DNA of 64,000 bases. Source: an uncultured Candidatus Bathyarchaeia archaeon (lineage in GTDB: Archaea > Thermoproteota > Bathyarchaeia > RBG-16-48-13 > CAYWPD01). The notes under the pieces are model-generated. The model saw only the letters and a program-made list of their open reading frames with translations, did no database searches and was not told the DNA's origin. Made by a program: the position numbers and the translations under genes. The DNA lies in the NCBI GenBank assembly GCA_964460055.1, contig CAYWPD010000001.1, forward strand, positions 1,376 through 65,375, written 5' to 3'. How positions within the stretch are numbered: position 1 is the stretch's first letter; each line of letters opens with the position of its first letter. Positions 1 through 64,000 of the stretch are shown one piece after another.

Positions 1-174
1 GGGATCTCTCTCATAGGCGTCCCGACTTGCGACAGGTCTCGAGAAGCTTCGGCAGCTCAAGCCTTTTACCATTTTCTTGAGTCATGACGTGACTCTCCAG
101 ATGAATTCCTCAAGGATTCAGCTCTGACATCTTTTTATCGAACTGTAATAGTCTCACCTGAAAGGCTGGAAGAC

Positions 175-1431
175 ATGGGAAGTGGAGCTAAGCCGAGATA
201 TGAATGGCTCATCTTGGCAATGATGGCTCTCTCGTACTTCCAAGTCCAGTTTCATCGAATCTCCCCATCACCTTTGATCCCCATCTTGATGGACGAGTTA
301 GGCCTGACATACGCGGTTGCGGGTTTACTCTCTTCAGCCTTCTTCATCTGCTACACATCGATGCAGATACCCACAGGCGTCTTGATAGAGACATTGGGAG
401 TGAAGAAAATAGTGCTCCCCTTTATGGCGCTCTTCGCCTCTGGGGCTGTAGTGTTCAGTCAAGGAAGAGACATTGGAACGCTGCTAGCTGGGAGGGTCAT
501 AATGGGTCTAGGCTCGAGCGTGATATGGGTGTCAACCCTCAAACTTATCTCGATATGGTTCCCGGTCGAAAAGAGAGCCACAGCTACTGGCCTTGCCAAC
601 TCAGCTGGAGGCATAGGTTCGTTCATGGCCTACATAGTCCTCCCATTTCTATCGGCGACGATGGGCGGGTGGAACACACCCTACCTGACAATATCCTCTT
701 TGCTCTTGATCACACTGGCCCTGCTCGCACTGTTCCTAAAGGATGCTCCTGCAGGTCTTAGGCCCGATGAGGAAAGTTCCCTTGGCAACTGGTCCATCGT
801 CAAGGAGAATATGCGCGCTGTGTTCGCGGTGAAAGATTTCCGCCCTTTCGTTGTCGCATCGGTGATTAGTGGGATTGGTTGGTCGTTGATTCTCTGGATG
901 CCAAAGTTCTTGGTAGACGTGAGGGGCCTGTCGTATGTGAACGCCGATTTGATCTCCTCATCGATTACAGTTGCTATGATACCGGGCGGAGCGTCGATCG
1001 GCTTCATCTCCGACAGACTCAAGAAGCGCAAATTGCCGCTGTTTCTGGGTTCGATGATGAGTACAGCTCTGATAGTAGTCTTCGTGGCGCTTCCGACTGG
1101 ATCATCCTACGTTTTGATGGGCTTCGTGGGTTTCGTGGTCGGTCTCTTCTGGTCTACTTGGATTCTGGGCTTCAGCATGGTATCGGAGATCCTGCCCAGA
1201 AGAGCATTAGGCACCGGCTTAGGATTCTATAATATGTGCAACTTCATTGGTTCAATTTTCGCTCCACCACTACTGGGAGCTTTGGTAGATTGGACAGGGA
1301 CCTATGCTGCACCAATTCTCTTCGCTCTTTCTGCTCTGGTTGTTCAAACCTTGATCTACATCTTTCTGGTGAAGGAGACGTATTTGAGAAACGCACATCT
1401 GCAAGCCGGTGAGCGGCGCAGTCAAGCTTGA
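175..1431 (+). CDS. MFS transporter
   Basis: The 418-aa ORF has about 12 predicted hydrophobic helices and a glycine-rich N-terminal half (e.g. GRVIMGLGSS) typical of major facilitator transporters. The call comes from sequence features only. Confidence 0.78.
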   Translation: MGSGAKPRYEWLILAMMALSYFQVQFHRISPSPLIPILMDELGLTYAVAGLLSSAFFICYTSMQIPTGVLIETLGVKKIVLPFMALFASGAVVFSQGRDIGTLLAGRVIMGLGSSVIWVSTLKLISIWFPVEKRATATGLANSAGGIGSFMAYIVLPFLSATMGGWNTPYLTISSLLLITLALLALFLKDAPAGLRPDEESSLGNWSIVKENMRAVFAVKDFRPFVVASVISGIGWSLILWMPKFLVDVRGLSYVNADLISSSITVAMIPGGASIGFISDRLKKRKLPLFLGSMMSTALIVVFVALPTGSSYVLMGFVGFVVGLFWSTWILGFSMVSEILPRRALGTGLGFYNMCNFIGSIFAPPLLGALVDWTGTYAAPILFALSALVVQTLIYIFLVKETYLRNAHLQAGERRSQA

Positions 1432-1456
1432 GTCTGTAAAGTTTGTTGCTCTCAGG

Positions 1457-2410
1457 TCACAGAACTTGGCCAAGGCATGGATCTGTTAGCAAGTCATAGC
1501 ATAAGTGGCACCTATTCACGTAGTTGTCGCGCCGCTTTGAACCGAGAAGTCTCTGAAGGCCTAAGGGTCCCTCAGCGCTGAGCGTTCTGAACAATGGGCG
1601 GTGACTTGCCTCCTCGATGAGCCTCCTCAATTTGTTGTTTTTTACGTTTCCTATCACAGCTGTGTCTGTTGATGCCGCCGCGGAGCAGCATGGAAGAACA
1701 TTCCCCGAAGGTGCTATGCCTACATCGCGGAGAATGGCCCGACACGGTCCCTCGAAGGAGCCGTTGCTGACGAGCCACTCTTCTCTTGGGATTTCCATTG
1801 CTCTGCCTATCGGAATGAATCCCGTCTCGATAGCTAGGGCGACAGGATGGTCCTTTGGTGACCCTGCCCCTATGATTCGGATGTCTTTGTCTTCTAGCAG
1901 TCTAGTGACCTCTCCTACCCTTAATCTGCTTGATTTTGCTGCAGCGCACATGATGATTATCTTTAGCCCAAGCTTTTTCGCCGCTTCGTAGCAGTTGCGG
2001 ACTCGATCAAATGGGATGTGGCGTTGATGGAAATCGTCGGCGCTTATGTTGATCGCATCGAGTCCGGCATCTACGAGCTTCTTCAATATCCTCTCGGCTT
2101 CTTCCTTCGTTGTTGCCCAGAAGCAATTCGTGACGCACTCTGTGTGAAATCCTCTACTGGCTGTGTAGCTGACGAGTTCTAGGAGTGTCTCCGGGAGCAA
2201 GAACGGTTCCCCACCCGTGAGACTGATCCATTCAACAGTCGGGATCTCCAGAGCTTGGTCGATGTAGTCAGCGGCTTCAACCAAGGCCATCTTAGCCTTC
2301 TTGTCCGGACCACAACCAAACCAACAGTGGCTACATGTCACGTTGCACTGCTCTGTAAGGAGCAAAGCCACCCGAAAGGTTCCAAACGGATCTTCCACGT
2401 GTGCTAACAT
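1457..2410 (-). CDS. radical SAM protein with C-terminal SPASM/twitch-like cysteine cluster
   Basis: The N-terminus carries CNVTCSHC, a CxxxCxxC radical-SAM cluster motif, followed by a GGEPFL glycine-rich SAM-binding region. The C-terminus has extra cysteines (PCC, then CHLCYDLLTDPC) resembling a truncated SPASM or twitch auxiliary-cluster domain. It is 30 bp downstream of the M28 peptidase on the same strand. Confidence 0.8.
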   Translation of the reverse strand: MLAHVEDPFGTFRVALLLTEQCNVTCSHCWFGCGPDKKAKMALVEAADYIDQALEIPTVEWISLTGGEPFLLPETLLELVSYTASRGFHTECVTNCFWATTKEEAERILKKLVDAGLDAINISADDFHQRHIPFDRVRNCYEAAKKLGLKIIIMCAAAKSSRLRVGEVTRLLEDKDIRIIGAGSPKDHPVALAIETGFIPIGRAMEIPREEWLVSNGSFEGPCRAILRDVGIAPSGNVLPCCSAAASTDTAVIGNVKNNKLRRLIEEASHRPLFRTLSAEGPLGLQRLLGSKRRDNYVNRCHLCYDLLTDPCLGQVL

Positions 2411-2440
2411 GTGATTTACGGGCCATTGTGAATCAGGGAT

Positions 2441-4324
2441 CTAGATGGCGGCTTTAAACTTCGCCAGTGTGTCCTTTATGAGCTCGTTGGCTAGGTAGAG
2501 TTCGTCCTCAACAATGTTCTTTTGTCTTTGGAGCTTTGTCAGCATGAACTTGAACTCTGGTGACTGTGGTAGAGACATCTCCGCGAGCTTTAGCATTCCA
2601 TAGATCCGGGGGAATGGTGTAGCTCCGAAGGTTTCCATGGACATCTGCTCCGTCCTTTCTGCGTCTGAGTGGGCTACGAGGTTGATGTGTCTCGATACCC
2701 ACATGATGCACCGGTTCAGTTCCTCCAGCATCTCATCAGTTGCTGCCCCATCCACCGCCTTCCTCACAGTGCCCTCCAGCCTCTCTGCCAACTCCCGAAA
2801 TTCTCTGGCCCTCTCAATGACTGAATTGATATTGAAATAGAAACTGATCTTGCCAGCCCCAGCTTGAAGGTCTTCAAGTATCTTGAGCATGGCGTCAGCA
2901 TATGGGACGAAGTTCATGGGCAGGACTGGGCAGTTCGTAACCTTGAAGATGAAGTTGAGGTTCACCTTCACATCTGTGCCAAGGATGTCTATATCGCCAT
3001 GCTCGATGGTTTCGTAGGGCGTATGCCACCACCAACCGCCGCCCGAGTAGTTCACAAAGGGATCATACAGATCCTTGGGACGAGCTGAGATGGTGCTTGC
3101 ATGAGGAAGTCCTGTCCCCCAGAAACTGTGGTCTCCAGCCCGACTCGGCCAATGGGAGCCTTCGACCTTTACGCCCGCAACCGACGCTATGCTTTCAGTA
3201 ACCAACTCCTGCAATTCACCTATAGGGGCCTCTCTGTAGGTGGTGGCTCCCTCAGTTCCAGGCGAATCGATGTTGAAGAAGGCAGTACAGTAATACCGCA
3301 GCTCGTGCCAGAAAGCGTCATTGTACCAAGTTGAACCACCATAGCGCCCTATCTCATGAGCAGTCCAGAATGCGAACCGAATGCTCCGTTTGAGCTTCTC
3401 ACTGTGCCCGTTGAGGACGCGCGCCAGTTCGAGGATGGCTACATTACCAGAGGCGTTGTCTACAGCGCCGGGTGAGAAAGGTGGTGTATCAACATGGCCA
3501 TTCACCAACATGAACTTCTCCGGATCTCTCACCCCTCTAATCTCGGCGACCAAGAGTGGCAACTTCTTCCATCCAGTCTCCACGATGGAGGTGACATGAG
3601 CGCGCATGTTTCCCTGCTTCGCGAGAACCTTCAGCCGCTGACCATCTCTATTAGACACGTGGACTATGGCCGAGATCCGCTGGACTAAGTCTATGCTGTC
3701 GATGGTCGGATTTCCCGAAACGGAGAAGTCAGCGCGTTGGTGGCATATCGTCGGCATGAACGAGTCTTGTTCGATGACAATGAGGCCCTTGACGCCCATA
3801 TTTTGTAGCTTTAACAACAGTGCGCCTTGAAGCCCCATCCAGTCACCAGAAGTCTTCTGCTCCGCCAGTACGATTTTTCCACGGCAATCTATTCTGCCGA
3901 TTTGCTCTGGGTCTATGTAGATGACTTCGCCTTCTATGCCCTCAGGCCCGGTCGTCCCTACCTGACGGTAAGGTGTGCATTGAACCTCGACCATCTCCGG
4001 AGACAGTACCTCGAGTCTGGCCAACTTGGGTTCGCTGATGTAAGCTTCGTATCGGAGCACCTGTGGTTTGAGGCCGTATTCCTCGAGCTTCGATTTCAGG
4101 AACTGAATGGCCTTTTCCTCTTGTTGACTACCGGAGGGGAGAGGGGTCAGCTCCATGAGGCTCTTCCAGTTCCTTTGCAACTCTTCCTTGGAGACTTCAC
4201 CTTCAAGCTCAGCTAGGAGCTCTTTATCTTCGTCTGTGAGCCAGATCATGAAAATACCTCGATAATGGTTCCTCTCGAAAGGAGGGGTATAAGATTTGTT
4301 GGCACTGTCGCTGTCCCTGCGCAT
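2441..4324 (-). CDS. M28 family metallopeptidase (aminopeptidase-like, with PA-type insert)
   Basis: Conserved M28 zinc-ligand regions are present: NGHVDT, DNASGNVAILELARVL and FAFWTAHEIG. There is no N-terminal signal peptide. An internal Met at 4249 preceded by a GAGGU Shine-Dalgarno-like element may be the true start. Confidence 0.72.
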   Translation of the reverse strand: MRRDSDSANKSYTPPFERNHYRGIFMIWLTDEDKELLAELEGEVSKEELQRNWKSLMELTPLPSGSQQEEKAIQFLKSKLEEYGLKPQVLRYEAYISEPKLARLEVLSPEMVEVQCTPYRQVGTTGPEGIEGEVIYIDPEQIGRIDCRGKIVLAEQKTSGDWMGLQGALLLKLQNMGVKGLIVIEQDSFMPTICHQRADFSVSGNPTIDSIDLVQRISAIVHVSNRDGQRLKVLAKQGNMRAHVTSIVETGWKKLPLLVAEIRGVRDPEKFMLVNGHVDTPPFSPGAVDNASGNVAILELARVLNGHSEKLKRSIRFAFWTAHEIGRYGGSTWYNDAFWHELRYYCTAFFNIDSPGTEGATTYREAPIGELQELVTESIASVAGVKVEGSHWPSRAGDHSFWGTGLPHASTISARPKDLYDPFVNYSGGGWWWHTPYETIEHGDIDILGTDVKVNLNFIFKVTNCPVLPMNFVPYADAMLKILEDLQAGAGKISFYFNINSVIERAREFRELAERLEGTVRKAVDGAATDEMLEELNRCIMWVSRHINLVAHSDAERTEQMSMETFGATPFPRIYGMLKLAEMSLPQSPEFKFMLTKLQRQKNIVEDELYLANELIKDTLAKFKAAI

Positions 4325-4464
4325 AGAGAACTTAGAATTTCCTTGTGAAGCTCTATCTCGTCGGTTGAAAGTCAGATTGCAGTCTAGATCTTCGACACTG
4401 GCCTAATCGGGAGAGAAATCCTTTCAAATTTGGCCACCCCCATGAGTGCGAGAGGAAAGGCCGT

Positions 4465-5091
4465 TTGAGAATTTCCGTAATAGTTCCAATCACCGGTTTG
4501 AATGAAGATGGCCTCGCTGAAAGAGTGAAGGTGCTGAACTCCATCAAAAGGCCTGATACCGTGATAGAGTTTTACAGAAGCGTTTCTGGACCGCCTGCGA
4601 TCGAGACGCGCGTAGACCATGATCTCGCCGTGCCCGAGATCCTGAGACTGGTTAAGGAAGCTGAGAACAAGGGTAGTGACGCAGCCATAATTTGGTGTGC
4701 CGGTGATCCCGGCCTCGAATCTTCCAGAGAGCTTGTCGACATTCCGGTAGTCGGTCCGAGACAAGCCTCATTCTCAATCGCCATGAACCTAGGCAGCAAC
4801 CCTACGGTACTGCCGCCTCCGTTACCCGTTCTTGAGCTGCGAAAGGATCTGGAGAAGACGATGCGTCTGGCCGAGAAGGCTGCAAGAGACTTGATGCGGA
4901 GCAGCAACTCGGATGTCTTGATTCTTGGCTGCATGGGGCTCTTCGGCCTGGCTAGGAAGCTTAGTATCAATCTGGGGATTCCTGTGATCGATCCTGCGGA
5001 GGCCGCTCTCAGCATGGCGGAGACTCTAGCGCACCTCAAATTGAGGCACAGCAGGCTCACCTATCCGAAGTACGAACCTCCTTCTAGATGA
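4465..5091 (+). CDS. Asp/Glu/hydantoin racemase family protein
   Basis: The roughly 208-aa size, an N-terminal IxVIxP motif and two conserved Cys (WCAGDPG and LGCMG) are positioned like the catalytic pair of hydantoin/Asp-Glu racemases. Confidence 0.6.
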   Translation: MRISVIVPITGLNEDGLAERVKVLNSIKRPDTVIEFYRSVSGPPAIETRVDHDLAVPEILRLVKEAENKGSDAAIIWCAGDPGLESSRELVDIPVVGPRQASFSIAMNLGSNPTVLPPPLPVLELRKDLEKTMRLAEKAARDLMRSSNSDVLILGCMGLFGLARKLSINLGIPVIDPAEAALSMAETLAHLKLRHSRLTYPKYEPPSR

Positions 5092-5560
5092 CGCCTAGGA
5101 TTCAACTCCCGTCCCCGCCTTTTGGGATGAATTTCAATACTGTCGGCGGGAATTGACCTCTTTTATTCGTGTCTTCTGAAGCGTCTGATGTCGTCAGAGC
5201 CACAGACATACTCGAGGCCTGTTTCGATGAGTGAGCTGGCTCCTTCGACGTTTTTGGCAACTTTGCAGACGTATTCGTCATCCTTAGACCATATGAGCTG
5301 TGTATGGACCAAGATGTGGCGCGCGGAATCACGATGGGCTGGACCGAAATTAAGCCGAAATGAGGTCAAGTCCACTAGCGTGCACTAGATCTTCGAGCAA
5401 TCGCGTGCTTTCGCTAGGGATATCGGAAGACATGAAGCGCACGCGGGGGTTTTCATTCTAGTTTTCGCAGGATCTTCGCATCTGTCGTCCACGTAGTCGG
5501 GGAGAGAAGGCTTCAGTTGCGCGCGCTCAAAGAGAGAATGTGTGCGGGAAAACAAACGCT

Positions 5561-6655
5561 TCAGATCTGTAGAAAAGTCTGGATGAGCCTTGCGATCAGC
5601 ATTGCGGCAACCGAAGCCGTGATCAATGCGAGCTTTCCTATTAGTGGGTTCTCAATCGGCCAAGTCCTAACAGTCATGAGTTTCCTTTCTACAGTTTCCA
5701 ACGTCAATAGCCTGATCATGTTCTGGTCATCCTTCTCACCTGTTTCTTCGATGCGGCTAATGAGTTCTGACAATAGCTTATTTGTCGATGCGATTTCGGC
5801 CCTTTTCGCTTCGAGCAGCCTATTGTGAGTACTCACCAACGGCGCTATGAATAGTGTTATCCCGACAGGAACTAGGACGAGCATAAAAATCACGTTTACC
5901 ACAGATGTCTGGCCTGCTAATCCGCCAAGAATCATCTGCCCCGCAAAAAGAGTCAATCCCAAGAAATATGCCGATAAAAATGAAAAGGCCAGGGACCCTA
6001 ATTTCCTAGTCCCTAGCGTTGGATCCTCGTGATAAGATTTGAGCTTGAGGTTCTGCTTTCCAAATCGATAAAGTCCCAGTAGAGATGCGCAATATAGCCA
6101 CAGTATGGAGCCAAACATCACGGAACGAACGAGAGAACGGAGAATGTAAATTGGAGTGCTAAGAACAGTCAGCTCACCTTTGCCTACCAGCTCTGGGACG
6201 GATGTCGCGTAGACAAATAAGAAGACGGACATTATTACCAGCTGAGGAAAATATTCGGAAACGATATTGAAAATTCTGCGCACGTCCTTTTCTCCGTTTG
6301 GAGCCAGAGATATCAGCTCTGGTTCAGCTTTGACCAAACACATTCCAAGATAACGTATGATGAAAGCTACATAAAAAAGGAAAACGTACCAAAGAACGTT
6401 GCCTGCTAGGGAATACCAGTTGGACTGGACTGCCGCCACGAGTCCGAATTCTTCTGCATTCGTCGATATGAAAGTTTGATATAAGGCACCTATGGCATTG
6501 TGTGACACTGAGTACAGGTAAAGGAAATTCCCAAGTGGCCCAGCGAAAGCCGCAACGAAGATGGTGCCAAGCACGGATGGTAGATGTGAAAAAACAAGCG
6601 TTTTTTCGAGCAGTGTTGGACGAAAGCTATCTGTCTTTTTCTTCGTGGAACTCAC
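5561..6655 (-). CDS. polytopic membrane protein, uncharacterised (paralog A)
   Basis: A 364-aa ORF with multiple hydrophobic helices. It shares architecture with the adjacent 6807..7877 ORF, including a central LKLK(S/P)..ED motif and a C-terminal TWP(I/F) motif followed by a final helix. Confidence 0.6.
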   Translation of the reverse strand: MSSTKKKTDSFRPTLLEKTLVFSHLPSVLGTIFVAAFAGPLGNFLYLYSVSHNAIGALYQTFISTNAEEFGLVAAVQSNWYSLAGNVLWYVFLFYVAFIIRYLGMCLVKAEPELISLAPNGEKDVRRIFNIVSEYFPQLVIMSVFLFVYATSVPELVGKGELTVLSTPIYILRSLVRSVMFGSILWLYCASLLGLYRFGKQNLKLKSYHEDPTLGTRKLGSLAFSFLSAYFLGLTLFAGQMILGGLAGQTSVVNVIFMLVLVPVGITLFIAPLVSTHNRLLEAKRAEIASTNKLLSELISRIEETGEKDDQNMIRLLTLETVERKLMTVRTWPIENPLIGKLALITASVAAMLIARLIQTFLQI

Positions 6656-6806
6656 TTTCCTTTAATTCTTATGTCTGTTTGGAGCTTGATTTGCATTTGT
6701 TCGTGAACCTGCTCGGTTTGGGTCTGCGTATTTCTAACATCTGCGAACTTTGTTTTTGAGGTGGGCAAGTTGTCCACAACTGAGCTCATTCTGGGCTGAA
6801 TCATCT

Positions 6807-7877
6807 TCACAAGTTCATAACAACTGTAAGTATGTTAGCTAGCAATATCGCTGTCACGGAAAGCAGAATCGTGAGCATGTGTCCTAGTACCCCTGTGTCA
6901 AAGGGCCAAGTGGGGATTCTCTCGAGTCTCTTTTCCATAAAATCCATCAACAGCAATTTCTGGATGCAGTTGGGATTCTTCCCTATCTTTGTTTCGCCGT
7001 CCACAGACGAAATTTGCAGAGTCCTACGTTCTTCTAGGAGTTTATGCCTCTCGAGCTCCTTTTGCTCGACCATTTTTCTGCGAAAAACATTGATAGTGAG
7101 TAGGAATGCAATCAATCCGAAAACCACCAGGGTCAACTCAAATGCGAGGTTCACAGCCGTCGGAGTGATTTCAACGCCGGAAGCCAAGATTCCGAGCCCT
7201 CGCAAACCTACAGCTCCAAAGTACACTAGAACTAGAGCGAGAGAAATCGAACCGATTGGACCAAGGCCAAAGAGAGAGTCTTCTGAGGAGGGTTTCAACT
7301 TCATCGATTCTTTTGCAAGTTTGCGAAGACTCCAGACTGAACTGAAGAATAGCCATATTCCTGTTCCTCCTGCAAAGTAGAGTGTGACTTGCGAAAGCAC
7401 GACATATACCGAGCTGAAGCTCCCCAAAGATAGAGCAATCATCTTGTAGGCACTTGGCGCAAAACATGCCCCGATTATGGTTGTTGTCGCAAGTGCACCA
7501 ATTCGACTCGAAACGATGCGGAAATCCTTATCGAATGCTTCTTCTCCGGCTAAGAGCAAGGGTGAAAGTGCGGTTCGCGCCTTCACTAGTTGCCGTCGGA
7601 AATACCTTACGAAATAGAAGAGGTAGAACATGAAGCCCCCATACGCTATAGTCCAGTAGAACACGATAGCACGCCAGTAGCTTTCTGAACCAGTTACGGT
7701 TCCAGCGATAGAGAACGTCTGGGCGAGATTGTAGGAATCAAGGTATCTTGTCAACAAATAACCTGGGAATCCAAGCGTCAGAGTAAGAAGAATACAGCTA
7801 GCAGTGTAGGGGAGGGGTATGAAAGTCACAAATCCCTCGAAGAGGGTCTCTGTCACAGGCTCTCTCGAACCCTTCAC
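6807..7877 (-). CDS. polytopic membrane protein, uncharacterised (paralog B)
   Basis: A 356-aa ORF that is a tandem paralog of 5561..6655: same strand, 150 bp apart, with similar helix layout and conserved short motifs. Confidence 0.6.
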   Translation of the reverse strand: MKGSREPVTETLFEGFVTFIPLPYTASCILLTLTLGFPGYLLTRYLDSYNLAQTFSIAGTVTGSESYWRAIVFYWTIAYGGFMFYLFYFVRYFRRQLVKARTALSPLLLAGEEAFDKDFRIVSSRIGALATTTIIGACFAPSAYKMIALSLGSFSSVYVVLSQVTLYFAGGTGIWLFFSSVWSLRKLAKESMKLKPSSEDSLFGLGPIGSISLALVLVYFGAVGLRGLGILASGVEITPTAVNLAFELTLVVFGLIAFLLTINVFRRKMVEQKELERHKLLEERRTLQISSVDGETKIGKNPNCIQKLLLMDFMEKRLERIPTWPFDTGVLGHMLTILLSVTAILLANILTVVMNL

Positions 7878-8067
7878 TGAAAGCGTGCCTAGCCATTCTC
7901 TGAGTCCCGTATTGACGCCACTCCCGGTGGTTCTTGACCAGAAAAGTATTTAAATCTTCCCACATTGGAAAGAGATCTCTCACATTTGCGGACAATTCGC
8001 ACGTTTCGCTGGCAAGATATTTCCAAAATGTTAAATACCCGCGTTTCGATCTGGAATCAGAGGAAAT

Positions 8068-8631
8068 ATGCCTAATAGACTGGACGAACTTGACCTGAAG
8101 ATCATTCGACAGCTGCAAATTGATGCCAGAGCCTCGGTAACAGAGTTGGCTGAGAAAGTAGAGTCGTCTCGTCCTACGACGACAAATAGATTGAAGCGGT
8201 TACTGGACGAGGATCTGATTCTCATAAGGGGAGGTTTGAATCTTCGACAATTTGGCTTCAAAGTTGCACAAGTCGGTCTGGAGGTTCGAACCGACAACGC
8301 TAGAAAGAAAATCGAGAGCCATCTAAGGAACTGCCCCAGAGTCTTGGACATCTTTAGAACTCCCGAGAAGGCGAACATTCACTTGAACCTATGGGGAGAG
8401 GACGATCAAACGATCAACTCGACAATAGAAAGTTTTCGCGATCAGCAAAATGTAGGCATAGTCTACACTCGCTACCTGGGAACCCCTATTCACGGAGATA
8501 TCCCCGTTCATGTTGAAACGAGAAAGAATGATGAAACTCCATGCGGCAGGAAATGTAGTGGATGCCACAGCTATCAAAATGCATGGTGCAGAGGTTGTCC
8601 ATCGTCATCAGACTACAAAACTTTCTTCTAA
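8068..8631 (+). CDS. Lrp/AsnC family transcriptional regulator with Cys-rich C-terminal extension
   Basis: N-terminal HTH_AsnC pattern (LDELDLKIIRQLQIDARASVTELAEKV) is followed by a RAM-like domain. A roughly 40-aa tail, CGRKCSGCHSYQNAWCRGC, gives CxxxCxxC...CxxC. Confidence 0.8.
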   Translation: MPNRLDELDLKIIRQLQIDARASVTELAEKVESSRPTTTNRLKRLLDEDLILIRGGLNLRQFGFKVAQVGLEVRTDNARKKIESHLRNCPRVLDIFRTPEKANIHLNLWGEDDQTINSTIESFRDQQNVGIVYTRYLGTPIHGDIPVHVETRKNDETPCGRKCSGCHSYQNAWCRGCPSSSDYKTFF

Positions 8632-8797
8632 ATGTCTAAGGAGGCCAGGCGTGCTCCGAGACTTCCTAAGATACTTTGCGCGCATGCCACATTTCGCGAG
8701 TATCGACGAAAGGCCAACTCAAGACGTGTCTCCGACGTACTCGATCTCTTGGACGCCTAAACGTAGGGCAGAATGAAAAAACAGAAGAGCCCCAGTC

Positions 8798-10408
8798 CTA
8801 GGACTGCCTCCTTCTTAGAACCATGCCTGCTCTCGCGCCTATATGCTCTCCATTTTCTACCGCAGCCTCACCGTTGACTATTACATAGCGGATGCCCTGA
8901 GGATACCGATGTGGGTCTTGGTATGTTGCAAGATCCAACACCGTATCAGGGTCGAAGATTGTTACGTCGGCCTGCATTCCTTCGGCCAGGAGCCCACGGT
9001 CGAGTAGCCCAAGTCTACGAGCCGGCAGTGAGGTCATCTTGCGGACTGCTTCCTCAAGCCGCAGGATCTTCTTATCGCGTATGTACCTGCCTAGAACCCG
9101 TGGGAAGGTTCCGTAGTTTCGGGGATGAGGCTTTCCAACATGGAGTTTTCCATACGGGGCATAACTGCTTCCGTCCGTCCCTATCATTGAACCGGGATAT
9201 CGAAGCACCGTTTCGACGTCCTGCTCATTCATCTCAAAGATCACTATCTGGGCGACGCCTTTGCTCTCCACGAGCAGATCGAAGGCAGTGTCGATTGGAT
9301 CCCTGTCTCTCAGCTTTGCGATCTCGGCGACGCTCTTTCCTTCCAGTGATCTGTCTGGGTCAAACTGTGAGATGATTATGTTCTCCCATCCGGCCTGCCT
9401 AGCTAAGTCTTCCCATCTGGGTATGCCTTCTATTATCTCGTGTTTCAGTCTCGATCTGATTTTCTTATCGCCCAGTCTGCTCACTAGGTTCGAAAGCCCT
9501 TCTTCATGAGCCCAAGTCGGAATACAGGCACTGAGGTCCGTACTTCCTGCCGTATACGGGTACACATCGCAGGTGACGTCAACTCCTCTCTTGCGTGCCT
9601 CCTCGATCATCCGTAGAGAATCGTTTACCTTGCCCCAGTTCTCGCTCCCCGCCGCCTTGTGATGCGATATCTCCACTGGCACCCCGGCTCTTTCTCCGAT
9701 CGCTATTGCCTCGTCCACAGCTTCAAGAAGGTAGTTGCTTTCATTTCTGATGTGACTGGAATAGAATCCTCCGTATCCTGATACGACTTTGCATAGTTCA
9801 ACAAGTTCTTCTGTCTTTGAGTATGAGCCTGGTGCGTATATCAGTCCTGAAGAGAGTCCTCGAGCGCCATCCTTCATAGCCTCTCCGACAAGCCCCTTCA
9901 TCTCTTCCATTTCGACTTCGGTTGGACTCCGATTATCGTAACCCATCACGGCAATTCGCACAGTGCCGTGGCCTACCAGTGGGGCGACATTGACTGAGAT
10001 CTTTCTCTCTTCCAGAGTCCTCAGATAGTCTTCGAAGGATCTCCAAGCCCAGTTGACCTCTTCTGCTAGCGGCATGCAGTTCTTCTTCAGAAGGTCCAGT
10101 CTGTCCTCGCGTATGGGTGCGAGTGTTGAACCACAATTTCCTAGAACCTCTGTGGTAACTCCTTGTCTGATCTTGCTTTCTGCCAAGGGGTTTATGAGGA
10201 GATGGAGGTCCGAATGGCTATGCATGTCGATGAAGCCTGGTGCAACTATGAGGCCGGAGCCGTCTATTGTGAGATTAGGCTCGGCTCCGTGGAAAGGGCC
10301 TATTCCTGAGATTTTGTCGGATTCGATCAGAACATCAGCCTTAAACCACGGATTCCCGGTTCCGTCGACGACGAACCCATTCTTAATCAGAACGTCTCCC
10401 ATCACCAT
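8798..10408 (-). CDS. N-acyl-D-amino-acid deacylase (D-aminoacylase) family amidohydrolase
   Basis: The ORF has a metal-binding GFIDMHSHSD motif, is about 536 aa long, and carries the glycine-rich C-terminal region typical of D-aminoacylase-type amidohydrolases. Confidence 0.68.
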   Translation of the reverse strand: MVMGDVLIKNGFVVDGTGNPWFKADVLIESDKISGIGPFHGAEPNLTIDGSGLIVAPGFIDMHSHSDLHLLINPLAESKIRQGVTTEVLGNCGSTLAPIREDRLDLLKKNCMPLAEEVNWAWRSFEDYLRTLEERKISVNVAPLVGHGTVRIAVMGYDNRSPTEVEMEEMKGLVGEAMKDGARGLSSGLIYAPGSYSKTEELVELCKVVSGYGGFYSSHIRNESNYLLEAVDEAIAIGERAGVPVEISHHKAAGSENWGKVNDSLRMIEEARKRGVDVTCDVYPYTAGSTDLSACIPTWAHEEGLSNLVSRLGDKKIRSRLKHEIIEGIPRWEDLARQAGWENIIISQFDPDRSLEGKSVAEIAKLRDRDPIDTAFDLLVESKGVAQIVIFEMNEQDVETVLRYPGSMIGTDGSSYAPYGKLHVGKPHPRNYGTFPRVLGRYIRDKKILRLEEAVRKMTSLPARRLGLLDRGLLAEGMQADVTIFDPDTVLDLATYQDPHRYPQGIRYVIVNGEAAVENGEHIGARAGMVLRRRQS

Positions 10409-10414
10409 TTTCTC

Positions 10415-12076
10415 CTATTCATTCTCTTGTGCTTCGAAAGAATTGACCTGTCTAGGTTTCTGATAGACTATTTTTCCCCCGACGATGGTCACGTCGACCT
10501 CGACATTCTTTATCCGCTCGGTTGGTATGATGGTTATGTCCTCATGTAGGACAGTGATATCTGCCAATTTTCCTTGCTCTATTGAACCCTTCAGATCCTC
10601 TTCAAAGGAGGCGTATGCTCCATCGATCGTATATGCTCTCAACGCGTCGACAACACTGATGCACTCACTCTCATCAAGGACCATTCTGGCCATCGTCTTC
10701 CGCGTGATCATTCCGTAGATACCTAGCATTGGGTTCTCCGAGCAGACTGGGAAGTCTGAATGTCCAGGCGCTCTAATGCCGAGGGATTTCAAGGTTCTGT
10801 GTGGGAGCACATTCCTCATTCTGCCTTCGCCTAGGTTCGCTAGATAGGCGTCTCCGAGATCATAGATGAAACCGGCCGCCGACATGTTCAACACATCGAG
10901 ACGCTTCAGCCTCGCCGCAATGCTTGAAGTGACATAACAGCAGTGCTCTATCCTATGCCGGTGATTCTTCTTGGGCAGAGCTTCCAGAGCTTTCTCTATG
11001 GCATCTAGGCATGCATCTATCCCTCTGTCTCCGACTCCATCCAATCCGACGCGGAGACCTGCCTTGTGAGCTTGAAGAACCATGGAGTTCATCACCTCCG
11101 GCGGATAGAGAATGAATCCTCGGTTTTCCGGTTCCCCCAAATATGGCTCATAGTATGCAGCTGTTCTGCCGCTTGTGCTGCCATCAAAGACCCATTCGAT
11201 GCCGATTACCTTGATCCACTCGTCTCCAAAACCCGTTTCCAGCCCCGTCTTTATCAGCGCTGAGAGCAGTCCCTCCTCCCCTCCATCCATCATCAGGCCA
11301 ACTCTGATCGGCAGTTCTCCTTCCCTGCGAAGTTCTTGGAAAGCCTTCAAATGTAGCGAGCCGGCGGTCGAGGCTTGTATACTTGTTATACCGCATCGCG
11401 TAAGTTGCTGGAAGCAGAGTTTCAGGCCTTTCTTGATGTCTTCTAGCGTGTAAGGTGGGATCGAGTCTCGGACGAGTTCTTGGGCCCTTCCTCTCAAAAC
11501 TCCCGTGAGTTCTCCATCGGATGCTCTATCTAGCTTTCCGGAGGGTGGATCTTTGGTCTCTCTTCCAACCTCTGCCTTCTCGAACGCCAAAGTGTTGCCG
11601 ACGCTCACATGCCCATCTACTCTTCTGACGTATACTGGGTTGCATGGGGCCGCTTCATCCAGCTCCCACCTTGTGACGTGCCTATTCTCTTCGAGTTTGG
11701 TATTGTCGTAGCCCCAGGCTATTATCCAAGTGCCTGGCTCTGTATGCTTCGCCTTCTTCGAGATCTCAGTCTTCAGATCTGCGATGGATTTGACTTTAGG
11801 GTATCTGCAGTCCACCTCACTCAGCAGCCTTGTGGCGAGATGGGTTGGATGTGTATGGGAATCCACTATTCCAGGAATCGCACATCTTCCCGAGAGATCG
11901 ATCTTCACTGTCTTAGGCCCTGCCGATGATAGAGCCTCATCGCTAGTCCCGACGAAAGTGATTCTGTCGGACTTGATGACAACAGCTTGGGCGATGGTAT
12001 CGTCCTCATCGAGAGTAACTATCTTCCCGTTGAAGAGAACTAAGTCGGCGCTCACACGATCTGTTGTCGCGATCAT
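10415..12076 (-). CDS. amidohydrolase family protein (Amidohydro_3 / YtcJ-like metal-dependent hydrolase)
   Basis: A 553-aa ORF with an N-terminal IPGIVDSHTHP metal-binding motif, a C-terminal HSDFPV and a GKLADITVL-type terminus typical of Amidohydro_3 enzymes. Confidence 0.7.
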   Translation of the reverse strand: MIATTDRVSADLVLFNGKIVTLDEDDTIAQAVVIKSDRITFVGTSDEALSSAGPKTVKIDLSGRCAIPGIVDSHTHPTHLATRLLSEVDCRYPKVKSIADLKTEISKKAKHTEPGTWIIAWGYDNTKLEENRHVTRWELDEAAPCNPVYVRRVDGHVSVGNTLAFEKAEVGRETKDPPSGKLDRASDGELTGVLRGRAQELVRDSIPPYTLEDIKKGLKLCFQQLTRCGITSIQASTAGSLHLKAFQELRREGELPIRVGLMMDGGEEGLLSALIKTGLETGFGDEWIKVIGIEWVFDGSTSGRTAAYYEPYLGEPENRGFILYPPEVMNSMVLQAHKAGLRVGLDGVGDRGIDACLDAIEKALEALPKKNHRHRIEHCCYVTSSIAARLKRLDVLNMSAAGFIYDLGDAYLANLGEGRMRNVLPHRTLKSLGIRAPGHSDFPVCSENPMLGIYGMITRKTMARMVLDESECISVVDALRAYTIDGAYASFEEDLKGSIEQGKLADITVLHEDITIIPTERIKNVEVDVTIVGGKIVYQKPRQVNSFEAQENE

Positions 12077-12629
12077 TCTCTCACCCGGCCCATGTGATAT
12101 CAGATTGAAACTTTGGATTGTGTGGTTGCGCTGAGCTCATAATGGTTGAGGTTTCCAATTTGTCCCGACCGAAGCAGTGCCCTGACCGCTCTGCTGATGA
12201 CGTTATTCACCGCTCTTCTTCCAGAAGTATCTGCAGTTGATACTGTTGAGGAAAATTCTTCACCCGGGTGTTTTCGGTGCTCTGTCTGGGTGAACGAATC
12301 GGGCCCTGATAGTTCAGTTCGCGATGGCGCCTCCTACAGAGTATTCCGGCTGATAGTTCTCTGTTTCAAAGGATGACAGGCCAAGCTGAAAAGTAGCTGA
12401 ATCTGGCAAATGCTTTTTGGGTGAGTATTCTCAGTCTAGTGTTGGAGATGAAGCAGCCGTCCCAGACGGACCTCTTGGCGAAGAGAGATGGCGACCTCGT
12501 GACGAGCTGATCCACCTTTCTTAAGGAGAAAGAACAGGCCCTTCAAAACGTCTTTTGAATTTCTGTTCCAATCGAAATTGTCGCTCAATCGGATATCGGC
12601 TTGATCATTGTCTTGAGAAGAGTCGCACC

Positions 12630-13778
12630 CTATAGCTCAGTCCCGGGTATACGTCTTTCTCGACTTTGGAAAAACAGTAGGAATGTGGAAAACGATGTCA
12701 AGAGCGCGAACAGCAAGAAAGGAGACCTAAGATCGACTCCTAGGAGAGGAGTGACCAAGATCGGCATAGCGGGAAACGATAGGTCGATGACGCCGTCAAA
12801 GAAGGCCATGTATAGACTCTCCATGCCCGAGGGTGCCGATTTCGCTATCATGGCACCGGACTGGACGAAGACCGCTCCAAGGGTCACACCTAGCCATCCC
12901 ATCCAGACGGCCATCAGGACAGGGTTCTTCGAGATGTAAAGCAAAAAGAAGGGTGGCACGCAAGACAGTGCAAAGAAGGCGGCCAAGAATCGGCCTCTCC
13001 ATTTCTCGAATACGACTCCGAGAGGGATCTGAAAAAGCAGGAACGTTACGAAATAGGAAGAAAGAATCAATCCTATCGTGACATTCGAGAACCCTTCGGA
13101 TGACCCGATGAGAGGAATGACCAATTCAAAGCCTGCAAATCCAATTTCTACGAGAAAGACCGCTAGACATACCATTACTACGGAGTATCTGGAGAGCAGG
13201 TCTCTAATGGAGTGTCTGAAGGTCTCTCTTGCGGCGACTGTTTTCTTCTCCGAAATCAGTATCATCGTGGGAATGCCGGCTGCACTAACCAGCGCACTCA
13301 GGAAGAATGGATACGAAAGATTCAGCGACCCAAGGATTCCTCCCAATATGGGTGCGATCATCATTCCAAATCCTTGGAAAGTCCTGTAGATCGAAAAACT
13401 CTTCGACTTCTCTCCCATCTGAGCGATCAATCCCAAAACGGCTGGTCCAAAGATCCCAAGCCCTATACCCTGGATGACACGGAAGACTACAAGTTGAAAG
13501 AAGGTCTGGGCGACCCCACATAGTAGGGCAGAGGCTCCATAGGTTGCCAAACCCAATGACCCAAGTCTCTTTTTGCCGTACTTATCGCAAAGATGCCCGG
13601 TAAACATCTCAAGTAAGGCCCAAGTTAGAGAATAAGCGGAAAAAAAGGCCCCTATTTCCGCATACGTCACCCCATACTTCTCGACGTATTGAGGGAGGAT
13701 TGGCGACACTACGAACAGTCCGAAGGTACTGAGGAATCCCAAGACAGATGTGCCCAGTAGCGCAATCTTTCTTTCCAA
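12630..13778 (-). CDS. MFS transporter
   Basis: A 382-aa protein with about 12 hydrophobic helices and glycine-rich loops characteristic of MFS transporters. Confidence 0.78.
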   Translation of the reverse strand: MERKIALLGTSVLGFLSTFGLFVVSPILPQYVEKYGVTYAEIGAFFSAYSLTWALLEMFTGHLCDKYGKKRLGSLGLATYGASALLCGVAQTFFQLVVFRVIQGIGLGIFGPAVLGLIAQMGEKSKSFSIYRTFQGFGMMIAPILGGILGSLNLSYPFFLSALVSAAGIPTMILISEKKTVAARETFRHSIRDLLSRYSVVMVCLAVFLVEIGFAGFELVIPLIGSSEGFSNVTIGLILSSYFVTFLLFQIPLGVVFEKWRGRFLAAFFALSCVPPFFLLYISKNPVLMAVWMGWLGVTLGAVFVQSGAMIAKSAPSGMESLYMAFFDGVIDLSFPAMPILVTPLLGVDLRSPFLLFALLTSFSTFLLFFQSRERRIPGTEL

Positions 13779-13925
13779 TTAGGAACAATCCGGCGCTTCT
13801 GCCCTAGTGTGGAGCGGGCTACAGGATCAAGTTAGGCTCTTTCTGAGCGTTTCGAACTTTTAGGGATATTCTTCGCCCCTGCTCCAGTACCGAGACTCGG
13901 CTCTTTTTGGTCTCTGATAATCAGA

Positions 13926-14693
13926 CTATTTCGTTTTTTCAAGGAACTTCGTCAGGACGTATAGGATTCGATCCACTGAAGCCTCTATCAGCTTCTCACC
14001 AAGCTCTTTGGAAGCGTAGGTTGGATCTCCGACAGAACCCGTGTTTGTGTAGTCTTCGAAGTATCTTGTTGGATTGGGTTGGATCTTCTCGCTGTATCCC
14101 TTCGGTTCCAGACTGATCTCGGGCGTTCTTACAAAGGGCCTTAGAATCCTGTCCATCCTGACTGTCTCCGGCAGTAGATACATAGCCATGCTGGTCTCGA
14201 TCTCGCAGGCATGCCCCCAGAACTCGGACTTCGCCTCCTTGGCTTCTATGTCTCGCGTGAATCTCCACCAGTCAATCACCAGAATACTCCGTTCCAGTTC
14301 ATTCTGGAGCTCTGTCGCGGCCACCCACAGGGCTTGATCATTACCCCCATGCCCGTTCAGCAAGACGATCTTTCTCGCGCCATGCCTAGCTAAGCTCCTG
14401 CAGATGTCGCTTATCACTCCGATGAATGTCTCCGGGGAGAGCGTAATTGTCCCCGCAAAGTGCATATGGTGTTCGGATAGGCCGTATGAGACTCGTGGAG
14501 CCACAAGGATTCTGAGGCTCGACTTCGTTTTCTCGACGATCTTCTTGGCAACCTCGTGGGTGAGGGCAGTATCATTCTGTAGCTCCATATGGTGGGAGTG
14601 CTGTTCGTGGCTTCCGATGGGAACGATGACGTAATCGGCGGACTTGATCGCTTCGTCAGCCTCTTGCCATGTCATCCTCTCAAGCTCGAACAT
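13926..14693 (-). CDS. creatininase-family amidohydrolase
   Basis: Creatininase-family motifs are present: IVPIGSHEQHSHH, LLNGHGGN and a WGHACEIETS-like Glu/His region. It is 255 aa long. Confidence 0.75.
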   Translation of the reverse strand: MFELERMTWQEADEAIKSADYVIVPIGSHEQHSHHMELQNDTALTHEVAKKIVEKTKSSLRILVAPRVSYGLSEHHMHFAGTITLSPETFIGVISDICRSLARHGARKIVLLNGHGGNDQALWVAATELQNELERSILVIDWWRFTRDIEAKEAKSEFWGHACEIETSMAMYLLPETVRMDRILRPFVRTPEISLEPKGYSEKIQPNPTRYFEDYTNTGSVGDPTYASKELGEKLIEASVDRILYVLTKFLEKTK

Positions 14694-14817
14694 CTAATCG
14701 CCTCTGACTCAAGTCGGGTTTGACTAGAATGTGTGGAGGTTCAATAATACGCCTTTTCTCATGCGGATCTGATGGGAACCTTTTTCTCGAAGGGCAAGAG
14801 GTCTCTTCTCGAAACCG

Positions 14818-15666
14818 GTGAATAGAGGGTTGCTCAGCTCTAGGGTTGCAATCGCGAGGGGGACTGATCCGTCAGAGATGGTGCGTCAAGCAATCACTCT
14901 TCTAGATGCGGGGAGAGTGGTTAAAGGTGGAGACAGGGTTTTGATCAAGCCCAACTGCGTGGCTGACCGGACACCTTTGACGGGAATTACCACTGACCCC
15001 CGAATTGTGGAGGAGCTGATACTCTATGCGAATGAGGAAGGAGCTGAAGAGGTTGTGGTTGCAGACGGGGGATCCGTGGATACCGAGAGGGTCTTCGAGA
15101 CGACTGGGCTGAAGCGACTTGCCAAGAAGCACGGGGTCAGACTCGTCGATCTTAACAGAGACGAAAAAGTCCGAATCCAAATTCCCAATGCGATGGCCTT
15201 GACAGAGGTTGATGTTGCCAAGACGGCTCTTGACTGCAACTGCATCATCAATGTCCCGAAGCTGAAGGTTCACCACATAGCCCTCGTGACGTTGGCGATA
15301 AAGAACCTGATGGGTGTCATCCTGCCGAAGAGCATCATACACGCGCAGCTGCATGAGAAGCTCTCTGATCTGGCGACCTTCTTCAAGCCTAGGCTCAATG
15401 TGATCGATGGAACCGTCGGATCGGAGATCGACGAGGTGAATGGAAGACCGGTTCAAATGAATCTCATCATAGTCGGCGTGGACATCGTGGCCACAGATTC
15501 GGTCGGCGCAGCAGTGATGGGGATCAGTCCGCAGAGCGTCAGACACATTGCCCTATCGGAATCGAGAGGAGTAGGTTGTGCAGATCTCGATCAGATCCAA
15601 GTGGTAGGGAATAGTATCGAGAAGGTCAAGAAGAATTTTGAGTTGCCCCCTGAGTTCAGAGGCTAA
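14818..15666 (+). CDS. DUF362 domain protein
   Basis: The layout (VAIARG...V.QA..LLD...VKGGDRVLIKPN...IINVPKLKVHH) matches the DUF362 family architecture. It is divergently transcribed from the creatininase-family gene. Confidence 0.62.
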   Translation: MNRGLLSSRVAIARGTDPSEMVRQAITLLDAGRVVKGGDRVLIKPNCVADRTPLTGITTDPRIVEELILYANEEGAEEVVVADGGSVDTERVFETTGLKRLAKKHGVRLVDLNRDEKVRIQIPNAMALTEVDVAKTALDCNCIINVPKLKVHHIALVTLAIKNLMGVILPKSIIHAQLHEKLSDLATFFKPRLNVIDGTVGSEIDEVNGRPVQMNLIIVGVDIVATDSVGAAVMGISPQSVRHIALSESRGVGCADLDQIQVVGNSIEKVKKNFELPPEFRG

Positions 15667-15810
15667 ACACGAGATAACAATCGCCTGAATTAAACGATCT
15701 CCACAAGGTCTCTCTCAACTGGTAGGAGTTCACCAAACGCCCTATCGTATGTTCTTCTTTCTGGACGCTGTGTTCGGAACCCTAGCATTATCTCATCTGA
15801 AGTCGTAGGT

Positions 15811-16608
15811 GTGGTCGTGGAATTGACCTTGAAGAAATCAGCAATAGCCATGGCTGCGATCGTCCCAGTGCTCATGATAGCCGCCGCTTTCGCTGCAGTC
15901 GCGATGACCTCAACCAACCTGCAGGTCAAGTGGCCCAGCAACTATCCATACGTGTATGCCGCAGTGAATGGCGTCAACGGGACATTGAGTGTCTCAGGCA
16001 CAGGAGTGGCGTCCATCACGCCGGACAGGGCAGAGCTATCGATGGGGCTCTTCACTGAAGGCTTCACAGCAAAGGACGCTGTGGACAAGAACGCGGCGAT
16101 CTTCGACGACATACTGAGAGCTTTAGAGGAGCAGGGCATCTCGAGAGATAACATTGCGACCTCGTGGTACAACATATATCCGGTCTACGAATACGCCGGA
16201 TCGAGGCCGATACTTGTAAGCTACAAAGTCGAGCACCAGATCTCCGTCGTCGTCATCGAGGAGGACGTTGACAATCTGGGAAGGAAGGTTGGACGGGTAA
16301 TTGACGCTGCTGTCGGAGCCGGAGCTAACCAGATGTACGGGATACAGTTCACGGTCTCGGATGAGAAAGTGGAAGAACTGAAAGATCAGGCGCTGGCAAG
16401 CGCTGTGAGAGACGCTGCAAGAAAAGCTCAGATCATGACAGAAGCACTGCAGGTTACGATCAAAGGCGTGGTCTCAATAAGTGAGTCCGGTGGCTATTGG
16501 CCGGTAGTGCCGATCTACAGGGGCTACGCGGAGTCGGCAGGAACGCAAGTGCTTCCAAAGATGTTTGAAGTGACGGCAAGTGTCAGCGTGGTCTACGCAA
16601 TAGCCTGA
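15811..16608 (+). CDS. SIMPL (DUF541) domain protein, membrane-anchored
   Basis: An N-terminal hydrophobic anchor is followed by a SIMPL-like two-repeat pattern (ITPDRAELSMGL... and later Y..YAES at the C-terminus). It is 265 aa long. Confidence 0.6.
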   Translation: MVVELTLKKSAIAMAAIVPVLMIAAAFAAVAMTSTNLQVKWPSNYPYVYAAVNGVNGTLSVSGTGVASITPDRAELSMGLFTEGFTAKDAVDKNAAIFDDILRALEEQGISRDNIATSWYNIYPVYEYAGSRPILVSYKVEHQISVVVIEEDVDNLGRKVGRVIDAAVGAGANQMYGIQFTVSDEKVEELKDQALASAVRDAARKAQIMTEALQVTIKGVVSISESGGYWPVVPIYRGYAESAGTQVLPKMFEVTASVSVVYAIA

Positions 16609-16665
16609 GCGCGAGAACTTCTTCAACCTTTTTTTCTCTTGGTGGATGACCTCCTGACTATTTTG

Positions 16666-17541
16666 CTACGACTCTGCCGAGATCGATATTCCACCGTTCG
16701 ACGTCTGTATCCTCAAGTCCACGTTCGCCCCTGTCTGGCCGTATCTTTCAGTCTGTCCGACGAGAAGGGTCTGAGTTGACTGCCCAGCTATCAGCGTGGG
16801 GCCTTGCCATGTGACGCGGGCATTGCTAGTCGACGCGTAGACCCTCACTTCGGTCCTGATGCGTATTCTGACATCTACACCGCCGTTGGATGAAGTTGCC
16901 CTGTAATTTCCTTCTCCGTCGACGTCCAACTCGATCTCGCCGTTGGAGGTTGAGAAGTCCGCGTTCCTACTTGCGATGCTTGCCTCGATCCTTCCATTGC
17001 TTGTCTCGCATTCTGCGTCATCGAATCGTAGGCTTGTGAGTACGAGTTCACCGTTGCTTATGTGGATTTCCAGCTCTCTGCCTTCGAGATTGCTCAAAGT
17101 GACGCGTCCGTTTGAGGTTTCGAGCTTAATTGTATAGATCTTGTTTCTGGGTGCTTGTACCTCAAGGCTGACTGAGGGCGTACTTCCCAAGGTTGGCCCT
17201 TGGAAGCTTGCATGGAGCCAAATCAGCTTTGTGTCCTGTCGATCTTGGTTGCCAGAGTCTATAGAGGTTCTTTCGAGATCGTCCTCTGCTCCTCTCATGA
17301 TGATCTTCATTGTCATGGCTTCGGAGTCGACCGGCTCAATCTGAATCGCGCCATTGAAGGTGGAGATATCTAGATCGATGTTGGGCTGCAAGATCTCTAT
17401 CGAGAGTTGATCGGTTCGTTGTGAAAGGGGCCTGATCAGATTGGAAGTGGCAAGGCCAAACACCAAGACGATGGCTGCCACGATAAGAAGGATCGTGGTT
17501 ATCCGATTGGAGCCTGGTCGAGTGGGCTCAGATCCACCCAT
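16666..17541 (-). CDS. membrane-anchored beta-repeat protein (DUF4097 / putative adhesin-like)
   Basis: An N-terminal TM helix is followed by seven or more roughly 20-aa repeats built on a (T/S)SNG.(I/V).(L/A) core, seen directly in the translation. Confidence 0.55.
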   Translation of the reverse strand: MGGSEPTRPGSNRITTILLIVAAIVLVFGLATSNLIRPLSQRTDQLSIEILQPNIDLDISTFNGAIQIEPVDSEAMTMKIIMRGAEDDLERTSIDSGNQDRQDTKLIWLHASFQGPTLGSTPSVSLEVQAPRNKIYTIKLETSNGRVTLSNLEGRELEIHISNGELVLTSLRFDDAECETSNGRIEASIASRNADFSTSNGEIELDVDGEGNYRATSSNGGVDVRIRIRTEVRVYASTSNARVTWQGPTLIAGQSTQTLLVGQTERYGQTGANVDLRIQTSNGGISISAES

Positions 17542-17647
17542 CCCTCTATCACCGGTCTGACCTTGCGCTAATCAAGACGTTATGTCTTGCCCTAGTTGTG
17601 CTATGTAAGAGAAATTACATGAAGCAGATGATCAAGGCTTTTTCAGC

Positions 17648-18547
17648 TCAGGTTGGCGCCTTCTTCCTTACCTCTGTTTTCGCCAGGTCCTCGAGCAATG
17701 TGATTATGCTGGAATGGTCAAGGTCTCCTCGACCTGCGACCCTCAAGGCGCCGAACATCTCGTGCACGAGGCTGGTGATCGGAAGGGGCACTCCGAACTC
17801 TTTCCCGGTCGCCAACGCGATGCCCAAGTCCTTGTGATGGAGTCTGACCTTGAATCCAGGCTTGAAGTTGCGATCGAGCACGTTGGGTGCCCTAACCTCC
17901 AAGGCCCAGCATCTGGCTGCTCCCCCGCTTAATGCCTTTATGATCAATTCGGGGTCAACTCCTGCCTTGTAGCCCAAAACTAAGGCTTCGCCGACTGCTT
18001 CGAGAGTGAGAGCTACGACTATCTGGTTGCAGGCCTTGGCGACCTGTCCCATTCCGACATCGCCTACGTGCACTATATTCTTTCCGAGTGCTTGGAAGAT
18101 CTCGAGACATTCCTCGAACACCTCAGTCTTTCCTCCGACCATTATGCTGAGCGTGGCTTCGATGGCACCTTTCTCCCCTCCACTCACAGGCGCATCGAGC
18201 ATATCGACGCCCAGTGACGTGAGGTGACCTGCGATCTTCTTCGTTGTGATGGGTGAGATTGTGCTCATGTCGATCAGTATCGAATCGGTTTTGATTCCAG
18301 AGGAGACGCCGTTAGATCCCAGTACCACTTGCTCCACGTCAGGTGAGTCGGGGAGCATGGTGATGACGATGTCTGAGGATTCTGCGACTTCTCTTGACGA
18401 GTTTGCTGCACGCGCGCCGAGTCTTTCGAGCTCCACGATGGGTGGTCGACTTCTGTTGTATACTGTGAGTTGATACTCTTTCTTGAGCAGGTTCTTGGCC
18501 ATGGGTTTTCCCATGATTCCAAGTCCGATGAATCCAACTCTTTTCAT
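17648..18547 (-). CDS. NAD(P)-dependent 3-hydroxyisobutyrate / 2-hydroxy-3-oxopropionate reductase family dehydrogenase
   Basis: An N-terminal Rossmann GFIGLGIMGKPMAKNL motif, a conserved catalytic-Lys region and a length of 299 aa fit the MmsB/GarR family. Confidence 0.8.
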   Translation of the reverse strand: MKRVGFIGLGIMGKPMAKNLLKKEYQLTVYNRSRPPIVELERLGARAANSSREVAESSDIVITMLPDSPDVEQVVLGSNGVSSGIKTDSILIDMSTISPITTKKIAGHLTSLGVDMLDAPVSGGEKGAIEATLSIMVGGKTEVFEECLEIFQALGKNIVHVGDVGMGQVAKACNQIVVALTLEAVGEALVLGYKAGVDPELIIKALSGGAARCWALEVRAPNVLDRNFKPGFKVRLHHKDLGIALATGKEFGVPLPITSLVHEMFGALRVAGRGDLDHSSIITLLEDLAKTEVRKKAPT

Positions 18548-18686
18548 ACGTTCTTCCCTTCATCTCGTTCTATGGACTGTGGTTGCCTGATTTTAGTTTC
18601 TCCTAAGCGGATGGGCGTGTTCGGGCAAAGTCTTAAATAGATTATTCGTTCAACAAATAGACTCTCAGGCGCAGGAAGGATGCTCG

Positions 18687-19055
18687 TTGAGTTGCATGTT
18701 CCAACTCCAAAAGCTCTGGAGCCTACCTGGTGAAGCAAAGCAGTATGCAGGCCTCGCAAAGCTAGAGGCCAGGTCAGTCGTTTTCACTATGACCGTCGGA
18801 GACGGTCTTCTGCTGATATGCTCACAAGCAGGTAGCGACGGATTGAAAGTAATCGAACACTTCTCAAACCTGATCGGGGAGCCGTCCACAGTCACCACGG
18901 ACAAACGGTATGGGTACATAGAGTACAGTGCCTGCTGGAGGATAACAGCCACGATAGAGGAAGACATTCTCGAGAAGCTACGGAGCGAAATTCCATTCCA
19001 AGTTCCATCGGAACACTCGAACGAAATGGCTCAAAGGGCGTTCGTCTATCTGTAG
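18687..19055 (+). CDS. hypothetical protein
   Basis: A 122-aa ORF in a roughly 550-bp region between two minus-strand genes. It overlaps a 100-aa minus-strand ORF, and no motif is recognised. Confidence 0.3.
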   Translation: MSCMFQLQKLWSLPGEAKQYAGLAKLEARSVVFTMTVGDGLLLICSQAGSDGLKVIEHFSNLIGEPSTVTTDKRYGYIEYSACWRITATIEEDILEKLRSEIPFQVPSEHSNEMAQRAFVYL

Positions 19056-19098
19056 GCCAAGTGTGGAAGAGCCTCCCAACGTGCCTTCTGATCCGCGA

Positions 19099-19740
19099 TC
19101 AAAGGTATTGGAGGATTTCAGAAAGGTCATCGGCAACCACCCTGTCGGCTACTTCAAGCAGAGAGGGATGGTGCGGGCCCACGGCTATTGCCAATCCCGC
19201 CCACTTCAGCAATTCGATATCGTTGTAGTGGTCTCCGACGGCAACTATGTCATCTGATTCAACACCGATCAATCTTTGAAAATCCTTGGCCGCAAGGACT
19301 TTGCTCGGGAACCCCTTCTCGTCCCTGTACGGAAACTGCACCTCTTCGATGAGTCCTTCATCATCGAAGTGGAACTGATAACTGGCCTCAAAGTCGGGCC
19401 GGAAGCCGGTCTCCTCATAGAATATCGATAAAACGAAGTCGGGTGCCTGCGAGACGACAGCGACCTTGTACCCTAGCTCCTTGGCTTTTTCTAATAGGGT
19501 CTTCGCACCGGGTTTGATAGGCAGGCACTTGAAGAGTTCAAAGAGCTTGACTTTGCTGATCGATCTTCTCCTCCACTCCGAGAGCTCCACGGTTCTGAAC
19601 TGGGCTTCACTCATCTTCTGTTCCAGAACCATCTTGCGATAGAGTCCTCTCGGAAGTCCGAAGTGCTCTCTGATCACATCCCATGAGTTCTCGTATTCAA
19701 TCAGTGTTCCGTCGAAGTCGAGGACGAGCCCCTTAGTCAA
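19099..19740 (-). CDS. HAD superfamily hydrolase (PSP-like)
   Basis: The N-terminus carries the HAD motif I, LVLDFDGTL, and there is a C-terminal GDHYNDIELL motif IV-like region. Confidence 0.7.
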   Translation of the reverse strand: MTKGLVLDFDGTLIEYENSWDVIREHFGLPRGLYRKMVLEQKMSEAQFRTVELSEWRRRSISKVKLFELFKCLPIKPGAKTLLEKAKELGYKVAVVSQAPDFVLSIFYEETGFRPDFEASYQFHFDDEGLIEEVQFPYRDEKGFPSKVLAAKDFQRLIGVESDDIVAVGDHYNDIELLKWAGLAIAVGPHHPSLLEVADRVVADDLSEILQYL

Positions 19741-19869
19741 GGTCGACTTCCCCTTTGCTGCCTAGGCGATACATGGTAGCTTTAAGCCTCTCGCCTAGCA
19801 TATGGCGGACTTCGTTTCAGGGGTGGCCAGAAAGCCTGACCGATTCGGTTCTGTGTTCACGGCGTTAAG

Positions 19870-20655
19870 TTGGGCTCACACCCTCATAGCCGCTCCCAAG
19901 ATGTAATATCTAGATCCGCCCGATCATCTATGAGGGATGTACACGTGTCAATCTCGGACTCGGAGCTGAATGCTCTCAAGAACTTGGACACGCCGACGGT
20001 GGCCAATGCGATCGAGCTGTTTAACGTAAGGCCGAGGAATACGGGCTTCATGCGTCCCGAGGTTAGATCTATCTTCCCTGAGATGGGCGTAATGGTCGGA
20101 TACGCCTGTACCGCGACTATACAGGCTGATCAACCAGCCTCCAAGACTAGGCAGCTCCAAGTCTCCGATTACTGGGATAGCATACTTAGAGTGCCCAAAC
20201 CCCGAGTCCTTGTGATGCAGGATTTAGACAACCCCACTGGTGTTGGGTCCTTCTGGGGCGAAGTTCAGGCCAACATTCACAAGCGGCTCGGATGCGTCGG
20301 AGCGGTCACAAACGGTGGAGTTCGCGATCTAGATGAGATAGAAAGACTGGGATTCAATCTATATGCATCGCATGTGCTGGTCTCACATGCACACGTGCAT
20401 CTTGTGGATTTTGAGTCTCGAGTGAGAGTGGGCGGGCTCGTGATCTCGCAAGGAGACCTGATCCACGCGGACAGACATGGCGTGCAAATAGTCCCCCGCG
20501 AGATAGCTGGTAGGATCATAAAGGCCGCGGGCGAGATACGGCGACTGGAAGGTGAATTCATCGATTTCTGCAAGTCCAAAGAATTCTCGATTAACGAGCT
20601 GAAGATCAGGTTCCCAAAGCTGAGAGAGGCTATGTCTAGAATCGTTACAGACTAG
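19870..20655 (+). CDS. RraA family protein (4-hydroxy-4-methyl-2-oxoglutarate aldolase / RraA-like)
   Basis: A conserved G-x-V-x-N-G-G-V-R-D segment (VTNGGVRDLDEI) and the overall size match the RraA/MenG-like fold. The real start may be the internal Met at 19930. Confidence 0.68.
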   Translation: MGSHPHSRSQDVISRSARSSMRDVHVSISDSELNALKNLDTPTVANAIELFNVRPRNTGFMRPEVRSIFPEMGVMVGYACTATIQADQPASKTRQLQVSDYWDSILRVPKPRVLVMQDLDNPTGVGSFWGEVQANIHKRLGCVGAVTNGGVRDLDEIERLGFNLYASHVLVSHAHVHLVDFESRVRVGGLVISQGDLIHADRHGVQIVPREIAGRIIKAAGEIRRLEGEFIDFCKSKEFSINELKIRFPKLREAMSRIVTD

Positions 20656-20704
20656 CGGTATCCGCCGGATCTGATAGAACGGGAGATGAAAAAGAGGAAA
20701 CGAG

Positions 20705-21988
20705 GTGAAGGACATGCTGACGAATTCAGAGGTCGAAGTCCATAGGTACCTAGAAAGCTGTAAAGATACAATGGTTTCATTCCTTCAGAATCTGATACGG
20801 ATTCCCACGCAAGTTCCTCCGGGAGAGAACTACGATCGAATCGCGAGCCTCTTGAGTAAGCGACTCGAGGAGCTAGGCTGTCAAGTCTCGATTCACGAGG
20901 CACCCGAAGAGTACCTCGTGAAGTCCGGGAAAGACTTCCTCGGACTCAACGGTCCGCGAAGCAACCTAATCGCACGGCACAGAGGCACGAGGGGAAGACC
21001 AGTTCTGCATATCAATGGTCACACAGACGTTCAACCTGCCACACCTGCAGGGTGGTCGACAGATCCATTCGAGGGAGTGGTGAAGGACGGACATGTGTTC
21101 GGCAGAGGTTCGTCTGACGACAAGGCAGAGTTGACCGCCTTGGTATTTGCTTTGGAGGCTTTACGAAAAAATGGTCCTCCGCTGAAAGGAGATCTACTTC
21201 TGACGGCAACGTGCGACGAGGAAATTGGCGGAATCGCTGGGCTCGGTTACCTCTTCGACAACCACTTGATCGCTGCGGATTTCGGCATCGAGCTGGACGG
21301 ATCTGCGGACAACATCGGTATCGCATATAACGGAAGGATACGGTATCTCCTCTCATCCTATGGGAGAGCAGCCCATGGGCAGACACCACACTTGGGCATT
21401 AACGCGATCGAGAAGATGTCGAAGATGATCACCGCCCTGACCATGTATTGGAGGGGCACACTGATGCAGAGGGGTGTCGACATCCCTGTCTCTCCATCTC
21501 TCAAGCTCGACAGACTGGTTGCCATGCTAAACATCGGAACAATCAAGGGAGGAGTCCAAGGGGCGACCGTTCCGGACATTTGCACTTCAGAGATTTTGCG
21601 ATGCATCGTACCTAGAGAAACGCGAGAGGATGCAGAGAGGGAGCTAAGGGAAATCCTGGACAAAGTGAAGTCTGAGGATATCGATGTGAGTTATCAGTTG
21701 ACTGAGATAAACTATCGAGATGGCTGCTACATCTCACCGAACCACCCATACGTCGAAGAGATCAACGGCATCATCAGAGACGTTATTGGCCATCCGCTTC
21801 CGCTCTACGGACACACGGCGAGCTGCGACATGAACTATCAGATCAACCAAGGAAAGATCCCATGCGTGGGCTTTGGAGCCGGAGGACCATACTCCAGAGG
21901 TCATGGAGTAGACGAGAATGTCAGAATCAGCGAACTCGTAGATCTTGCCAAGATCGTTAGCACAATCATTCTCAGGAAGTTGGCATGA
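20705..21988 (+). CDS. M20 family metallopeptidase (ArgE/DapE/acetylornithine deacetylase-like)
   Basis: M20 metal-binding motifs are present: HINGHTDVQPA, GRGSSDDKAE and a dimerisation-domain region. It is 427 aa long. Confidence 0.8.
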   Translation: MKDMLTNSEVEVHRYLESCKDTMVSFLQNLIRIPTQVPPGENYDRIASLLSKRLEELGCQVSIHEAPEEYLVKSGKDFLGLNGPRSNLIARHRGTRGRPVLHINGHTDVQPATPAGWSTDPFEGVVKDGHVFGRGSSDDKAELTALVFALEALRKNGPPLKGDLLLTATCDEEIGGIAGLGYLFDNHLIAADFGIELDGSADNIGIAYNGRIRYLLSSYGRAAHGQTPHLGINAIEKMSKMITALTMYWRGTLMQRGVDIPVSPSLKLDRLVAMLNIGTIKGGVQGATVPDICTSEILRCIVPRETREDAERELREILDKVKSEDIDVSYQLTEINYRDGCYISPNHPYVEEINGIIRDVIGHPLPLYGHTASCDMNYQINQGKIPCVGFGAGGPYSRGHGVDENVRISELVDLAKIVSTIILRKLA

Positions 21989-22095
21989 TCACATTATAAA
22001 AGAAGGATCCGTCCTCCAAAGGGATTGTTTCAATTCAAGCCTCGGAAAAGATGTTAGGAACCGAATGGGATCGCTCGTGCTTGTAGTGCAAGAAG

Positions 22096-23247
22096 GTGAG
22101 AAAAATGGACGAACTGTCTGGAATTAGGGAGCTTTTCCCGATAACGAAGAAATACGCTTTCATCAATGCAGCTTCAACCGGCGCGTGGCCATCAGCGGCT
22201 ATCGCCGCGGTTCATCACTTCCTAGAGAATCCAATCGGAGACTATGAATACGGAGATGGCTCGTGGGACACACAGATCGTCGACGTAAGAAGGCTCTTCG
22301 CAGAACTCGTGGGTTGCTCAAGCAATGAAGTGGCATTTGCACCAACCACCTCTCACGCACTGAGTACGGTAGCCGCGCTCGTGCCTAGGAATGCAGGATC
22401 TAACGTCGTTACCGCAGATCTCGAGTTCCCTTCAAATATCCTCCCCTGGATGAGACAGAGAGAATTCGGCCTCGATCTCAGAATCATAAAGAGCGTCGAA
22501 GGACGGATCAGGGTTGAAGACGTTGAGAAGGCGGTCGACGACCACACGTGGGCGCTCTCCGTAAGCCACGTGGAGTATGGTAACGGCTTCAAGAATGACC
22601 TGAAAGCTTTGTCGGAGATCGCCCATAGCCACGGCGCATATCTTGTTGTCGACGCCATCCAGTCGGCTGGCGGTCTGCAAGTAGACGTGAAGAAATCTGG
22701 CATCGACTTCTTGGCATGCGGCTCATACAAGTGGTTGCTTGGCCCGATAGGCTGCGGCTTCCTATTCATCGATGGCCGGATAGCAGAGAAGTATGAGCCG
22801 CTACAAGCAGGCTGGGGCAGTATTATTCCTGAATCATTCAACCTCTCCAAGGGATGGGAGCATTTCCACAGGATCCCGTGGGGAAAGGGTGCTCTTAGAT
22901 TTGAAGTGGGGTCAAAGCCTCAACTTTCAGCCATAGCATTGCGAGAGTCACTGAAACTTCTATTGAATTTAGGGAAGCAGAGGGTGGAGAAACACATACT
23001 CGAACTCACAGAATATTTGCTTCAGCGTCTCGACGAATCTCATCTAGAGGTCCAATCACCTAGGGAGCCTGAGAGCCGTTCAGGGATAGTTAACTTCAAG
23101 ATCAAAGATCCAGTCGAAGCGTGCGAAAAGCTTCGTGCCATGAAAGTGATAGTGTGCTCAAGGATGGGAGGAATCAGGGTTTCACCACATGTGTACAATA
23201 ATGAGGGAGATATCGACCGTCTGATGGACTGTCTCAAGAAGATCTAG
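22096..23247 (+). CDS. class V aminotransferase (PLP-dependent; cysteine desulfurase / epimerase-like)
   Basis: A PLP-lysine motif, CGSYKWLLGP, and the overall fold-type I layout are present. It is 383 aa long. Confidence 0.75.
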   Translation: MRKMDELSGIRELFPITKKYAFINAASTGAWPSAAIAAVHHFLENPIGDYEYGDGSWDTQIVDVRRLFAELVGCSSNEVAFAPTTSHALSTVAALVPRNAGSNVVTADLEFPSNILPWMRQREFGLDLRIIKSVEGRIRVEDVEKAVDDHTWALSVSHVEYGNGFKNDLKALSEIAHSHGAYLVVDAIQSAGGLQVDVKKSGIDFLACGSYKWLLGPIGCGFLFIDGRIAEKYEPLQAGWGSIIPESFNLSKGWEHFHRIPWGKGALRFEVGSKPQLSAIALRESLKLLLNLGKQRVEKHILELTEYLLQRLDESHLEVQSPREPESRSGIVNFKIKDPVEACEKLRAMKVIVCSRMGGIRVSPHVYNNEGDIDRLMDCLKKI

Positions 23248-23396
23248 CTCGTTCCAAATCTTCTCCGCGTCGACAGGTTGACCTTTGGACTGCGGAAGCA
23301 CTTACTCTCGCGAGAGAAGTCAACCGGAGCTTTCTACCGCTCTTTCTGGATTCATCTTTTATCCAAGGTCGCCAGATTCTTCTCTCCGATGCATCT

Positions 23397-24122
23397 ATGG
23401 TCGGCTCCATCGAGGTCCGAGAGTTCAAGAAGATCAGTCTGGAAGGCGGCACAGTCTTGGACGGCTTTCCGAGCATTGGCTTGGTGACCTCAATTGCGGC
23501 GACCTATCTCATCTCCACCTTGAACCTTGATCAGGTCGCAGCCTTGGAAAGTGAAAGATTCCCACCTCTCTCCATGGTTTACGATTCGAAACCGAAGTTT
23601 CCCGCTAGGATATACGCCAGTGACAAGTGGAAAATTGCCGTCTTCTTGGCGGAGTTTTCCCCTGATCCGCATCTTGACCGGGAAATTGCGAAGACGATAT
23701 TGGGTTGGGCACGCGAACATCACTGCTCTCTAGTGATCTCCCCGGTGGAAATGCCCTTGGAACAGGAGAAGGATAAGGTAGAGGTCTTTGGAGTGGGCAG
23801 TACGGAGAGGGCAAGGCAACGCCTTCGGGAGAGCGGCATCAACGAACTGGGAGTGGGGATGGTGGCTGGCGTTGCCGGGATACTTTTGAACGAGGGAAGA
23901 TGGAGCGAATTCGACATAATCAGCCTTGGAGTGAGAGCACATAAGGAATATCCAGACGCGAGGGCTGCTGCTAAGGTCGTTGAGGCGATCGACAAGTTGC
24001 TGCCTGATCTGCAGATAGATGTGAAGCCGCTCTACGAAGAGGCAGAGGTAATCGAGGCGCGTCTAAAGGCTCTCAGGACTCAAGCCAAGCCGGTTCAACC
24101 ACCTCCGGGAATCTACGGTTAG
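23397..24122 (+). CDS. PAC2 family proteasome assembly chaperone-like protein
   Basis: The archaeal PAC2 pattern LEGGTVLDGFPSIGLVTSIAATYLI is near the N-terminus. It is 241 aa long. Confidence 0.6.
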   Translation: MVGSIEVREFKKISLEGGTVLDGFPSIGLVTSIAATYLISTLNLDQVAALESERFPPLSMVYDSKPKFPARIYASDKWKIAVFLAEFSPDPHLDREIAKTILGWAREHHCSLVISPVEMPLEQEKDKVEVFGVGSTERARQRLRESGINELGVGMVAGVAGILLNEGRWSEFDIISLGVRAHKEYPDARAAAKVVEAIDKLLPDLQIDVKPLYEEAEVIEARLKALRTQAKPVQPPPGIYG

Positions 24123-24725
24123 CGTAAGCCAAACCGCTTCAATTTTCCGTGCTTACGAAAGGCTTATTTGTTTAACAATTACACATTAATCCGAGAGATA
24201 CCATTGAAACCCCTCTATCTCGCAGCCGAAGGAATCACACTGAGGCTATGCGAGGCCTGCCAAAGATACGTTTCGCTCTCACTCTGGCATGAACATCGAC
24301 GGACTTTAGAGCACAAGCTGGCGTTCAAGAGATGGCTGGCATGCCTGCCGAAGGCTCATCCACACAACGATATTCACAAGCATTGATGTCCAAGAGCTAC
24401 CTCTGTTCAAAGTCGCTAACCTTGAGTTCGTCTAGGACAGTTCTGCATTCCACTTAGAGCCTCGCACACTGCGCGTTATGATAAGATGGCTTGAAGATGA
24501 TTATGGCTTCGAGAGATATGAGGCGCACGAATTCTTGAGTAACGCTGCGCGAATTCGAGTCGCCTGGATTTGTAGAACAGCCATACACCGTTGAGTTCGT
24601 CCTTTCGAAGAAGTTCTTGAGTCAACGATGATGATTCTGATTTCTGCTTCAGGATCAGACAGACGATCTTAGAACGCGAAATCTTATTGAGTTGAAGGCT
24701 ACATCAGGTGAGCCGAGGTATCTAT

Positions 24726-24914
24726 ATGCCTTACGTCCACGTGCACCTGTTGGAAGGCAGAACTGAAGAACAGAAAGAGAAATTGGCCAAGGCGATAACC
24801 GAGGCCTTCGTCCAGATTACTGGAGTCTCAAAGGACGCTGTCTGGGTAGAGTTCAGCGACATGGCAAAATTCAACTTTGCAACCGGTGGTGTACTGAGAA
24901 GTAAGACCAAGTAG
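24726..24914 (+). CDS. 4-oxalocrotonate tautomerase family enzyme
   Basis: The sequence MPYVHVHLLEGRT...KEKLAKAIT has the catalytic Pro directly after the initiator Met. The ORF track extends 6 codons upstream (24708), but a Pro-1 enzyme needs this start. Confidence 0.65.
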   Translation: MPYVHVHLLEGRTEEQKEKLAKAITEAFVQITGVSKDAVWVEFSDMAKFNFATGGVLRSKTK

Positions 24915-25091
24915 CTCTTGGCTCATCCCTTTCATCTTTCTTGGCAATCCGCGATTTCCCCACGCTTGATTCTGTACTATTTGCTCCTCTTTCTCGTGAT
25001 CTATCCGGCGCCGGGATAGGATGAGAGCCAACTCTTGATTGGGAATCCTCAAATCGAACTCTCGCCAACTCTTAAGCCCTGAGGATCGTCG

Positions 25092-25331
25092 ATGGAGAGG
25101 ACGCACCACGAAGTAGAGGCCTGGTATCGGGCTACTACCACATCTACCGCACTGAACCCGAAGAAAGAACTACTGATGATGATCGGGCTCGAGATCTGGA
25201 ATGTAACTCAACGGGTCTCACGACTCGAGGAGCGATTGAACCAACAACTGGCGGAACTGGACAGGCTAGAGAGCAGACTGCACTCTCAACTCGATGAGAT
25301 AGAGCTGAGACTCAAGATGGCTAGGCTCTAG
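25092..25331 (+). CDS. hypothetical coiled-coil protein
   Basis: A 79-aa ORF in an intergenic position, with a heptad-like LEERLNQQLAELDRLESRLHSQLDEIELRL segment. Confidence 0.35.
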   Translation: MERTHHEVEAWYRATTTSTALNPKKELLMMIGLEIWNVTQRVSRLEERLNQQLAELDRLESRLHSQLDEIELRLKMARL

Positions 25332-25368
25332 AAAAAGTGGGAGAGAGCTTTGTTGCTGCCTCTCCACT

Positions 25369-26721
25369 CTACTTCAGCCTCTCGAGAGCTCTTTGAAGTT
25401 GTCCGATTTCTCTGACCGTGTTGTAATGAGCCAAGCTTCCCCTAATCGCTGTTGGGATTCCAAAGATCTCGAGCGCCTTGGAGTAGTATCCTTCTGAGCG
25501 TATTGCGATCGCATGGTCTGTCCACAGCTTCTCAACGACAAGGTTGTCAGAGAGGTCCTCCACTCGGAAGAGGAAGGTTGGATCTCTTTCGTTGAGCCTC
25601 TTGGAATCGGTGATTCCGTAGGTCTTGATCCGGGGAATCTGCAGTAGTCCCGGCGCATCTTCAACCCCTTCGAGCATTGCTCGACTCAAGCTCTTCTCGT
25701 ATTCTTGAATTGAATCCATGGCAATTTTGAGTTCTTTCACACGTCCGGAATACGATGTGAACTTGCCAGCATATCGTGATCTGACCTGTTCGGATAGCCA
25801 GGTCAGATAGTCAACGACTCCACTTATGGCGGCAAACTGTGCTTGGTCCCTCGTTCCGAGCTCCCATTTTTCTGGGGGGTGTTCGGGTGCAGGCGTTACC
25901 TTGTATGGGCGCAGTCGTTCCAGATGTTCGAGCTTTCCATACATGAAGCTGCCATGTCTGCTGAAGAGCTTATAGCCAGAGAAGACGAGAAAGTCGCAAT
26001 CTAGGGCCTGAACGTCTATTGGCCCGTGAAGAATGTGGTGCACTGCGTCTACTACAAAGTATGCACCAACTGCTCTTGCCGCCTTGCCAATCTCCACAAG
26101 GGGTGTCTTGGTGCCTAAGGCATTTGATGCAGCGCTTACAGCCACGACCTTTGTGTGATTATCGATCATACTTCCCAGACGTGTGAGGTCAAGTGACCCG
26201 TTGTCTCGTCTGAGTGGAATGGATCGAATTTCTCTCACCAAGCTGCGTTCCTTGAGTTCGAGCCAAGGGCTGAGATTTGTGTAATGCTCATACTCCGAGG
26301 TCACAATGTTCTCGCTGCCAGTGAGCTCTCTCCCGATGGCATAACTCAGCATGAACATGAGAGATGTGGCGGATTCGCCCGTAATGATTGTCTCCGGAGA
26401 TGATGCGTTGAGAAGGTCGGCTACAGCATGTCGGCCTTCATGGATAGTTTCTTCGGCCTTTCTAGACTCCATGAATGGAGCCTCCGTATTTGCACAGTAG
26501 TCGACACGGGCCTTCGCCTCGGCTTCTGCAGCTTTTCCAACAACCAGAGTTCCCGCGCCGCTGTCAAAGAAGGTTCTTTTTCGGCCGGTGGCATCAGCGT
26601 CGGCTCTGGGGAACTCCGCTCGGATTTTCTCGATTAGACGTTCGTCGAACATAGGCGACCATCCTTGGTAGGTTACAGCTTCATTCATTATTAGAGCTTG
26701 GATCAAGTGGCTGTGCGTCAT
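25369..26721 (-). CDS. class V aminotransferase / cysteine desulfurase family protein
   Basis: A PLP-lysine motif, FSGYKLF, and an fold-type I architecture are present. It is 450 aa long. Confidence 0.7.
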   Translation of the reverse strand: MTHSHLIQALIMNEAVTYQGWSPMFDERLIEKIRAEFPRADADATGRKRTFFDSGAGTLVVGKAAEAEAKARVDYCANTEAPFMESRKAEETIHEGRHAVADLLNASSPETIITGESATSLMFMLSYAIGRELTGSENIVTSEYEHYTNLSPWLELKERSLVREIRSIPLRRDNGSLDLTRLGSMIDNHTKVVAVSAASNALGTKTPLVEIGKAARAVGAYFVVDAVHHILHGPIDVQALDCDFLVFSGYKLFSRHGSFMYGKLEHLERLRPYKVTPAPEHPPEKWELGTRDQAQFAAISGVVDYLTWLSEQVRSRYAGKFTSYSGRVKELKIAMDSIQEYEKSLSRAMLEGVEDAPGLLQIPRIKTYGITDSKRLNERDPTFLFRVEDLSDNLVVEKLWTDHAIAIRSEGYYSKALEIFGIPTAIRGSLAHYNTVREIGQLQRALERLK

Positions 26722-26773
26722 GAAGGACTAGTTGCGCAGAAAGAAGGGGAGAGAACTTGGATTAGCCCATTTC

Positions 26774-28246
26774 CTACATTCTGTAGAGCGGCTTGCAACC
26801 GGTTGTGGGGTATCTGATGACGGTTTCTTCTCCGTTGAATTCTGGTAGGGCGAGATCAATCGGTGGCTTCTCGTCCTTTGGTATGAGGCATTCTTCGATG
26901 CCGCCTTGAGTCCTCTCCTTGAATTCGGCCTTTGCTTTCTTGAGTTGCTTCGAGTCGGTGAGAAGTTCAATCATACTCGCAGCGATTGTCTTTGCTGCGA
27001 ATAGGCCGCCCTTGTGTGTTATTCCCGTCTTGGATGTGGTAGCGATGGCCCAGCTTGGAATATCAAAGCCTGTAGGGCTTTTGAACCACATTGTGGTGTG
27101 AAGCCAAGCCGACGGCGCGTACCAAGTGAATTCGTTGAAGTCGTCGCAGCCTCCTTTGAACCATTGTTCAAGTTCCCAAGGTTTGGTCAGAGCTTCGTCG
27201 AGCGGTTCCTTCATAGGTTCAAATCCAAGGTTTCTCTGGATCTCTCTGCAGAACTCCTTCTCGTCATCTGTGAATTGGGGAGCACCGACAAGCTCCATGT
27301 TCCTGAAGACGAGTTCTGAAAGAGCATGGTTAGGTACGCCAGTCCTGCTAGCTCCCATTATGCGTGTGTTGAATTTCATGCCGGCTGCAAGAGCCGCAGC
27401 TTCGGCGCATTTCTTGAGGACTTCGAAGATCTTCTTGGTTCCCGAGATGGTGGGGCTTCGCATCGCGTAGAAGACTTCGGCAAACTCTGGAATATTTGTG
27501 AGGCATTGTCCGCCCACGCTGACTATCTCGTTCAGCGAAGGATATTCATCATGAGGTAGAATCTGTTCTTTCATGAAGTTGGCAAGCACGTTCATCATTA
27601 CGACTCCATCCAGCGCGCTCCTACCTGCCCAAGGTCGGCCACCATAGGTCTGAAGACCTTGGAACTGGAAAGCTGCGGCGAGGTAACATCCAGGTAGGTA
27701 GTCCCATACCACCGTGTTGAAGTTCAGCGGATGATTGGCAATGACGGCGTCGAGATCATCATAGAAGCCGTCTCTCGCTTGGAAGGCCTTTGCTATGCAG
27801 ATCTTCTCGGCTGGTGTTCCGAATATTTTGAGCGTTCCTTTCAATCTGTGGCGGTCCATAGCTTCCTTTGCTGCGACGATTCCTGAAGTGGCCGCTACTC
27901 CTAACATGTTGTGCTTGTCCTCAAATCCAGGCGCGTGAGGTATGACTGGTTCGCGAAAAGGAACTGGTTTCTGTGAGTTCCCCGGTGTGGCGTCGTACTC
28001 CGCGTAGGTTGCTATGATTGGTTTTCCGTCGCCGTAGGTTGCGACGAAGGCCGTAGGCATTCCTGAAATGCCCATCTCTACATCAAAGTCGTTTTTCCTG
28101 AGATAGTCGCATAGGAGTCTGCTAGATCTGTATTCTCGGAGTGCGGGCTCCGCGTATTCCCAAATGGTGTCGCTCATTTTCGTGATGGTCTTCTTGTTTG
28201 CCTCTATGTACTCCAGAGCGGTCCGCTTCTCTTTTGAAGCCTTCAA
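26774..28246 (-). CDS. M20D family amidohydrolase (AbgB / aminobenzoyl-glutamate utilisation protein B-like)
   Basis: A 490-aa ORF with M20-type metal ligand regions (HAPGFEDKHNMLG..., GTPAEK) resembling AbgB-type amidohydrolases. Confidence 0.72.
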   Translation of the reverse strand: MKASKEKRTALEYIEANKKTITKMSDTIWEYAEPALREYRSSRLLCDYLRKNDFDVEMGISGMPTAFVATYGDGKPIIATYAEYDATPGNSQKPVPFREPVIPHAPGFEDKHNMLGVAATSGIVAAKEAMDRHRLKGTLKIFGTPAEKICIAKAFQARDGFYDDLDAVIANHPLNFNTVVWDYLPGCYLAAAFQFQGLQTYGGRPWAGRSALDGVVMMNVLANFMKEQILPHDEYPSLNEIVSVGGQCLTNIPEFAEVFYAMRSPTISGTKKIFEVLKKCAEAAALAAGMKFNTRIMGASRTGVPNHALSELVFRNMELVGAPQFTDDEKEFCREIQRNLGFEPMKEPLDEALTKPWELEQWFKGGCDDFNEFTWYAPSAWLHTTMWFKSPTGFDIPSWAIATTSKTGITHKGGLFAAKTIAASMIELLTDSKQLKKAKAEFKERTQGGIEECLIPKDEKPPIDLALPEFNGEETVIRYPTTGCKPLYRM

Positions 28247-28252
28247 CGGTTC

Positions 28253-28816
28253 GTGTCACCGGACTTCTCTCGGTCTCTACAGGATTTATGCGTAGTTGGA
28301 GCGTATGTGTCACCCTGCAATAGGATTCGGGAGGCAATCTCTGTTATAGGTCTGAAGATCGCCTGTCTCTGGTATCCAGCCTGTGATTCGATGGTCGCGA
28401 TTCCGAGGCTACTGCGGGAGATCGGTTCTGATCTGGGATTTCAAGTTCCTGAAAAAGAGCGACGAATATGCATTGACAGACAGCTGAGAGTCTACTACAA
28501 ACCGGACGTGATGTGGCTCACAGACGGCTCCTGCTCAACGCTTTTTGAGTTTGAGCCGCGTTTCCAGCCTAAGAAGGCGCTCTCAGCGATGCTTCTCGCT
28601 AGTAGAATGCCGATGAGACGAGAGAAGCTCTCGCTCATCTTTGTTGTTCTCAAAGGTAAGGCTAGCAGACACTCACAGATAGCGAATCTCCAGCGTTTTC
28701 TTGATAAGAATGGCGTGATAGACTCTTCACTCAACGTTGGGCTTCTGGAGATCTCATCGCCCATAAAGAAGAAGATCGTGAGAAAAGAGATCTTGAGGCA
28801 GATCTCAAAGATTTGA
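28253..28816 (+). CDS. hypothetical protein
   Basis: A 187-aa ORF filling a roughly 580-bp gap between convergent genes. It is basic, Cys-containing and has no recognisable motif. Confidence 0.3.
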   Translation: MSPDFSRSLQDLCVVGAYVSPCNRIREAISVIGLKIACLWYPACDSMVAIPRLLREIGSDLGFQVPEKERRICIDRQLRVYYKPDVMWLTDGSCSTLFEFEPRFQPKKALSAMLLASRMPMRREKLSLIFVVLKGKASRHSQIANLQRFLDKNGVIDSSLNVGLLEISSPIKKKIVRKEILRQISKI

Positions 28817-28825
28817 GTATCGAGC

Positions 28826-29398
28826 TTAGAGTCTTGGCTTGCTGATTACTTCTTTGACTTTGAAGTCGAAGAACGAGCTGACGTTTGCAGGCCTTGCAAC
28901 TATTGCGGTGTCGGAGCCTCTGCTGCTCCCTCCAATCGAGATGAGGTCTTCGTCGCTTCTCACGAGTCCAGAGTCGATGGCCATCGCTGCTATCTCACAT
29001 GCGACCTTCATTCCTTCGCCGAAGATGCGAAGCGTGTTCGCGATTACCTCATCTACCTGCATAGTCTGAAACTTCCTCCGTATGGCGCGTCCCACACCTC
29101 CGAACGCATGTGTCGTTGTCAGTATCTTCGCTCCGTTGTCCACTATCTGTTTCCGGTTCTCCTCGGTCAGTTCCTGCGTGTCGGGGCCTTTGAATCCATA
29201 GACGTGTGTTACGACGACGAGGTTGTATCCTTTGAAGAGTTCGCTGGCTCTTCTCCCCGTCTCCCCTGTTGTGCTAGCCACCACTATACTCTTGATTCCA
29301 AGCTGTTCCGCTCTCCTCTTTGCTGCGTAGAGCGTTTCCTCTGTACAGCTGGGCCCCGTGGAAGAGAAATAGACTGACTCAGCCCTCTCGCCATCCAT
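28826..29398 (-). CDS. pyruvate kinase C-terminal (alpha/beta) domain-like protein
   Basis: The pattern IKSIVVASTTGETGRRASELFKGYNLVVVTH resembles the PK_C regulatory domain. It is 190 aa long. Confidence 0.5.
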   Translation of the reverse strand: MDGERAESVYFSSTGPSCTEETLYAAKRRAEQLGIKSIVVASTTGETGRRASELFKGYNLVVVTHVYGFKGPDTQELTEENRKQIVDNGAKILTTTHAFGGVGRAIRRKFQTMQVDEVIANTLRIFGEGMKVACEIAAMAIDSGLVRSDEDLISIGGSSRGSDTAIVARPANVSSFFDFKVKEVISKPRL

Positions 29399-29466
29399 GA
29401 AATCACACCCTCAACGAACCGCTGCGTTACGTATGGACTCCTATAAAATATGCTCTCGTAGTTTTA

Positions 29467-30045
29467 TCAGAGGCCCAGTTCTGAGCTAGCATTCTGCATA
29501 GATGTGAGCGCTATCTCGAAGAACTTTTCTCTTGTGAGGCCTAGTTCTTCACAAGCTGCGATTCTTTCCCTATCCGAACCTGCCGCGAACTTCTTGTCCC
29601 TGAATCTCTTCGCGATACTTTCGGGTTTGACATCTCTTAGCTGTTTCGAAGGCATGACCAAGGCGCTTGCAACGATCAGTCCTGAGACGGCATCGGCTGC
29701 TATCAACGCTTTCTCCATGCTTGACTGTGGTCTCATGCCTGTGGCCTCTTGGTTGTGAGCCTTGATCGCTCTGATGATTCTTTCTTCCACTCTTTCCTTA
29801 AGGATCTCTTCTGCAACTGATGCGTGCCGCCTCATGTCTCCTTGGGTCTCGGTATAGTCAACATCATGCAAAAGCCCCGTCAATGCCCAGAGTTCCTCAT
29901 CTTCCTTGAAGTGTCTGGCCAATCCTTTCATGATGGCCTCCACTGCCAACATGTGTTTCAGTAGGCTCTCGTTTGGGTTTCTCTCTTTGATTATGTTTAT
30001 CGCTTCATCTCTATTCACAGAATCACGACCCACTTCGTGAAGCAA
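29467..30045 (-). CDS. HD domain phosphohydrolase
   Basis: An H...HD metal-binding signature is present (HMLAVEAI...LTGLLHDVD). It is 192 aa long. Confidence 0.7.
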   Translation of the reverse strand: MLHEVGRDSVNRDEAINIIKERNPNESLLKHMLAVEAIMKGLARHFKEDEELWALTGLLHDVDYTETQGDMRRHASVAEEILKERVEERIIRAIKAHNQEATGMRPQSSMEKALIAADAVSGLIVASALVMPSKQLRDVKPESIAKRFRDKKFAAGSDRERIAACEELGLTREKFFEIALTSMQNASSELGL

Positions 30046-30147
30046 TGGTCACAAAGAATCGGGTTTGGAGGGAGTTGCCTTTGAGTTGGAATAGTCAGGC
30101 GTGCGAGACTTTCGAGGTCTCTCTTTCGACTTCGCCTTTGCATTCAG

Positions 30148-31098
30148 CTAGGTGAATAGGTCCGTGCTGAGGTATTTGAGGCCGGTGTCGTTTATCATCG
30201 TGACGAGGATCTCGCCTTTCTTCATGGTGTTTGAAACTTTGAGGCTGGCGGCGATGTTTGCTCCGGAGGAGTACCCTGCAAAGATTCCTTCCTCCTTGGC
30301 TAGGCGCTGTGCAGCTACTCTGCATTCTTCGTCGGTGACTGAGACGTATCCGTCTACGAACTTGGCGTCGAAGAAAGGAGGGACGAAGCCTGCTCCAACC
30401 CCCTGAATCTTGTGTTGGCCAGGCTCTCCGCCTTGGAGTACCGAGGACGACGTTGGCTCAACAGCTATCACCTTTATTTTGGGGTTGTGCTCCTTGATGG
30501 CTTTCGCAGCACCTATCAGAGTTCCACCGGATCCCACAGCGGCAACAAAGACGTCCAGCCTTCCATCGGTCTGATCGAGTATCTCTCTTCCGGTGCCTTC
30601 ATAATGGGCCAGGAGGTTTCCGAAGTTGTTGAATTGATCTGCCCAGAATCCTCCCCGTTCTCCTGCTATTTTTTTGGCTATGCCCGTTATCTCGTAGTAG
30701 TCGTCTATGGTAATCTTTCCCTTCTGTTCACCCGTCACTTTGGTCAGATATACCTCGGCGCCCAAGGACCTGAGCATGTGTCTGCGCTCGAGGCTCATGG
30801 TCTCTGGCATGACGGCGACCATCTTGTAGCCTTTGATGGCGCAGGCGATCGCCAGTCCAGTTCCCATGTTGCCACTCGTTGCTTCAACCACCGTCATGCC
30901 TTTTTTGAGGATTCCTTTCTTCTCAGCTTCTTGTATGATGCGGAAGGCCGCTCGGTCCTTGACGCTTCCTCCAGGGTTGTAGAACTCAATTTTCGCGAGT
31001 GCTTCTACGCCGGTCGGCCCAAAGAGTCTGCTGAGGCGTACAAGGGGGGTGTTTCCGACGCAGTCCGCCATACTATCTGCGATTTTCTTGACTTGCAT
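30148..31098 (-). CDS. cysteine synthase / O-acetylserine sulfhydrylase family (PLP fold-type II)
   Basis: The motifs GNTPLV, the PLP-Lys region GGSVKDR, TSGNMG and VGSGGTLIG are present. A 275-aa antisense ORF on the plus strand is rejected. Confidence 0.85.
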   Translation of the reverse strand: MQVKKIADSMADCVGNTPLVRLSRLFGPTGVEALAKIEFYNPGGSVKDRAAFRIIQEAEKKGILKKGMTVVEATSGNMGTGLAIACAIKGYKMVAVMPETMSLERRHMLRSLGAEVYLTKVTGEQKGKITIDDYYEITGIAKKIAGERGGFWADQFNNFGNLLAHYEGTGREILDQTDGRLDVFVAAVGSGGTLIGAAKAIKEHNPKIKVIAVEPTSSSVLQGGEPGQHKIQGVGAGFVPPFFDAKFVDGYVSVTDEECRVAAQRLAKEEGIFAGYSSGANIAASLKVSNTMKKGEILVTMINDTGLKYLSTDLFT

Positions 31099-31159
31099 GG
31101 CTTTTCTAGTTTTTTGGGCCGCTTCTTAAGATTTCGTGTGCTTGCTTCCTGCATGTGCT

Positions 31160-31789
31160 CTATAGTGAGATGTCGATTTCCCTTCCCTTCCGCAGAAAAT
31201 CCTTTGCCAGTCTCAGTAGTGCGGTTTCAAGCCGTATGATATTCAGGTTTCTGGTTCTCGCGAAATCCTTGAGGTTCACTATTCCCAAATTCTCCATGGC
31301 CGTCTTCACCATGACGGTTGGCTTCGGATCCGCCTTCTTCCAGATTTCTCTCATATCTCTCAGAAAGATCGATACTGTTGTGTCACCTATGCCCTTGCCC
31401 AACGTCTTCAATCTGACCTCCAGATCGTCGCTGTCATATGACAGATTGTAGAGAGTCCAGAGGTTCGATCTGTATTCTTCCTTTAGAGTGCCGAATACCT
31501 GCAAGAGCTTTGTTGCTGTGCTGAAATCATATCTGACATATCCTCCCTCGTCGAGTATCTGCACAAGTCCATCCCATCCTGTGTCCAGGATTCGTTTAAC
31601 CGTCAGGATCCCGTGCGACTCGAAGGCCCTGTAAGTTAGAGTTGCCGAGCTCTCACGGATCGGTTTGGCATACAGAATCGATGCCAAGAACCACTTGACG
31701 AGCTCACGGTTTCTTCCTGAGGCGAGGTCTATTCCAAGTCCCGCAGAATAGGGCTCCCCGAACTTTTCAACGAACTTCTCGATATTCAA
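31160..31789 (-). CDS. HhH-GPD-like DNA glycosylase family protein (AGOG-like), tentative
   Basis: A helix-hairpin-helix-like element, LKTLGKGIGDTTVSIFL, is present and the protein is 209 aa. The assignment is weak. Confidence 0.4.
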   Translation of the reverse strand: MNIEKFVEKFGEPYSAGLGIDLASGRNRELVKWFLASILYAKPIRESSATLTYRAFESHGILTVKRILDTGWDGLVQILDEGGYVRYDFSTATKLLQVFGTLKEEYRSNLWTLYNLSYDSDDLEVRLKTLGKGIGDTTVSIFLRDMREIWKKADPKPTVMVKTAMENLGIVNLKDFARTRNLNIIRLETALLRLAKDFLRKGREIDISL

Positions 31790-31919
31790 CTTGACAACCC
31801 GTTGCGCATAGATTATGCGATTGCCGAGTTCTTGAAGACCGCAACGACTTCAACCAATTTAACAGCAAAGGTATAGAAACACCTTCACCCATCTTGCCGC
31901 CTCAGCTCCAACTCAGGGC

Positions 31920-33110
31920 GTGTTGAGGCTGATCCATCGCCGTAGTCGTTCGCTGTTGCAGCTGCAGTCTCTAACGTTGGCAGCTATGACGAACAGCAAC
32001 ATGACTTGGGCGATCCTCGTGCTCTTCGCGATCGAGTTAGAGGCCTCTGTGCTTGAGATCGGGCTGATAGCCGCTGCAGGAGCTTACATATCTGTGGTCT
32101 CTCGACTCCTATTCGGCACGTTCTCGGATCGTTTTGGACGAAGACCGATCATGATGTTTGGGCTTCTTGCTGGTCTCCTTTCTTCACTTCTCTGTGCAAT
32201 CGCGAGCACTCCATATCTTCTCGCCATTGCAAGCCTGCTCGAGGGTCTCAAGTGGTCTTCATATTTTTCGACTGGATTGGCCTTGGTTGCCGACATCGCC
32301 CCCGACTCCAATAGAGCGCAGGCTGTGGCCGAATATACGCTGGTTTCAGCAGTCGGCATGTTGGTTGGGCCGGGATTGACGACTTTTCTCCTGTTTTTCA
32401 TTAGAATTCGAGAGATATTCTATCTCGAATCGGGCATCGCTCTCGCGATCCTCCTAGCAGCCTATTTTTTGGTGAGAGACCCGTCATCCAGAAGGGTCTC
32501 ACGGGAGAGGATGCACCTTAGTCTGAGGCAGGTCATCAAGAACAAGGAGGTTCGCATCGCGAGCATCTTGACTTTCTTCTTCTTTTTCGTAGAGCCCTCG
32601 GTTTTCACGTACGGCTCCGTATATGGAGTGAAGGTTCTACATCTCTCAGACGCAGAAATCACAGCCTTGGGCACGTTAAGAGCTCTGGTCATGATCGTTG
32701 TCAGGTACTTCATCTCTCAAATAGAGAGTAGAATAGGAAGAACTCGAATTCTCATGGCAACCTTCGCACTCGTTGTAGTCTTCATCCCGCTGATCGGATT
32801 CACCACATCCTATCTTCAGCTCGCGTTGATCGTGGCGTCTTTCGGCATAGCTCATGGAGCGATCTTTCCGGTAACCGCTATGATGGTCTCAGCGGCGACC
32901 ACGCCCGCGGAGAGAGGCCTGGCCAACGCATTCTATCTTACGCTCGGAGACCTCTCATCAGCCATTAGCCCCACGGTGCTAGGGTATATGGCCGATGTGA
33001 TGGGAATACGCTCGGTCTTTCTGGCCATGGCTGTCCCAGCGGCTTTGGGCTTAGCTGTCACCTTCAAGGCCAAGGCTCCAGCTTCTGGAGTCCCATATTC
33101 ATCCGTTTGA
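31920..33110 (+). CDS. MFS transporter
   Basis: A 396-aa protein with about 12 hydrophobic helices and a GTFSDRFGRRP-type MFS loop motif between TM2 and TM3. Confidence 0.8.
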   Translation: MLRLIHRRSRSLLQLQSLTLAAMTNSNMTWAILVLFAIELEASVLEIGLIAAAGAYISVVSRLLFGTFSDRFGRRPIMMFGLLAGLLSSLLCAIASTPYLLAIASLLEGLKWSSYFSTGLALVADIAPDSNRAQAVAEYTLVSAVGMLVGPGLTTFLLFFIRIREIFYLESGIALAILLAAYFLVRDPSSRRVSRERMHLSLRQVIKNKEVRIASILTFFFFFVEPSVFTYGSVYGVKVLHLSDAEITALGTLRALVMIVVRYFISQIESRIGRTRILMATFALVVVFIPLIGFTTSYLQLALIVASFGIAHGAIFPVTAMMVSAATTPAERGLANAFYLTLGDLSSAISPTVLGYMADVMGIRSVFLAMAVPAALGLAVTFKAKAPASGVPYSSV

Positions 33111-33165
33111 GATGAGGATGAACTAGTGAGGATGAGAATGGCTTCCCATCTGAGCAGCCGATGAG

Positions 33166-34074
33166 TTGTCGCGCATGGCAAGTACTTTGTGTATTATCTG
33201 GATCACACCGCAACCGAAGAATGTAAATTGGGTTTTGTCGATTGATTCAATGGGGTTTGATATGGTTGCGCTGCTGAGAGAGGGATACGAATCCTCCCGA
33301 GGCTTCAAGATTCACTTTCTGGAATGGGGATCCAAGGGAGAGGAGATGCTTCTTCTGCACAGTATGATGATGGATGCCCACAGTTTTGACTCATTCTCAT
33401 CAACGATGCAGAGAGACTTCCGCCTTCTTGGACTGGATCTTCTTGGGCACGGCGAGAGCGACAAACCGACGGAGAGCGTGTCACTTGAAGAACATGTCGA
33501 GCTATTGAGAGACGTGACCCTGAAGAGAGGGTTCTCCAAGTTCATCTTGGTGGGCCATTCCATCGGCGGAATTCTTGGAATCGCTTGGGCTGCCAAGCAT
33601 CCAGAGGAAATAACACGCCTCGTCCTCGTTGACATCGCTCCTAAGGATCCTACAACACCGCAAGTGAGAACGACTGTGCCCGTGCCAGAATCCTTCAGAA
33701 CGCTCGAAGAAGTCAGATCTTACTTAAGACAGAGGTATCCGAAGTTCACTGAAGAGGCTCTAGAGAATAGGATGAGATATGGAGTGGAGAAGGTTCAAGA
33801 GGGGCACTATAGGCTGAAAGTGAGCCTCCAGACGAGAGAGATGCTCTGGAAGAGCAACATAGACGTCGACTTGTGGCCATACGTCAGCAGGGTGAAAATC
33901 CCAGTCCTGCTGGTCAAAGGAAAGGAGAGTCAGACCGTGTCTTCCGCCAGCGTAGAACTGATGAGGAAGATGCTCAGCTCCTTCGCGTTGGTTGAGATAG
34001 ATGGTGCTACGCATATGGTTCCCCAGGACGCTCCTAGGGAGTTCGAGAAGACCGTACGATCGTTCATCAAGTAG
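33166..34074 (+). CDS. alpha/beta-fold hydrolase
   Basis: A nucleophile elbow, GHSIGG, a LLLHS oxyanion region and a C-terminal His are present. The true start is probably an internal Met near 33250-33262. Confidence 0.75.
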   Translation: MSRMASTLCIIWITPQPKNVNWVLSIDSMGFDMVALLREGYESSRGFKIHFLEWGSKGEEMLLLHSMMMDAHSFDSFSSTMQRDFRLLGLDLLGHGESDKPTESVSLEEHVELLRDVTLKRGFSKFILVGHSIGGILGIAWAAKHPEEITRLVLVDIAPKDPTTPQVRTTVPVPESFRTLEEVRSYLRQRYPKFTEEALENRMRYGVEKVQEGHYRLKVSLQTREMLWKSNIDVDLWPYVSRVKIPVLLVKGKESQTVSSASVELMRKMLSSFALVEIDGATHMVPQDAPREFEKTVRSFIK

Positions 34075-34178
34075 ATCGTGGGTTGGAGCGCGCGCTGGAA
34101 GACTTGGGATTTCTTAGATGTGATCTCCTCGTTCTGAACTAGATTGAGAAAACAGATTGCAGGAGTCCGTAGTGCCAG

Positions 34179-35243
34179 ATGAAGAAGCCGATTGCTGTAG
34201 ACCGAGCCTTTAGATGGGTCATCTCAGACGAGTCTCCCGCAGTGAAGGCTCTTGCTCTTGAACAACTCTTGGGGCATCCAAGTGATGACCGAGAGGTTGT
34301 CGCATCCAGAGCCCTGGCGATGGATCTGCCCCTCATCTCCTCGATACTCAACGCGCTAGGAGAGAGCGGGCGATTCTATGACGCAAAGATAGAGAGGAAA
34401 TACGGCCCACTCACAGCCCGATCTGGCTATCTCCCAAAGTACAAGGCCACAACTTGGCAAGCCATCTTCCTTGCCCAGATGGGCGCGGAACCCGGAGATG
34501 AACGTGTTGTGAGGCTGTGCAAAGGCATACTCGATGAGAACTATCTGCCCCATCGGAGAACGCTAGGACTGAAATTTGAGTTCAAGGGGAAGGCCAGAGA
34601 GGAGACTCCGCCTTGCTTCGCAGCGAACATGGCATACTCACTGTCGAGGCTGGGGTTCGCCAAGGACGCGAGAGTCCGAGAGACATTGGACTGGATCCTT
34701 AAGTACCAGAGGTTTGATGACGGAGAATGGCATACTCCAAAAGAGTGGCCTTACAGAGGACGTGATGATCGTTGCTTTGGCTCGCATAGCTGCTTCATTG
34801 GAGTGACGCAATCCTTCAGGGCAATTGCAGGCATCCCTGAGAGCGAGAGAACACTGGCTGAGAGGCAGTTTCTCGAGCGGGCCGTCGAATACGTGCTTGC
34901 GCACAGGCTCTTTGAGAGGAGCAAGGCCCCCGGTGTTCCCATCAAGAGCTGGATGGGTAGACTGAGTTTCCCGAACACATATGCTGGTGACTTTCTCTCG
35001 ACGTTAGAGGTCTTGTCTTGGCTCAATGTGAGAGGTCCTTCGGTTGATTATTGCCTCGATCACCTGATGTCAAAGATGCTGCCGGATGGCAGATTTCCCC
35101 TTGAGGATGGAGTCAGAAGAAGCGCCTTGCATTTCGTGCCCGAAAAGAAAGGTCAACCCAGCAGATGGGTGACCCTGAAGGCTCTCTCGGTTCTAAAGAG
35201 ATATGGGTTGATCGGGATCGAGTCTCGAGTGTCTTCCTCATAG
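34179..35243 (+). CDS. hypothetical protein (possible alpha/alpha-toroid fold)
   Basis: A 354-aa ORF with good coding appearance. I could not assign a family with confidence; repeated aromatic-rich helical segments are present. Confidence 0.5.
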   Translation: MKKPIAVDRAFRWVISDESPAVKALALEQLLGHPSDDREVVASRALAMDLPLISSILNALGESGRFYDAKIERKYGPLTARSGYLPKYKATTWQAIFLAQMGAEPGDERVVRLCKGILDENYLPHRRTLGLKFEFKGKAREETPPCFAANMAYSLSRLGFAKDARVRETLDWILKYQRFDDGEWHTPKEWPYRGRDDRCFGSHSCFIGVTQSFRAIAGIPESERTLAERQFLERAVEYVLAHRLFERSKAPGVPIKSWMGRLSFPNTYAGDFLSTLEVLSWLNVRGPSVDYCLDHLMSKMLPDGRFPLEDGVRRSALHFVPEKKGQPSRWVTLKALSVLKRYGLIGIESRVSSS

Positions 35244-35421
35244 AAAAGCACGCATCAACCAAATGGGAATTTGTATTCCACTTCCATCGGTTGGCTCGGT
35301 CTCTCGACTTCTTTGTAAGTGCCAGGCATCAATTCCGTATGCTACAACCTTTCACTTGCGAAAGCTTGAAAGAAATGAGGTTCGGTAATCACGTTGCGCG
35401 AACAGCAGAGAGGATCAGACC

Positions 35422-36198
35422 ATGAAAGACATGGGGATTAAGGGTAAGGTTGTCTTGGTCACAGGTGCTAGCAGTGGAATCGGAAGAGCTGCGGCCTTCG
35501 CGTTTGCTCGCGAGGGCGCCAAGGTGGCTTTGGTGAGTCGTAATGCTGAGGCCCTAGAGCAGGTGGCAGCCCAGATCAGGGTCGAGAAAGGTACAGCTGA
35601 GCTAGTTCCCGCTGACGTGACAAAGGAGGGTGAAGCCAAGAGGTGCGTTGAGAAGACCGTAGAGTCCTTTGGCGGTTTGGACATTTTGGTCAACGCTGCC
35701 GGTATCATCGCAACTGGAAACATTGAGAATACATCTTTGGAACAGTGGGATTCTATGTTCAATATCAACGTGCGAGCAGTCTTCAACCTTAGCCAACTGG
35801 CACTACCATACTTGATTGAGCGAAAAGGGAACATTGTGAATGTGTCGAGCGTCAACGGATTACGAGCCTTCGCAAACGTTTTGGCATATTGTGCGAGCAA
35901 GGCGGCTGTAGATCAGTTGACCAGATGTGCTGCGCTTGAATTAGCTCCAAAAGGTGTGCGAGTGAACGCGGTCAATCCTGGGGTGACAATCACCAATCTG
36001 CATAGGCGAAGCGGTATGAGCGAGGAACAGTACGCGCAATTCCTTGAACGCTCCAAGACGACTCATCCGCTTGGACGTGTCGGTCGGCCAGAGGAGGTAG
36101 CTGATTTAATACTGTTTCTCGCATCCCCACACGCGGGATGGATAACAGGCGCCTCATACGCCATCGATGGTGGAAGAAGCCAGACGTGTCTAAGATAG
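35422..36198 (+). CDS. SDR family oxidoreductase (FabG-like)
   Basis: The SDR motifs TGASSGIG, NAAG and a catalytic YCASK are present. It is 258 aa long. Confidence 0.85.
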   Translation: MKDMGIKGKVVLVTGASSGIGRAAAFAFAREGAKVALVSRNAEALEQVAAQIRVEKGTAELVPADVTKEGEAKRCVEKTVESFGGLDILVNAAGIIATGNIENTSLEQWDSMFNINVRAVFNLSQLALPYLIERKGNIVNVSSVNGLRAFANVLAYCASKAAVDQLTRCAALELAPKGVRVNAVNPGVTITNLHRRSGMSEEQYAQFLERSKTTHPLGRVGRPEEVADLILFLASPHAGWITGASYAIDGGRSQTCLR

Positions 36199-36224
36199 TC
36201 TTCTGTATAGGTGGTTGATGGTCA

Positions 36225-36446
36225 ATGGCTGGAGATCTCGAGAAAGAGAAGATATTGAATCGTCTTCTTGAGGCTGCGACGGAGAGGTGGGATAGGGCTG
36301 AAGTTGAGAAGATGCGACCAATGTTTGAGATGGCTGCAGACGCGGTTTGGAAGGTAGAGAAGTTCGCGATAGGGCCTGAGGAGGAGCCTGCGTACCCGAC
36401 AACGATCTTCTACCTCGGGGCCGCGGAGAAGGAGAAACGACTGTAG
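36225..36446 (+). CDS. hypothetical small acidic protein
   Basis: A 73-aa ORF that exactly fills the gap between the SDR and the amidase (27 bp after SDR stop, 5 bp before amidase start). Confidence 0.4.
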   Translation: MAGDLEKEKILNRLLEAATERWDRAEVEKMRPMFEMAADAVWKVEKFAIGPEEEPAYPTTIFYLGAAEKEKRL

Positions 36447-36450
36447 AGAA

Positions 36451-37812
36451 GTGGCCGTCTTGGACGCCTTCAAACTCACTCTCTCTGAGGCTTCAAATCA
36501 AATCCACGAAAATCGACTTTCTCCGAGTGCTTTGCTTGAATCACTGCTTCTGCGCATCGATGAGCTGGAACCTAAACTCAGGGTTTGGACAAGAATCGAC
36601 AGGGATGGAGCGAAGGTCACCGCAGAGAAGTACTCGAAGGAGGCAATGCAGGGAAGGTTTCGTGGCCCCCTTCACGGTATCCCTGTCGGAATCAAAGACA
36701 TCTACTACACTGTAGGGATGAAGACGACCGCCGGCTCCAAGATCCTCGCTGATTTCGTGCCAGACTACAACGCCACTACCATCACTAGGTTGAAGGAAGC
36801 CGGCGCTATAATTCTTGGAAAGACAGAGACCACAGAATTTGCTGCCTTTGATCCAGCTCCTACACGGAATCCGTGGAACGTTGAACATACTCCCGGCGGC
36901 TCCAGCAGCGGGTCTGCCGCGGGGGTCTCCTCAGGGATGATCTCGGCGGCCTTGGGTTCACAAACCGGAGGTTCAACTATCAGGCCTGCATCCTACTGCG
37001 GCATCGTAGGTTTCAAGCCAACCTATGGCCGAATCAGCCGGCATGGCATAATTCCCGTTAGTTGGTGCTTGGATCACGTTGGAATCTTCACTAGGACGGT
37101 GGTGGATGCAGCTATTTTACTGGAGGTACTTGCTGGATACGATCCTAGAGATACTGCCTCATCGAATCTGCCGGTTCCGCCGTACAGAAATGCTGTGAGC
37201 AAAATTGGTCCTCCAGAGATAGGTCTTCTGAAGGAATTCTTCTACGATATGGCTAATGAAGAAGTCAAGAAGAATCTTGAGGAGATCATTGCCCGACTTG
37301 GAAGAGCTGGTGCCAAGGTCGTTGACGCGAAGTTGCCTGAAAGCTTCAGAGCAGCTCATGCAGCCCAGAGAGTCGTTATGATAACTGAGGCGGCAGCATT
37401 TCATGAGGAGACATTCCGAACACGAATGATGGACTATCGTCCCAAGATGCGTGGCATGATTGCTTCAGGGCTAACCGTCCCGATCTCGACCTACATAAAG
37501 GCTCAACGCATTAGAGGTCAATTCATCCGTGAGATGAACACGATCTTAGGACAGTTCGACTGTTTCCTAATGCCTGCTACACCTGCGCCAGCGCCCAAAG
37601 GACTGGAGAGCACAGGCGATCCGAATTTCAATACTCCTTGGAGCTTCTGCGGCTTTCCTACGATAACGATCCCCTCGGGATTATCGAAAGACAGGCTTCC
37701 GTTTGGTATCCAGTTAGTAGGCCGTCCGTTCGATGAAGAAACGGTGCTAAGAGTCGCACATTGGTGTGAAAGAATGATCGGGTTCGGAAAAGACCCTCAC
37801 AATCCTGAATAG
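36451..37812 (+). CDS. amidase (amidase-signature family, GatA-like)
   Basis: The amidase-signature motif GGSSSGSAAGVSSGMISAALGSQTGGSTIRPAS is present along with a catalytic Ser-cisSer-Lys layout. Confidence 0.85.
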   Translation: MAVLDAFKLTLSEASNQIHENRLSPSALLESLLLRIDELEPKLRVWTRIDRDGAKVTAEKYSKEAMQGRFRGPLHGIPVGIKDIYYTVGMKTTAGSKILADFVPDYNATTITRLKEAGAIILGKTETTEFAAFDPAPTRNPWNVEHTPGGSSSGSAAGVSSGMISAALGSQTGGSTIRPASYCGIVGFKPTYGRISRHGIIPVSWCLDHVGIFTRTVVDAAILLEVLAGYDPRDTASSNLPVPPYRNAVSKIGPPEIGLLKEFFYDMANEEVKKNLEEIIARLGRAGAKVVDAKLPESFRAAHAAQRVVMITEAAAFHEETFRTRMMDYRPKMRGMIASGLTVPISTYIKAQRIRGQFIREMNTILGQFDCFLMPATPAPAPKGLESTGDPNFNTPWSFCGFPTITIPSGLSKDRLPFGIQLVGRPFDEETVLRVAHWCERMIGFGKDPHNPE

Positions 37813-38107
37813 AAAAGTCACCAATGGCTGCGCGCGTGTATAATGTCTATATCTTGACAGCCAATGTCTCTACCGCGAAGAGCGCTTCTGGCGTTTCCTT
37901 AGGAACCGTTCTTTCGGCAGTCTCGGTCTCCTAGGTCTTTGGGCATCTGCTACTGCCATCGTCTCACCGGTCTAGCCTTTACTCCAGAGAGATATGAAAG
38001 TTGATTCTTTTCGAGAAAAAGCAGGGCTTTCTATAAATCAATGGAACTAGTTGGCGTGTTTCACCTATCGTCTCGTCAAGTATCGATTTTTTCTTGTTGG
38101 ATGCTGG

Positions 38108-39271
38108 TCAGAGAAGTGTTGTCGTGGTCGCTCTCTCAGTTATCTTGACGCCTCGGGCTGAGAGTCCTTTCATGAGTTTGTCGAACAACTTTCCTCTGAG
38201 CGCTGACTCCGGAGCTATCAGACCCGCTTCCCTGATCTCTCCACGCCCGACCATCTTGGCAACCTCCGCACATGTATTCGCGGTCGTCTTTGCCATAGAG
38301 GTGACTCCGGCTTTTTCATCGAAGTAATCGATCATGTCATAGGTATAGGTCACTCTTGCACTAGCCTTGGCTCCAGTGACTATTACTCTGAGCAGCGTCA
38401 CGTCTCTCTCTTTGGATGTGTCTAGGTGCAACATGGGGCCGAGGAGGGTTGAAGTGAACTTTCTAGGTTCGATTGGGGTTCCATCGACTTTGATTTGGTC
38501 TGTGTTGAGGAATCCCATGAATCTCAGCAGTTTGATCTTTTCTGCGTGACCCGGCCATCTGATTGTCTTCTCCTCCATATTCTTGACTTTGCCCCTCATT
38601 GTGTAGAGCAGAGTTGCGAGTCCACTGGTATAGAAGGCCTCCATTTTTCCGAAGGGCTCTGGGAACTCGACAGCTTCAAGACCATCAAGGGCGTCTGCCT
38701 CGATCAGCTTACCATCCCTGTAGATCGGGCATTTCACGGTGTATTCTTCCCAAACACCTTCCAAGGAGAAGACAACCTTGTACTCCAAGGGAGGCTCGGG
38801 CTTCACTGGTAGACCGCCTACCAAGAGATGGATATCGTCTACGGTGTCGAGCCTGCTTACGGCGTTTCCCGCAAGTATGTTCGTTAGGCCTGGGGCGACC
38901 CCGCATCCGGGTATCAGAAACATCTTCTTTTTCTTGAGTGCTTTGTCCAAGTCGAGCATACCCGGATCGAACCAAAGGTCTACAGTATTGATTCCAGCCT
39001 CCAAGGCTGCTTTGTTTGTCGGTATTGAGAGGTGGGGTGGCAGTGCCACGCAGAGGACATCGAAGCCCTTGAAGGCCTTCACAGCCATTTTCTTGTCTGA
39101 AACATTCAGCTCCTTCGTTGAGAGTTTCTTGCTCGCTATCCAGTCTTGGGCTCGGTGGAGTCTGCCTTTGTCCATGTCCGCGATCGTTACCGCTGTGACT
39201 TCTCTGCTTTCTACAAGATTCCTCGCTATGACGGGTCCCATGAGTCCGGCGCCTAAAACCATGACTTTCAA
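38108..39271 (-). CDS. saccharopine dehydrogenase family NAD(P)-binding protein (paralog 1)
   Basis: An N-terminal Rossmann motif, VMVLGAGLMG, and a length of 387 aa fit this family, and the ORF is similar to the one at 57392..58573. Confidence 0.75.
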   Translation of the reverse strand: MKVMVLGAGLMGPVIARNLVESREVTAVTIADMDKGRLHRAQDWIASKKLSTKELNVSDKKMAVKAFKGFDVLCVALPPHLSIPTNKAALEAGINTVDLWFDPGMLDLDKALKKKKMFLIPGCGVAPGLTNILAGNAVSRLDTVDDIHLLVGGLPVKPEPPLEYKVVFSLEGVWEEYTVKCPIYRDGKLIEADALDGLEAVEFPEPFGKMEAFYTSGLATLLYTMRGKVKNMEEKTIRWPGHAEKIKLLRFMGFLNTDQIKVDGTPIEPRKFTSTLLGPMLHLDTSKERDVTLLRVIVTGAKASARVTYTYDMIDYFDEKAGVTSMAKTTANTCAEVAKMVGRGEIREAGLIAPESALRGKLFDKLMKGLSARGVKITERATTTTLL

Positions 39272-39385
39272 TCTTGACTCACCCTTGTATCGAAGATCTT
39301 TGGTGCCTCTGGTATCATGCCTTCTTGGAGAAAAGATCTTGCCTGACTAGTGGGCCGAGGGCGATTGGATTCGAGATGGGCTTCC

Positions 39386-40336
39386 TCATCCAAGCTGGTG
39401 GCTTTGCATTGGCATCGGTTTCGGCATGGACTCGTCTTGGTAGTAGAATGTATATGGCCCTTTCGAACATGTTGAGCCGACATTGCCTTTTGGATCCATT
39501 GCCAACACGTTAACTCTTAGTAGAACGCCGATCGGGTCCTTCAAGTCTAGTATCTCTCGGATGCCTAGGTTGCATGCTTCCTGTGCAGTTGCCCCTGCTT
39601 TCATGTATCCGACTACGGTCTTGGCGAGGCATACCCTTATGGCGAGTTCGCCTCTACCTGTGCAAGCTGCTGCTCCGTATCTGTTGTCCGCGTAGTTTCC
39701 AGCTCCTATAATCGGGGAATCTCCGACCCTTCCTGGGATTTTCCAGTCTAGTCCGCTGGTTGAGACAGCCACAGCTAGATCTCCCCATCTGTCGAGTGCA
39801 ATGACGTCGACTGTCCCGTGTTTCTCTGCCTCTTTCACGTACTTGTTGTACCAAGTGAACATCGCCTTGTCTAGGACGTCGAATTCTGAGCCCCGCGCGC
39901 CCGCGCGCTCGGCTGATTTAGTCTCACCGCTATGCGATATCCAATCTTTGTGCATTTTCTTCGATTCTTCTGTGAGAAGTTCGGTTCTCTCGAATCCCAT
40001 CAGGTCTGCGAAGAGGTCCGCACCTTCGCCCACCAACATAGCGTGTGGCGTTGTATCCATGACTTTCCTCGCTATTGAGATCGGGTTCTTGTGGTGTCTG
40101 ACCCCTGCAACGGCGCCTGCTCGCAGTGTCTTTCCGTCCATTATTGAGGCGTCCAACTCAACTATCCCCAGCAAGTTTGGAAGGCCGCCATAGCCCACTC
40201 CATGCTCAGCCGGATCATCCTCAACAACCCTCGTACCGGCCTCAACAGCGTCCAGAGCCGTACCACCTTCAAGAAGGATCTCCATCGCCTTCGAGGCGGC
40301 TTTCTCTCCCGCCATAGATGAAATGACTTTCAACAT
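39386..40336 (-). CDS. isoaspartyl peptidase / plant-type L-asparaginase (Ntn hydrolase)
   Basis: The autoproteolytic and nucleophile region HGTVDVIALD and a GAGxxxxxG motif are present. It is 316 aa long. Confidence 0.8.
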   Translation of the reverse strand: MLKVISSMAGEKAASKAMEILLEGGTALDAVEAGTRVVEDDPAEHGVGYGGLPNLLGIVELDASIMDGKTLRAGAVAGVRHHKNPISIARKVMDTTPHAMLVGEGADLFADLMGFERTELLTEESKKMHKDWISHSGETKSAERAGARGSEFDVLDKAMFTWYNKYVKEAEKHGTVDVIALDRWGDLAVAVSTSGLDWKIPGRVGDSPIIGAGNYADNRYGAAACTGRGELAIRVCLAKTVVGYMKAGATAQEACNLGIREILDLKDPIGVLLRVNVLAMDPKGNVGSTCSKGPYTFYYQDESMPKPMPMQSHQLG

Positions 40337-40424
40337 GGCTACTTCACTTCGTATCTGAATGGCATAGAGGTCTCTGCGAGTTCAAAATGATTTCCAATTT
40401 GACGCCAGTTCGTCTCGAATATGC

Positions 40425-41672
40425 CTACTTTCCTAGGCGATAGAGATTCTCAGCGTTCTCGGAAAGGATCATGTGGGCCATTCTGTAGGCGTAGTCCTCA
40501 TCGACGGCCTCCTTCTTGACCAGTTCAGCGAGGACATCTCCTACGCTGCTCTTCCCCCACATTGCAGAGATCCAGAAGAGCTCTGGAGCCCTGTATCCGT
40601 CGGATCCATAGAGTATCTTGTTTGCCGGAGCCATCTCGAGTAGCCGGAGGAGCTTCTCACGCATCCCAATGCTTGAGTGTGGAAACATCTCTGAAACATC
40701 CACGTAGACGTTTGGATACCCGCTCGCCAGAAAGCCCGTCTCTTCGGTAAATGGGTATCCTGCATGGACGAGGACGATCTTTGCCTTTCTCAGCTCTTCA
40801 TCCACGATCATCTTGTAGAGATGGAGAGGGTTGGCAATTCTAAGATCCATCGGCGAGTCTCCAAAGCCTGTATGAATCTGAAAAGGAACTCCGAGCCGGA
40901 TGCCCTCGATTATCGCTGCGCGCAACAGGAAATCTCTGACAGTCTTCTCTTCCCTCGCGCTTAGCGGGTCCTTCTTCTTCAACGGCACAGCCAGAACTCC
41001 CCGGTCTCTAAGGCGTTCATACGCTGCAGCACTTTCTTCGACTGAGACGAACTCGACATCCAACCCTGTCCTGTACGCAATAACAGACTTGAATGCACAG
41101 TATCCTCCGTCTTTGACGGCTTTTCTCAGCTCCGCCACGTAGGTGTCTAGCATAGGCTGAAAAGGTTCTGATGCTCGGAAGAGCCTCGAGATAAGGGGTT
41201 CGATGCGGAAAATTCGGTCGGTTCGAACCTTGACCAGTTCGCTGAAGGTCTCAATGGGAACCGTGTATCCTACGTTGTCCTCAGAGGGAAAGCCCATGTC
41301 TAGGACGAGGCTATGTATCCCCGCCTCTTGGAAGAGCGTCTGTATGTAGAGTGTGGGATTCTGCTTGTATCGGCTCTCTCGAGCCGCCGCGATCGTGCGG
41401 TAGTCTTCCCTGCAGTTCAGAAAGCGCGCCATTTCCTTTAGAACCCGTCTGAAGAGGAGCGTATTCTCCACATGCCCTAATGGTAGCTCAAGGTCCGAGA
41501 GGTTGAAGAACCTGTAGAACTCTCCTTCCTCCTTCTCCGGGAGGAAGGGATGGCAGTGCGCGTCAACCACTGGAAGATTTGAGATATCCATAGAGGTCGT
41601 CTCTCTGGAGATAGTTGAGAACGAACTACAGTGAAAACTCTTTTCGTGATGGGGTCCGCTGCCCGGGGACAA
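40425..41672 (-). CDS. amidohydrolase family protein (Amidohydro_2, TIM-barrel metal-dependent hydrolase)
   Basis: An N-terminal VVDAHCHPF motif and later HTGFG and H.G..P motifs are present. The start may be the internal Met at 41591. Confidence 0.7.
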   Translation of the reverse strand: MSPGSGPHHEKSFHCSSFSTISRETTSMDISNLPVVDAHCHPFLPEKEEGEFYRFFNLSDLELPLGHVENTLLFRRVLKEMARFLNCREDYRTIAAARESRYKQNPTLYIQTLFQEAGIHSLVLDMGFPSEDNVGYTVPIETFSELVKVRTDRIFRIEPLISRLFRASEPFQPMLDTYVAELRKAVKDGGYCAFKSVIAYRTGLDVEFVSVEESAAAYERLRDRGVLAVPLKKKDPLSAREEKTVRDFLLRAAIIEGIRLGVPFQIHTGFGDSPMDLRIANPLHLYKMIVDEELRKAKIVLVHAGYPFTEETGFLASGYPNVYVDVSEMFPHSSIGMREKLLRLLEMAPANKILYGSDGYRAPELFWISAMWGKSSVGDVLAELVKKEAVDEDYAYRMAHMILSENAENLYRLGK

Positions 41673-41752
41673 TCTCTTCGCCTGATAATATGCTTGGGAG
41701 AGATGTTATCAGCGTCGGTCGCTTGATACATGTCGCAGCCAAGTGATCTGAT

Positions 41753-42916
41753 TTGAATGTCAGAGAGAGGTTCAATAGCGCGATGCGTTTCAAAGAGGCC
41801 GATCGTCTCCCCTTCTGTGAGTTTCTGGGCTATTGGATTGAGACTCGTAATCGCTGGTATGGCGAAGGGTTGCCTTGGGGATCGGAACTTGAAGACTACT
41901 TCGACTTTGATGACGGGCTGACTCCGAGCTTGGGAAGGCTAGTTCTGCGGGTCTCCTCTCCTGCCGAGGTCGCTCCTGGAAGGGAACAGATACCTCTTGA
42001 CTTCGGGCCTATTCCTCGATTCCCGGTGAAGACTCTTGAAGAGACGGAGAGGTACAGAATCGAGCGGGACGGTATGGGGATCACCCGGCGAATCATGAAA
42101 GGCCTGAGCACCCTTCCAGCGTATCTTGAAAGTCCAGTAAAGAACAAAGAAGATTTCGACAGAATGAAGACGAGATTCCGCCTCGACGGCCTCCGTAGGT
42201 ATCCTCTCTCTTGGAGCGAAGAGTTGGTCGAGCATTATCGATTCTTGGATCACCCTGTGGGAATCTCAATGCCAGGCTTCTTCGGTCAGGCTAGGCTGCT
42301 TATGGGCCTTGAAAACCTGCTGGTCGCCTTTCACAGAGATTCTGAACTGGTTTCTGAGATCATGAATTTTTGGGCAGACTTCATTCTTGAAGTCATTACG
42401 CCAGCTGTGAAGGCAGTCAGATTTGACTATGCCAACATTTGGGAGGACATGGCATACAAGAAAGGCCCCTTCATATCGCCAGCTCTCTTCAGAAGACATA
42501 TGCTGCCCTGTTATCGGAAGGTGACGGGCTTCCTGAGGCGGCATGGGGTCGAAGTGATTATGGTCGATACCGACGGGCAGGTTGAGCCGCTGGTGCCGCT
42601 ATTCATTGAGGGAGGCGTCAACTGTCTGTACCCCTTGGAGGTTCAGGCGGGCATGGACTGCTTGGATCTGAGGCAACGCTATGGGAAGAGGCTGCTGCTG
42701 ATAGGCAATATCGACAAGAGGGCGCTGATCGCGGGCAAGAACGCGGTTAACAGGGAGCTTGAGAGAGTGCTACCAAAGATGATTGAGCAGGGCGGATACA
42801 TACCAAGCATTGATCACTCGGTTCCGCCCGACGTGTCTCTAGAGAACTACAGATACTACCTCAATCTACTTCGCAAGTACCTAGGAACGACTCCGCTGAA
42901 GCATCAAGACGAATGA
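41753..42916 (+). CDS. uroporphyrinogen decarboxylase (URO-D) family protein, MtaA/CmuA-like
   Basis: A 387-aa ORF with N-terminal RERFNSAMRFKEADRLPF and overall similarity to the UroD/MtaA methyltransferase fold. Confidence 0.68.
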   Translation: MNVRERFNSAMRFKEADRLPFCEFLGYWIETRNRWYGEGLPWGSELEDYFDFDDGLTPSLGRLVLRVSSPAEVAPGREQIPLDFGPIPRFPVKTLEETERYRIERDGMGITRRIMKGLSTLPAYLESPVKNKEDFDRMKTRFRLDGLRRYPLSWSEELVEHYRFLDHPVGISMPGFFGQARLLMGLENLLVAFHRDSELVSEIMNFWADFILEVITPAVKAVRFDYANIWEDMAYKKGPFISPALFRRHMLPCYRKVTGFLRRHGVEVIMVDTDGQVEPLVPLFIEGGVNCLYPLEVQAGMDCLDLRQRYGKRLLLIGNIDKRALIAGKNAVNRELERVLPKMIEQGGYIPSIDHSVPPDVSLENYRYYLNLLRKYLGTTPLKHQDE

Positions 42917-43273
42917 TGTCTCATGGATGGGAAGGAAGCAGTCGAGAAGATCAAAGAACCGTATATATCGTTGGGCTGGCATCTCGAACTCTCAGCGTCT
43001 TTGCCAAAAACTGCCGTTCTCAGGAGCCACTGCGATAGAGGCCATCTCTGTTGCAATGACTGACGGTTTGGAGATTGTTGGCTTTAGGTACGAGGCTGAA
43101 GACTCCTTCCTGTCAGAGCCGCAGGGGCTGCGAGGGAACGTATGGGATGTTGACGCGTTACTCGGGCCGCGCGAAGACCAGAGGGCTGGATAGCGCTTTG
43201 TGGGAACGGTTCGGAGTGACATCTGCAGCGTTTGGGCTATCGGCTGATTTGTCACAATGGATATGGCTCCGGG

Positions 43274-44293
43274 CTACCGATTCCTGTCTATGGCTATTTC
43301 GGCCATATTTGCGCCGTAATCTGATATCCTCTCGATGCTATCAGTTATGATCCGGAGGTTAACCGACCCTTCGCCCTGTCTCTTAATGAGCTTCTCATTC
43401 AGCTGCGCAATCCTCGCCTCCGTTGCTTTTCTGGTCGCTATGGCCTTGTTTGCGAGCTGAACATCTTTGGCTAAGAAGGCTCTCATGGCGTCGCTGTTCA
43501 TTCTGTTCGCCTCGCGTCCTACTTGGACGATGGCCGAAAGTGTCTCCTCTTCGACCACCTCCAGATCGGTTTCAAGGATCGTCTTGCCAATCCTGAAGGC
43601 GTGGTCAGCTATCCTCTCGATAGATTTTGCGAGCATCTGGTAGTCCATCGTCTCCACAGCCTTGATGCCGAGGTTTCCCAGCATGGTCGGATTCTGAAGT
43701 GCCAAGGCGAGCTGTCTTAGTATGAGGAAGTATAGCCTGTCGACGCTTGGCTCTCTATCAATCACGTCTTCTGCCATTCTGCGGTTCTTTGTCTCAAGCG
43801 CGTTGAGGGCTGTCTCATACATTGATGAGGCTACGAGGTGGGCTCTTCTTATCGCCTTTTCGACTGTGAGTTCCTCTGGTGAGAGTAGGTCTTGGACCTC
43901 GATCGTTTTGTCTGTCTCCTCTATTACCTCGAGGCCTAAGAGGCTCGCCGCTTGGCTTGTTATTGCGCGTCTAAGCTCCATCGGTATTGATTGAGATGAT
44001 CCGAATCTGAAGATTTGGTGGCCTGCTAGATACTTGGATATAAAGATCCGTCTGAGAGACTCAGGATCCGAGTGGGCTTCTATCTTGATCTCTGCTATCT
44101 TAGGCTCGGGCTCATGCTGTGTTCCTGCCCTTATTTGGAGTGATCCGTCTGGTTGCTCTGTGACTGACAGTCTGTCGCCTGGCGTGAGTCCAAGACGTTT
44201 GCACCAGTTCTTCGGTAGTGTGATGACGAAGGATGAGGAGCCTGTGAACTGGATCTTTCTGCTCTCTGTCGCCCAGTCCTTGTCTGTGCCCAA
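43274..44293 (-). CDS. phosphate uptake regulator, PhoU-like with N-terminal AbrB/SpoVT DNA-binding domain
   Basis: The N-terminus has a swapped-hairpin pattern (KIQFTGSSSFVITLPKNWCKRLGLTPGDRLSV). The C-terminus has two PhoU repeats (E..D...D...KAIERIADHA and SIERISDYGANMAE). It is divergent from pstS. Confidence 0.75.
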   Translation of the reverse strand: MGTDKDWATESRKIQFTGSSSFVITLPKNWCKRLGLTPGDRLSVTEQPDGSLQIRAGTQHEPEPKIAEIKIEAHSDPESLRRIFISKYLAGHQIFRFGSSQSIPMELRRAITSQAASLLGLEVIEETDKTIEVQDLLSPEELTVEKAIRRAHLVASSMYETALNALETKNRRMAEDVIDREPSVDRLYFLILRQLALALQNPTMLGNLGIKAVETMDYQMLAKSIERIADHAFRIGKTILETDLEVVEEETLSAIVQVGREANRMNSDAMRAFLAKDVQLANKAIATRKATEARIAQLNEKLIKRQGEGSVNLRIITDSIERISDYGANMAEIAIDRNR

Positions 44294-44327
44294 ATGGCCG
44301 ATACCAAGTCTCTAGGAAGCGTTACAT

Positions 44328-44339
44328 ATCTATATAGAT
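44328..44339. promoter_or_regulatory. perfect 12-bp palindrome ATCTATATAGAT (TATA-like) in the divergent phoU-like regulator / pstS intergenic region
   Basis: The palindrome was read directly from the sequence. It lies 35 bp upstream of the regulator start (minus strand) and about 75 bp upstream of the chosen pstS start. Confidence 0.3.
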
Positions 44340-44414
44340 GTCGGACGGATGGATGGACTATGTCGAGAATCCTTTTATGATGTGGCGCACGTCTGTCCGC
44401 CTCGAGGAAGAATA

Positions 44415-45386
44415 ATGACGAGCAAGACACAATTGGTTGCAGTTGCGCTGGCCGCTCTCGTTATTGGCGCCGGTCTCGGATACGTCGTTGCGCTCTCATC
44501 GGGTGCAGGGGGAGAAGAGACCTCGAGAGCCCGTATAGCAGCTCTCGAAACGCAGGTTGCTGCGCTTCAGCAACAACTGCAGGAGGCGCAGAGGGCGGCA
44601 AGCGGTACACTTCAGGATAACTCCGTTGTTGTGCAGGGATCTGATACGATGCTGATACTTGCACAGCGATGGGCTGAGGAGTACAGGAAGACGCAACCGG
44701 AACTGAACATACAGGTTACCGGTGGAGGTTCGGGCACAGGTATCGCGGCCCTCATAGATGGACGCGTGGACATAGCAGACGCATCGAGGCCCATGAAACA
44801 GAGCGAAATAGATGCCATGGTTGCAAAAGGGAAGACGCCTGTGGCGTTTTCCGTGGCTCTGGACGGCGTCTCGATAATCGTCCACCCCAGCAATCCTGTC
44901 AGAGAGCTCACCTTACAACAGCTCGCGGCTATCTACGTCGGGAACTACACGAATTGGAACCAAGTTGGCGGCCCTGATCTAGGGATAACCGTCTATGGCA
45001 GACAGTCCACATCTGGTACCTACGCCTTCTTCAAGGAACACGTGATGAGCAACAAAGATTACAGAGCGGATATGCAATCGCTGGCAGGCAACTCGGACCT
45101 GGTGCAGGCGGTCTCTCAGGACCCCAGTGGCATAGCCTACGTGGGCGTAGCCTACGCTGAAAGGAGAACTGACGTGATCATCTTGGGAATCAAGAGGGAC
45201 GCCTCGTCACCAGCCGTAAGACCGACGGTGGCAACGATAAAGAGCGGAGACTATGGCATCTCAAGGCCCCTGTTCGTTATCACGAGCGGCTATCCACAAG
45301 GCAAGTTGGCAGCCTACATAGCTTGGATCCTTAGCCCCGAAGGACAGAAGGTCGCAGCTGACGAGGGCTACGTCGCCATCATCTAG
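44415..45386 (+). CDS. pstS: phosphate ABC transporter substrate-binding protein PstS
   Basis: An N-terminal membrane anchor is followed by GSDTM, GGGSGTG and other PstS motifs. The start is chosen at MTSKTQL (44415) rather than the track start at 44349. Confidence 0.8.
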   Translation: MTSKTQLVAVALAALVIGAGLGYVVALSSGAGGEETSRARIAALETQVAALQQQLQEAQRAASGTLQDNSVVVQGSDTMLILAQRWAEEYRKTQPELNIQVTGGGSGTGIAALIDGRVDIADASRPMKQSEIDAMVAKGKTPVAFSVALDGVSIIVHPSNPVRELTLQQLAAIYVGNYTNWNQVGGPDLGITVYGRQSTSGTYAFFKEHVMSNKDYRADMQSLAGNSDLVQAVSQDPSGIAYVGVAYAERRTDVIILGIKRDASSPAVRPTVATIKSGDYGISRPLFVITSGYPQGKLAAYIAWILSPEGQKVAADEGYVAII

Positions 45387-45400
45387 AAGACGACTGTCCG

Positions 45401-46309
45401 ATGAGGCTCAAGAAACCACCTGCTCCAAGAACTTCGCTCAGCAGGACTCTCGTTGAGCGGCTTGCCAAGAGCCTCTTCTTTCTCTGCTCAGTGATAGTAA
45501 TACTCGTTACACTGCTCATCACGCTATTCCTCTTCAGGGAAGGGCTGCCAGCGCTCCTGCACGTCCCCATCTGGGACATATTCGCCGGTACCATTTGGCA
45601 GCCACCAGCTGAGGTCCCTAAATTCGGCGTATTACCGCTCATGGTGGGCTCAGCCGTTATCACGTTCACATCCCTCATGTTCGCGACCCCTCTGGGACTA
45701 GCGGTCGCCCTCTACCTAGCTGAGTTCAGTCGTTCACTTGAGCGAGAGGTTCTGAAGCCCCTTGTAGAATTGCTGGCAGCCGTTCCCTCGGTGGTATTCG
45801 GATTCTTCGCTCTCGTCGTCGTCAGCGGATGGATACACGGACTGTTCGGGGTGGGAACAAGGCTGAACGCTTTGAACGGAGCCGTCGTCCTTTCGTTGAT
45901 GGTGTTGCCGACAATAGCAAGCATTTCGGAGGATGCGCTGAATTCAGTGCCGAGGGATCTCAAGGAGGCTGCCTATGCCTTGGGGTCGACTAGGCTGCAG
46001 GTCCTTCGTGGAGTTGTGCTGCCCTATGCACGGAGGGGTATCGCCGTGGCAGTCCTCTTGGGATTCGGCCGCGCAATAGGTGAGACTATGGCCGTCCTCA
46101 TGGCGACGGGGAATGCTGCCGTGATAAGTCTCAGCCTTCTTACTTCGATGGAGACGATGACCGCGGCCATCGCGATCGAAATGGGTGAAGTGGTCTTCGG
46201 TTCCTTGCACTACCAGATGCTCTTCTTCTTGGGCATACTCCTCTTCCTGATCTCGAGCGCGGTGAACATATTGGCTGACCACATAATCACGAGAGGTAGG
46301 GTGGCATGA
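45401..46309 (+). CDS. pstC: phosphate ABC transporter permease PstC
   Basis: Six TM helices and an EAA-like loop (EAAYALGSTRLQVLRGVVLP) are present. It is followed by pstA with a 4-bp overlap. Confidence 0.85.
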   Translation: MRLKKPPAPRTSLSRTLVERLAKSLFFLCSVIVILVTLLITLFLFREGLPALLHVPIWDIFAGTIWQPPAEVPKFGVLPLMVGSAVITFTSLMFATPLGLAVALYLAEFSRSLEREVLKPLVELLAAVPSVVFGFFALVVVSGWIHGLFGVGTRLNALNGAVVLSLMVLPTIASISEDALNSVPRDLKEAAYALGSTRLQVLRGVVLPYARRGIAVAVLLGFGRAIGETMAVLMATGNAAVISLSLLTSMETMTAAIAIEMGEVVFGSLHYQMLFFLGILLFLISSAVNILADHIITRGRVA

Positions 46310-47157
46310 AGGAGCGGCTTCGAGAGTCCTTGGTGGTCCTCGGCCTGAGGTCCGCGGTCTTCGTGGCACTGGCTGGTCTTTTGGGAGTTCTCTTCGATAT
46401 TGTATCAAAGGGCGCCGGAGTTCTCAGTTGGAAGTTCTTGACGGAGCCGCCGATGGCGGGCATGACCGAGGGAGGCATCTTCCCGGCTATTATCGGCTCG
46501 GTCTACTTGGTTACGCTATCACTTGTGGCGTCTGTGCCTATTGGAGTTCTCTCGGCCATATATCTTGCGGAATACACGAAGCAGAGTCGCTTCACGCGAA
46601 TTGTGGACGTCTCGATCAGGAATCTTGCGGGAACACCTTCTATAGTCTTCGGTCTTTTCGGCCTCGGCCTCTTTGTCAACTTCCTCGGATTCAGGCAGTC
46701 TCTTCTGTCTGGAGCTCTGACTTTGGCTTGTATGTCTTTGCCAGTAATAATCACGGCTAGCCGGGAGGCATTGTTGACTGTACCCAACGAGTTCAGGGAA
46801 GCCGCCTACGCTCTTGGAGCGACGAAGCTTCAAGTGGTTCGGAGGGTGGTCGTGCCGAACGCGCTGGCGGGCATATTAACTGGGATTGTCCTCTCTTCGT
46901 CTAGGGTGATCGGAGAGACTGCGCCCATAATGCTGACTGCTGCAGCGTTCTACACTCCATCGCTCCCTTCGTCGTTCTTTGACAGAGTCATGGCGCTGCC
47001 TTTCCATCTATTTGTGATGGCTACCCAGTCTGCTAATCCATTGAAGACCGCGCCGATCCAGTACGGCACGGCCCTCGTGTTGATTCTTATTGCAGTTGGC
47101 TTGAACGCAACTGCCTTGTTTGTAAGGGCTAGGCGCAGGAGGATCAAAGCATGGTGA
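46306..47157 (+). CDS. pstA: phosphate ABC transporter permease PstA
   Basis: An EAA loop, [20 protein letters not shown], is present. It overlaps pstC by 4 bp and pstB by 7 bp. Confidence 0.85.
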
Positions 47158-47912
47158 TGTTCCCGAAGATCGAGGTGAAGGAACTCAGGGTCAGCTATGG
47201 AGAGAAGCTGGTGCTCAAGGGGATAACACTCACAATCCCTCGAAACGAGATCACGGCAATCATTGGCCCCTCAGGCTGCGGTAAGTCCACGTTGATCAAG
47301 GCGTTGAATAGGATGGTGGAGCTTGTCCCAGAAGCGAAGGTCGGTGGGCAGGTGTTTCTTGACGGTGAGGACATCTATGCGCCGGATGTCGATGCTGTCA
47401 CGATTCGCAGGAGGATAGGCATGGTGTTTCAGAAACCCAACCCCTTCCCCTCATCGATCTATCACAACGTAGCGTTCGGGCCGAGGATTCTTGGCGTGAA
47501 TGATCGTGCGAAGCTGGATGACGTTGTCCAAGAGAGTCTTGTTAGAGCCAACTTATGGGATGAGACGAAAGACAGGCTGAGGGAGAACGCCTTATCACTT
47601 TCGGGTGGGCAGCAGCAGAGGCTCTGTATAGCCCGGGCTTTGGCGACGAATCCGGAAGTCTTGCTTCTGGACGAACCGGCGTCAGCGCTGGATCCGATCT
47701 CGACGGCGAAGGTGGAGGATCTCCTCAGGGATCTCAAGAGGGAGGTCACAATAGTCCTAGTGACACATAATATGCAGCAGGCGATAAGAGTCTCGGATAG
47801 GACTGGTTTCATGTTGCTTGGAGAGCTTGTGGAGTTCAAACCTACATCGGAGCTCTTCGATCATCCCAGCGACAGTAGGACGGAGGCCTACATTACTGGG
47901 AAGTTCGGCTAG
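47151..47912 (+). CDS. pstB: phosphate ABC transporter ATP-binding protein PstB
   Basis: Walker A (GPSGCGKST), signature LSGGQQQRL and Walker [12 protein letters not shown] are present. It is 253 aa long. Confidence 0.9.
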
Positions 47913-47936
47913 GCGTCTCTGGGAGGATATGAATGT

Positions 47937-48638
47937 ATGAGTGCTGCGGATAGGCACTATGTGAAGGCGTTCGACGAAGAGTTGGAGAAGCTTAAGTCCT
48001 CAACGTACAGGATGGCTCAGATCGCGGATATGCAGCTGGCGAATGCTATGGAAGCTCTCAGGAGAATGGACCGTGAGCTGGCGGAGAATGTGATCGATGC
48101 GGACGATGGGGTCGATCATGTTGAGTACTCTGTTGAGAATCTGTGTGTGGAGCTTCTCGCTAGAATGCAGCCGCTCGCCGGTGACCTTCGGGTGATTACG
48201 ACTACGCTCAAAATCGTCACAGATTTGGATAGGATAAGCGACTACAGCGTCGACGTTGCCCTTAGGGTCAAGGAGCTGAAAACATCTTTCCCCGAGCCAG
48301 TATACAGCAGGCTGGTGGAGATGGCGTCTCTCTCGAGGGAGATGCTGAAGAGGGTTATGCAAGCCTATGTATCGCGCAAGCTCGACGGGCTGGGCGACGA
48401 GATCACTGGGAAGGAGGAGCATGTAGATGACATCTTCCATGAGTTCGTCTCTCAGCCATTGCTCGGATTTCCAGAAGGAAAGATCGACCATCTTCAGGTT
48501 GTGAGCGCGGTTCTCGTGTCGAAGTACTTAGAGAGGGTCGCCGACCACTGTGTGAACATAGCATCTAGGATATATTACGCAGTTGAGGGGAAGAGGATAA
48601 ACCTGAATATCAGAACCCCTGGAATCGTGAGAGCTTAG
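47937..48638 (+). CDS. phoU: phosphate transport system regulator PhoU
   Basis: Two PhoU repeats are present (DLDRISDYSVDVA and YLERVADHCVNIA). It is 233 aa long and sits directly after pstB. Confidence 0.85.
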   Translation: MSAADRHYVKAFDEELEKLKSSTYRMAQIADMQLANAMEALRRMDRELAENVIDADDGVDHVEYSVENLCVELLARMQPLAGDLRVITTTLKIVTDLDRISDYSVDVALRVKELKTSFPEPVYSRLVEMASLSREMLKRVMQAYVSRKLDGLGDEITGKEEHVDDIFHEFVSQPLLGFPEGKIDHLQVVSAVLVSKYLERVADHCVNIASRIYYAVEGKRINLNIRTPGIVRA

Positions 48639-48682
48639 AAAAGCAACTCGCGGAAACTCGTGACGTACTTGTGAGTTCTCGT

Positions 48683-48734
48683 CTCTCGTCTCCGGATGCA
48701 GTGGGGATGGCGATCTGCATTTCGCAGACGAGAG
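48683..48734 (+). terminator. two-tier imperfect hairpin downstream of phoU (possible terminator or structured RNA element)
   Basis: A 9-bp outer stem, CTCTCGTCT (48683-48691) / AGACGAGAG (48726-48734), and a 6-bp inner stem, ATGCAG (48696-48701) / CTGCAT (48715-48720), sit 45 bp after the phoU stop. No T-tract follows. Confidence 0.22.
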
Positions 48735-48965
48735 TTCATGATGGTTAGAAATTGCTGTCGTACGTTAACGTCACAAAAGAGTCTAGATTCTAGCTTATAT
48801 TCGCGAATGGAGCTCAAATGCATTCAAAAGGGCGGTCCGAAAAGCATTGGAAACTTCCCGGTATAGCACGGCAAGCAGTATGGATAGATGTGTAGAGATC
48901 AGGGATGCTTGATTCCTCACACAGGTTTCGGGCCATTGGTATGCCCGGTCTAAAGGTGAGATCGG

Positions 48966-49397
48966 ATGACGAGGCAGTGTAAGATATGCTCCCTCAACCC
49001 TGTCATAACCTCGTGGGTTGAGGCGCTGCTCAAGCAGGGTTACTCATGTCGTACGATGCAGGCGATCTTGGCTGATCGTGGTATCGAGGTTTCATATCGT
49101 TCGATCCACAGACACAAGGGCCACATGGAGCTGAAGGAGAAGATACAGCGCCTCATGTTGGAAATAACAAGGCAAAGTGGGAGGAGAAGGCCACCGCTGA
49201 GCAGCTCCATCACGTTTCTTAGGGAGAGGATCGATCAGCTTGAGAGATGGATACAGGCTGAGGGCAGCAGAGCTCCTGAAAGAGCCATCAAACGGTTAGT
49301 AGAACTGCGCGAACTGCTCAGCAAGTATGAAGAGGTTGCCCTTATGTTCGAGAGACACGGTATGTCTTTCGAGCGCAAACGCGTCAGATTTCTCTAA
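48966..49397 (+). CDS. hypothetical basic protein (possible DNA-binding, N-terminal CxxC)
   Basis: A 143-aa Arg/Lys-rich ORF with N-terminal CKIC and a C-terminal helical region. No family is assigned. Confidence 0.4.
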   Translation: MTRQCKICSLNPVITSWVEALLKQGYSCRTMQAILADRGIEVSYRSIHRHKGHMELKEKIQRLMLEITRQSGRRRPPLSSSITFLRERIDQLERWIQAEGSRAPERAIKRLVELRELLSKYEEVALMFERHGMSFERKRVRFL

Positions 49398-49463
49398 CGT
49401 CTCTGCTTGGGCTTTTCAGACATGATGTCAGGGCATACCAAGAGCGTTGACCCCGCCGACGAT

Positions 49464-50333
49464 TCAGATCCGCTGCCATCGCCACGCCTCGGCACTACGG
49501 ACGACATGGCCGAGAGCCGGAAAGGGGAAGTGAAAGACGAGGACCTTGGACTTCTTGTCGACAGCCTTCTTGAGAAGTCGACGTCTAGTGTTCACGGCCT
49601 GCTCGGGAATAAGGTCGACAGCAGAATACCAGTCCGACGACTCCATGTGGATGGGATGGATAACGGCATCGGAGAGTATTAGCAGACTCTCGCCCTTTGA
49701 AGAGATATCCAGAGCCATGTGACCAGGAGTGTGGCCGGGTGCGGCAATGGCACGAATGCCGGGAACGATATCTGTCTCATGCTCTATGAGGTCGAGTTGG
49801 TCTCGAATCGCTGAAAGGTTGAGGCGCGCGACGGTGATGATGAGTGCCTTGATGCTTTCATCTATCTTCAGCTCGGCCAGGTTGAGCATTGAAGTCCAGA
49901 AGTCCCATTCTTTCCTCCGCATTACGAATCGGGCTCTGGGGAACGCCGGTTTGGCTTCGCCTACGGTGCTCCCTCCGATGTGGTCTGGGTGTGCGTGGGT
50001 GAGGATGACGATGTCGATGTCTGCAGGTGTGATCCTCTCTGCTAGCAAGTTCTGAAGCAATCTTCCCGTGTTTGATCCGAGTCCTCCAGCGCCTGTGTCA
50101 ACGAGTACTTGGTGTCTGCCGGTGTTGATTACGGCGCAGGTGTATGAGCTGATCCACTCTGTCCACTGTTCTGGTTGGATGTTGTGTTCGCGGAGTTTTT
50201 GGTCTAGGCGCTCTTTTGGTGCATTGGTGAATAGAAAGGATGAGGGATGAGAATATGTGAATGTGCCGTCGCTCACGGCTATGCACTGGAAGGCCCCTAT
50301 CTTGAATCGATATGTTTCAGAGCTCATTATCAT
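49464..50333 (-). CDS. MBL-fold metallo-hydrolase
   Basis: The HxHxDH motif ILTHAHPDHIGG plus downstream His/Asp ligands are present. It is 289 aa long. Confidence 0.75.
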   Translation of the reverse strand: MIMSSETYRFKIGAFQCIAVSDGTFTYSHPSSFLFTNAPKERLDQKLREHNIQPEQWTEWISSYTCAVINTGRHQVLVDTGAGGLGSNTGRLLQNLLAERITPADIDIVILTHAHPDHIGGSTVGEAKPAFPRARFVMRRKEWDFWTSMLNLAELKIDESIKALIITVARLNLSAIRDQLDLIEHETDIVPGIRAIAAPGHTPGHMALDISSKGESLLILSDAVIHPIHMESSDWYSAVDLIPEQAVNTRRRLLKKAVDKKSKVLVFHFPFPALGHVVRSAEAWRWQRI

Positions 50334-50436
50334 TCTGATTTGTAGGTTTCCGCTTTCCTGCTACTAAGAACTTTCCCGGGGTAAGGTTTCGTTTCTGAGT
50401 AATCGCGCTCGTTCACGAATCGGGGTCTCTCATCCT

Positions 50437-51150
50437 TTAGCGAGCGAAGACCCAAGTGACCTTCTCGTAACTTGACTTTATCCGATCGACGCGTTCTGTT
50501 GGCCAAACTTCGTCCCAGCCGAGCCCTAGGTCTTCATTGACCAGAACGACTGTGAGGTCAGTTCGCCAAGGCCTCTTCTCGATTATAGTTGTGACGTTGC
50601 AGATTCGCCTCGATGAGTTGCAGTCAATGCATCTGCCCGTTTCGGCACATGGCGTGTCAAACTGCTTAATCTTGGCATGGTATGGTGCTATCACGTTCTT
50701 TATGCGTTTGATCGCCTCCTCAACACTATTTACGATCTTGTTTCTGCCAGCGACGATGAAGACCTCTCTCGGACCGAAGATTGTCGACGCGACGCGGTTT
50801 CCGACTGCATCTATATTCACCAGTTTTCCATCCTCTGTGACGGCGTTTGTGCCGGTCAGGAACGCGTCGCACGAGAAGATTCTCCTCTGGACTTCCCCTC
50901 TGAATCTGATCAGATTTGGGTCCGTTGTCATCTCCTTTGAGAACGGATTGAATACTCTGTTTCCCCTTTTTTCGAGCTCTTCTATGATGCCGATCTGCTT
51001 GATGGTCGCTGAGTCTCCTATGCCCACCGTGGCGTCCTTCGAGACGGCGTTTGAGATGATTTCTTTCGCCTGCTCTGCGGTCTCTGCATACTTTGCATCA
51101 AAGTTGTTTGCGGTGAGATTCCTAAGAGTCTTTGTTAACTCTCTATTCAA
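50437..51150 (-). CDS. LUD domain protein (LutC/YkgG-like)
   Basis: A 237-aa ORF with a pattern consistent with the lactate-utilisation LUD domain (GIGDSATI...FLTGTNAVTEDG...IFIVAGRNKIV). Confidence 0.6.
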   Translation of the reverse strand: MNRELTKTLRNLTANNFDAKYAETAEQAKEIISNAVSKDATVGIGDSATIKQIGIIEELEKRGNRVFNPFSKEMTTDPNLIRFRGEVQRRIFSCDAFLTGTNAVTEDGKLVNIDAVGNRVASTIFGPREVFIVAGRNKIVNSVEEAIKRIKNVIAPYHAKIKQFDTPCAETGRCIDCNSSRRICNVTTIIEKRPWRTDLTVVLVNEDLGLGWDEVWPTERVDRIKSSYEKVTWVFAR

Positions 51151-51236
51151 GATCTAAGCCAGCTTCACTGACCATGAATAGCTTTAGTGCGATTTTGCAC
51201 AAAGCACAGGAGCTTGCAGCCGCCTTTAGCAAGATA

Positions 51237-52574
51237 TTAGGCCTTGATCTGCTTCTCGACCTCTTCTATGGATTTGTCGACGATCGATGTGATCTCCCTC
51301 ACCTGATCCTCTGTCGAGATCAGCATGGGAGCGACTTGGATTTGATCTCCGGCCAGACCTTCGATTGAAGGTCCTCCACAGTACACCAAAAGACTGTTCT
51401 TGAAGCACTGCTCGACCACGGACGAGCCTACCCCCATCTTCGTCGGGAAGATCTCCTTGGTTCTCTTGTCTTTGACGAACTCTATCCCGGCCATCAGGCC
51501 TTTGCCACGTACATCTCCGACGATTCTGTGCTTGTCTTTGGCTTCTTCCAGGCCTTCGAAGAGGGTTTTCTCAATGTTTCCAACTCTCGAGATCAGCTTA
51601 TGGTCCATCAGATACTCTAGAACCGCGAGTCCGACGGCGCAAGAGAGAGGATTTCCTCCGTAGGTGAATCCATGCACAAAGAGTGATTTCTTGAATGGCT
51701 CGAAGATCTCCGTGGATGCGATGAGGGCTCCTAGAGGTGCATAGCCGCTCGCGATCCCCTTTGCACAAATCATCATGTCGGGGACGACGCCATAGTGCTC
51801 TATGCCGAAGTTCTTCCCTGTTCTTCCGAAGCCGGTCTGCACCTCGTCTGAAATGAGGAGGATATTGAACTTGTCGCAGATCTCTTTGATGATTTTGAAG
51901 TACTCTTTGGGAGCCGGTACAGATCCGAGCGTTGATCCCACTATCGGCTCGGCGACGAACGCTGAGACGTACTCGGGGCCGGCGGTCTTTATGGCGCGCT
52001 CTAAATCTCTAGCGCATTCCAGATCGCAGCTAGGGTACTCCTTTCCGAACCAGCAACGGTAGCAGTACGCAGGGGCTATGTGAGGGAAGTCTAGGAGAAG
52101 CGGTACGTACTTTTCCCTTCGCATCGGGTGCCCCGAGGCCGATAGCGCACCCAAGGTGTTCCCATGATAGGAGAGCCACCTTGATATTGTCTTGTATCTT
52201 CGTGGTTCTCCCTTCTCGAGGAAGTACTGCCTAGCGAGTTTGATAGCCGACTCCATGGCCTCAGATCCACCCGAACATGGAAAGACCTTCTTGAGGTTGC
52301 CAGGACAGAGCTCTGAAACCTTCTCCGCGAATTTCTCCACGGGTTCGCATGTGAGGTGCATTGCGTGGGCGAAGGCGATCTTTCCTGCTTGGATTTTCAT
52401 CTTCTCGACGACTTCATCAACTCCGTGGCCGATTCCAACGCAGAGCGGGCCTCCGCTACCGTCGAGGTATCTTCTTCCATTGCTATCCCAGACGTACACG
52501 CCTTTTCCGTGGCTGACGTAGATGGGAGCTTCTGCCCTGTGAAACACATAGGACTCCTTGGGCTTCTCAGACAT
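51237..52574 (-). CDS. class III (aspartate aminotransferase family) PLP-dependent aminotransferase
   Basis: The N-terminal G.G.Y.WD..G..YLD pattern, LISDEVQTGFGRTG and a PLP-Lys in CAKGI are present. It is 445 aa long. Confidence 0.85.
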   Translation of the reverse strand: MSEKPKESYVFHRAEAPIYVSHGKGVYVWDSNGRRYLDGSGGPLCVGIGHGVDEVVEKMKIQAGKIAFAHAMHLTCEPVEKFAEKVSELCPGNLKKVFPCSGGSEAMESAIKLARQYFLEKGEPRRYKTISRWLSYHGNTLGALSASGHPMRREKYVPLLLDFPHIAPAYCYRCWFGKEYPSCDLECARDLERAIKTAGPEYVSAFVAEPIVGSTLGSVPAPKEYFKIIKEICDKFNILLISDEVQTGFGRTGKNFGIEHYGVVPDMMICAKGIASGYAPLGALIASTEIFEPFKKSLFVHGFTYGGNPLSCAVGLAVLEYLMDHKLISRVGNIEKTLFEGLEEAKDKHRIVGDVRGKGLMAGIEFVKDKRTKEIFPTKMGVGSSVVEQCFKNSLLVYCGGPSIEGLAGDQIQVAPMLISTEDQVREITSIVDKSIEEVEKQIKA

Positions 52575-52746
52575 CTAAACCACTGCCCGTATGTAACTTG
52601 CATCAGACTGGGCGTTAGGAATGATTATGTCTTTCTGCGATTTTCCGATCACCCGAACTGATGTTCAGTAGAGCATCGCGCTTGTCTGACTTGACAAGAA
52701 ACTGCCTCCAAAAGAACAAGTGTGCCTAGATCGAATGCAGGCAACC

Positions 52747-53091
52747 CTAACAGGTAAGATGCAGTGCGGCAACAGCCTTCTTGGTCTTTGTGAGGCTGTT
52801 GAAGAGTTCAACGGCTTCTCTCGTGGGCTTGGCTACCAAATCGATACCAAGAGACTTCGCCCACTCCATTGTCTCCGATGAAACACGCATCAATCCGGAG
52901 TATCCTGTGCCCACGATGAGCGGCTCAGGCTTGTAGGGGACAACGTCTTCAAGGTCTGCAGGTTGTAGTCTGTGTCCCTCAGTCCTCCACCAGTTCTCTT
53001 TGATGTGATCCGGATAGATTATTAGGTCGCGGTGAAGTACTCTGCCATCCACAATGATTCTGCCGAACCGGTATTCCTCAATATGCACCAT
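52747..53091 (-). CDS. Mth938-like domain protein
   Basis: A 114-aa ORF with the pattern IEEYRFGRIIVDGRVLHRDLII...PEPLIVGTGYSG typical of Mth938/DUF498. Confidence 0.55.
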   Translation of the reverse strand: MVHIEEYRFGRIIVDGRVLHRDLIIYPDHIKENWWRTEGHRLQPADLEDVVPYKPEPLIVGTGYSGLMRVSSETMEWAKSLGIDLVAKPTREAVELFNSLTKTKKAVAALHLTC

Positions 53092-53118
53092 GAAAGATCG
53101 TCTCTGGATCCTACTGAT

Positions 53119-53403
53119 CTACCCTCCAGCTATGGCCGGTACGATGAGCACTTCGTCTTGCTCGCCGATCTTGGTCTCAAGGCCCTGAAGCTGGTTCATA
53201 TGTTTCTTGTTCACGAAGACATTTATGAACGGCTTGACCTTGCTATCGTCATCGAATACTAGCGAAGTGAACTGTTCTCCGAAGGTCGTCTTTAGCGTCT
53301 CAAGCGCTTCTCTAAGCGTCTTGGATGGAATTTGTAGCTCCTTGTCTCCCTTAGCGACGTCTGACACTCTGCCGAAGAGCCTTACCCTTGCCATCTTGCT
53401 CAT
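53119..53403 (-). CDS. MoaD/ThiS-family ubiquitin-like sulfur-carrier protein (SAMP-like)
   Basis: A 94-aa ORF ending in the diglycine ...VPAIAGG, with a beta-grasp-like pattern. It starts 4 bp after the upstream gene stop. Confidence 0.6.
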   Translation of the reverse strand: MSKMARVRLFGRVSDVAKGDKELQIPSKTLREALETLKTTFGEQFTSLVFDDDSKVKPFINVFVNKKHMNQLQGLETKIGEQDEVLIVPAIAGG

Positions 53404-53406
53404 TTC

Positions 53407-54336
53407 CTAAGTGAAGTGTTCCATGTAGTGAGGTGGTTCATGATGGGCCTCATCGATGAGTCTCGTGTCAAAGATCTCTTCTCGATCGAGGGTTCTCTTG
53501 ATATAACCCATCCGCTTGAGCACCGGGACAAACCTCATCGTTGAATCGATGTAGTACTGAGGCAGGCTAGCACAGTATCTTGGGGATGTGCTTAGCGCCT
53601 TCACGACGAAATCCCTGTCCACGACTCCCATCACTTTCACGACGATATCTGCAGCTCGGCCTACGTCTTTACGCATCAGGTTGGTTGCCTCTTCGTGGAG
53701 TTTGATGAACCCCATCACCTTCTCAGGCTGCTCTTTCAGCATGTCTTTCTTGACCACAATGCCGTAGCTGGGGTTGTATGGCCAGAGTCTTCTCGGCGGA
53801 ATTATATGCTTGGATCCGACCGCCCTTTCACAGAGCACAGCCAGCGGAGGAGTTCCTACGGTCGCTTCTATCTCTCCTGAGGCCATCGCCTCTGGTATGA
53901 AGTCGGCCCAATCATAGTTCTTGACGATCACCCTTTCTTCGAGGCCAATTTCTCTCAGGAGATTGCGGACTATTACATCGTGGATAGAGCCTCTCGGAGG
54001 CGAGCCTATGGCTGTGAACTGCTCAAGAGTCTCTCTTAAGCTGCCGCCGATCTCGTCTAGGGCTCGGAAGTGTGGCTTCGCCACGAAGATCGTGCCCTCA
54101 ATATGACCTCCTGCCACACAAATGATCTGAACTCCTCTTTCTATACCGATCATGGTCGGTGGAAGGCCGATGTAGCCCAGATCTAGTTCATCTCTTTCGA
54201 GGGAGTTGACTATAGGCGGCCCGCCGCCGAAGATCCTCCATTCGGGCTCCTCTCCCAATCTATTCTCCATCCACCTAAGGCCTCTGAGGATGAATGAGGT
54301 GTGATAGGCCGTCGTGAGTTGTCCTATCCTAAGCAT
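53407..54336 (-). CDS. NMT1/THI5-like (NitT/TauT SBP fold) protein, apparently cytoplasmic
   Basis: A 309-aa ORF with no N-terminal signal peptide or lipobox. It has SBP-like fold motifs (LGYIGLPPTMI... and GEIEATVG). Confidence 0.5.
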   Translation of the reverse strand: MLRIGQLTTAYHTSFILRGLRWMENRLGEEPEWRIFGGGPPIVNSLERDELDLGYIGLPPTMIGIERGVQIICVAGGHIEGTIFVAKPHFRALDEIGGSLRETLEQFTAIGSPPRGSIHDVIVRNLLREIGLEERVIVKNYDWADFIPEAMASGEIEATVGTPPLAVLCERAVGSKHIIPPRRLWPYNPSYGIVVKKDMLKEQPEKVMGFIKLHEEATNLMRKDVGRAADIVVKVMGVVDRDFVVKALSTSPRYCASLPQYYIDSTMRFVPVLKRMGYIKRTLDREEIFDTRLIDEAHHEPPHYMEHFT

Positions 54337-54417
54337 CTATATCCGCTCTCTCTGGACTGGTTCTGGGAACCGCTGCCTAAAACCTTCTCAGACCATAATT
54401 AAGGCATCTCCGCAGTC

Positions 54418-54984
54418 TCATGATTTGAAACTGGAAACCGCGCGAATGAACCTCTCCTTTATCCGCTGAGGCGACAGCTCGATTTCCGGGACGTCGGCAT
54501 TTCCCTTCTCCACTTTGACAACGATTACATGGGGGCCTTCGCTTCGCAGAGCTTCCTTCAATACCTTACTCAATGATTCTAAATCGCTGATCTGGCGTGT
54601 TGATCTAATCCCTGCTGCCTTTGCGATTTCCGCTAGGTCTGTCGCACCGGAGGTCGCGGTCTCCTGCCCTCCAGTGGTTCCATATGAGGCATTGTCTAGG
54701 ACCAACAGTACCAAGTTCTTTGGCGATGTGTAGGCAATTGTAGCAAGCGAGCCTAGATTCATGAGCAGTGAACCGTCTCCGTCTGCCACGATGACCTTCC
54801 TCCTTAGTGCGATGGAGAGCCCTAGCCCTATGGATGAGGCCAATCCCATGGAGCCCAGCATGTAGAAGTTGAGATCCCGATCTCCAACTGAGTATAATTC
54901 TCTACTGGGATACCCTAGATTGCAGACCAGAGGAAAACCGGCACAATATTCGACAAGCGCCTTTAGCGCATCGATTCTTTTCAT
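54418..54984 (-). CDS. sulfopyruvate/phosphonopyruvate decarboxylase beta subunit (ComE-like, TPP-binding)
   Basis: The TPP-binding motif GDGS...N (VIVADGDGSLLMNLG...LDNASYGTTGGQ) is present. It is 188 aa long and starts 7 bp after the ComD-like stop. Confidence 0.7.
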   Translation of the reverse strand: MKRIDALKALVEYCAGFPLVCNLGYPSRELYSVGDRDLNFYMLGSMGLASSIGLGLSIALRRKVIVADGDGSLLMNLGSLATIAYTSPKNLVLLVLDNASYGTTGGQETATSGATDLAEIAKAAGIRSTRQISDLESLSKVLKEALRSEGPHVIVVKVEKGNADVPEIELSPQRIKERFIRAVSSFKS

Positions 54985-54990
54985 CGTGCA

Positions 54991-55518
54991 TCAGCGGCCG
55001 AATAGATCCATGCCCAAGATGACGGCGACTGGTGTCCTTTCTTCTGTGGAGAATTTTTCGGCTTGAGAGATTGTGTTACGGATCTCTTTGGGTGTCTTGG
55101 GTTCAAACGCTCGCACGCCTATGCTGCTTAAGAGACCTTCGATTGCTCTGCCCATGATCAGTTGTGTGGGTATCTTCTCTCTTCGTCCTCCTCTCCGCGA
55201 CATGACTAGGAGCAATGGAACTTCGTAAGGAATAGCAAGCGATGCCAAAGCGGCTATTGAGTTGCCTAAGCCGGTATTTTGCATTAGGACTGCTGCTTTT
55301 TTTCCGCCGAGACATGCTCCGGTTGTTATGCCTATGGCTTCTTCTTCACGTGTGGCTGTGATGGAGGTTATCCGTTGGTCAGCCTGTATCATTTCGATGA
55401 TATCCTTCAAGAGCGCGTCGGGCACGAAGCTGAAAAAACTGTAGCCGGAAGACTTTAGCGCAAGATAGGTCGCTCTGCTTGTCTTTGTGAACTGAGTCTC
55501 GGAGTTCTCCTTAACCAT
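54991..55518 (-). CDS. sulfopyruvate/phosphonopyruvate decarboxylase alpha subunit (ComD-like, TPP PYR domain)
   Basis: A PYR-domain pattern, TREEEAIGITTGACLGGKKAAVLMQNTGLGN, is present. It is 175 aa long. Confidence 0.7.
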   Translation of the reverse strand: MVKENSETQFTKTSRATYLALKSSGYSFFSFVPDALLKDIIEMIQADQRITSITATREEEAIGITTGACLGGKKAAVLMQNTGLGNSIAALASLAIPYEVPLLLVMSRRGGRREKIPTQLIMGRAIEGLLSSIGVRAFEPKTPKEIRNTISQAEKFSTEERTPVAVILGMDLFGR

Positions 55519-55557
55519 GTCTTCTGCACCGCAGCGAGGTGTCTCGTCAACGATGTC

Positions 55558-56460
55558 TTACTTCTCGCCTTTAAGCCAGCCAGGTTGCCTGAAGGCCGGG
55601 TCTGGATACGTGTAGAACCCTCTTCCAGTCTTTACGCCGAGTTGTCCTTTCTCAGTCATCTCTCTCAGAGCTTGTGGCGGCTTGTCTCTCGGATCGCCGG
55701 ACTCGTTGAAATAGACATTCTCAATGTCATAAACCACGTCCAAACCAATCTCGTCCATTATGCCGAAGATCCCGCTGGACGACCCGGTGAAGACGATCCA
55801 GGCCCTGTCTATGTCTTGGAAGTCCGCATAGCCGTTTGCCCACATGTACAGGGCCTCCTTCTTTATGGCGCGCCATATTCGGTTGAAGACGAAGCCCGTT
55901 ATCTCCTTCTTGACAGCAAGTGGGATGCAGTCGATGCTTCGTATCCAGCGTCTCGCCTTCTCTATCGTCTCGGGAGAAGTCTTTGTGCCTCCCATCAAGT
56001 CGGCGATGTTCTTCTTGTTGATTAGGGAGTAGAAGTGAATGTTGAGGACCTTGTCTTGGCGTCTCGTAGCGCTCTCGATCTTGGAGACTCTGATGGAGGA
56101 GCTGTTGGTGGCCAAGATCGTGTGAGGAGGGCATATCTCATCCAGCTTCGCGAACACCTCTCTCTTGGGCTCAAGCTTCTCAACAATCGCTTCAACCACT
56201 AGGTCCGCTTTCTTCACGGCCTCCGCAAGATCCAGAGTGAAATGAATGCGATCGACGATCTTAGCTCGATCTTTTTCAGTAATTTCCTTCAGATCTATTT
56301 TTTCGGCAAGTGATAGATTGATGGTCGCCTTCGCCCGCTCTATAGCGCTCTCCAGAAGATCAGTTATCGAGACGTCGTAACCGTGGATTGCGGCTTGAAG
56401 CGCAATTTGCCAGCCCATCGTGCCTGCTCCAACGACTGCAACATTCCTGATGTCACTCAT
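55558..56460 (-). CDS. 3-hydroxyacyl-CoA (3-hydroxybutyryl-CoA) dehydrogenase
   Basis: An N-terminal Rossmann motif, VAVVGAGTMGWQIA, the 3HCDH signature region and a C-terminal dimerisation domain are present. It is 300 aa long. Confidence 0.85.
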   Translation of the reverse strand: MSDIRNVAVVGAGTMGWQIALQAAIHGYDVSITDLLESAIERAKATINLSLAEKIDLKEITEKDRAKIVDRIHFTLDLAEAVKKADLVVEAIVEKLEPKREVFAKLDEICPPHTILATNSSSIRVSKIESATRRQDKVLNIHFYSLINKKNIADLMGGTKTSPETIEKARRWIRSIDCIPLAVKKEITGFVFNRIWRAIKKEALYMWANGYADFQDIDRAWIVFTGSSSGIFGIMDEIGLDVVYDIENVYFNESGDPRDKPPQALREMTEKGQLGVKTGRGFYTYPDPAFRQPGWLKGEK

Positions 56461-56549
56461 GTAGAATCACGCCTTCTCTCAAAAGAAAAGCGCGTCCTCG
56501 GAATTTGCTTTATCTGTCTTTGCAGCAGATCTAGAACTAGGCGTGTGGT

Positions 56550-56849
56550 TTGAAGTTCTTAGTTGTCGAGAAACCAAAACCGGGAGTCAAGGCGTCAGCC
56601 CTATCCAAACTGAGCCTGCTCCAGCCCGCATACTTCAAGAAACTCCAGAAAGAAGGGAAGATCGAGAGATACTATCATTTGATCGGATTGCAGGGGCTCA
56701 TTTACGTGTGCGATGTCTCCTCTGAGGAGGAGCTGTCGAAGATTGTGAGCCAAGACCCAATGTTCTTCCATTCTCGAAGAAGGGTCTATCCGTTGATTTC
56801 GCCGGAGACTCATGAGAAGATTGTCAGAGAGGTCTTCCCGACAAAATAG
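56550..56849 (+). CDS. muconolactone isomerase-like / small alpha+beta barrel protein, tentative
   Basis: A 99-aa ORF, MKFLVVEKPKPGVK..., whose size and pattern resemble MLI/Dabb-type ferredoxin-like proteins. Confidence 0.4.
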   Translation: MKFLVVEKPKPGVKASALSKLSLLQPAYFKKLQKEGKIERYYHLIGLQGLIYVCDVSSEEELSKIVSQDPMFFHSRRRVYPLISPETHEKIVREVFPTK

Positions 56850-56911
56850 TGGAGAGCACATGCACTGGATCTCGGTAGCTCCCACAGTATGTGAGACACG
56901 ATGAGAGCTAG

Positions 56912-57316
56912 TTGAGGCGGCGAATATTGGAAACTAGGTTCAACAGAAAGTCGGTGGATGATTGGGTCTCGATATGGAATTCCTATGATCTTTCGAGGGT
57001 TGACAGACTCTTTCTGAACGACCCGAGGGTAACCTACTTCTCGTCGGAAAGGCGGGGGCTGATAAAGGGGATAGACGCTCTCATCAAGCATCACGAGGGT
57101 TTCGGCTTCGTCAGGAGCGGTAAGATCCATCCGAACAAGCTGTGGCTTGAGGATGTTGACGTTGAAGACTTCGGCAAGACCGCTATTGTCACAGCGATAT
57201 GGTGCTTCAGGAGGGGAGACTCGGAGAGTGTCCAGCGTGGCCCAGTCACGCTGGTCTTTGTCCGTGTGGGAGACGAGTATCGTATAGCCCACGCCAACTT
57301 CTCCAGTTACCGCTGA
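56912..57316 (+). CDS. SnoaL/NTF2-like fold protein (DUF4440-like), tentative
   Basis: A 134-aa ORF with a pattern consistent with NTF2-like cone-shaped alpha+beta barrel proteins. Confidence 0.4.
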   Translation: MRRRILETRFNRKSVDDWVSIWNSYDLSRVDRLFLNDPRVTYFSSERRGLIKGIDALIKHHEGFGFVRSGKIHPNKLWLEDVDVEDFGKTAIVTAIWCFRRGDSESVQRGPVTLVFVRVGDEYRIAHANFSSYR

Positions 57317-57391
57317 TGTCGATCCCAGAAAGAGAAGCGGTGCGAACACTTCCTGTAGGAGCCTGCTGGGCTAGACAAAAAGGGAAATGGG

Positions 57392-58573
57392 CTAGTTGAA
57401 GGGGCTTCTAAACGTCTCTGTGATACTTATTCTCCGCTTCTTGAGTTCTGCGAAGAACTTCTTGGAGAGCTTCTCGTCGTAGCCGATCTTGACAGGATGT
57501 ATTACTCCTTGAGTATCCATCTCACCCTTGGCTATCATCTGGGCTACGATGCTGCATGGGAACGCTGTCGTACGCGCCATCGCGGAGATGTCGTTCTTGG
57601 GATCATAGAAGTCCATGAACTCCCAGATGTAGCCTGCCGCCTTTCCGCCTTTCACGCCTGAAACCTCGACCCTCTGACATACGGCGTCGCCCTCGCCGGG
57701 CCCGTATTGCAGAGTCTTCTCGCCAAGCGCGATGAAGAGGTCTAGAGGCTTGACATAGGCGTCCTTCACTCTGACTGTCTCCTCATCCAGCAGGTGCAGC
57801 TCCTTGAGCTTCTTCCAGATCTCACAGTGGCCAGGCCATCGGACGGTCTGGGCATAAGCGTCCTCCACACCCTTGAGCCCAAGGTGCTCAACGACATCGT
57901 TGAGGCCACCTGTGGTGAAAGCCTCGAGTCTGCCGAGAGGCTCTGGGAAAACTATCTCCCGCGCATCGCTCAATGCGGGGATCTCGACCATCTTGCCATT
58001 CTTGAGTACTCTGTTTACACCCAAGTTGGTCGCTACAGCCAGAGGCCAGTACCACGAGATCTTATAGCTGAGTGGGTTATAGTAGCCGGGGGTCCCCTTC
58101 TGAGGGAAACCTCCACAAGCAACGTAGAACCTCTCAGCCTTGTCAAGCTTCCGGGCTCCCACTCCGCAGAGAACCCTGTCGATGCCTATGTCGAGCCCGA
58201 TGTGAGGGACAACTGTGATTCCGGCCCTCTTTGCTGCCTTGTGATGGCTGAAGATCGTGGCGAAGGAGGCTGCGATATCGGCGTAGCCAACACCTGCTTC
58301 GATCGTTGCGGCAACAGCCAAGTCGCAGAATTGACGGGGGAGGGCGCTGGCTACCACGTCGAAGTCATCCTTGATTAGTTTGACCGTCGCGTTCTTGTGC
58401 GTGACGTCGGCTTTGGCAATGGTGATCTTGTCACCTCCGACTCTTGCGGCCACCGCTCTAGCTTGGTCGAGGTTCACGTCAGCCGCGACGATCTCGGTGA
58501 CTTTAGGCTGGGCGTTAAGATCCTTGAGTAGGCCGTAGCCCATCTTTCCTGTGCCGAGGACGAGCACTTTCAT
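57392..58573 (-). CDS. saccharopine dehydrogenase family NAD(P)-binding protein (paralog 2)
   Basis: An N-terminal motif, KVLVLGTGKMG, and a length of 393 aa fit this family, and the ORF is similar to 38108..39271. Confidence 0.75.
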   Translation of the reverse strand: MKVLVLGTGKMGYGLLKDLNAQPKVTEIVAADVNLDQARAVAARVGGDKITIAKADVTHKNATVKLIKDDFDVVASALPRQFCDLAVAATIEAGVGYADIAASFATIFSHHKAAKRAGITVVPHIGLDIGIDRVLCGVGARKLDKAERFYVACGGFPQKGTPGYYNPLSYKISWYWPLAVATNLGVNRVLKNGKMVEIPALSDAREIVFPEPLGRLEAFTTGGLNDVVEHLGLKGVEDAYAQTVRWPGHCEIWKKLKELHLLDEETVRVKDAYVKPLDLFIALGEKTLQYGPGEGDAVCQRVEVSGVKGGKAAGYIWEFMDFYDPKNDISAMARTTAFPCSIVAQMIAKGEMDTQGVIHPVKIGYDEKLSKKFFAELKKRRISITETFRSPFN

Positions 58574-58648
58574 CTTGATCCCATAAGAATCTCGTAGGCA
58601 TGGAAATTAAGCGTTAGTCGAGTGGCCCAATAGCCGAGTCGTCTGGCT

Positions 58649-60022
58649 CTAGGGACCTCTGGAGAGCGGTGATGTGGAGCAGTGTGGCCCGCCTAGTAAG
58701 TCGAGGTAGCTGTCGCTCCAGTTCTTCGTTCGAATACCTTTCTCTCTAAGCGCTTCCCGAGTCGCCACGTTTCTTGCGTAAGCTATCACTGTACCTGACT
58801 TTAGGGTAACCGTGTTTGTAGCGCCTCTTGCTTGCTCCATCAGCGCTAGCATGAGATGTCTCAGATCATTCTCTCTCTCGGGCGGTCCTCCAACGTAGAT
58901 CAGGCCATCCTTGTCGATCTTGTCCTCTTTGATCAGGAAGTCCACTAGGCTGATCTCTCGTCGAAGCAGGGTCGGCTGAATTTGCTTGTCTCTCACGTAA
59001 ACGTAACATTGGCCAGCCTTCTCAAACACGGCGGGGCCAACGATATCCTGCATTGGTCTCGCGTCGCGCTCCGATTGAACTCTTGTCGCTGCAAGCAGTT
59101 TCATAAGCAGTCTCTTTGGTGGCATCTCCTTGACGATCTCGCTCTCGAAGTAATAGGGCATGACGAGGGCTCTGCGCTCGGCTGGAAAGTTGATGGTGGT
59201 GTCGAGATGCATGTAGTCAACTGCAGGGTAGTCCGCGTTATGGACGGCGCAGACGTACTTGATCTTTTCATCTTGGTCGGCTGAGAAGATCTTCTTAGCG
59301 GTCTCGATGAAGCCGGTGTATGTTGTTCTTTGTCCGAGTCCAATTGCGATGGTTTCTTCGTCGACTATCTCTGTGTCTCCTCCCTCGATGTTGGCTGGCT
59401 CTGTGTTTGCTATCTCGACCTCGTTTGCATCCCAGATGGTGTTGATATTCTTCTGGAGGACGGGATCGGACTCGTACGCGAATTTCACTACTTTAGGTTC
59501 AAGTCTCCGGCTATATCTGCGCATGTTACAGATTGCAGTCCCGACTGGTGTGGTAAACGATGTGTCCCTCGGATACGGCCAGGTGGCTCTCTTGAAGTCG
59601 GGGAGTATAACCTCGTCTTCGGCAGGATCAAAGTATGGTGTATCAGGGTATCCGTCTGTAATGTGTTCGGCTTTGAGTTCGCTTGGCTTGGGCGCCTTCT
59701 GGCCAGGTCTCCAGAATCTTCGGATGATCTCTCTCTTCTCCGCTTCGGAAGCCGTCTCGATCACATTTCTGATGATTGAGAAGACCTCGAATACTTGGAC
59801 GCTCTCTTCTTTGAGGAATCTCTCCAGCTGCAACCACTGGTCATGACCTCCTGCATCGTAATCCGCGTGTGCGCATCTCGGCAGGTAATAGAGGCTAGAT
59901 TCGCTTCCGGCGAATGGAAGCCTGTTCTCCCAGAAGTTCAGCGTCGAGTCTTGTACAAGCACAGCATGAAGTGCTCCCCACTCAGAGTTCACAGTCCACA
60001 ATTCGAGACCCTGCCCGGCCAT
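58649..60022 (-). CDS. pentein-superfamily guanidino-group modifying enzyme (arginine deiminase / amidinotransferase-like)
   Basis: The C-terminal catalytic Cys motif, LLGGPHCST, is characteristic of ADI/agmatine-deiminase/amidinotransferase enzymes. It is 457 aa long. Confidence 0.62.
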   Translation of the reverse strand: MAGQGLELWTVNSEWGALHAVLVQDSTLNFWENRLPFAGSESSLYYLPRCAHADYDAGGHDQWLQLERFLKEESVQVFEVFSIIRNVIETASEAEKREIIRRFWRPGQKAPKPSELKAEHITDGYPDTPYFDPAEDEVILPDFKRATWPYPRDTSFTTPVGTAICNMRRYSRRLEPKVVKFAYESDPVLQKNINTIWDANEVEIANTEPANIEGGDTEIVDEETIAIGLGQRTTYTGFIETAKKIFSADQDEKIKYVCAVHNADYPAVDYMHLDTTINFPAERRALVMPYYFESEIVKEMPPKRLLMKLLAATRVQSERDARPMQDIVGPAVFEKAGQCYVYVRDKQIQPTLLRREISLVDFLIKEDKIDKDGLIYVGGPPERENDLRHLMLALMEQARGATNTVTLKSGTVIAYARNVATREALREKGIRTKNWSDSYLDLLGGPHCSTSPLSRGP

Positions 60023-60212
60023 CTTGTGGCATAGTTTAAAAGATGTGGTGTGGCGACGTACGTTGCTATTCGGCCATTTGGTGTGGAAGCATAGAGTAGT
60101 ATTTGATCAGAAGAACTCGGCGAAGTCTGGCTACAGGGTGGGAAGAGTGCGAAAGAGCTCTGGAATCAGGAGAAGTTGGATTGCGGCTGCGAGTTCAAGT
60201 GCGGCCGTTTAC

Positions 60213-60851
60213 ATGCCGATCGTTGCTGGCATCATCGAGCCGATGATATGGCCATTATTCTACGCTTCTCCCATCCTATACCGTCTGCTCTACTGGTGGT
60301 GGAGCCCGTTCGAGCAGTATCTTTTCCCACAGTGGTACTACCTCACAAGCTACATCAGTGACACGAGGTGGGCGAGTGTTGTTGCTCCGTTTGTGGTCGC
60401 GTTCGGACTCGTGATCTTCCTCGCAGGTCTGGGACAGACAGTCGGTGCGAAGGCACACAAGTCTGGTTTGGTCACTGGTGGACTCTATGGCTTTGTCAGG
60501 CATCCTCAACATCTTGGCATAGATATCCTGGCGCTTGGGCTTCTGATGCTGAACGCGTATGGTATTCGTGTCGGAGATCTCTATGCATGGACGTTGGTGG
60601 TCTTCATCTACATGCTTCAAGCTGATGGTGAGGAGGCTGCCTTGGAGAAGGAGTTTGGGGATGGCTATCTGGAATATAAGCGCGGGGTGTCCTTCATGAT
60701 TCCTCTCTTGCCTTCTTTCCACGGGCGGGTGCCTTCCATTCTTCCCAAGCGTTGGTCGAAGAGATTCCTGGCCTTTGTTGGAATCTATGCTGTTGTGCTG
60801 ACTGTCCTCACTTGGATAGTTTCATTTGTTCCGGTTTTCCACACCAGATAG
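60213..60851 (+). CDS. isoprenylcysteine carboxyl methyltransferase (ICMT/PEMT) family membrane protein
   Basis: The motif RHPQHLG...EE..L...FG..Y..Y...V is present in the C-terminal half, along with several TM helices. The start is moved to the internal Met at 60213, which leaves a roughly 190-bp divergent promoter region relative to the track start at 60024. Confidence 0.65.
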   Translation: MPIVAGIIEPMIWPLFYASPILYRLLYWWWSPFEQYLFPQWYYLTSYISDTRWASVVAPFVVAFGLVIFLAGLGQTVGAKAHKSGLVTGGLYGFVRHPQHLGIDILALGLLMLNAYGIRVGDLYAWTLVVFIYMLQADGEEAALEKEFGDGYLEYKRGVSFMIPLLPSFHGRVPSILPKRWSKRFLAFVGIYAVVLTVLTWIVSFVPVFHTR

Positions 60852-60937
60852 AAGTTGCCCAGCTAGGAAGCGATCTCCAATCTTCCGTCAAGGTCTTATG
60901 TCGATGCCGCCCCATAGATTGGTCAAAGTGATAGCAT

Positions 60938-61900
60938 TTGGTCGATATTCTCGTTCTGTCAAAGAGTGACGTCGAACGCACCCTGACGATGCGCGACACG
61001 ATAGTCGCGGTTGAGAAGGCCTTCAAGGCCTTAGCGGAAGGGCAGGCCTTGATGCCAAAGATTGTGCACCTAGACGTGCTGAAGCACGGCGGAGACTTTG
61101 ACGTGAAGGGCTCGCTTCTGGACGACGTCAATCTTGTTGGTTTCAAGGTCACGTCTGGCTACTTCGACAATCCGGCGAAGCTCGGTCTCCCAAGCATCAT
61201 GGGAGCGATCTATGTCGCAGACTCAAGAACAGGCCTCCCCATAGCGGTCATGGACGCTTCGCTGATAACGGCGGTCCGGACAGGCGCTGCAGGCGGAGTA
61301 GCCGCGAAGTATCTCGCGAGGAAGGATTCGGCGGTCATCGGCCTAATAGGGACTGGAGTCCAAGGACGTACGCAGGTACAGGCAGTCAGCGAACTATTCA
61401 GCCTGAAGCGGGTCAAGGCCTACGACCTCAGCAAGGAGAGCCGGGAGAAGTTCTCTGCCGAGATGTCCCAGAAGCTCGGGCTGAGAGTTGAGCCTGTGGA
61501 TACGGCAAGAGAGAGTGTAGTCGGTTCGGACATCGTCGCGACTGCGACCTATTCGAAGATGCCCGTCGTGTTGGATGAGTGGGTCGGTGAGGGAACGCAC
61601 ATAACATCCATCGGGGCAGATGTCAAGGGCAAGCAGGAGCTGGATACGAGGCTCTATCCAAGGGCGAAGATCGTCGTTGATAGGAGGGATGTTGCGCTCT
61701 CTAAGGGCCTCTTGAGAGAAGATCAGATACACGCCGAACTCGGGGAGGTCGTTGCAGGATTCAAGAGTGGACGGGAGAGCGATAGAGAGGTCACGATATT
61801 TGATGCTTCCGGTCTGGGAATTCAGGATTTGGCCGCGGCTAGCGTTGTGATAGAGAACGCGAAGAAGATGGGCCTTGGAACGGTTGTGCGATTCATATAG
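60938..61900 (+). CDS. ornithine cyclodeaminase / mu-crystallin family protein
   Basis: A Rossmann motif, GLIGTGVQGRTQ, and the OCD/mu-crystallin N-terminal substrate domain are present. It is 320 aa long. Confidence 0.8.
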   Translation: MVDILVLSKSDVERTLTMRDTIVAVEKAFKALAEGQALMPKIVHLDVLKHGGDFDVKGSLLDDVNLVGFKVTSGYFDNPAKLGLPSIMGAIYVADSRTGLPIAVMDASLITAVRTGAAGGVAAKYLARKDSAVIGLIGTGVQGRTQVQAVSELFSLKRVKAYDLSKESREKFSAEMSQKLGLRVEPVDTARESVVGSDIVATATYSKMPVVLDEWVGEGTHITSIGADVKGKQELDTRLYPRAKIVVDRRDVALSKGLLREDQIHAELGEVVAGFKSGRESDREVTIFDASGLGIQDLAAASVVIENAKKMGLGTVVRFI

Positions 61901-61989
61901 GCTAGGTTGATCTGCGACCGTGAACGCCTTCGATATTGTTCCATGCAATCCGCTTTTTCCCGCAACCCCTTGAAGAGACCTCGCCTGTC

Positions 61990-63273
61990 TCATCTTCTGC
62001 GTCTGAGCGAAAACCTAGCCGTGAGTATCTTCTCCGTCGCGAATACTCTGCCAGCGAAGTAGAGGACTACCACAGTGAAGATCGTTAGGTAGGCTATGCT
62101 AATGAGCATGATGTTGAAGTCGCCGCTCAGCCCGGCCTGCGCGGAGAGGACAGGGTAGGTGAACGGAATAGCGTACAATACGACTTGGACTGCCATCGGC
62201 AGAGTCGCAATGTCGGTGAACATCAGAAATAGACCTGGGACGAGGATCGGAATTGTCAGGTACCCCACGAGCGACTGGGCTCCTCTGACATCTTCGGCGA
62301 AGACGGCAAGCAATATTGCGATTGAGAGGGCGGATGTCAGGGCTATGAAAATCACGAGTCCAAGCAATACGTAGTATGTGGGCGGGGGAATCAGTCCCAG
62401 ACTCGCCAGATCGACCGTCGGCGGCAACTGGGTCATGAATGATTCCATGTAGTATCTGAAGCCGATTATGTAGGCGACCGAGCCAGCTCCCGCGATTACT
62501 GCCGAAGCAATCAGTTTGCTGCCGAGTATCGATACTCGATTGACTGGTAAAGTGAGAAGGGTCTCGAGGGCTCGCTGCTCCTTCTCGACGGCTATTGACG
62601 TGGCGGCTATCTGCATTGCGAATATGAATATGACCATGACAATTACTGGAAGCGTTGTTCCTTGTGAGATCACTATTCCGATTATGGCGCTCGGATTCAT
62701 ACTTACCAGCTTCTCACGGTAGATCGTCTGATAGCTTATGCTGATAGGGTTCGTGACAACCGACGGGTCAGCAGTTGGAGCGGCCTGCTCGAGAATGAGA
62801 GCAGTTGCAGCTGTCGAGGCTAGGCGAAGAATGGAGTTCAACACGGACATCTTGTTGCTCTCGGATACGTCGAGCCTCTTGATCAAGGCGTAGGCAGTCA
62901 CGCCGCCTCTGTTCATCGCAGTGAGGTTCTGTGAGAATCCCTGCTCTAGGATAATGAGGGCTGTTCCATTCAATCGTTCTGTTTCGGCGACCGCTTCATC
63001 GAGTGGTCTCTTCTCGATGGGTATGACCGTGATGTTTCGGTTGTTTGCGAGGACCTCTACGAGGGTCTGCGAGAGTGTTCTCTCGTCCAAATCCATGATG
63101 CAGATCTTCACGTACCTTGCTTGTTCTTGGGCGCTTTGCATGGAGATGCTTATGGCTGAGCCCATTATGGGGAAGAGGAGGAGGGGCATCAGTACCATGC
63201 CGACGAGCACCTTCGGGTCTCGGAGAAGGTCCTTGGCCTCTTTGACTATGAGGTTGAGCAAGCCGCTATGCAA
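61990..63273 (-). CDS. ABC-2 type transporter permease
   Basis: A 427-aa ORF with an N-terminal TM, a large extracytoplasmic loop and five C-terminal TM helices. It overlaps the upstream ATPase gene by 8 bp. Confidence 0.7.
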   Translation of the reverse strand: MHSGLLNLIVKEAKDLLRDPKVLVGMVLMPLLLFPIMGSAISISMQSAQEQARYVKICIMDLDERTLSQTLVEVLANNRNITVIPIEKRPLDEAVAETERLNGTALIILEQGFSQNLTAMNRGGVTAYALIKRLDVSESNKMSVLNSILRLASTAATALILEQAAPTADPSVVTNPISISYQTIYREKLVSMNPSAIIGIVISQGTTLPVIVMVIFIFAMQIAATSIAVEKEQRALETLLTLPVNRVSILGSKLIASAVIAGAGSVAYIIGFRYYMESFMTQLPPTVDLASLGLIPPPTYYVLLGLVIFIALTSALSIAILLAVFAEDVRGAQSLVGYLTIPILVPGLFLMFTDIATLPMAVQVVLYAIPFTYPVLSAQAGLSGDFNIMLISIAYLTIFTVVVLYFAGRVFATEKILTARFSLRRRR

Positions 63274-63994
63274 CGTGAGCCACCTTCACAAATGCTTCTT
63301 CCAAGTTGGATGCGCCGTGCTTCTTCTTGAGCTCGTCAGGCGTGCCTTCATCCACTATCTTACCTGCGTTGATCATTGCCACTCGGTCGCATAGGAATTC
63401 GACCTCGAGCATGTTGTGGCTTGAGAGTATGACGGAGACATCGTGTATCTTGGTGTATTCTCTGATCGAGTTTCTTATGTGGTGTGCGTGTACTACGTCG
63501 AGGCCACCTGTTGGCTCGTCGAGTATCGCGAGCTTCGGTCTAATCATGAGGGCTCTCGATAGGAGAAGCCTTCTGAGCATGCCTTTACTGTAGGTTTTTG
63601 TCTTGTCTCTCAGCCTCTCAGCGAGTCCAGAGATTCTTGAGGCTTCTTGAATCATCTCACCTGCTTCTTTTTGATCCTTTGTGTAGAAGCCGGCCATGAA
63701 GTTGAGGTACTCTATGCCTGAGATGTTCTTGTAGGCTCCAGCCTCTTCTGGAAGGTAGCTTATCAGGCCTCGGACAATAGACGCGTCTCTTACGACGTCG
63801 TTGCCCAATATGCGTGCTGTGCCTGAAGTGGGTTTGATAAGTGTGGCGACTATCCTGAGGGTTGTGGTCTTGCCCGCCCCGTTGGGGCCTATGAGGCCGT
63901 AGATCTCTCTCTGATCTACCTTGAAGTTGACCCCGGAGAGCGCGACCACGCTTCCGAAGGACTTGGTAAGATCTTCGGCTTCGACGGCGTACAT
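63266..63994 (-). CDS. ABC transporter ATP-binding protein
   Basis: Walker A (GPNGAGKTT), signature LSRALMIRP and Walker B ILDEPTGGLD are present. It is 242 aa long. Confidence 0.85.
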   Translation of the reverse strand: MYAVEAEDLTKSFGSVVALSGVNFKVDQREIYGLIGPNGAGKTTTLRIVATLIKPTSGTARILGNDVVRDASIVRGLISYLPEEAGAYKNISGIEYLNFMAGFYTKDQKEAGEMIQEASRISGLAERLRDKTKTYSKGMLRRLLLSRALMIRPKLAILDEPTGGLDVVHAHHIRNSIREYTKIHDVSVILSSHNMLEVEFLCDRVAMINAGKIVDEGTPDELKKKHGASNLEEAFVKVAHVA

Positions 63995-64000
63995 GGGGCG

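What the first reader, a model, noticed from the sequence alone, without database searches (positions are those of the whole stretch)
1457..4324. Radical SAM/SPASM-like enzyme co-transcribed with a cytoplasmic M28 peptidase, with no visible precursor peptide
The M28 peptidase (2441..4324) and a 317-aa radical SAM protein (1457..2410) are 30 bp apart on the same strand and look like one operon. The radical SAM protein has CxxxCxxC plus a C-terminal Cys cluster. These genes are flanked by an MFS transporter and a hydantoin/Asp-Glu racemase-like gene. Peptidase plus radical SAM pairs are the hallmark of RiPP maturation, but no small precursor ORF is evident on either strand. The enzyme could instead modify a residue of the peptidase itself (anSME-like logic), or act on a small-molecule substrate such as a D-amino-acid or cyclic amide. 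Both alternatives would be unusual.
Basis: partly seen in the sequence, partly recalled or inferred. Interest (0 to 1): 0.6.

Follow-up and report, generated by a model that had tools for sequence, protein, structure and literature searches.

The report
Radical SAM epimerase–like enzyme paired with peptidase
A sediment archaeon (Bathyarchaeia) carries a conserved two-gene unit: a cytoplasmic relative of glutamate carboxypeptidase II followed by a radical SAM enzyme built like the peptide epimerase EpeE/YydG. It most likely helps break down peptides containing D-amino acids rather than make a peptide natural product.

Summary
In detail: two co-oriented genes 30 nt apart, with no precursor ORF. 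Two corrections apply. The peptidase starts at 4249 (602 aa), and the Cys-rich C-terminus is a single-cluster truncated SPASM.

The rSAM is not anSME-, PqqE-, sactisynthase- or cofactor-like. Its only close relative is the peptide Cα-epimerase EpeE/YydG. The family profile scores 100 bits against 37 or less for others, and the full-length fold matches at TM 0.80. EpeE's H-donor Cys, relay Asp and all cluster cysteines are invariant.

The partner has the three-domain GCPII/NAALADase fold. It keeps all five metal ligands but has His in place of the general-base Glu, a trait ancestral to a large prokaryotic superfamily.

Pairing is near-obligate in both directions (49/51 and 60/62 loci, median spacer 14 nt). 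No third gene or small ORF is conserved. Outgroup GCPII-like genes instead neighbour glutamate racemase, an MR_MLE epimerase-like gene, PhzF and Opp/MFS transporters. Some paired loci carry Opp or ferredoxin + AOR.

Best reading (~0.4): a catabolic module of peptide epimerase plus exopeptidase for D-residue peptides. Rivals are a dedicated maturase of the peptidase (~0.2), other chemistry (~0.15) and a RiPP with a remote precursor (~0.1). It is an uncharacterised new variant of a known kind.

The parts
2441..4249 (-). Gene for a cytoplasmic GCPII/NAALADase-like (M28B-architecture) metalloprotein, 602 aa, first gene of the pair. The longest ORF extends to 4324, but the true start is the ATG at 4249.
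   Evidence: Pfam PF04389 scores 79.9 bits. The AF2 model has pLDDT 87 and pTM 0.90. Foldseek gives TM 0.75-0.79 to GCPII, GCPIII, NAALADaseL and transferrin receptor over ~720 columns. Ligands H252, D264, E299, D328 and H409 are invariant, and the general-base position is invariantly His298. Orthologs start at MIWL.
1457..2410 (-). Gene for an EpeE/YydG-like radical SAM enzyme, 317 aa, second gene of the pair. It is a predicted peptidyl C-alpha epimerase with one rSAM cluster and one auxiliary [4Fe-4S] cluster.
   Evidence: TIGR04078 YydG scores 105.6 bits against <=49 for all other families, and all 43 family members have it as best hit. The family profile versus PDB gives EpeE at 100 bits and E 9e-28, with SkfB next at 37 bits. 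The AF2 model has pLDDT 91.8, with TM 0.80 to EpeE over the full length and 0.57 to the next fold. C22, C26, C29, C223, D229, C241, C242, C301 and C304 are invariant. D229 and C242 align to EpeE D210 and C223 (roles from PMC13012085).
2411..2440 (-). 30-nt spacer between the two genes, with no promoter-like TATA element, consistent with co-transcription.
   Evidence: Sequence. Across 118 related pairs the median spacer is 14 nt, and 109 of 118 are overlapping or <=60 nt. L142 has a 4-nt overlap.
4288..4292 (-). TTATA element about 41 nt upstream of the ATG at 4249, the putative archaeal TATA box of the operon.
   Evidence: Sequence. A similarly placed conserved GTTATACC lies upstream of the M28B start in seven other loci. 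Its function as a promoter is inferred.
4465..5091 (+). Divergently transcribed Asp/Glu/hydantoin racemase-family gene. It is a possible functional associate in this window only and is not part of the conserved pair.
   Evidence: PF01177 at E 4e-27, with no NCBIfam hit. A 34%-identical homolog directly follows an M28B-like gene in L139, where the rSAM is absent. Outgroup M28B-like genes neighbour a glutamate racemase or AroM.
175..1431 (+). MFS transporter convergent with the rSAM gene. It is a possible substrate importer in this window only and is not conserved with the pair.
   Evidence: PF07690 at 171 bits. It is not found next to the pair elsewhere.

Best explanation
The two genes form a self-contained, co-transcribed module for handling small peptides in the cytoplasm. 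It is not a peptide natural-product pathway.

The second gene encodes an EpeE/YydG-type radical SAM enzyme. Its rSAM [4Fe-4S] cluster cleaves SAM to a 5'-deoxyadenosyl radical. That radical removes the C-alpha hydrogen of a residue inside a bound, extended peptide. The conserved Cys242, on a flexible loop next to the single auxiliary cluster, returns a hydrogen to the opposite face and so inverts the stereocentre. Asp229 and the auxiliary cluster then re-reduce the thiyl radical.

The first gene encodes a soluble GCPII-like binuclear-metal exopeptidase that trims the peptide. Together they would let an anaerobic, peptide-fermenting archaeon degrade peptides whose D-residues block ordinary L-specific peptidases. 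Such residues come from peptidoglycan stems or from aged, racemised necromass.

The radical enzyme would take the role that proton-transfer racemases or MR_MLE dipeptide epimerases play beside related peptidases in other organisms.

Shown: the gene pair and its near-obligate conservation, the EpeE-type fold and catalytic residues, the GCPII-type fold with an intact metal site, the absence of a precursor, and the recurring epimerase, transporter and AOR neighbours.

Inferred: epimerase activity, free peptides as the substrate, the direction (D to L), and hydrolytic activity despite His replacing the general-base Glu.
For: (1) The rSAM is EpeE-like by sequence, profile and fold, and keeps EpeE's H-donor Cys, relay Asp and 3+4 cluster Cys invariantly. 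The mechanism of EpeE is taken from PMC13012085 and PMC8326336, which also report leader-independent, promiscuous activity.

(2) Pairing runs in both directions: 49/51 and 60/62 loci, same strand, median 14-nt spacer. The pair moves as a unit into unrelated contexts: this window, the canonical tRNA-Pro/RPA/PolD context, and a Deltaproteobacteria contig.

(3) There is no conserved precursor, transporter or immunity gene.

(4) Relatives of the peptidase that lack the rSAM sit beside other stereo-inverting enzymes and peptide importers:
- L145: a true glutamate racemase (248 bits against a cutoff of 147) plus an Opp ABC system.
- L147: AroM > M28B-like > MR_MLE (closest to the muconate cycloisomerase / L-Ala-D/L-Glu epimerase group) > Opp permeases and binding protein, all on one strand.
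- L148: PhzF isomerase plus MFS.
- L139: an M28B-like gene followed directly by a racemase-family gene.

(5) Paired loci tie into peptide fermentation. L006/L017 read AOR, then the Opp operon > M28B > rSAM. L026 reads M28B > ferredoxin > aldehyde:ferredoxin oxidoreductase > rSAM on one strand.

(6) This window places the pair among a racemase-family gene, two D-aminoacylase-like Amidohydro_3 genes, creatininase, M20, an amidase and three MFS transporters.
Against: No activity was tested; epimerisation and its direction are inferred from homology at ~20% identity.

The rSAM scores 105 bits against the 300-bit cutoff of TIGR04078, so it is not a YydG equivalog.

One SAM per epimerisation is expensive for catabolism unless SAM is regenerated.

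The GCPII general base (E424; E424A and E424M are deposited as inactive mutants) is His here, so hydrolytic activity is unproven.

The outgroup-context sample is small: six contigs chosen for length, plus L139. Two or three of them are uninformative. The MR_MLE and window racemase assignments are below curated cutoffs or at Pfam level only.

In the commonest Bathyarchaeial context, no transporter or other catabolic gene lies near the pair.

Tight 1:1 coupling is equally expected if the peptidase is the rSAM's substrate.
Confidence: 0.4

Rival explanations
1. Dedicated protein maturase. The rSAM acts once on each molecule of the GCPII-like protein encoded just upstream. It epimerises, or otherwise modifies at C-alpha, a residue in one of its invariant flexible active-site loops. 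This is needed for the protein's activity, following the logic of anSME with sulfatases.
For: Pairing is near-obligate 1:1 in both directions, with translational-coupling-type spacing. No precursor is present.

In distant rSAM relatives the adjacent gene looks like the substrate, and in this clade M28B occupies that adjacent position.

The only two segments of the M28B model below pLDDT 50 are among the most invariant family loops: 133-138 (TSGDWM) and 400-408 (NYSGGGWWW, next to ligand H409).

The canonical general base is missing. A single modification per protein is cheap in SAM. EpeE tolerates large fusion substrates such as MBP-EpeX (PMC13012085).
Against: The His-for-Glu swap and the G-WWWH loop are ancestral to a large superfamily whose sampled members have no adjacent rSAM. 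They therefore do not call for this rSAM.

The complete genome CP070640 keeps an intact rSAM beside a mere C-terminal remnant of M28B.

L074 has M28B without an adjacent rSAM.

No EpeE-type enzyme is known to act on a folded 600-aa protein.

The recurring racemase/epimerase neighbours of outgroup peptidases point to a small-molecule stereochemistry problem.
Confidence: 0.2
2. RiPP pathway with an unlinked precursor. The rSAM epimerises a ribosomal peptide encoded elsewhere in the genome, and the M28B protein removes its leader or trims it.
For: The nearest characterised relative, EpeE, is a RiPP maturase. Distant homologs in L055, L058 and L061 (28-31% identity) sit next to ORFs with a leader-like motif, and L055 has three rSAM genes. 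A peptidase plus an rSAM is a common RiPP pairing.
Against: About 120 loci have no precursor, exporter or immunity gene. The pair is vertically conserved across Bathyarchaeia in a housekeeping neighbourhood, unlike patchy RiPP clusters. The partner is a cytoplasmic exopeptidase-type fold, not a typical leader peptidase. The leader-like ORFs have no Pfam support and were recognised only by eye.
Confidence: 0.1
3. Different chemistry or substrate. Either the EpeE-like scaffold does something other than epimerisation, such as a C-alpha thioether, a dehydrogenation or a cleavage. Or the pair acts on a non-peptide amide such as an N-acyl-amino acid or a gamma-glutamyl tail of a cofactor, in line with GCPII's folyl-poly-gamma-glutamate activity.
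For: Identity to EpeE is only ~20%, and the TIGR04078 score is far below cutoff. The GCPII fold is associated with glutamate-terminated substrates. The window is rich in amidohydrolases for non-peptide amides. The active site is altered (His298).
Against: The specific epimerase residues (H-donor Cys and relay Asp) are invariant. A sactisynthase-type outcome would not need them. Opp-type oligopeptide importers sit in operon with the pair or its relatives.
Confidence: 0.15

Closest known systems
EpeE (YydG), radical SAM peptide epimerase of the Bacillus subtilis epipeptide pathway (PDB 8AI1-8AI6; TIGR04078)
   Same: Same length class (317 vs 319 aa). Same full-length fold (TM 0.80). One rSAM cluster plus one auxiliary cluster in a truncated SPASM. 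The H-donor Cys (C242 = C223) and relay Asp (D229 = D210) are conserved. By far the best sequence and profile match.
   Different: About 20% identity and 105 bits against a 300-bit cutoff, so not an equivalog. No EpeX-like precursor, no EpeP membrane peptidase and no EpeAB transporter. Archaeal, and in a core-genome context. The obligate partner is a GCPII-like cytoplasmic metalloprotein. The substrate is unknown.
Glutamate carboxypeptidase II / NAALADase family (MEROPS M28B) and transferrin receptor
   Same: Three-domain architecture of protease-like, apical/PA and C-terminal helical domains (TM 0.75-0.79). All five binuclear-metal ligands are conserved.
   Different: No membrane anchor or signal peptide; cytoplasmic. 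The general-base Glu (GCPII E424) is invariantly His. A family-specific SGGGWWWH loop precedes the last His ligand. The glutamate-pocket residues could not be mapped. It belongs to a large uncharacterised prokaryotic superfamily with HE, HS or HT at this position.
Murein-peptide catabolic clusters with an MR_MLE L-Ala-D/L-Glu epimerase plus peptidases and a peptide ABC transporter (E. coli ycjG/mpaA; B. subtilis ykfABCD). These are recalled from my own knowledge and were not tested here.
   Same: The same logic of a peptide epimerase next to a peptidase next to a peptide importer. An analogous arrangement occurs around an outgroup GCPII-like gene in L147, and Opp > M28B > rSAM occurs in L006.
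   Different: The epimerase here is a radical SAM enzyme. In principle it can invert internal, amide-flanked residues that enolase-superfamily epimerases cannot. The peptidase is of a different family.
anSME with sulfatases (a radical SAM maturase encoded next to its client enzyme)
   Same: An rSAM with a C-terminal Fe-S domain encoded adjacent to a hydrolase. This is the model for the rival 'maturase' reading.
   Different: anSME matches only weakly (22 bits, rSAM core only). It has a two-cluster SPASM and oxidises Cys or Ser to formylglycine at a defined client motif. No such motif or chemistry is indicated here.
Proteusin epimerases (PoyD, OspD)
   Same: Radical SAM C-alpha epimerisation of peptides using a critical enzyme Cys (PMC8326336).
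   Different: [quoted passage not shown] The window protein has no RRE and does have an auxiliary cluster.

Membership tests
Radical SAM superfamily | CX3CX2C motif binding the SAM-cleaving [4Fe-4S] cluster; match to PF04055 | tested here: met
   C22-x3-C26-x2-C29 is invariant in 43 homologs. PF04055 scores 65.3 bits against a cutoff of 29.5.
SPASM/twitch-domain rSAM enzymes | C-terminal Cys-rich domain binding one (twitch, T-SPASM) or two (SPASM) auxiliary [4Fe-4S] clusters | tested here: met
   PF13186 scores 27.6 bits against a cutoff of 21.5. Five invariant C-terminal Cys (C223, C241, C242, C301, C304) are enough for one cluster plus one free Cys, not for two clusters. The fold superposes on EpeE's T-SPASM.
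YydG/EpeE radical SAM peptide epimerase (TIGR04078) | Score at or above the curated equivalog cutoff (300 bits) | tested here: not met
   105.6 bits. The best among 43 homologs is E 2.3e-33, still far below cutoff.
YydG/EpeE radical SAM peptide epimerase (TIGR04078) | EpeE fold over the full length | tested here: met
   Foldseek TM 0.80/0.79 and rmsd 3.5 A over 320 columns to 8AI1-8AI6. The next fold, BlsE, reaches 0.57.
YydG/EpeE radical SAM peptide epimerase (TIGR04078) | H-atom donor Cys (EpeE C223) adjacent to a cluster-ligand Cys, and the proton-relay Asp (D210) | tested here: met
   PCCS (C241-C242) aligns to EpeE PCCS (C222-C223), and D229 aligns to D210. All are invariant. Roles are from PMC13012085.
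YydG/EpeE radical SAM peptide epimerase (TIGR04078) | Adjacent EpeX/YydF-type precursor with EpeP peptidase and EpeAB ABC transporter | tested here: not met
   No conserved small ORF, membrane peptidase or ABC transporter is found next to the pair in ~120 loci.
YydG/EpeE radical SAM peptide epimerase (TIGR04078) | L-to-D epimerisation of peptide residues | not testable with these tools
   This needs a biochemical assay (D2O labelling, chiral analysis).
anSME (anaerobic sulfatase-maturating enzyme) | Family-level sequence match, two auxiliary clusters, adjacent sulfatase client | tested here: not met
   The profile versus PDB anSME gives E 4e-4 and 22 bits, on the rSAM core only. Only five C-terminal Cys are present. 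The neighbour is M28, not a sulfatase.
PqqE, sactisynthase (SkfB, StsB) and ranthipeptide (PapB) maturases | Family HMM at or above cutoff; N-terminal RRE/PqqD-like domain; adjacent precursor | tested here: not met
   PqqE 42 bits (cutoff 381), StsB 37 (625), PapB 36 (340), all restricted to residues ~14-130. SkfB scores 37 bits in the PDB profile search. The rSAM motif begins at residue 22, leaving no room for an RRE.
Cofactor-biosynthesis rSAM enzymes (MoaA, NirJ/AhbC/AhbD) | Family HMM at or above cutoff | tested here: not met
   MoaA 44 bits (cutoff 284), NirJ1/NirJ2 49 (650/500), AhbC 42 (650), AhbD 36 (500).
Peptidase family M28 | Match to PF04389 and the five ligands of the co-catalytic metal site (H, D, E, D, H) | tested here: met
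   PF04389 scores 79.9 bits against a cutoff of 21.3. H252, D264, E299, D328 and H409 are invariant.
Peptidase family M28 | General-base Glu immediately before the ligand Glu (the 'EE' motif; GCPII E424) | tested here: not met
   The motif is 'HE'. His298 is present in 119 of 120 orthologs, and the remaining one is an ambiguous base. GCPII E424A and E424M are deposited as inactive mutants.
M28B (GCPII/NAALADase/transferrin-receptor) subfamily | Three-domain architecture: protease-like, apical (PA) and C-terminal helical dimerisation domains | tested here: met
   TM 0.75-0.79 over ~720 aligned columns to GCPII, GCPIII, NAALADaseL and TfR1.
M28B (GCPII/NAALADase/transferrin-receptor) subfamily | Type II membrane anchor with an extracellular catalytic domain | tested here: not met
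   No hydrophobic segment is present (max KD(19) = 1.08), and the N-terminus is acidic and helical.
M28B (GCPII/NAALADase/transferrin-receptor) subfamily | S1' pocket residues that bind the C-terminal glutamate | tested here: inconclusive
   Profile-to-PDB alignments cover only fragments of the catalytic and helical domains. A residue-level structural superposition was not available.
RiPP biosynthetic gene cluster | A precursor peptide gene in the cluster | tested here: not met
   None is present in the window, and none is conserved across loci. An unlinked precursor cannot be excluded.
Anti-phage defence (prokaryotic viperin, pVip) | Full-length match to PADLOC pVip models | tested here: not met
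   Only the N-terminal rSAM core (residues 15-128) matches, at 54 bits. M28B has no hit.

The most novel reading that the evidence does not exclude
The EpeE-like enzyme is a protein maturase. It installs a D-amino acid, or another C-alpha modification, in an invariant flexible active-site loop of the GCPII-like enzyme encoded just upstream (for example NYSGGGWWWH, residues 400-409). That would be the first case of a large metabolic enzyme requiring an enzymatically introduced D-residue, and the first protein-level, non-RiPP substrate for a radical SAM epimerase.
Probability: 0.18. Interest if true: 0.85.

Novelty: new variant of a known kind. Interest (0 to 1): 0.6.

Why it matters
All characterised radical SAM peptide epimerases (EpeE/YydG and the proteusin enzymes) serve natural-product biosynthesis in bacteria. 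Here an EpeE-type enzyme forms a conserved two-gene unit with a GCPII-like peptidase. It occurs across Bathyarchaeia, a widespread group of sediment archaea, and has no precursor peptide.

If the pair degrades D-residue-containing peptides, radical peptide epimerisation would extend into primary catabolism. It would also give a concrete, testable mechanism for how anaerobic subsurface archaea use peptidoglycan remnants and racemised necromass.

If instead the rSAM matures the peptidase, that would be a new kind of enzyme post-translational modification.

Either way, the work also exposes a large uncharacterised prokaryotic GCPII-like superfamily that lacks the canonical catalytic Glu. It supplies two small soluble proteins that can be expressed and assayed directly.

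Tried and rejected
(1) Precursor hunt. All ORFs of at least 25 aa in 56 loci were clustered. The candidates directly upstream of M28B (clusters 15, 21, 36, 39) are translations of a tRNA-Pro(CGG) gene. Cluster 20 lies in a DNA-conserved spacer with non-3n indels and variable starts. A 42-aa TM peptide (cluster 10) belongs to the downstream housekeeping block, is separated from the pair by an opposite-strand gene, and is absent from the window.

(2) 'The His-for-Glu swap implies a need for rSAM maturation'. Rejected as an argument, because outgroups carry HE, HS or HT without an adjacent rSAM.

(3) An LLM/F420 link. The conserved 350-aa upstream gene in Bathyarchaeia is PhoU-like, not luciferase-like.

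(4) Defence system. There is only a generic core match to pVip.

(5) Rfam identity for the conserved spacer. Nothing was found at gathering or permissive thresholds except the tRNA, and covariation is weak.

(6) Mapping of the GCPII glutamate pocket by sequence. The alignments are too fragmentary.

(7) Literature. No paper in the library links M28 or GCPII-like proteins with radical SAM enzymes or with Bathyarchaeia.

(8) A complex prediction of the two proteins was not attempted.

(9) The bacterial labels of some MAG contigs (Patescibacteria L014/L016, Krumholzibacteriaceae L045) were not taken as evidence of wide transfer, because L016 and L045 carry the canonical Bathyarchaeial neighbourhood. 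The Deltaproteobacteria contig L006/L017 has different flanks: Opp, RseC, CcmH and thioredoxin-family genes.

Full report
OBSERVATION

The window comes from a Bathyarchaeia archaeon. That assignment rests on the source names of the closest homologs and the record titles of the related loci.

Two ORFs lie on the - strand exactly as reported: 2441..4324 (M28) and 1457..2410 (radical SAM). They are 30 nt apart, with the peptidase upstream.

Pfam confirms Peptidase_M28 at 79.9 bits. It also confirms Radical_SAM at 65.3 bits plus SPASM at 27.6 bits, all above their cutoffs. The flanking genes are an MFS transporter and a PF01177 Asp/Glu/hydantoin racemase-family gene.

Two corrections are needed. 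First, about 120 orthologs begin at 'MIWL' (M26 of the long ORF), and a TTATA box at 4292..4288 lies inside the extension. The gene is therefore 2441..4249 and encodes 602 aa. Second, the C-terminal cysteine set has five invariant Cys. That fits one auxiliary cluster plus one free Cys, not a two-cluster SPASM.

Both proteins lack hydrophobic segments and are therefore cytoplasmic. The intergenic regions hold no credible small ORF.

WHAT THE RADICAL SAM PROTEIN IS

Among 18,950 NCBIfam models, one stands out. TIGR04078, the YydG family radical SAM peptide epimerase, scores 105.6 bits and covers residues 15-280. Every other family scores 49 bits or less and matches only the N-terminal rSAM core. 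This includes anSME-type, PqqE, sactisynthase, ranthipeptide, MoaA and NirJ/Ahb. All 43 sampled homologs behave the same way.

Against the PDB, the family profile hits EpeE (= YydG) at E 9e-28 and 100 bits. SkfB follows at 37 bits and anSME at 22.

An AlphaFold model (pLDDT 91.8) superposes on EpeE over its entire length, with TM 0.80 and rmsd 3.5 A over 320 columns. The next fold, BlsE, reaches TM 0.57.

EpeE uses three elements besides its rSAM cluster (PMC13012085):
- Cys223 donates a hydrogen to the C-alpha radical.
- Asp210 acts as a proton relay.
- One auxiliary cluster sits in a truncated SPASM.

In the pairwise alignment, these map to C242 (within a shared PCCS motif), D229, and C223/C241/C301/C304. 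All of them, and the rSAM-cluster cysteines C22/C26/C29, are invariant across 43 homologs at 49-66% identity.

The score is well below the 300-bit equivalog cutoff, so this is not a YydG ortholog. It is a distinct, unnamed family that keeps the EpeE catalytic apparatus.

WHAT THE PARTNER IS

The model (pLDDT 87, pTM 0.90) has the three-domain architecture of glutamate carboxypeptidase II, GCPIII, NAALADase-L and transferrin receptor, with TM 0.75-0.79.

All five ligands of the binuclear metal site are invariant: H252, D264, E299, D328 and H409. The residue equivalent to the GCPII general base E424 is invariantly His, giving 'HE' instead of 'EE'. Several of the best structural matches are GCPII E424A and E424M entries described as inactive mutants.

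The only two model segments below pLDDT 50 are two of the most invariant loops:
- 133-138 (TSGDWM).
- 400-408 (NYSGGGWWW), immediately before ligand H409.

An exhaustive profile search changed the weight of these features. The rSAM-linked clade is one tight cluster at 740-1022 bits. It sits inside a large superfamily of ~570-610-aa full-length homologs, with 481 representatives at E <= 1e-30. Sampled members read HE, HS or HT at the same position, and many carry a G-WWWH loop. The missing Glu is therefore ancestral and not specific to rSAM-partnered proteins.

THE PAIRING

Anchoring on the rSAM in one genome per species gave 51 loci with at least 35% identity.
- In 49 of them an M28B homolog lies directly upstream on the same strand.
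- In L018, only a C-terminal remnant of M28B is left beside an intact rSAM.
- In L026, two genes are inserted between the pair.

Anchoring independently on M28B in metagenomes, 60 of the 62 loci with room downstream carry the rSAM on the same strand. This set was retrieved with the patterns GGGWWWH and HQRADFSV, so its motif frequencies are biased. The synteny result is not.

Over 118 pairs the median spacer is 14 nt, and 109 pairs overlap or are 60 nt or less apart. L142 has a 4-nt overlap.

M28B is more conserved (55-74% identity) than the rSAM (35-67%).

Beyond the pair, the conserved neighbours in most Bathyarchaeia are housekeeping genes: a PhoU-like gene, tRNA-Pro(CGG), a metallophosphoesterase, an RPA-like protein, an aminotransferase, Alba and PolD. 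None of these is present in this window. The pair therefore relocates as a two-gene unit.

SEARCH FOR A PRECURSOR

Clustering all ORFs of at least 25 aa from 56 loci gave no small ORF conserved with the pair. The apparent candidates are shadows of the tRNA-Pro gene. One other is a subclade-specific spacer conserved at the DNA level, with indels that are not multiples of three.

By contrast, the four distant rSAM homologs that lack M28B (28-31% identity) include three with an adjacent ORF carrying a leader-like motif: L055, L058 and L061. L055 has three rSAM genes. This motif is my visual impression only, with no Pfam support. The wider clade thus looks RiPP-like, and the Bathyarchaeial clade has exchanged that neighbour for M28B.

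WHAT DISCRIMINATES THE MODELS

I looked up six outgroup GCPII-like genes that lack an rSAM, choosing them for long contigs.

| Locus | Context of the outgroup GCPII-like gene |
|---|---|
| L145 | A bona fide glutamate racemase (TIGR00067, 248 bits vs cutoff 147) plus an Opp-type ABC importer |
| L147 (Armatimonadota) | AroM > M28B-like > MR_MLE enzyme > Opp permeases and binding protein, on one strand. The MR_MLE best matches are muconate cycloisomerase and L-Ala-D/L-Glu epimerase, both below cutoff |
| L148 (a Bathyarchaeial paralog) | A PhzF-family isomerase and an MFS transporter nearby |
| L146, L149, L150 | Little or nothing informative |

L139 is one of the two M28B loci without an rSAM. 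It is a hybrid or chimeric gene whose outgroup-like 3' half is followed directly by a homolog of this window's racemase-family gene.

Paired loci also connect to peptide fermentation. L006/L017 (Deltaproteobacteria) read AOR, then a five-gene Opp operon > M28B > rSAM. L026 reads M28B > 4Fe-4S ferredoxin > aldehyde:ferredoxin oxidoreductase > rSAM, contiguous on one strand.

In this window the pair sits among amide and peptide catabolism genes:
- the racemase-family gene;
- two D-aminoacylase-like Amidohydro_3 genes;
- a creatininase-family amidase;
- an M20 peptidase;
- an amidase;
- three MFS transporters.

The recurring triad is a GCPII-like peptidase, a stereo-inverting enzyme and a peptide importer.

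MECHANISM PROPOSED (confidence ~0.4)

The rSAM inverts the C-alpha configuration of a residue in a cytoplasmic, probably imported, peptide by the EpeE mechanism. That mechanism runs from H-abstraction by the 5'-dA radical, through H-return from Cys242 on the opposite face, to thiyl reduction via Asp229 and the auxiliary cluster.

The GCPII-like exopeptidase then hydrolyses, or has already trimmed, the peptide. This gives an anaerobic peptide fermenter access to D-residue-containing peptides.

A radical enzyme can in principle act on internal amide-flanked residues. Enolase-superfamily dipeptide epimerases and PLP-independent racemases cannot; that point is established enzymology stated from my own knowledge.

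Everything about activity, substrate, direction and SAM stoichiometry is inferred. The main objections are these:
- the cost of SAM;
- the His in place of the general base;
- the small, non-random sample of outgroup contexts;
- the lack of catabolic neighbours in the commonest Bathyarchaeial context.

RIVALS

(a) Dedicated maturase of M28B (~0.2). It is favoured by the strict 1:1 coupling, the positional analogy with substrate genes in distant relatives, and the invariant but unmodellable active-site loops. It is weakened by three things: those features are ancestral in rSAM-less relatives, L018 keeps its rSAM beside an M28B remnant, and L074 has M28B without an adjacent rSAM.

(b) Other chemistry or a non-peptide amide substrate (~0.15).

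(c) RiPP with an unlinked precursor (~0.1). This is disfavoured by about 120 precursor-less loci and the core-genome context.

COMPARISON WITH THE KNOWN

The rSAM works like EpeE but fails the family cutoff and lacks every other component of the epipeptide locus. The partner has the GCPII fold and metal site, but lacks the general base and the membrane anchor.

The closest functional analogy is the murein-peptide catabolic cluster, which combines an L-Ala-D/L-Glu epimerase with peptidases and a peptide ABC transporter. I recall this from my own knowledge and did not test it here.

The paper library holds nothing that links M28 or GCPII-like proteins with radical SAM enzymes or with this lineage.

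VERDICT

This is a real, strongly conserved and uncharacterised two-gene module. It is a new variant of a known kind: an EpeE-type radical SAM enzyme outside a RiPP context with a new obligate partner. Interest is 0.6. It is directly testable with two small soluble proteins.

Noticed in passing
L040:7817-8190 and the equivalent spacers in L037, L041, L042, L045, L046, L048 (not in the window): In one Bathyarchaeial subclade, the ~350-nt spacer between tRNA-Pro(CGG) and the M28B start contains a ~200-nt block that is highly conserved at the DNA level, with non-3n indels. It has no Rfam match and only weak covariation (3 of 33 predicted pairs). It could be a small RNA or a regulatory leader of the operon.
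   Followed up: partly
L007, L010, L012, L031, L037, L040, L046, L048 (upstream of M28B); window 1..64000: A tRNA-Pro(CGG) gene directly precedes the M28B-rSAM pair on the same strand in many Bathyarchaeia. The window has no tRNA at all, so its copy of the pair sits in a non-canonical, relocated context.
   Followed up: yes
L026:670-2790: A 91-aa 4Fe-4S ferredoxin and a 614-aa aldehyde:ferredoxin oxidoreductase are inserted between M28B and the rSAM on the same strand, and the AOR gene abuts the rSAM start codon. L006 also has an AOR gene upstream of its Opp-M28B-rSAM operon.
   Followed up: yes
L018:9375-9905 (= L005:7383-7950), complete genome CP070640: Only the C-terminal helical domain of M28B (residues ~417-592) survives, as a 188-aa ORF, while the downstream rSAM is intact with all motifs. 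The same genome carries an outgroup-type GCPII-like paralog (P0491) at another locus next to PhzF and MFS genes.
   Followed up: partly
L139:192-2645: This is a hybrid M28B gene. Its first ~70 aa are unrelated, its middle resembles the rSAM-paired clade, and its C-terminal half resembles the outgroup type. A racemase-family gene follows 15 nt downstream. It may be a natural recombinant or a metagenome assembly chimera.
   Followed up: partly
Proteins P0244-P0389: There is a large prokaryotic superfamily of ~590-aa cytoplasmic GCPII-like proteins in Nitrososphaeria, Heimdall- and Promethearchaeota, Chloroflexota, Armatimonadota and Bathyarchaeia. They have HS, HE or HT where M28 peptidases have the catalytic EE pair. 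The HS forms also lose a metal ligand. No characterised member was found in the paper library.
   Followed up: partly
L055:158-4186; L058:9110-10726; L061:653-2175: Distant EpeE-like rSAM genes in Blastocatellia, Methanotrichaceae and Planctomycetaceae MAGs sit next to ORFs sharing a leader-like motif (roughly F-x-x-x-P-x-A/E-x-L-x-x-x-G-L/V). L055 has three rSAM genes around one such ORF with a hydrophobic Cys/Gly/Val-rich C-terminus. These are possible uncharacterised RiPP clusters, but there is no Pfam support.
   Followed up: partly
window 5561..6655 (-) and 6807..7877 (-): These are two tandem paralogous multi-pass membrane proteins (27% identity, E 1e-28) with no Pfam or NCBIfam match. 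They lie between the racemase-family gene and an AsnC-type regulator.
   Followed up: partly
window 8068..8631 (+): An AsnC/Lrp-type HTH regulator carries an unusual Cys-rich C-terminal tail (…CGRKCSGCHSYQNAWCRGCPSSS…). It is divergent from the two D-aminoacylase-like amidohydrolase genes.
   Followed up: no
window 8798..14693, 20705..21988, 36451..37812: This is an amide-hydrolase-rich region: two adjacent Amidohydro_3 genes (PRK09061-like, D-aminoacylase-type), an MFS transporter, a creatininase-family amidohydrolase, an M20 peptidase and an amidase-signature enzyme. It suggests an island for unusual amide or D-amino-acid substrates.
   Followed up: partly
L008, L010, L016, L021, L023, L026, L027, L035, L042 and others (~2.4 kb downstream of the rSAM): A conserved 36-62-aa single-helix membrane peptide (for example MTLEAFFDVLYDLIIIIAVLALILGLIHLYLSRGGE) lies between a 142-aa gene and the RPA-like gene in the canonical context. 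It is absent from the window and separated from the pair by an opposite-strand gene.
   Followed up: partly
P0001 (98% identical to the window rSAM): The closest database entry is called as 277 aa starting at M41, which would delete the CX3CX2C motif. This is probably a start-codon miscall in the source annotation.
   Followed up: no
L014, L016 (labelled Patescibacteria) and L045 (labelled Krumholzibacteriaceae): L016 and L045 carry the canonical Bathyarchaeial neighbourhood of the pair, so the bacterial MAG labels of these contigs are probably binning errors.
   Followed up: partly

Follow-up and report, generated by a model that had tools for sequence, protein, structure and literature searches.

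A two-gene amidohydrolase operon with a D-aminoacylase-family enzyme among probably separate scavenging functions in an archaeal genome

Bacterial hyu clusters and the industrial 'hydantoinase process' combine a hydantoin racemase, a hydantoinase and an N-carbamoyl-amino-acid amidohydrolase. In Pyrococcus abyssi, the genes PAB0086–PAB0095 include those for the CubicO D-stereospecific peptidase Pab87, the D-aminoacylase PAB0090 and a dipeptide ABC transporter, and a 2009 proposal holds that the organism uses D-amino-acid-containing debris of bacterial cell walls (PMC2651629). Here we analyzed a 64-kb stretch of DNA (the window) from an uncultured Candidatus Bathyarchaeia archaeon, within which an 11-kb region (positions 4465–15666) had been predicted to hold a cluster enriched in D-amino-acid and cyclic-amide processing enzymes. 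On balance we favor, with modest confidence, the reading that the 11-kb span holds independently transcribed hydrolase, transporter and regulator genes of a peptide- and amino-acid-scavenging archaeon rather than a dedicated pathway cluster. There is one clear functional unit, a two-gene operon in which the gene for a YtcJ-like enzyme precedes that for a D-aminoacylase-family amidohydrolase. The racemase, MFS transporter, creatininase-family hydrolase and DUF362 protein probably have separate functions and contribute at most to the same general scavenging lifestyle. Such genes are common throughout the window, and the finding is an ordinary one.

Pfam searches placed all six proteins named in the original prediction where it had located them, and three further genes, for an AsnC-type regulator and a pair of membrane proteins that are paralogues, fill positions 5561–8631. 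Both strands carry genes of the region, which form at least five predicted transcription units, and operon-like spacing (6 bp) is found only between the YtcJ-like and D-aminoacylase genes. Archaeal promoters were not recognizable in the region, which counts against the reading that we favor. The whole window is rich in C–N hydrolases and enzymes of amino acid metabolism (M28, M20 of the ArgE/DapE type, Amidase, Asparaginase_2, Amidohydro_2, an ADI-like protein, three aminotransferases, two saccharopine dehydrogenases and one ornithine cyclodeaminase). The predicted local enrichment does not clearly exceed chance: C–N hydrolases account for 3 of the 9 genes in the region versus 6 of the other 46 window genes (one-sided Fisher test, p = 0.15; p = 0.047 once the racemase is counted post hoc among them).

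The second gene of the operon (8798–10408, minus strand; Amidohydro_3, 119.8 bits) encodes the 536-aa protein that had been called N-acyl-D-amino-acid deacylase-like, and this assignment held. The protein matches PDB 9g5m, 1m7j and 3gip (E = 2e-96 to 6e-87) and conserves all metal, catalytic and carboxylate-site (c-site) residues. H63, H65, C92, Y191, H219, H249/H250 and K251 align with functional residues of KleDacyl and AfaDacyl, and so do Y283, S289, D412 and R430. With the bacterial D-aminoacylase structures, this archaeal enzyme shares the amidohydrolase barrel, the HxH motif, the bridging Cys, the two His and the general-base Asp, as well as, in the carboxylate site, the YPY motif together with Ser and Arg. 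Membership in the D-aminoacylase family is well supported, and this is the sole protein of the region for which sequence points to a well-supported activity class. Its substrate specificity is less firmly predicted. The mobile alpha/beta lid, which runs from the YPY motif to the NMDE-equivalent motif, spans about 105 aa. The bacterial enzymes have about 60 aa here, the difference from KleDacyl being about 45 aa, and the residue on which side-chain preference depends (Leu298, Gln292 or Arg295 in the three structures) has no alignable counterpart. The lid, which sets specificity, is longer than those of characterized D-acylases and not alignable with them, a point against the reading that we favor.

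The sequence shows a Cys-bridged binuclear metal center (H63, H65, C92, H219 and H249/H250) with D412 as the general base, and a carboxylate pocket (Y283, S289 and R430) that holds the substrate. The enzyme probably hydrolyzes the amide that blocks the amino group of a D-amino acid, its substrates being N-acyl-D-amino acids or short peptides ending in a D-residue. Free D-amino acids would be released in this way from imported cell-wall or necromass debris, and the many aminotransferases and dehydrogenases encoded nearby would use them. Scavenging of D-amino acids from peptidoglycan debris, as originally suggested, is reasonable for this clade and fits the Pyrococcus proposal, because archaeal homologues adjoin D-stereospecific Pab87-like peptidases, MlrC-like M81 proteins and binding proteins of peptide ABC transporters. 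Neighbors in 80 loci of the clade include S9 (10), M20 (7), Amidohydro_1 (6), SBP_bac_5 (5), Pab87-like (4), M81 (2) and DapF-like (1) proteins.

Alternatively, the in vivo substrate of the 536-aa enzyme could be another amide (the carbohydrate de-N-acetylase PpOngB offers one model), in which case the region would be unrelated to D-amino acids. The D-aminoacylase family does include such an enzyme (9kb1), which counts against the reading that we favor; PDB 9kb1 and 9kb3, deposited under the name 'carbohydrate de-N-acetylated protein', match at E = 1e-73. The longer lid is consistent with this alternative, as are a score of 217 versus a cut-off of 340 for PRK09061, the only curated NCBIfam subfamily, and the cross-reactivity noted within the superfamily (PMC12149444). 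However, the best matches are true D-acylases (E about 1e-96), the protein retains the bridging Cys along with the Tyr, Ser and Arg of its carboxylate site, and the homologues adjoin genes for peptidases and peptide transporters, not carbohydrate genes. We consider a role outside D-amino acid metabolism unlikely.

The first gene of the operon (10415–12076, minus strand) encodes a YtcJ-like Amidohydro_3 enzyme of 553 aa (PF07969, 341 bits), and its stop lies 6 bp ahead of the D-aminoacylase start. Its only PDB relatives are the uncharacterized 3icj and 3igh, with which it shares a full-length Amidohydro_3 match, the HxH motif, and the His and Asp of beta-6 and beta-8, respectively. The ligand pattern is clade-specific (H74, H76, E294, D346, H378, H439 and D441): where 3icj has its beta-5 His, the clade has Asp, the Lys of 3icj is replaced by Glu, and a His specific to the clade precedes the beta-8 Asp by two residues. 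No NCBIfam subfamily score reaches 45 bits, the cut-offs being above 225, which rejects the enzyme as a hydantoinase or dihydropyrimidinase. Sequence comparison placed one of the two large amidohydrolases in the D-aminoacylase family and the other among YtcJ-like proteins, not hydantoinases. In a sister lineage, the YtcJ-like gene has decayed to a 38-aa C-terminal remnant at the syntenic position, so the partner of the D-aminoacylase is dispensable.

This sister lineage (about 77–90% identical) is the only one to share the gene order of the region. It is syntenic along the whole backbone, and the shared order therefore reflects general synteny. The MFS, M28, racemase, D-aminoacylase, second MFS, creatininase, DUF362, SIMPL, HIBADH, HAD and M20 genes are kept, and the rSAM gene, MemA, MemB and AsnC are missing. 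More distant comparisons drew on two sets of 80 loci, one from genomes with the D-aminoacylase as anchor (43–59% identity) and one from metagenomes with the YtcJ-like protein as anchor (32–60%); 158 loci remain once the window's own contigs are removed, with 78 independent loci in the D-aminoacylase set. Of the 80 genome loci, 4 have a YtcJ-like gene no more than 10 kb from the D-aminoacylase gene, and none of the 80 metagenome loci has a D-aminoacylase gene near the YtcJ-like anchor. No member of the racemase family occurs in any of the 160 anchored loci, and a creatininase and DUF362 pair occurs in one. Hence, the set of genes is not co-conserved beyond the syntenic sister lineage.

The creatininase-family metallo-amidohydrolase gene (13926–14693, minus strand; PF02633, 235 bits) is divergent from the gene for the DUF362 protein (14818–15666, plus strand; PF04015, 169 bits), which has no significant sequence match in PDB. 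Assignment of the former as a cyclic-amide hydrolase is not sustained by subfamily models. The protein scores under every curated cut-off, including creatininase (TIGR04448, 126 versus 235 bits), MftE (129 versus 172), IolN (94 versus 245) and ArfB. Alignment with 1j2t shows that the EQH, D, GH and H...E motifs are kept and that Glu122 of creatininase is replaced by Gly.

These two proteins and the D-aminoacylase could form a module with an unusual peptide or N-blocked D-amino acid as its substrate and with a further step supplied by DUF362, which belongs to the same Pfam clan as the N-terminal domain of LarA (PMC11770544). The three families are neighbors in the window and in the sister lineage, and one distant Bathyarchaeota MAG (locus L081) has a same-strand array of genes for an M81/MlrC-like peptidase, a D-aminoacylase, a creatininase-family protein and a DUF362-ferredoxin protein, separated by gaps of 22–75 bp. 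This locus is the only one of the 158 distant loci with either a creatininase-family or a DUF362 gene, and it carries both. The array hints at a real link among three genes of the original prediction and counts against the reading that we favor. It is, however, a single recurrence among 78 independent D-aminoacylase loci, and its proteins are 31–45% identical to those of the window, as family-level relatives rather than clear orthologues. Furthermore, the three window genes are split among separate transcription units, with about 3.5 kb that includes the YtcJ-like and MFS genes separating them, and the next creatininase relative (52% identity) adjoins M24, AstE/AspA and GGT genes and has neither a DUF362 nor a D-aminoacylase neighbor. 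Such a module seems improbable.

The racemase (208 aa; 4465–5091, plus strand; Asp_Glu_race, PF01177, 95.7 bits) belongs to a compact clade of the allantoin/hydantoin-racemase subgroup, marked by a 27-aa deletion common to its members (P0001–P0037). It matches PDB 3qvj in sequence searches (E = 1.3e-18) and no NCBIfam model. Both predicted catalytic cysteines (C78 and C156) are present and invariant in 56 homologues, and the top Foldseek matches of its AlphaFold2 model (pLDDT 96.3) are the allantoin racemases 3qvj and 5lg5 (TM 0.87–0.90). Relatives within the clade (47–53% identical) occupy unrelated gene contexts. The only family that recurs beside them is M28, represented here by a divergently transcribed metallopeptidase gene outside the region (2441–4324, minus strand; PF04389, 80 bits). 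An M28 gene also adjoins the racemase in the sister lineage, as a paralogue (33% identical), and in locus L171. In another locus (L003), the gene immediately upstream of that for the best D-aminoacylase homologue encodes a different two-cysteine enzyme, an epimerase of the DAP-epimerase fold, and a YtcJ-like gene is also adjacent; the logic of racemase plus deacylase does recur there in an analogous form, a point against the reading that we favor.

It is very unlikely that a single MFS-fed pathway of the hydantoinase/D-acylase type, for hydantoins, dihydropyrimidine-like cyclic amides or N-acyl-D-amino acids, is made up of the racemase, the D-aminoacylase and, for ring opening, the YtcJ-like or creatininase-family amidohydrolase: the kinship and intact cysteines of the racemase, the genuine D-aminoacylase-family enzyme and the proximity of the genes within 11 kb, still adjacent in the sister lineage, agree with it, but neither Amidohydro_3 protein is near the cut-offs for D-hydantoinase/dihydropyrimidinase (TIGR02033, 46 and 22 bits versus 393), allantoinase or dihydroorotase, the creatininase-family protein is under all of its own, the window contains no hydantoinase, carbamoylase or CN_hydrolase, the YtcJ-like gene is lost in the sister lineage, and the racemase gene, besides its absence from the anchored loci, lies on the opposite strand, 3.7 kb from the D-aminoacylase gene with three unrelated genes between. 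The nearby M20 protein was rejected as a carbamoylase, as it is a deacylase of the ArgE/DapE type. The original prediction is thus partly supported: its D-aminoacylase stands and debris scavenging is a reasonable role, but its hydantoinase/cyclic-amide logic is unsupported and the gene set is not co-conserved.

The MFS transporter gene (12630–13778, minus strand; MFS_1, PF07690, 150 bits) shares its strand with the amidohydrolase operon and lies 553 bp upstream of it, and its product weakly resembles NCBIfam models of drug efflux and aromatic-acid transport, all far under cut-off. MemA (5561–6655, minus strand; start codon uncertain, 337 aa in the JGI call) and MemB (6807–7877, minus strand) are multi-pass membrane proteins, the former with several hydrophobic segments. 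They are paralogues (27% identical, E = 1e-28) with no match in Pfam or NCBIfam, and MemB belongs to an uncurated family with 400 cluster representatives at E <= 1e-3, mostly full length (about 350 aa). The AsnC/Lrp-type HTH regulator (8068–8631, plus strand; PF13404, 52 bits) has a Cys-rich C-terminal tail and scores under every NCBIfam cut-off; its gene diverges from that for MemB and converges on the D-aminoacylase gene.

Apart from the enzymes, we noted a single-copy intergenic element of 76 nt (12443–12518, plus strand) whose counterpart in the sister lineage shows 100% identity between diverged flanks; the second-longest exact match spans 38 nt. It has no Rfam match and is a candidate small RNA with C/D-box-like ends, whose strand we infer from GAUGA...CUGA motifs flanked by UGGA/UCCA.

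Like the hyu clusters, the window has a two-cysteine enzyme resembling hydantoin/allantoin racemases near metal-dependent amidohydrolases and a transporter. The hydantoinase and carbamoylase that define the process are both absent, however, and the racemase is a compact variant that does not accompany these amidohydrolases in the anchored loci. The P. abyssi system differs in having a Pab87-like S12 peptidase and a peptide ABC transporter near the D-aminoacylase gene, whereas the partners in the window are a YtcJ-like amidohydrolase, MFS transporters and M28 and M20 metallopeptidases. Yet both have an archaeal D-aminoacylase-family gene amid genes for peptide and amino acid transport and metabolism, a likeness in gene context only. 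The pairing of D-aminoacylase and Pab87-like genes recurs in 4 of the 80 loci with homologues of the window enzyme, and in two Asgard MAGs MFS and YtcJ-like genes accompany the pair.

All of the proteins named in the original prediction were located in the region (4465–15666) when gene order was read from the ORF listing of the window and Pfam scans. The region opens with a 208-aa Asp/Glu/hydantoin-racemase-family protein (4465–5091, + strand) and continues with three genes that the prediction did not mention, all between 5.5 and 8.6 kb: two membrane proteins without Pfam or NCBIfam matches (MemA, 5561–6655, − strand; MemB, 6807–7877, − strand) and an AsnC/Lrp-type regulator with a Cys-rich tail (8068–8631, + strand). 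Two Amidohydro_3 proteins follow, a D-aminoacylase-family enzyme of 536 aa (8798–10408, − strand) and a YtcJ-like enzyme of 553 aa (10415–12076, − strand), and then a 553-bp gap, an MFS transporter (12630–13778, − strand), a creatininase-family protein (13926–14693, − strand) and a DUF362 protein (14818–15666, + strand). A Pfam-identified M28 peptidase outside the region (2441–4324, − strand) and a SIMPL-family protein (15811–16608, + strand) flank these genes. From coordinates alone, operon-like spacing (6 bp) is found only between the YtcJ-like and D-aminoacylase genes; the racemase and M28 peptidase genes are divergent, as are the creatininase-family and DUF362 genes. No convincing archaeal TATA-like boxes were detected within 80 nt upstream of each gene, so transcription units are drawn from spacing and orientation only.

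The 536-aa enzyme has strong full-length similarity to biochemically characterized D-aminoacylases. It matches the Alcaligenes faecalis D-aminoacylase (AfaDacyl; 1m7j, E = 3.7e-96), the Klebsiella enzyme KleDacyl (9g5m, E = 2e-96) and the Bordetella N-acyl-D-glutamate deacylase (3gip, E = 5.6e-87), in each case through two aligned stretches that span the barrel on either side of the lid. Using the residue roles described for KleDacyl and AfaDacyl (PMC12149444), we found a complete metal and catalytic set comprised of the HxH motif, the bridging Cys, two His and the general-base Asp: H63, H65, C92, H219, H249/H250 and D412 align with KleDacyl H62, H64, C91, H216, HH and D362, and C92 and D412 also align with AfaDacyl Cys96 and Asp366. 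Furthermore, c-site residues Y283 (in a YPY motif), S289 and R430 and n-site residue Y191 align with KleDacyl Tyr279, Ser285, Arg373 and Tyr188. Judged by these residues, the protein is a binuclear amidohydrolase with a bridging Cys and a preserved α-carboxylate pocket, and its gene is paired with the YtcJ-like gene in a predicted operon. Its best homologue among species representatives is from Culexmicrobium (59% identity).

Specificity in D-acylases is controlled by a mobile α/β lid (PMC12149444). The lid segment of the 536-aa enzyme, measured from the YPY to the NMDE-equivalent motif, has ~105 aa versus ~60 aa in the characterized enzymes; it was left unaligned by phmmer, and an r-site residue could not be identified. 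A lid that is ~45 residues longer and unalignable means that the side-chain preference is not readable from sequence. A non-amino-acid substrate nevertheless seems unlikely for an enzyme that has this lid and keeps the bridging Cys and all of its carboxylate-site residues.

The 553-aa protein is a full-length YtcJ-like member of Amidohydro_3 (PF07969, 341 bits, model positions 3–472 of 472). Its only solved relatives, 3icj (E = 9e-34) and 3igh, are both uncharacterized. An alignment of 74 homologues from metagenome loci (L083–L162) revealed that, in the clade of the window protein, Asp346 takes the place of the β-5 metal-binding His seen in 3icj and in a more distant clade, and that a clade-specific His439 is located two residues before the β-8 Asp. 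In the more distant clade the pattern is reversed, with His and Gly at those two positions. In the alignment, this looks like the relocation of a metal ligand in the clade of the window enzyme.

Gene order was compared with that of a sister lineage, a close relative with a backbone syntenic to the window. Contigs of up to 95 kb carry racemase homologues with 78–79% identity. The order in the sister lineage is MFS, M28, racemase, D-aminoacylase (79% identity), MFS, creatininase-family (87%), DUF362 (87%), SIMPL, HIBADH, HAD and M20, and its contigs lack the radical SAM gene, MemA, MemB and the AsnC-type gene. Because the collinearity extends well past the region, the shared order reflects general synteny between sister species. 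The YtcJ-like gene persists there only as a 38-residue C-terminal remnant, syntenic and just upstream of the D-aminoacylase gene, which indicates that the YtcJ-like enzyme is dispensable for the role of the D-aminoacylase. Protein-level remnants of the YtcJ-like, DUF4097 and RraA-like genes occupy syntenic positions in the sister-lineage locus (L163 12853–12966, 17599–17805 and 20133–20249), and these three short remnants suggest recent gene decay in that lineage.

Beyond close relatives, the gene set proposed in the original prediction is not co-conserved, an outcome that the prediction itself had listed as counting against it. We collected 80 D-aminoacylase-anchored loci from species-representative genomes (43–59% identity; mostly labelled Bathyarchaeia, Asgard and other archaea, with a minority of bacterial MAGs) and 80 YtcJ-like-anchored metagenome loci (32–60% identity), and searched both sets with profiles and, by tblastn, with the window proteins. 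The racemase family was absent by profile search from all 160 loci anchored on the two amidohydrolases, and creatininase-family and DUF362 genes occurred together in one. In 4 of 80 loci (L003, L007, L008 and L043), a YtcJ-like gene was no more than 10 kb from the D-aminoacylase gene, never directly adjacent to it, and none of the 80 YtcJ-like anchors had a D-aminoacylase gene nearby. The next creatininase-family relative (52% identity) adjoins M24, AstE/AspA and GGT genes.

We also clustered the neighboring ORFs across the 80 D-aminoacylase loci, annotated the representatives and counted them by tblastn. The neighbors included S9 peptidases (10 loci), M20 hydrolases (7), Amidohydro_1 enzymes (6), SBP_bac_5 peptide-binding proteins (5), Beta-lactamase plus Pab87_oct proteins (4), M81/MlrC-like peptidases (2) and a DAP-epimerase-fold protein (1). 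For example, two Asgard MAGs (L007 370–7324; L008) encode MFS, D-aminoacylase, Pab87-like and YtcJ-like proteins, in this order, on a single strand. In Culexmicrobium (L003 6975–11623), the DAP-epimerase-fold gene lies between the YtcJ-like gene and the best D-aminoacylase homologue, directly upstream of the latter.

The only distant locus to repeat three of the predicted families together is L081 (430–5698), from a Bathyarchaeota MAG (JASFTK010000002), where M81/MlrC-like, D-aminoacylase, creatininase-family and DUF362 genes form a tight same-strand array and the DUF362 protein is fused to a 4Fe-4S ferredoxin domain. This array is the basis for a smaller genuine module in which the D-aminoacylase would work with the creatininase-family protein and DUF362; with a single such locus collected, we consider it improbable. 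A broader reading would make these three families a recurring archaeal module that degrades bacterial necromass peptides with D-residues or blocked N-termini, with DUF362 providing a new epimerase-type or redox step and the compact racemase acting on a non-hydantoin substrate. It draws on the three neighbors in the window and on their tight operon with an MlrC-like peptidase in one Bathyarchaeota MAG; DUF362 is a relative of the lactate-racemase clan, and a search of PDB sequences with the DUF362 protein returned no significant match. We regard this broader reading as very doubtful.

The racemase is closest to allantoin/hydantoin racemases (3qvj, E = 1.3e-18) and lacks 27 residues found in them at the start of domain 2. 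Rather than the usual ~235–245 aa, the protein has 208, and the exact deletion is common to homologues of 201–219 aa (43–100% identity; clade P0001–P0037). Residues C78 and C156 are invariant in an alignment of 56 sequences. An AlphaFold2 model built on that alignment (pLDDT 96.3) superposes on the allantoin racemases 3qvj and 5lg5 (TM 0.87–0.90), so that model and alignment agree with two catalytic cysteines in a two-domain Asp/Glu-racemase fold. Hence, a functional two-thiol enzyme of a compact subfamily is plausible from the model. No NCBIfam model matched the protein at E ≤ 0.01, and no allantoin or hydantoin utilization genes were found near racemase relatives in any of six lineages. Five further clade members (47–53% identity) sit among housekeeping or unrelated genes, and the M28 peptidase is the sole recurring neighbor family (L171). 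Amidase genes beside two relatives (L170 and L174) were given no weight as partners, since the pairing of a small ORF with a 463-aa amidase gene behind it resembles GatC-GatA. Many metagenomes contain the compact clade, one of whose members has the label Bathyarchaeia.

The creatininase-family protein scored below the cut-offs of all the relevant NCBIfam models: TIGR04448 (126 bits versus 235), MftE (129 versus 172), IolN (94 versus 245) and ArfB (21 versus 180). Aligned to 1j2t, it keeps E30, H32, D41, H115, H161 and E166, which may correspond to the binuclear metal ligands and catalytic His of the superfamily, and has Gly117 at the position of creatininase Glu122.

Sequence and profile searches also assigned the two amidohydrolases to subfamilies. 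Of the options raised in the original prediction, membership of the D-aminoacylase family holds for the 536-aa enzyme, hydantoinase and dihydroorotase-like do not, and the 553-aa enzyme is YtcJ-like. The D-hydantoinase/dihydropyrimidinase model (TIGR02033, cut-off 393) gave 46 bits for the 536-aa and 22 bits for the 553-aa protein, with matches restricted to the N-terminal β-sandwich of both, and neither protein came near the NCBIfam cut-offs for allantoinase or dihydroorotase. No other hydantoinase candidate was found in the 64-kb window. The only M20 protein in the vicinity scores above the cut-off of the ArgE/DapE deacylase model (TIGR01910, 255 bits versus 218) and fits no carbamoylase model, and the window contains no CN_hydrolase. 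Thus, the two enzymes that define the hydantoinase process are absent from the window. With these enzymes missing and the racemase not co-conserved with the amidohydrolases, the proposed logic of racemase, ring-opening amidohydrolase and deacylase is not borne out, and an integrated hydantoinase-type pathway is hardly credible.

The membrane proteins MemA and MemB are paralogues (27% identity, E = 1e-28), each with roughly 5–8 hydrophobic segments, a polar region after them and one last hydrophobic segment. The MemB family has at least 400 cluster representatives of ~350 aa, is uncurated and has no Pfam model. Together with the divergent AsnC-type regulator, they form a block (5561–8631) that is not in the sister lineage. 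The regulator gene is arranged head-to-head relative to MemB and tail-to-tail relative to the D-aminoacylase gene, an orientation that, from coordinates alone, makes it more likely a regulator of the membrane-protein pair. Its control of the amidohydrolase operon was rejected on this arrangement and on the presence or absence of the three genes as a unit. The radical SAM/SPASM gene (1457–2410, − strand), also not in the sister lineage, is co-directional with the M28 gene and follows it after 30 bp; the best NCBIfam match of its product is to YydG peptide epimerases (E = 3e-30, 106 bits versus a cut-off of 300).

The intergenic gap that separates the MFS stop from the YtcJ-like start contains a 76-nt element (12443–12518) that is 100% identical in the sister lineage, compared to ~77–83% DNA identity for the backbone. 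The element has sharp borders and diverged flanks and is single copy, and the next longest exact run is 38 nt. On the + strand it starts with UGGA-GAUGA and ends with CUGA-UCCA, ends whose sequence is similar to the C and D boxes and the terminal stem seen in archaeal C/D-box sRNAs. Folding of the minus strand gives a hairpin (z = −2.5). Neither Rfam and ARAGORN across the whole window nor Rfam run permissively on the 553-bp gap gave a match.

The window encodes other amide and amino-acid hydrolases (M28, M20, Amidase, Asparaginase_2, Amidohydro_2 and an ADI-like protein) as well as three aminotransferases, two saccharopine dehydrogenases, an ornithine cyclodeaminase, PALP and α/β-hydrolase proteins. 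C-N hydrolases account for 3 of the 9 genes in the region versus 6 of 46 in the rest of the window (one-sided Fisher p = 0.15). With further amide and amino-acid catabolic genes spread across the window, the region is not exceptional in this stretch. Two intervals (36451–41672 and 57392–61900) hold Amidase, Asparaginase_2/β-aspartyl-peptidase-like, Amidohydro_2, ADI-like, ornithine cyclodeaminase and both saccharopine dehydrogenase genes; the Amidase falls below the GatA and AtzE cut-offs. We also identified a 490-aa ORF (26774–28246, − strand) with no Pfam match. By tblastn, its N-terminal two-thirds (27278–28243) share ~30% identity with an M20-family hydrolase encoded next to a D-aminoacylase homologue (L033), and it may be a divergent M20-like enzyme. 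The window is archaeal. Homologues of a PAC2 proteasome-assembly chaperone encoded in the window come nearly all from archaeal MAGs; named relatives are at most 59% identical, with labels including Nitrososphaerales, Methanocellales and Thermoplasmatota. Identical contigs are present in JGI metagenomes 3300010324 and 3300010328, and a 70-kb contig of NCBI origin encodes an identical creatininase-family protein.

We propose that small substrates in which the nitrogen of a D-amino acid bears an acyl or aminoacyl group are imported, possibly by one of the MFS transporters, and that the 536-aa enzyme takes this group off. The freed D-amino acid would then feed into the amino-acid catabolic routes that genes across the window encode. 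A role outside this process is probable for the racemase, the creatininase-family protein and the DUF362 protein. Taken as a whole, D-aminoacylase scavenging with these three proteins set apart is a somewhat probable account of the region.

In practical terms, the analysis gives a negative result: annotation of the region as a cluster for hydantoin or cyclic-amide utilization should be avoided, and the labels ‘creatininase’ and ‘allantoin racemase’ should not be read literally. The compact racemase clade, the metal-ligand variant of the YtcJ-like enzyme and the 76-nt conserved element are possibly worth specialist attention. A literature search for D-aminoacylase or hydantoin racemase in sediment archaea found nothing relevant. 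If the D-aminoacylase assignment holds, this is another archaeon, after MAGs labelled Bathyarchaeia, Asgard and Culexarchaeia, with the large-lid D-aminoacylase clade among peptide-degrading genes. This fits the idea that sediment archaea recycle bacterial cell-wall D-amino acids, which is already published and makes the finding no surprise. The region itself adds new members to known families, and their arrangement is ordinary. The closest precedent is Pab87 of Pyrococcus abyssi, a D-stereospecific peptidase whose gene is near those of a D-aminoacylase (PAB0090) and a dipeptide transporter, and whose authors proposed that D-amino-acid peptides are scavenged from the cell walls of bacteria (PMC2651629). 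By this precedent, the D-amino-acid and cell-wall-debris part of the original prediction is reasonable and already in the literature.

Follow-up and report, generated by a model that had tools for sequence, protein, structure and literature searches.

Adjoining archaeal genes for paralogous membrane proteins with a predicted 7TMIC-like fold

Two adjoining genes within a 64,000-nt stretch of archaeal DNA (hereafter, the window) encode polytopic membrane proteins, here named A and B, that the original prediction could place in no recognised family. It regarded them as a tandem duplication and, given the divergent Lrp-type regulator gene next to them, as a regulated pair of transporters or sensors. 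The locus raises two questions, namely what kind of proteins A and B are and whether their side-by-side encoding reflects a joint function.

Seven-transmembrane ion channels (7TMICs) have the insect odorant receptors (ORs) and gustatory receptors (GRs) as their founding members. The receptors for smell and taste in insects thus belong to an ancient channel superfamily, and it was not until 2023 that members of it were recognised in prokaryotes, in work by Himmel, Moi and Benton that reportedly appeared later in Current Biology. The reading that we favor, with moderate confidence, is that A and B are paralogs within a large and still unnamed family of prokaryotic proteins with the 7TMIC fold, and that they are channel subunits probably working together. 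The features of the locus are collected in Table 1.

Table 1. Features of the A/B locus (positions in the window; protein residues in the numbering of A or B)
Feature	Position	Strand	Description and basis
Gene A	5561..6655	minus	364-aa 7-TM protein, GTG start, A-type paralog, 7TMIC-like predicted fold
Gene B	6807..7877	minus	356-aa 7-TM protein, GTG start, B-type paralog, 7TMIC-like predicted fold
T-rich run TTTGTTTTCCC	5546..5556	minus	5 nt past A stop codon; putatively archaeal-terminator-like
B-A spacer	6656..6806	minus	151 bp; coding strand without oligo-T run
A residues 203-221 (LKLKSYHEDPTLGTRKLGS)	5993..6049	minus	Cytoplasmic TM4-TM5 loop; predicted part of anchor
B residues 192-210 (MKLKPSSEDSLFGLGPIGS)	7248..7304	minus	Equivalent cytoplasmic TM4-TM5 loop; D200, G204, G209 conserved (alignment)
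A residues 251-305	5741..5905	minus	Single 55-residue helix, TM6 plus ~30-residue cytoplasmic extension (DSSP)
A T331-W332-P333 codons	5657..5665	minus	TM7a (cytoplasmic)/TM7b (membrane) break; DSSP gap H310-328 to H338-361
B T323-W324-P325 codons	6903..6911	minus	TM7a/TM7b break; DSSP gap H302-320 to H328-353
A residues 338-361	5573..5644	minus	TM7b, last membrane helix (DSSP, hydropathy); pore lining predicted by OR/GR analogy
B residues 328-353	6819..6896	minus	TM7b (DSSP, hydropathy)
Divergent promoter region	7878..8067		B versus regulator; sequence reading
TATA-like TTTAAATA	7954-7947	minus	For B; within divergent promoter region
TATA-like block AAAATGTTAAATAC	8025-8038	plus	For regulator; identical in three-genome alignment
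AsnC/Lrp-type regulator	8068..8631	plus	187 aa, Cys-rich C-terminal tail (CGRKCSGCHSYQNAWCRGCPSSSDY); divergent from B; PF13404 E=4.9e-14

Paralogy, shared motifs and family size

As the original prediction stated, the two ORFs of 364 and 356 amino acids adjoin on the same (minus) strand, 151 bp apart. BLASTP aligned A and B over their full length with 27% identity and 46% positives (E=1e-28). Their Smith-Waterman score of 297 was compared with three null distributions: 42±7 for full shuffles (z = 38), 58±14 for shuffles of 20-residue blocks (z = 17), and 78±20 for shuffles of 10-residue blocks, which keep the transmembrane (TM) layout (z = 11). Since the identity within TM helices (24.6%) is no different from that outside them (23.6%), the likeness is not an artefact of hydrophobicity, and the identity remains above background when hydrophobic segments are discounted, which is the point on which the predicted paralogy was staked. 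Judged by these alignments, A and B are genuine, diverged paralogs. No third family member was found within the window, nor were any Rfam families or tRNAs.

Both motifs that had been noticed in the two proteins are present, with differences of detail in B. The first reads L203-K-L-K-S...E210-D211...L214-G215...G220-S221 in A and M192-K-L-K-P...E199-D200...F203-G204...G209-S210 in B, which has MKLKP instead of the predicted LKLKP, and F-G instead of L-G. The C-terminal motif is R330-T-W-P-I-E in A and P322-T-W-P-F-D in B; TWP is common to both, while the preceding arginine is found in A only. We measured family conservation on an alignment of 59 sequences that are 19-60% identical to A. In A numbering, W332, P333, and G215 are invariant in this alignment, conservation reaches 98% for D211, 97% for G220, and more than 90% for G199, and five positions of the inner TM6 (G265, F269, P272, H277, and M280) are each at least 93% conserved. 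A short conserved helix of A (H15-22) precedes TM1; conservation here is 90% for T14 and 98% for E17. The W324 and P325 residues of B are invariant in an alignment of 74 sequences. By these alignments, the two motifs are the main signatures of the family.

Scans of A and B against Pfam, NCBIfam, and PADLOC returned only noise (DUF2583 and YchH at E>0.1), and a sequence search of the PDB with A gave no match, in agreement with the earlier description of polytopic proteins that belong to no named sequence family. Pfam scans of ten distant members, and then of 59 members, produced scattered sub-threshold matches only. The single PDB sequence matched by the family profile was a 45-residue light-harvesting peptide (E=0.023), with no OR or GR among the matches. 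Word-indexed searches retrieved 42 clusters related to A (at least 45% identity) and 18 related to B (at least 51%), all of them unnamed proteins from metagenomes or metagenome-assembled genomes (MAGs); a third such search, for a broad alignment, added no further sequences and no informative names. A profile of the A and B groups searched against 1.84 billion cluster representatives matched 1,158 proteins at E<=1e-3, including 443 at E<=1e-10 and 179 at E<=1e-30, nearly all 330-390 aa long and covered over their full length. As far as profile matches tell, this is a sizeable unnamed family, with more than 1,000 clusters at 50% identity.

A scan of GTDB species representatives with an A-only alignment gave one match, a MAG of Thermoplasmatota, and the assignment of the family to this phylum is based on that one MAG title. 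A tblastn search of plasmids with B gave no match. A rough neighbor-joining tree built from 173 full-length sequences of the family places the A and B clades as sisters, and the rest of the family shares about 26% identity with A as well as with B; the duplication therefore looks lineage-specific.

Predicted fold and conservation pattern

Himmel, Moi and Benton (2023; bioRxiv 10.1101/2023.08.30.555482) described prokaryotic 7TMICs (Arch7TMIC and Bac7TMIC), so that proteins of this kind are already known. They list the hallmarks of the superfamily, with shorter TM4 and TM5 in the prokaryotic members. We compared A and B with these hallmarks, and all structural evidence given below comes from predicted monomers. 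AlphaFold2 models built with family alignments were confident, with pLDDT 79.2 and pTM 0.74 for A, and pLDDT 89.0 and pTM 0.85 for B. Significant structural similarity to solved OR and GR structures was found for both models, with 232-270 residues aligned in each match. In structure comparison, the model of A scored 12.0 against AgamOR28, 11.9 against ApisOrco, 10.3 against MhOR5, and 9.4 against ApisOR5 among the ORs, and 11.7, 11.6, and 11.3 against the GRs Gr43a, BmGr9, and Gr64a. The model of B scored 13.2 against Gr43a, 11.9 against Gr64a, and 11.7 against BmGr9, and its OR scores were 12.7 (AgamOR28), 11.9 (ApisOrco), 11.6 (AaegOR10), 10.0 (ApisOR5), and 9.8 (MhOR5).

The remaining hallmarks concern topology. 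Both models have seven TM alpha-helices with the characteristic packing. The positive-inside rule predicts a cytoplasmic N-terminus and an external C-terminus, as the predicted cytoplasmic segments hold 25 (A) and 24 (B) lysines and arginines versus one in the external loops of each protein; the TM4-TM5 loop of A carries six of these residues, which indicates the cytoplasmic side. External loops are shorter than intracellular ones: EL2 and EL3 have about 7 residues each and the poorly conserved EL1 about 28, versus about 26 in IL1, 25 in IL2, and 60 between the TM6 extension and TM7a. TM7 is split in both models, at residues 329-337 in A and at the corresponding place in B (Table 1), and the break contains the invariant W-P. 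A further hallmark is an anchor domain made by long TM4, TM5, and TM6 helices reaching into the cytoplasm. In the models TM6 is clearly long, at 55 residues in one protein and 57 in the other, whereas TM4 has 35-38 residues and TM5 only 27; such short TM4 and TM5 fit the prokaryotic subtype of 7TMICs and not the insect one. For the N-terminal re-entrant loop (TM0), the short conserved helix ahead of TM1 is a possible counterpart; Himmel et al. (10.1101/2023.08.30.555482) did not use this criterion.

A Foldseek search against the PDB gave no significant match (best E 0.04), the highest probabilities (0.75-0.80) being those of Gr43a. According to Himmel et al. (10.1101/2023.08.30.555482), most true 7TMIC matches score poorly by Foldseek E-value and have to be validated by structure. 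Insect GR and OR chains were enriched among the top Foldseek PDB matches, an observation that we did not count as independent support.

At the level of sequence profiles, no bridge to 7TMICs was found. None of the Pfam profiles 7tm_6, 7tm_7, and DUF3537 matched in the 59 or more members scanned, apart from one sub-threshold 7tm_7 match (P0094, E=0.0013) that we rejected because it aligns residues 105-318 with profile positions 13-229, about 90 residues or two helices out of register. This search was a single pass of HMMER, which is weaker than the iterated PSI-BLAST of Himmel et al., so the missing bridge lowers the claim of homology without excluding it. Taking models and profiles together, A and B are 7TMIC-fold proteins by prediction and probable homologs of the insect receptors, but not proven members of the superfamily. 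The family that was not recognised from sequence is thus recognisable by predicted structure. The guess of a transporter or sensor was right in spirit, as the predicted fold is that of the insect ORs and GRs, which are ligand-gated channels; comparison of the models with known folds, which the original prediction had proposed, recovered this resemblance.

Conservation by region was highest at the TM7a/b junction (0.67), followed by the TM4-TM5 loop (IL2, 0.63), and intermediate in TM5 (0.51), TM6 (0.49), and TM7b (0.49). TM7a and the TM6 extension are only moderately conserved (0.38 each), and the lowest values belong to EL1-EL3 (0.28-0.30) and TM3 (0.33). Read on the predicted topology, this profile is the one already described in 7TMICs, an anchor-plus-pore pattern. 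The external loops and the outer helix halves are the parts most divergent between A and B, yet they are kept within each group: agreement of the A and B consensus in EL1-EL3 is 0.12-0.17 versus a within-group conservation of 0.58-0.95.

Gene linkage and the neighboring regulator

We collected loci by exact-protein look-ups and a metagenome scan, and placed A, B, and the regulator by tblastn and HMM searches. The survey of pairing is drawn from short metagenomic contigs, and ten lineages with a B-type gene had enough flanking sequence (the window, L005, L009, L012, L016, L018, L019, L020, L035, and L036). An A-type gene directly adjoins B in all ten. The tandem order, B then A, is limited to the window and L016, the lineage most closely related to it, whereas in the other eight lineages the two genes are convergent, with stop codons 61-115 bp apart. 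The tandem arrangement, from which a tandem duplication had been proposed, is thus the minority state, and the present layout alone shows neither a simple tandem duplication nor an operon. L009, L018, and L036 share the gene order Lrp<- ->B <-A, and the window has Lrp<- ->B ->A, which implies an inversion of A in the lineage of the window. In this genome, the lack of an oligo-T run after B and the T-rich run right after A suggest a single transcript of B and A from a promoter shared with the regulator.

Whether orthologs are always duplicated, a check that the original prediction had proposed, was answered differently for B, paired in all ten lineages, and for A. Lone A-type genes with unrelated neighbors were found in L025, L029, L023, and L028, and also in L007 and L013, which are more distant. 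The A-type copy of L021 has an in-frame stop. Between genomes, the A/B identities are 75/73, 68/65, 66/66, and 65/64%, that is, A and B diverge at an equal rate, with no rate asymmetry of the slow-co-receptor kind.

Because B is always beside A, we conclude that the two proteins probably act together, possibly as a heteromer. The strongest alternative keeps the fold and the family, and has A and B as independent homo-oligomeric channels or receptors whose ligand specificity split after duplication, their adjacency reflecting little rearrangement. Lone A genes in six lineages imply that A does not need B, convergent genes are separately transcribed in eight of ten lineages, the outer parts of A and B differ strongly, and both evolve equally fast; convergent transcription, lone A genes, and equal rates fit two independent channels equally well. 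Against this alternative, B was never seen without an adjoining A (ten of ten lineages). Moreover, the adjacency has outlasted at least one inversion and a full turnover of neighbors, more than would be expected from inertia at 60-75% protein identity. We hold two independent channels to be the less likely reading.

A second alternative builds on the original prediction and extends it: a transporter or sensor pair in one regulon with the divergent Lrp/AsnC-type regulator, tied to the surrounding genes of amino-acid and amide catabolism. The window does carry genes for an M28 peptidase, an Asp/Glu racemase, two Amidohydro_3 proteins, an MFS transporter, and a creatininase on the flanks of the pair. 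Elsewhere the neighbors are PPIase/LOR, CorA/urocanase, glyoxalase, or cytochrome b5. A conserved operon or pathway was rejected, since apart from the genes discussed here the neighbors differ in every lineage. The regulator itself is recurrent: orthologs of the 187-aa protein, 68-75% identical, are found at the corresponding place in L009, L018, and L036, so that it is divergent from B in four of the ten paired lineages, the window included. The predicted link to an Lrp regulator is therefore only partial. Its helix-turn-helix domain is well supported (PF13404, 52 bits versus a cutoff of 27), while the RAM domain stays below threshold (PF01037, 12.6 bits versus 25; E=0.13), and likeness to the NCBIfam equivalogs (LysM/Lrp) is weak, with all scores far below the cutoffs. 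In the divergent promoter region, the TATA blocks are conserved, as is a TTCGCA element between them (three-genome alignment). The promoters of this locus look archaeal. Control of B and A by the regulator is a tentative proposal, and the catabolic regulon as a whole seems improbable to us.

The weakest alternative is structural convergence, in which unrelated seven-TM proteins of prokaryotes, be they transporters, signal transducers, or other membrane proteins, would share with the insect OR/GR only the look of a helix bundle that carries a long hairpin in the cytoplasm. We consider it unlikely.

Proposed mechanism and known systems

Under the favored reading of A and B as 7TMIC-fold channel subunits, each protein would start in the cytoplasm and cross the membrane with seven helices, of which TM6 would reach some 30 residues into the cytoplasm before the chain turns back as TM7a. 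The chain would then break at T-W-P, recross the membrane as TM7b, and end on the external side. If the solved structures of OR, Orco, and GR channels are taken as a guide, four subunits may surround a central pore lined by TM7b, held together by a cytoplasmic anchor made of the TM4-TM5 loop (LKLK..ED..G...GS), the inner TM6, and TM7a; with the TWP junction, these parts may serve both as inter-subunit anchor and as gate hinge. A small ligand would gate the channel from a pocket in the outer, variable part of the bundle, formed by EL1-EL3 and by TM1-TM4 and TM6 in their outer halves. A and B would probably function jointly, possibly as a heteromer, and in this genome they may be co-transcribed from the promoter divergently shared with the Lrp/AsnC regulator. 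Tetrameric channel function, argued from the insect structures, is quite possible, and co-assembly of A and B is more doubtful. Less likely again is the boldest form of the idea, in which the two proteins are obligate partners in a heteromeric 7TMIC channel, a prokaryotic counterpart of OR-Orco that evolved independently in a Thermoplasmatota lineage; in part of that lineage, a Cys-rich Lrp/AsnC regulator that senses an amino acid, or else a redox/metal signal, would set its expression. If true, this would open the function of prokaryotic 7TMICs to study for the first time and provide a tractable, small system in which to follow the evolution of heteromeric chemoreceptor channels.

New here are the Thermoplasmatota family with its signature, the strict pairing of B with A, and the recurrent Cys-tailed Lrp/AsnC neighbor. 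In the parts of Himmel et al. (10.1101/2023.08.30.555482) that were searched, neither the A/B pairing nor the TWP signature nor the recurrent neighbor is mentioned, and the supplement searched has no list of Thermoplasmatota; the literature searched held no report on the function of prokaryotic 7TMICs. The family, with this predicted fold and more than a thousand clusters, is absent from Pfam and NCBIfam. It can be spotted by a signature of just two elements, the ED..G...G loop and, where TM7a and TM7b are broken apart, the invariant W-P. The locus adds a recurrent candidate regulator. It also offers a natural experiment, in which diverged paralogs adjoin through inversion and neighbor turnover, and makes co-assembly a concrete hypothesis. 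If the proteins are ligand-gated channels, they would offer a small archaeal system in which to model the insect receptors, whose importance as targets lies in the control of pests and disease vectors; if they are not, the fold would be used for something else in prokaryotes.

Compared with known Lrp/AsnC (FFRP) proteins, the regulator shares the N-terminal AsnC-type helix-turn-helix and the divergent position relative to a candidate target gene, and adds a conserved C-terminal tail of about 30 residues with five cysteines. Such Cys-rich tails are not known to be typical of Lrp/AsnC proteins. The OR-Orco heteromer comprises two co-occurring paralog classes, one of them a slowly evolving required co-receptor; of the pair studied here, B is always found beside A, A is sometimes alone, and no difference in rate was seen. 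By predicted fold, the close known systems for A and B are the insect OR/Orco heterotetramers (ApisOR5-Orco, 8z9a/8z9z; AgamOR28, 8v3d) and the insect gustatory receptors (Gr43a, 8jm9; BmGr9, 8vc1).

Catabolic genes and overlapping reading frames in the window

Genes for peptide, amide and amino-acid catabolism are dense across the window. The set includes an M28 peptidase, an M20 peptidase, an Asp/Glu racemase, two adjacent Amidohydro_3 genes, an MFS transporter, a creatininase, an amidase, class III and class V aminotransferases, an arginine-deiminase-like gene and a saccharopine dehydrogenase. This context is not shared by the relatives of the 7TMIC pair, comprising A (364 aa) and its paralog B (356 aa). 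The 490-aa ORF had no Pfam match at E<=1e-5. The 106-aa and 182-aa ORFs, which overlap B or its promoter region, look like by-products of real genes.

Features of the window and of related loci
Feature	Sequence	Position	Strand	Remark
Catabolism genes	window	2441-4324, 4465-5091, 8798-12076, 12630-14693, 20705-21988, 36451-37812, 51237-52574, 57392-60022
TM7b of B (residues 328-353)	window	6819-6896		'LLANIL'
182-aa ORF	window	6832-7380	+	overlaps gene B in another frame or strand
106-aa ORF	window	7798-8118	-	overlaps B-regulator promoter region; covers both TATA boxes
AsnC/Lrp-type regulator, 187 aa	window	8068-8631	+	long
Cys-rich C-terminal tail of regulator (residues 157-187)	window	about 8536-8628	+	TPCGRKCSGCHSYQNAWCRGCPSSSDY
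490-aa ORF	window	26774-28246	-
A-type gene	L021	553-1647		ORFs 553-783 and 787-1647
CorA-family and A-type genes	L012	7127-9208
P0042 and flanking genes	L007	1055-10602

Variation among members of the family

The arginine of the last membrane helix, TM7b ('ARxI'; R356 in A), is kept in most family members. It is replaced by asparagine in B of the window, unlike in the other B-type orthologs, which retain it. Another departure is found in P0061, a family member of 443 aa that is 46% identical to A and carries an N-terminal extension of ~95 residues ahead of the 7-TM core.

Gene neighborhoods are also variable among the metagenomic loci. At L021, an in-frame stop splits the A-type gene into two ORFs; this copy is a pseudogene, or the stop is an assembly error. 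No adjacent B-type gene was detected. At L012, the A-type gene is preceded, 100 bp upstream and in the same orientation, by a CorA-family gene, an arrangement seen in one lineage only; here a divalent-cation channel adjoins a putative channel. The distant single-copy member P0042 (45% identical to A) has two guanylate-cyclase/TPR genes on one side at L007 and, on the other, an ABC/12TM_1 pair. This neighborhood is of a signalling type and differs from those of the other loci.

The regulator adjacent to B

The RAM domain of the AsnC/Lrp-type regulator is barely detectable as a match to PF01037 (E=0.13). A full-length ortholog with 75% identity was identified at L036, and all five cysteines of the C-terminal tail (5/5) are kept in the ortholog from L009. 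The Cys-rich tail may constitute a metal- or Fe-S-binding module, which would be unusual in the AsnC/Lrp family.
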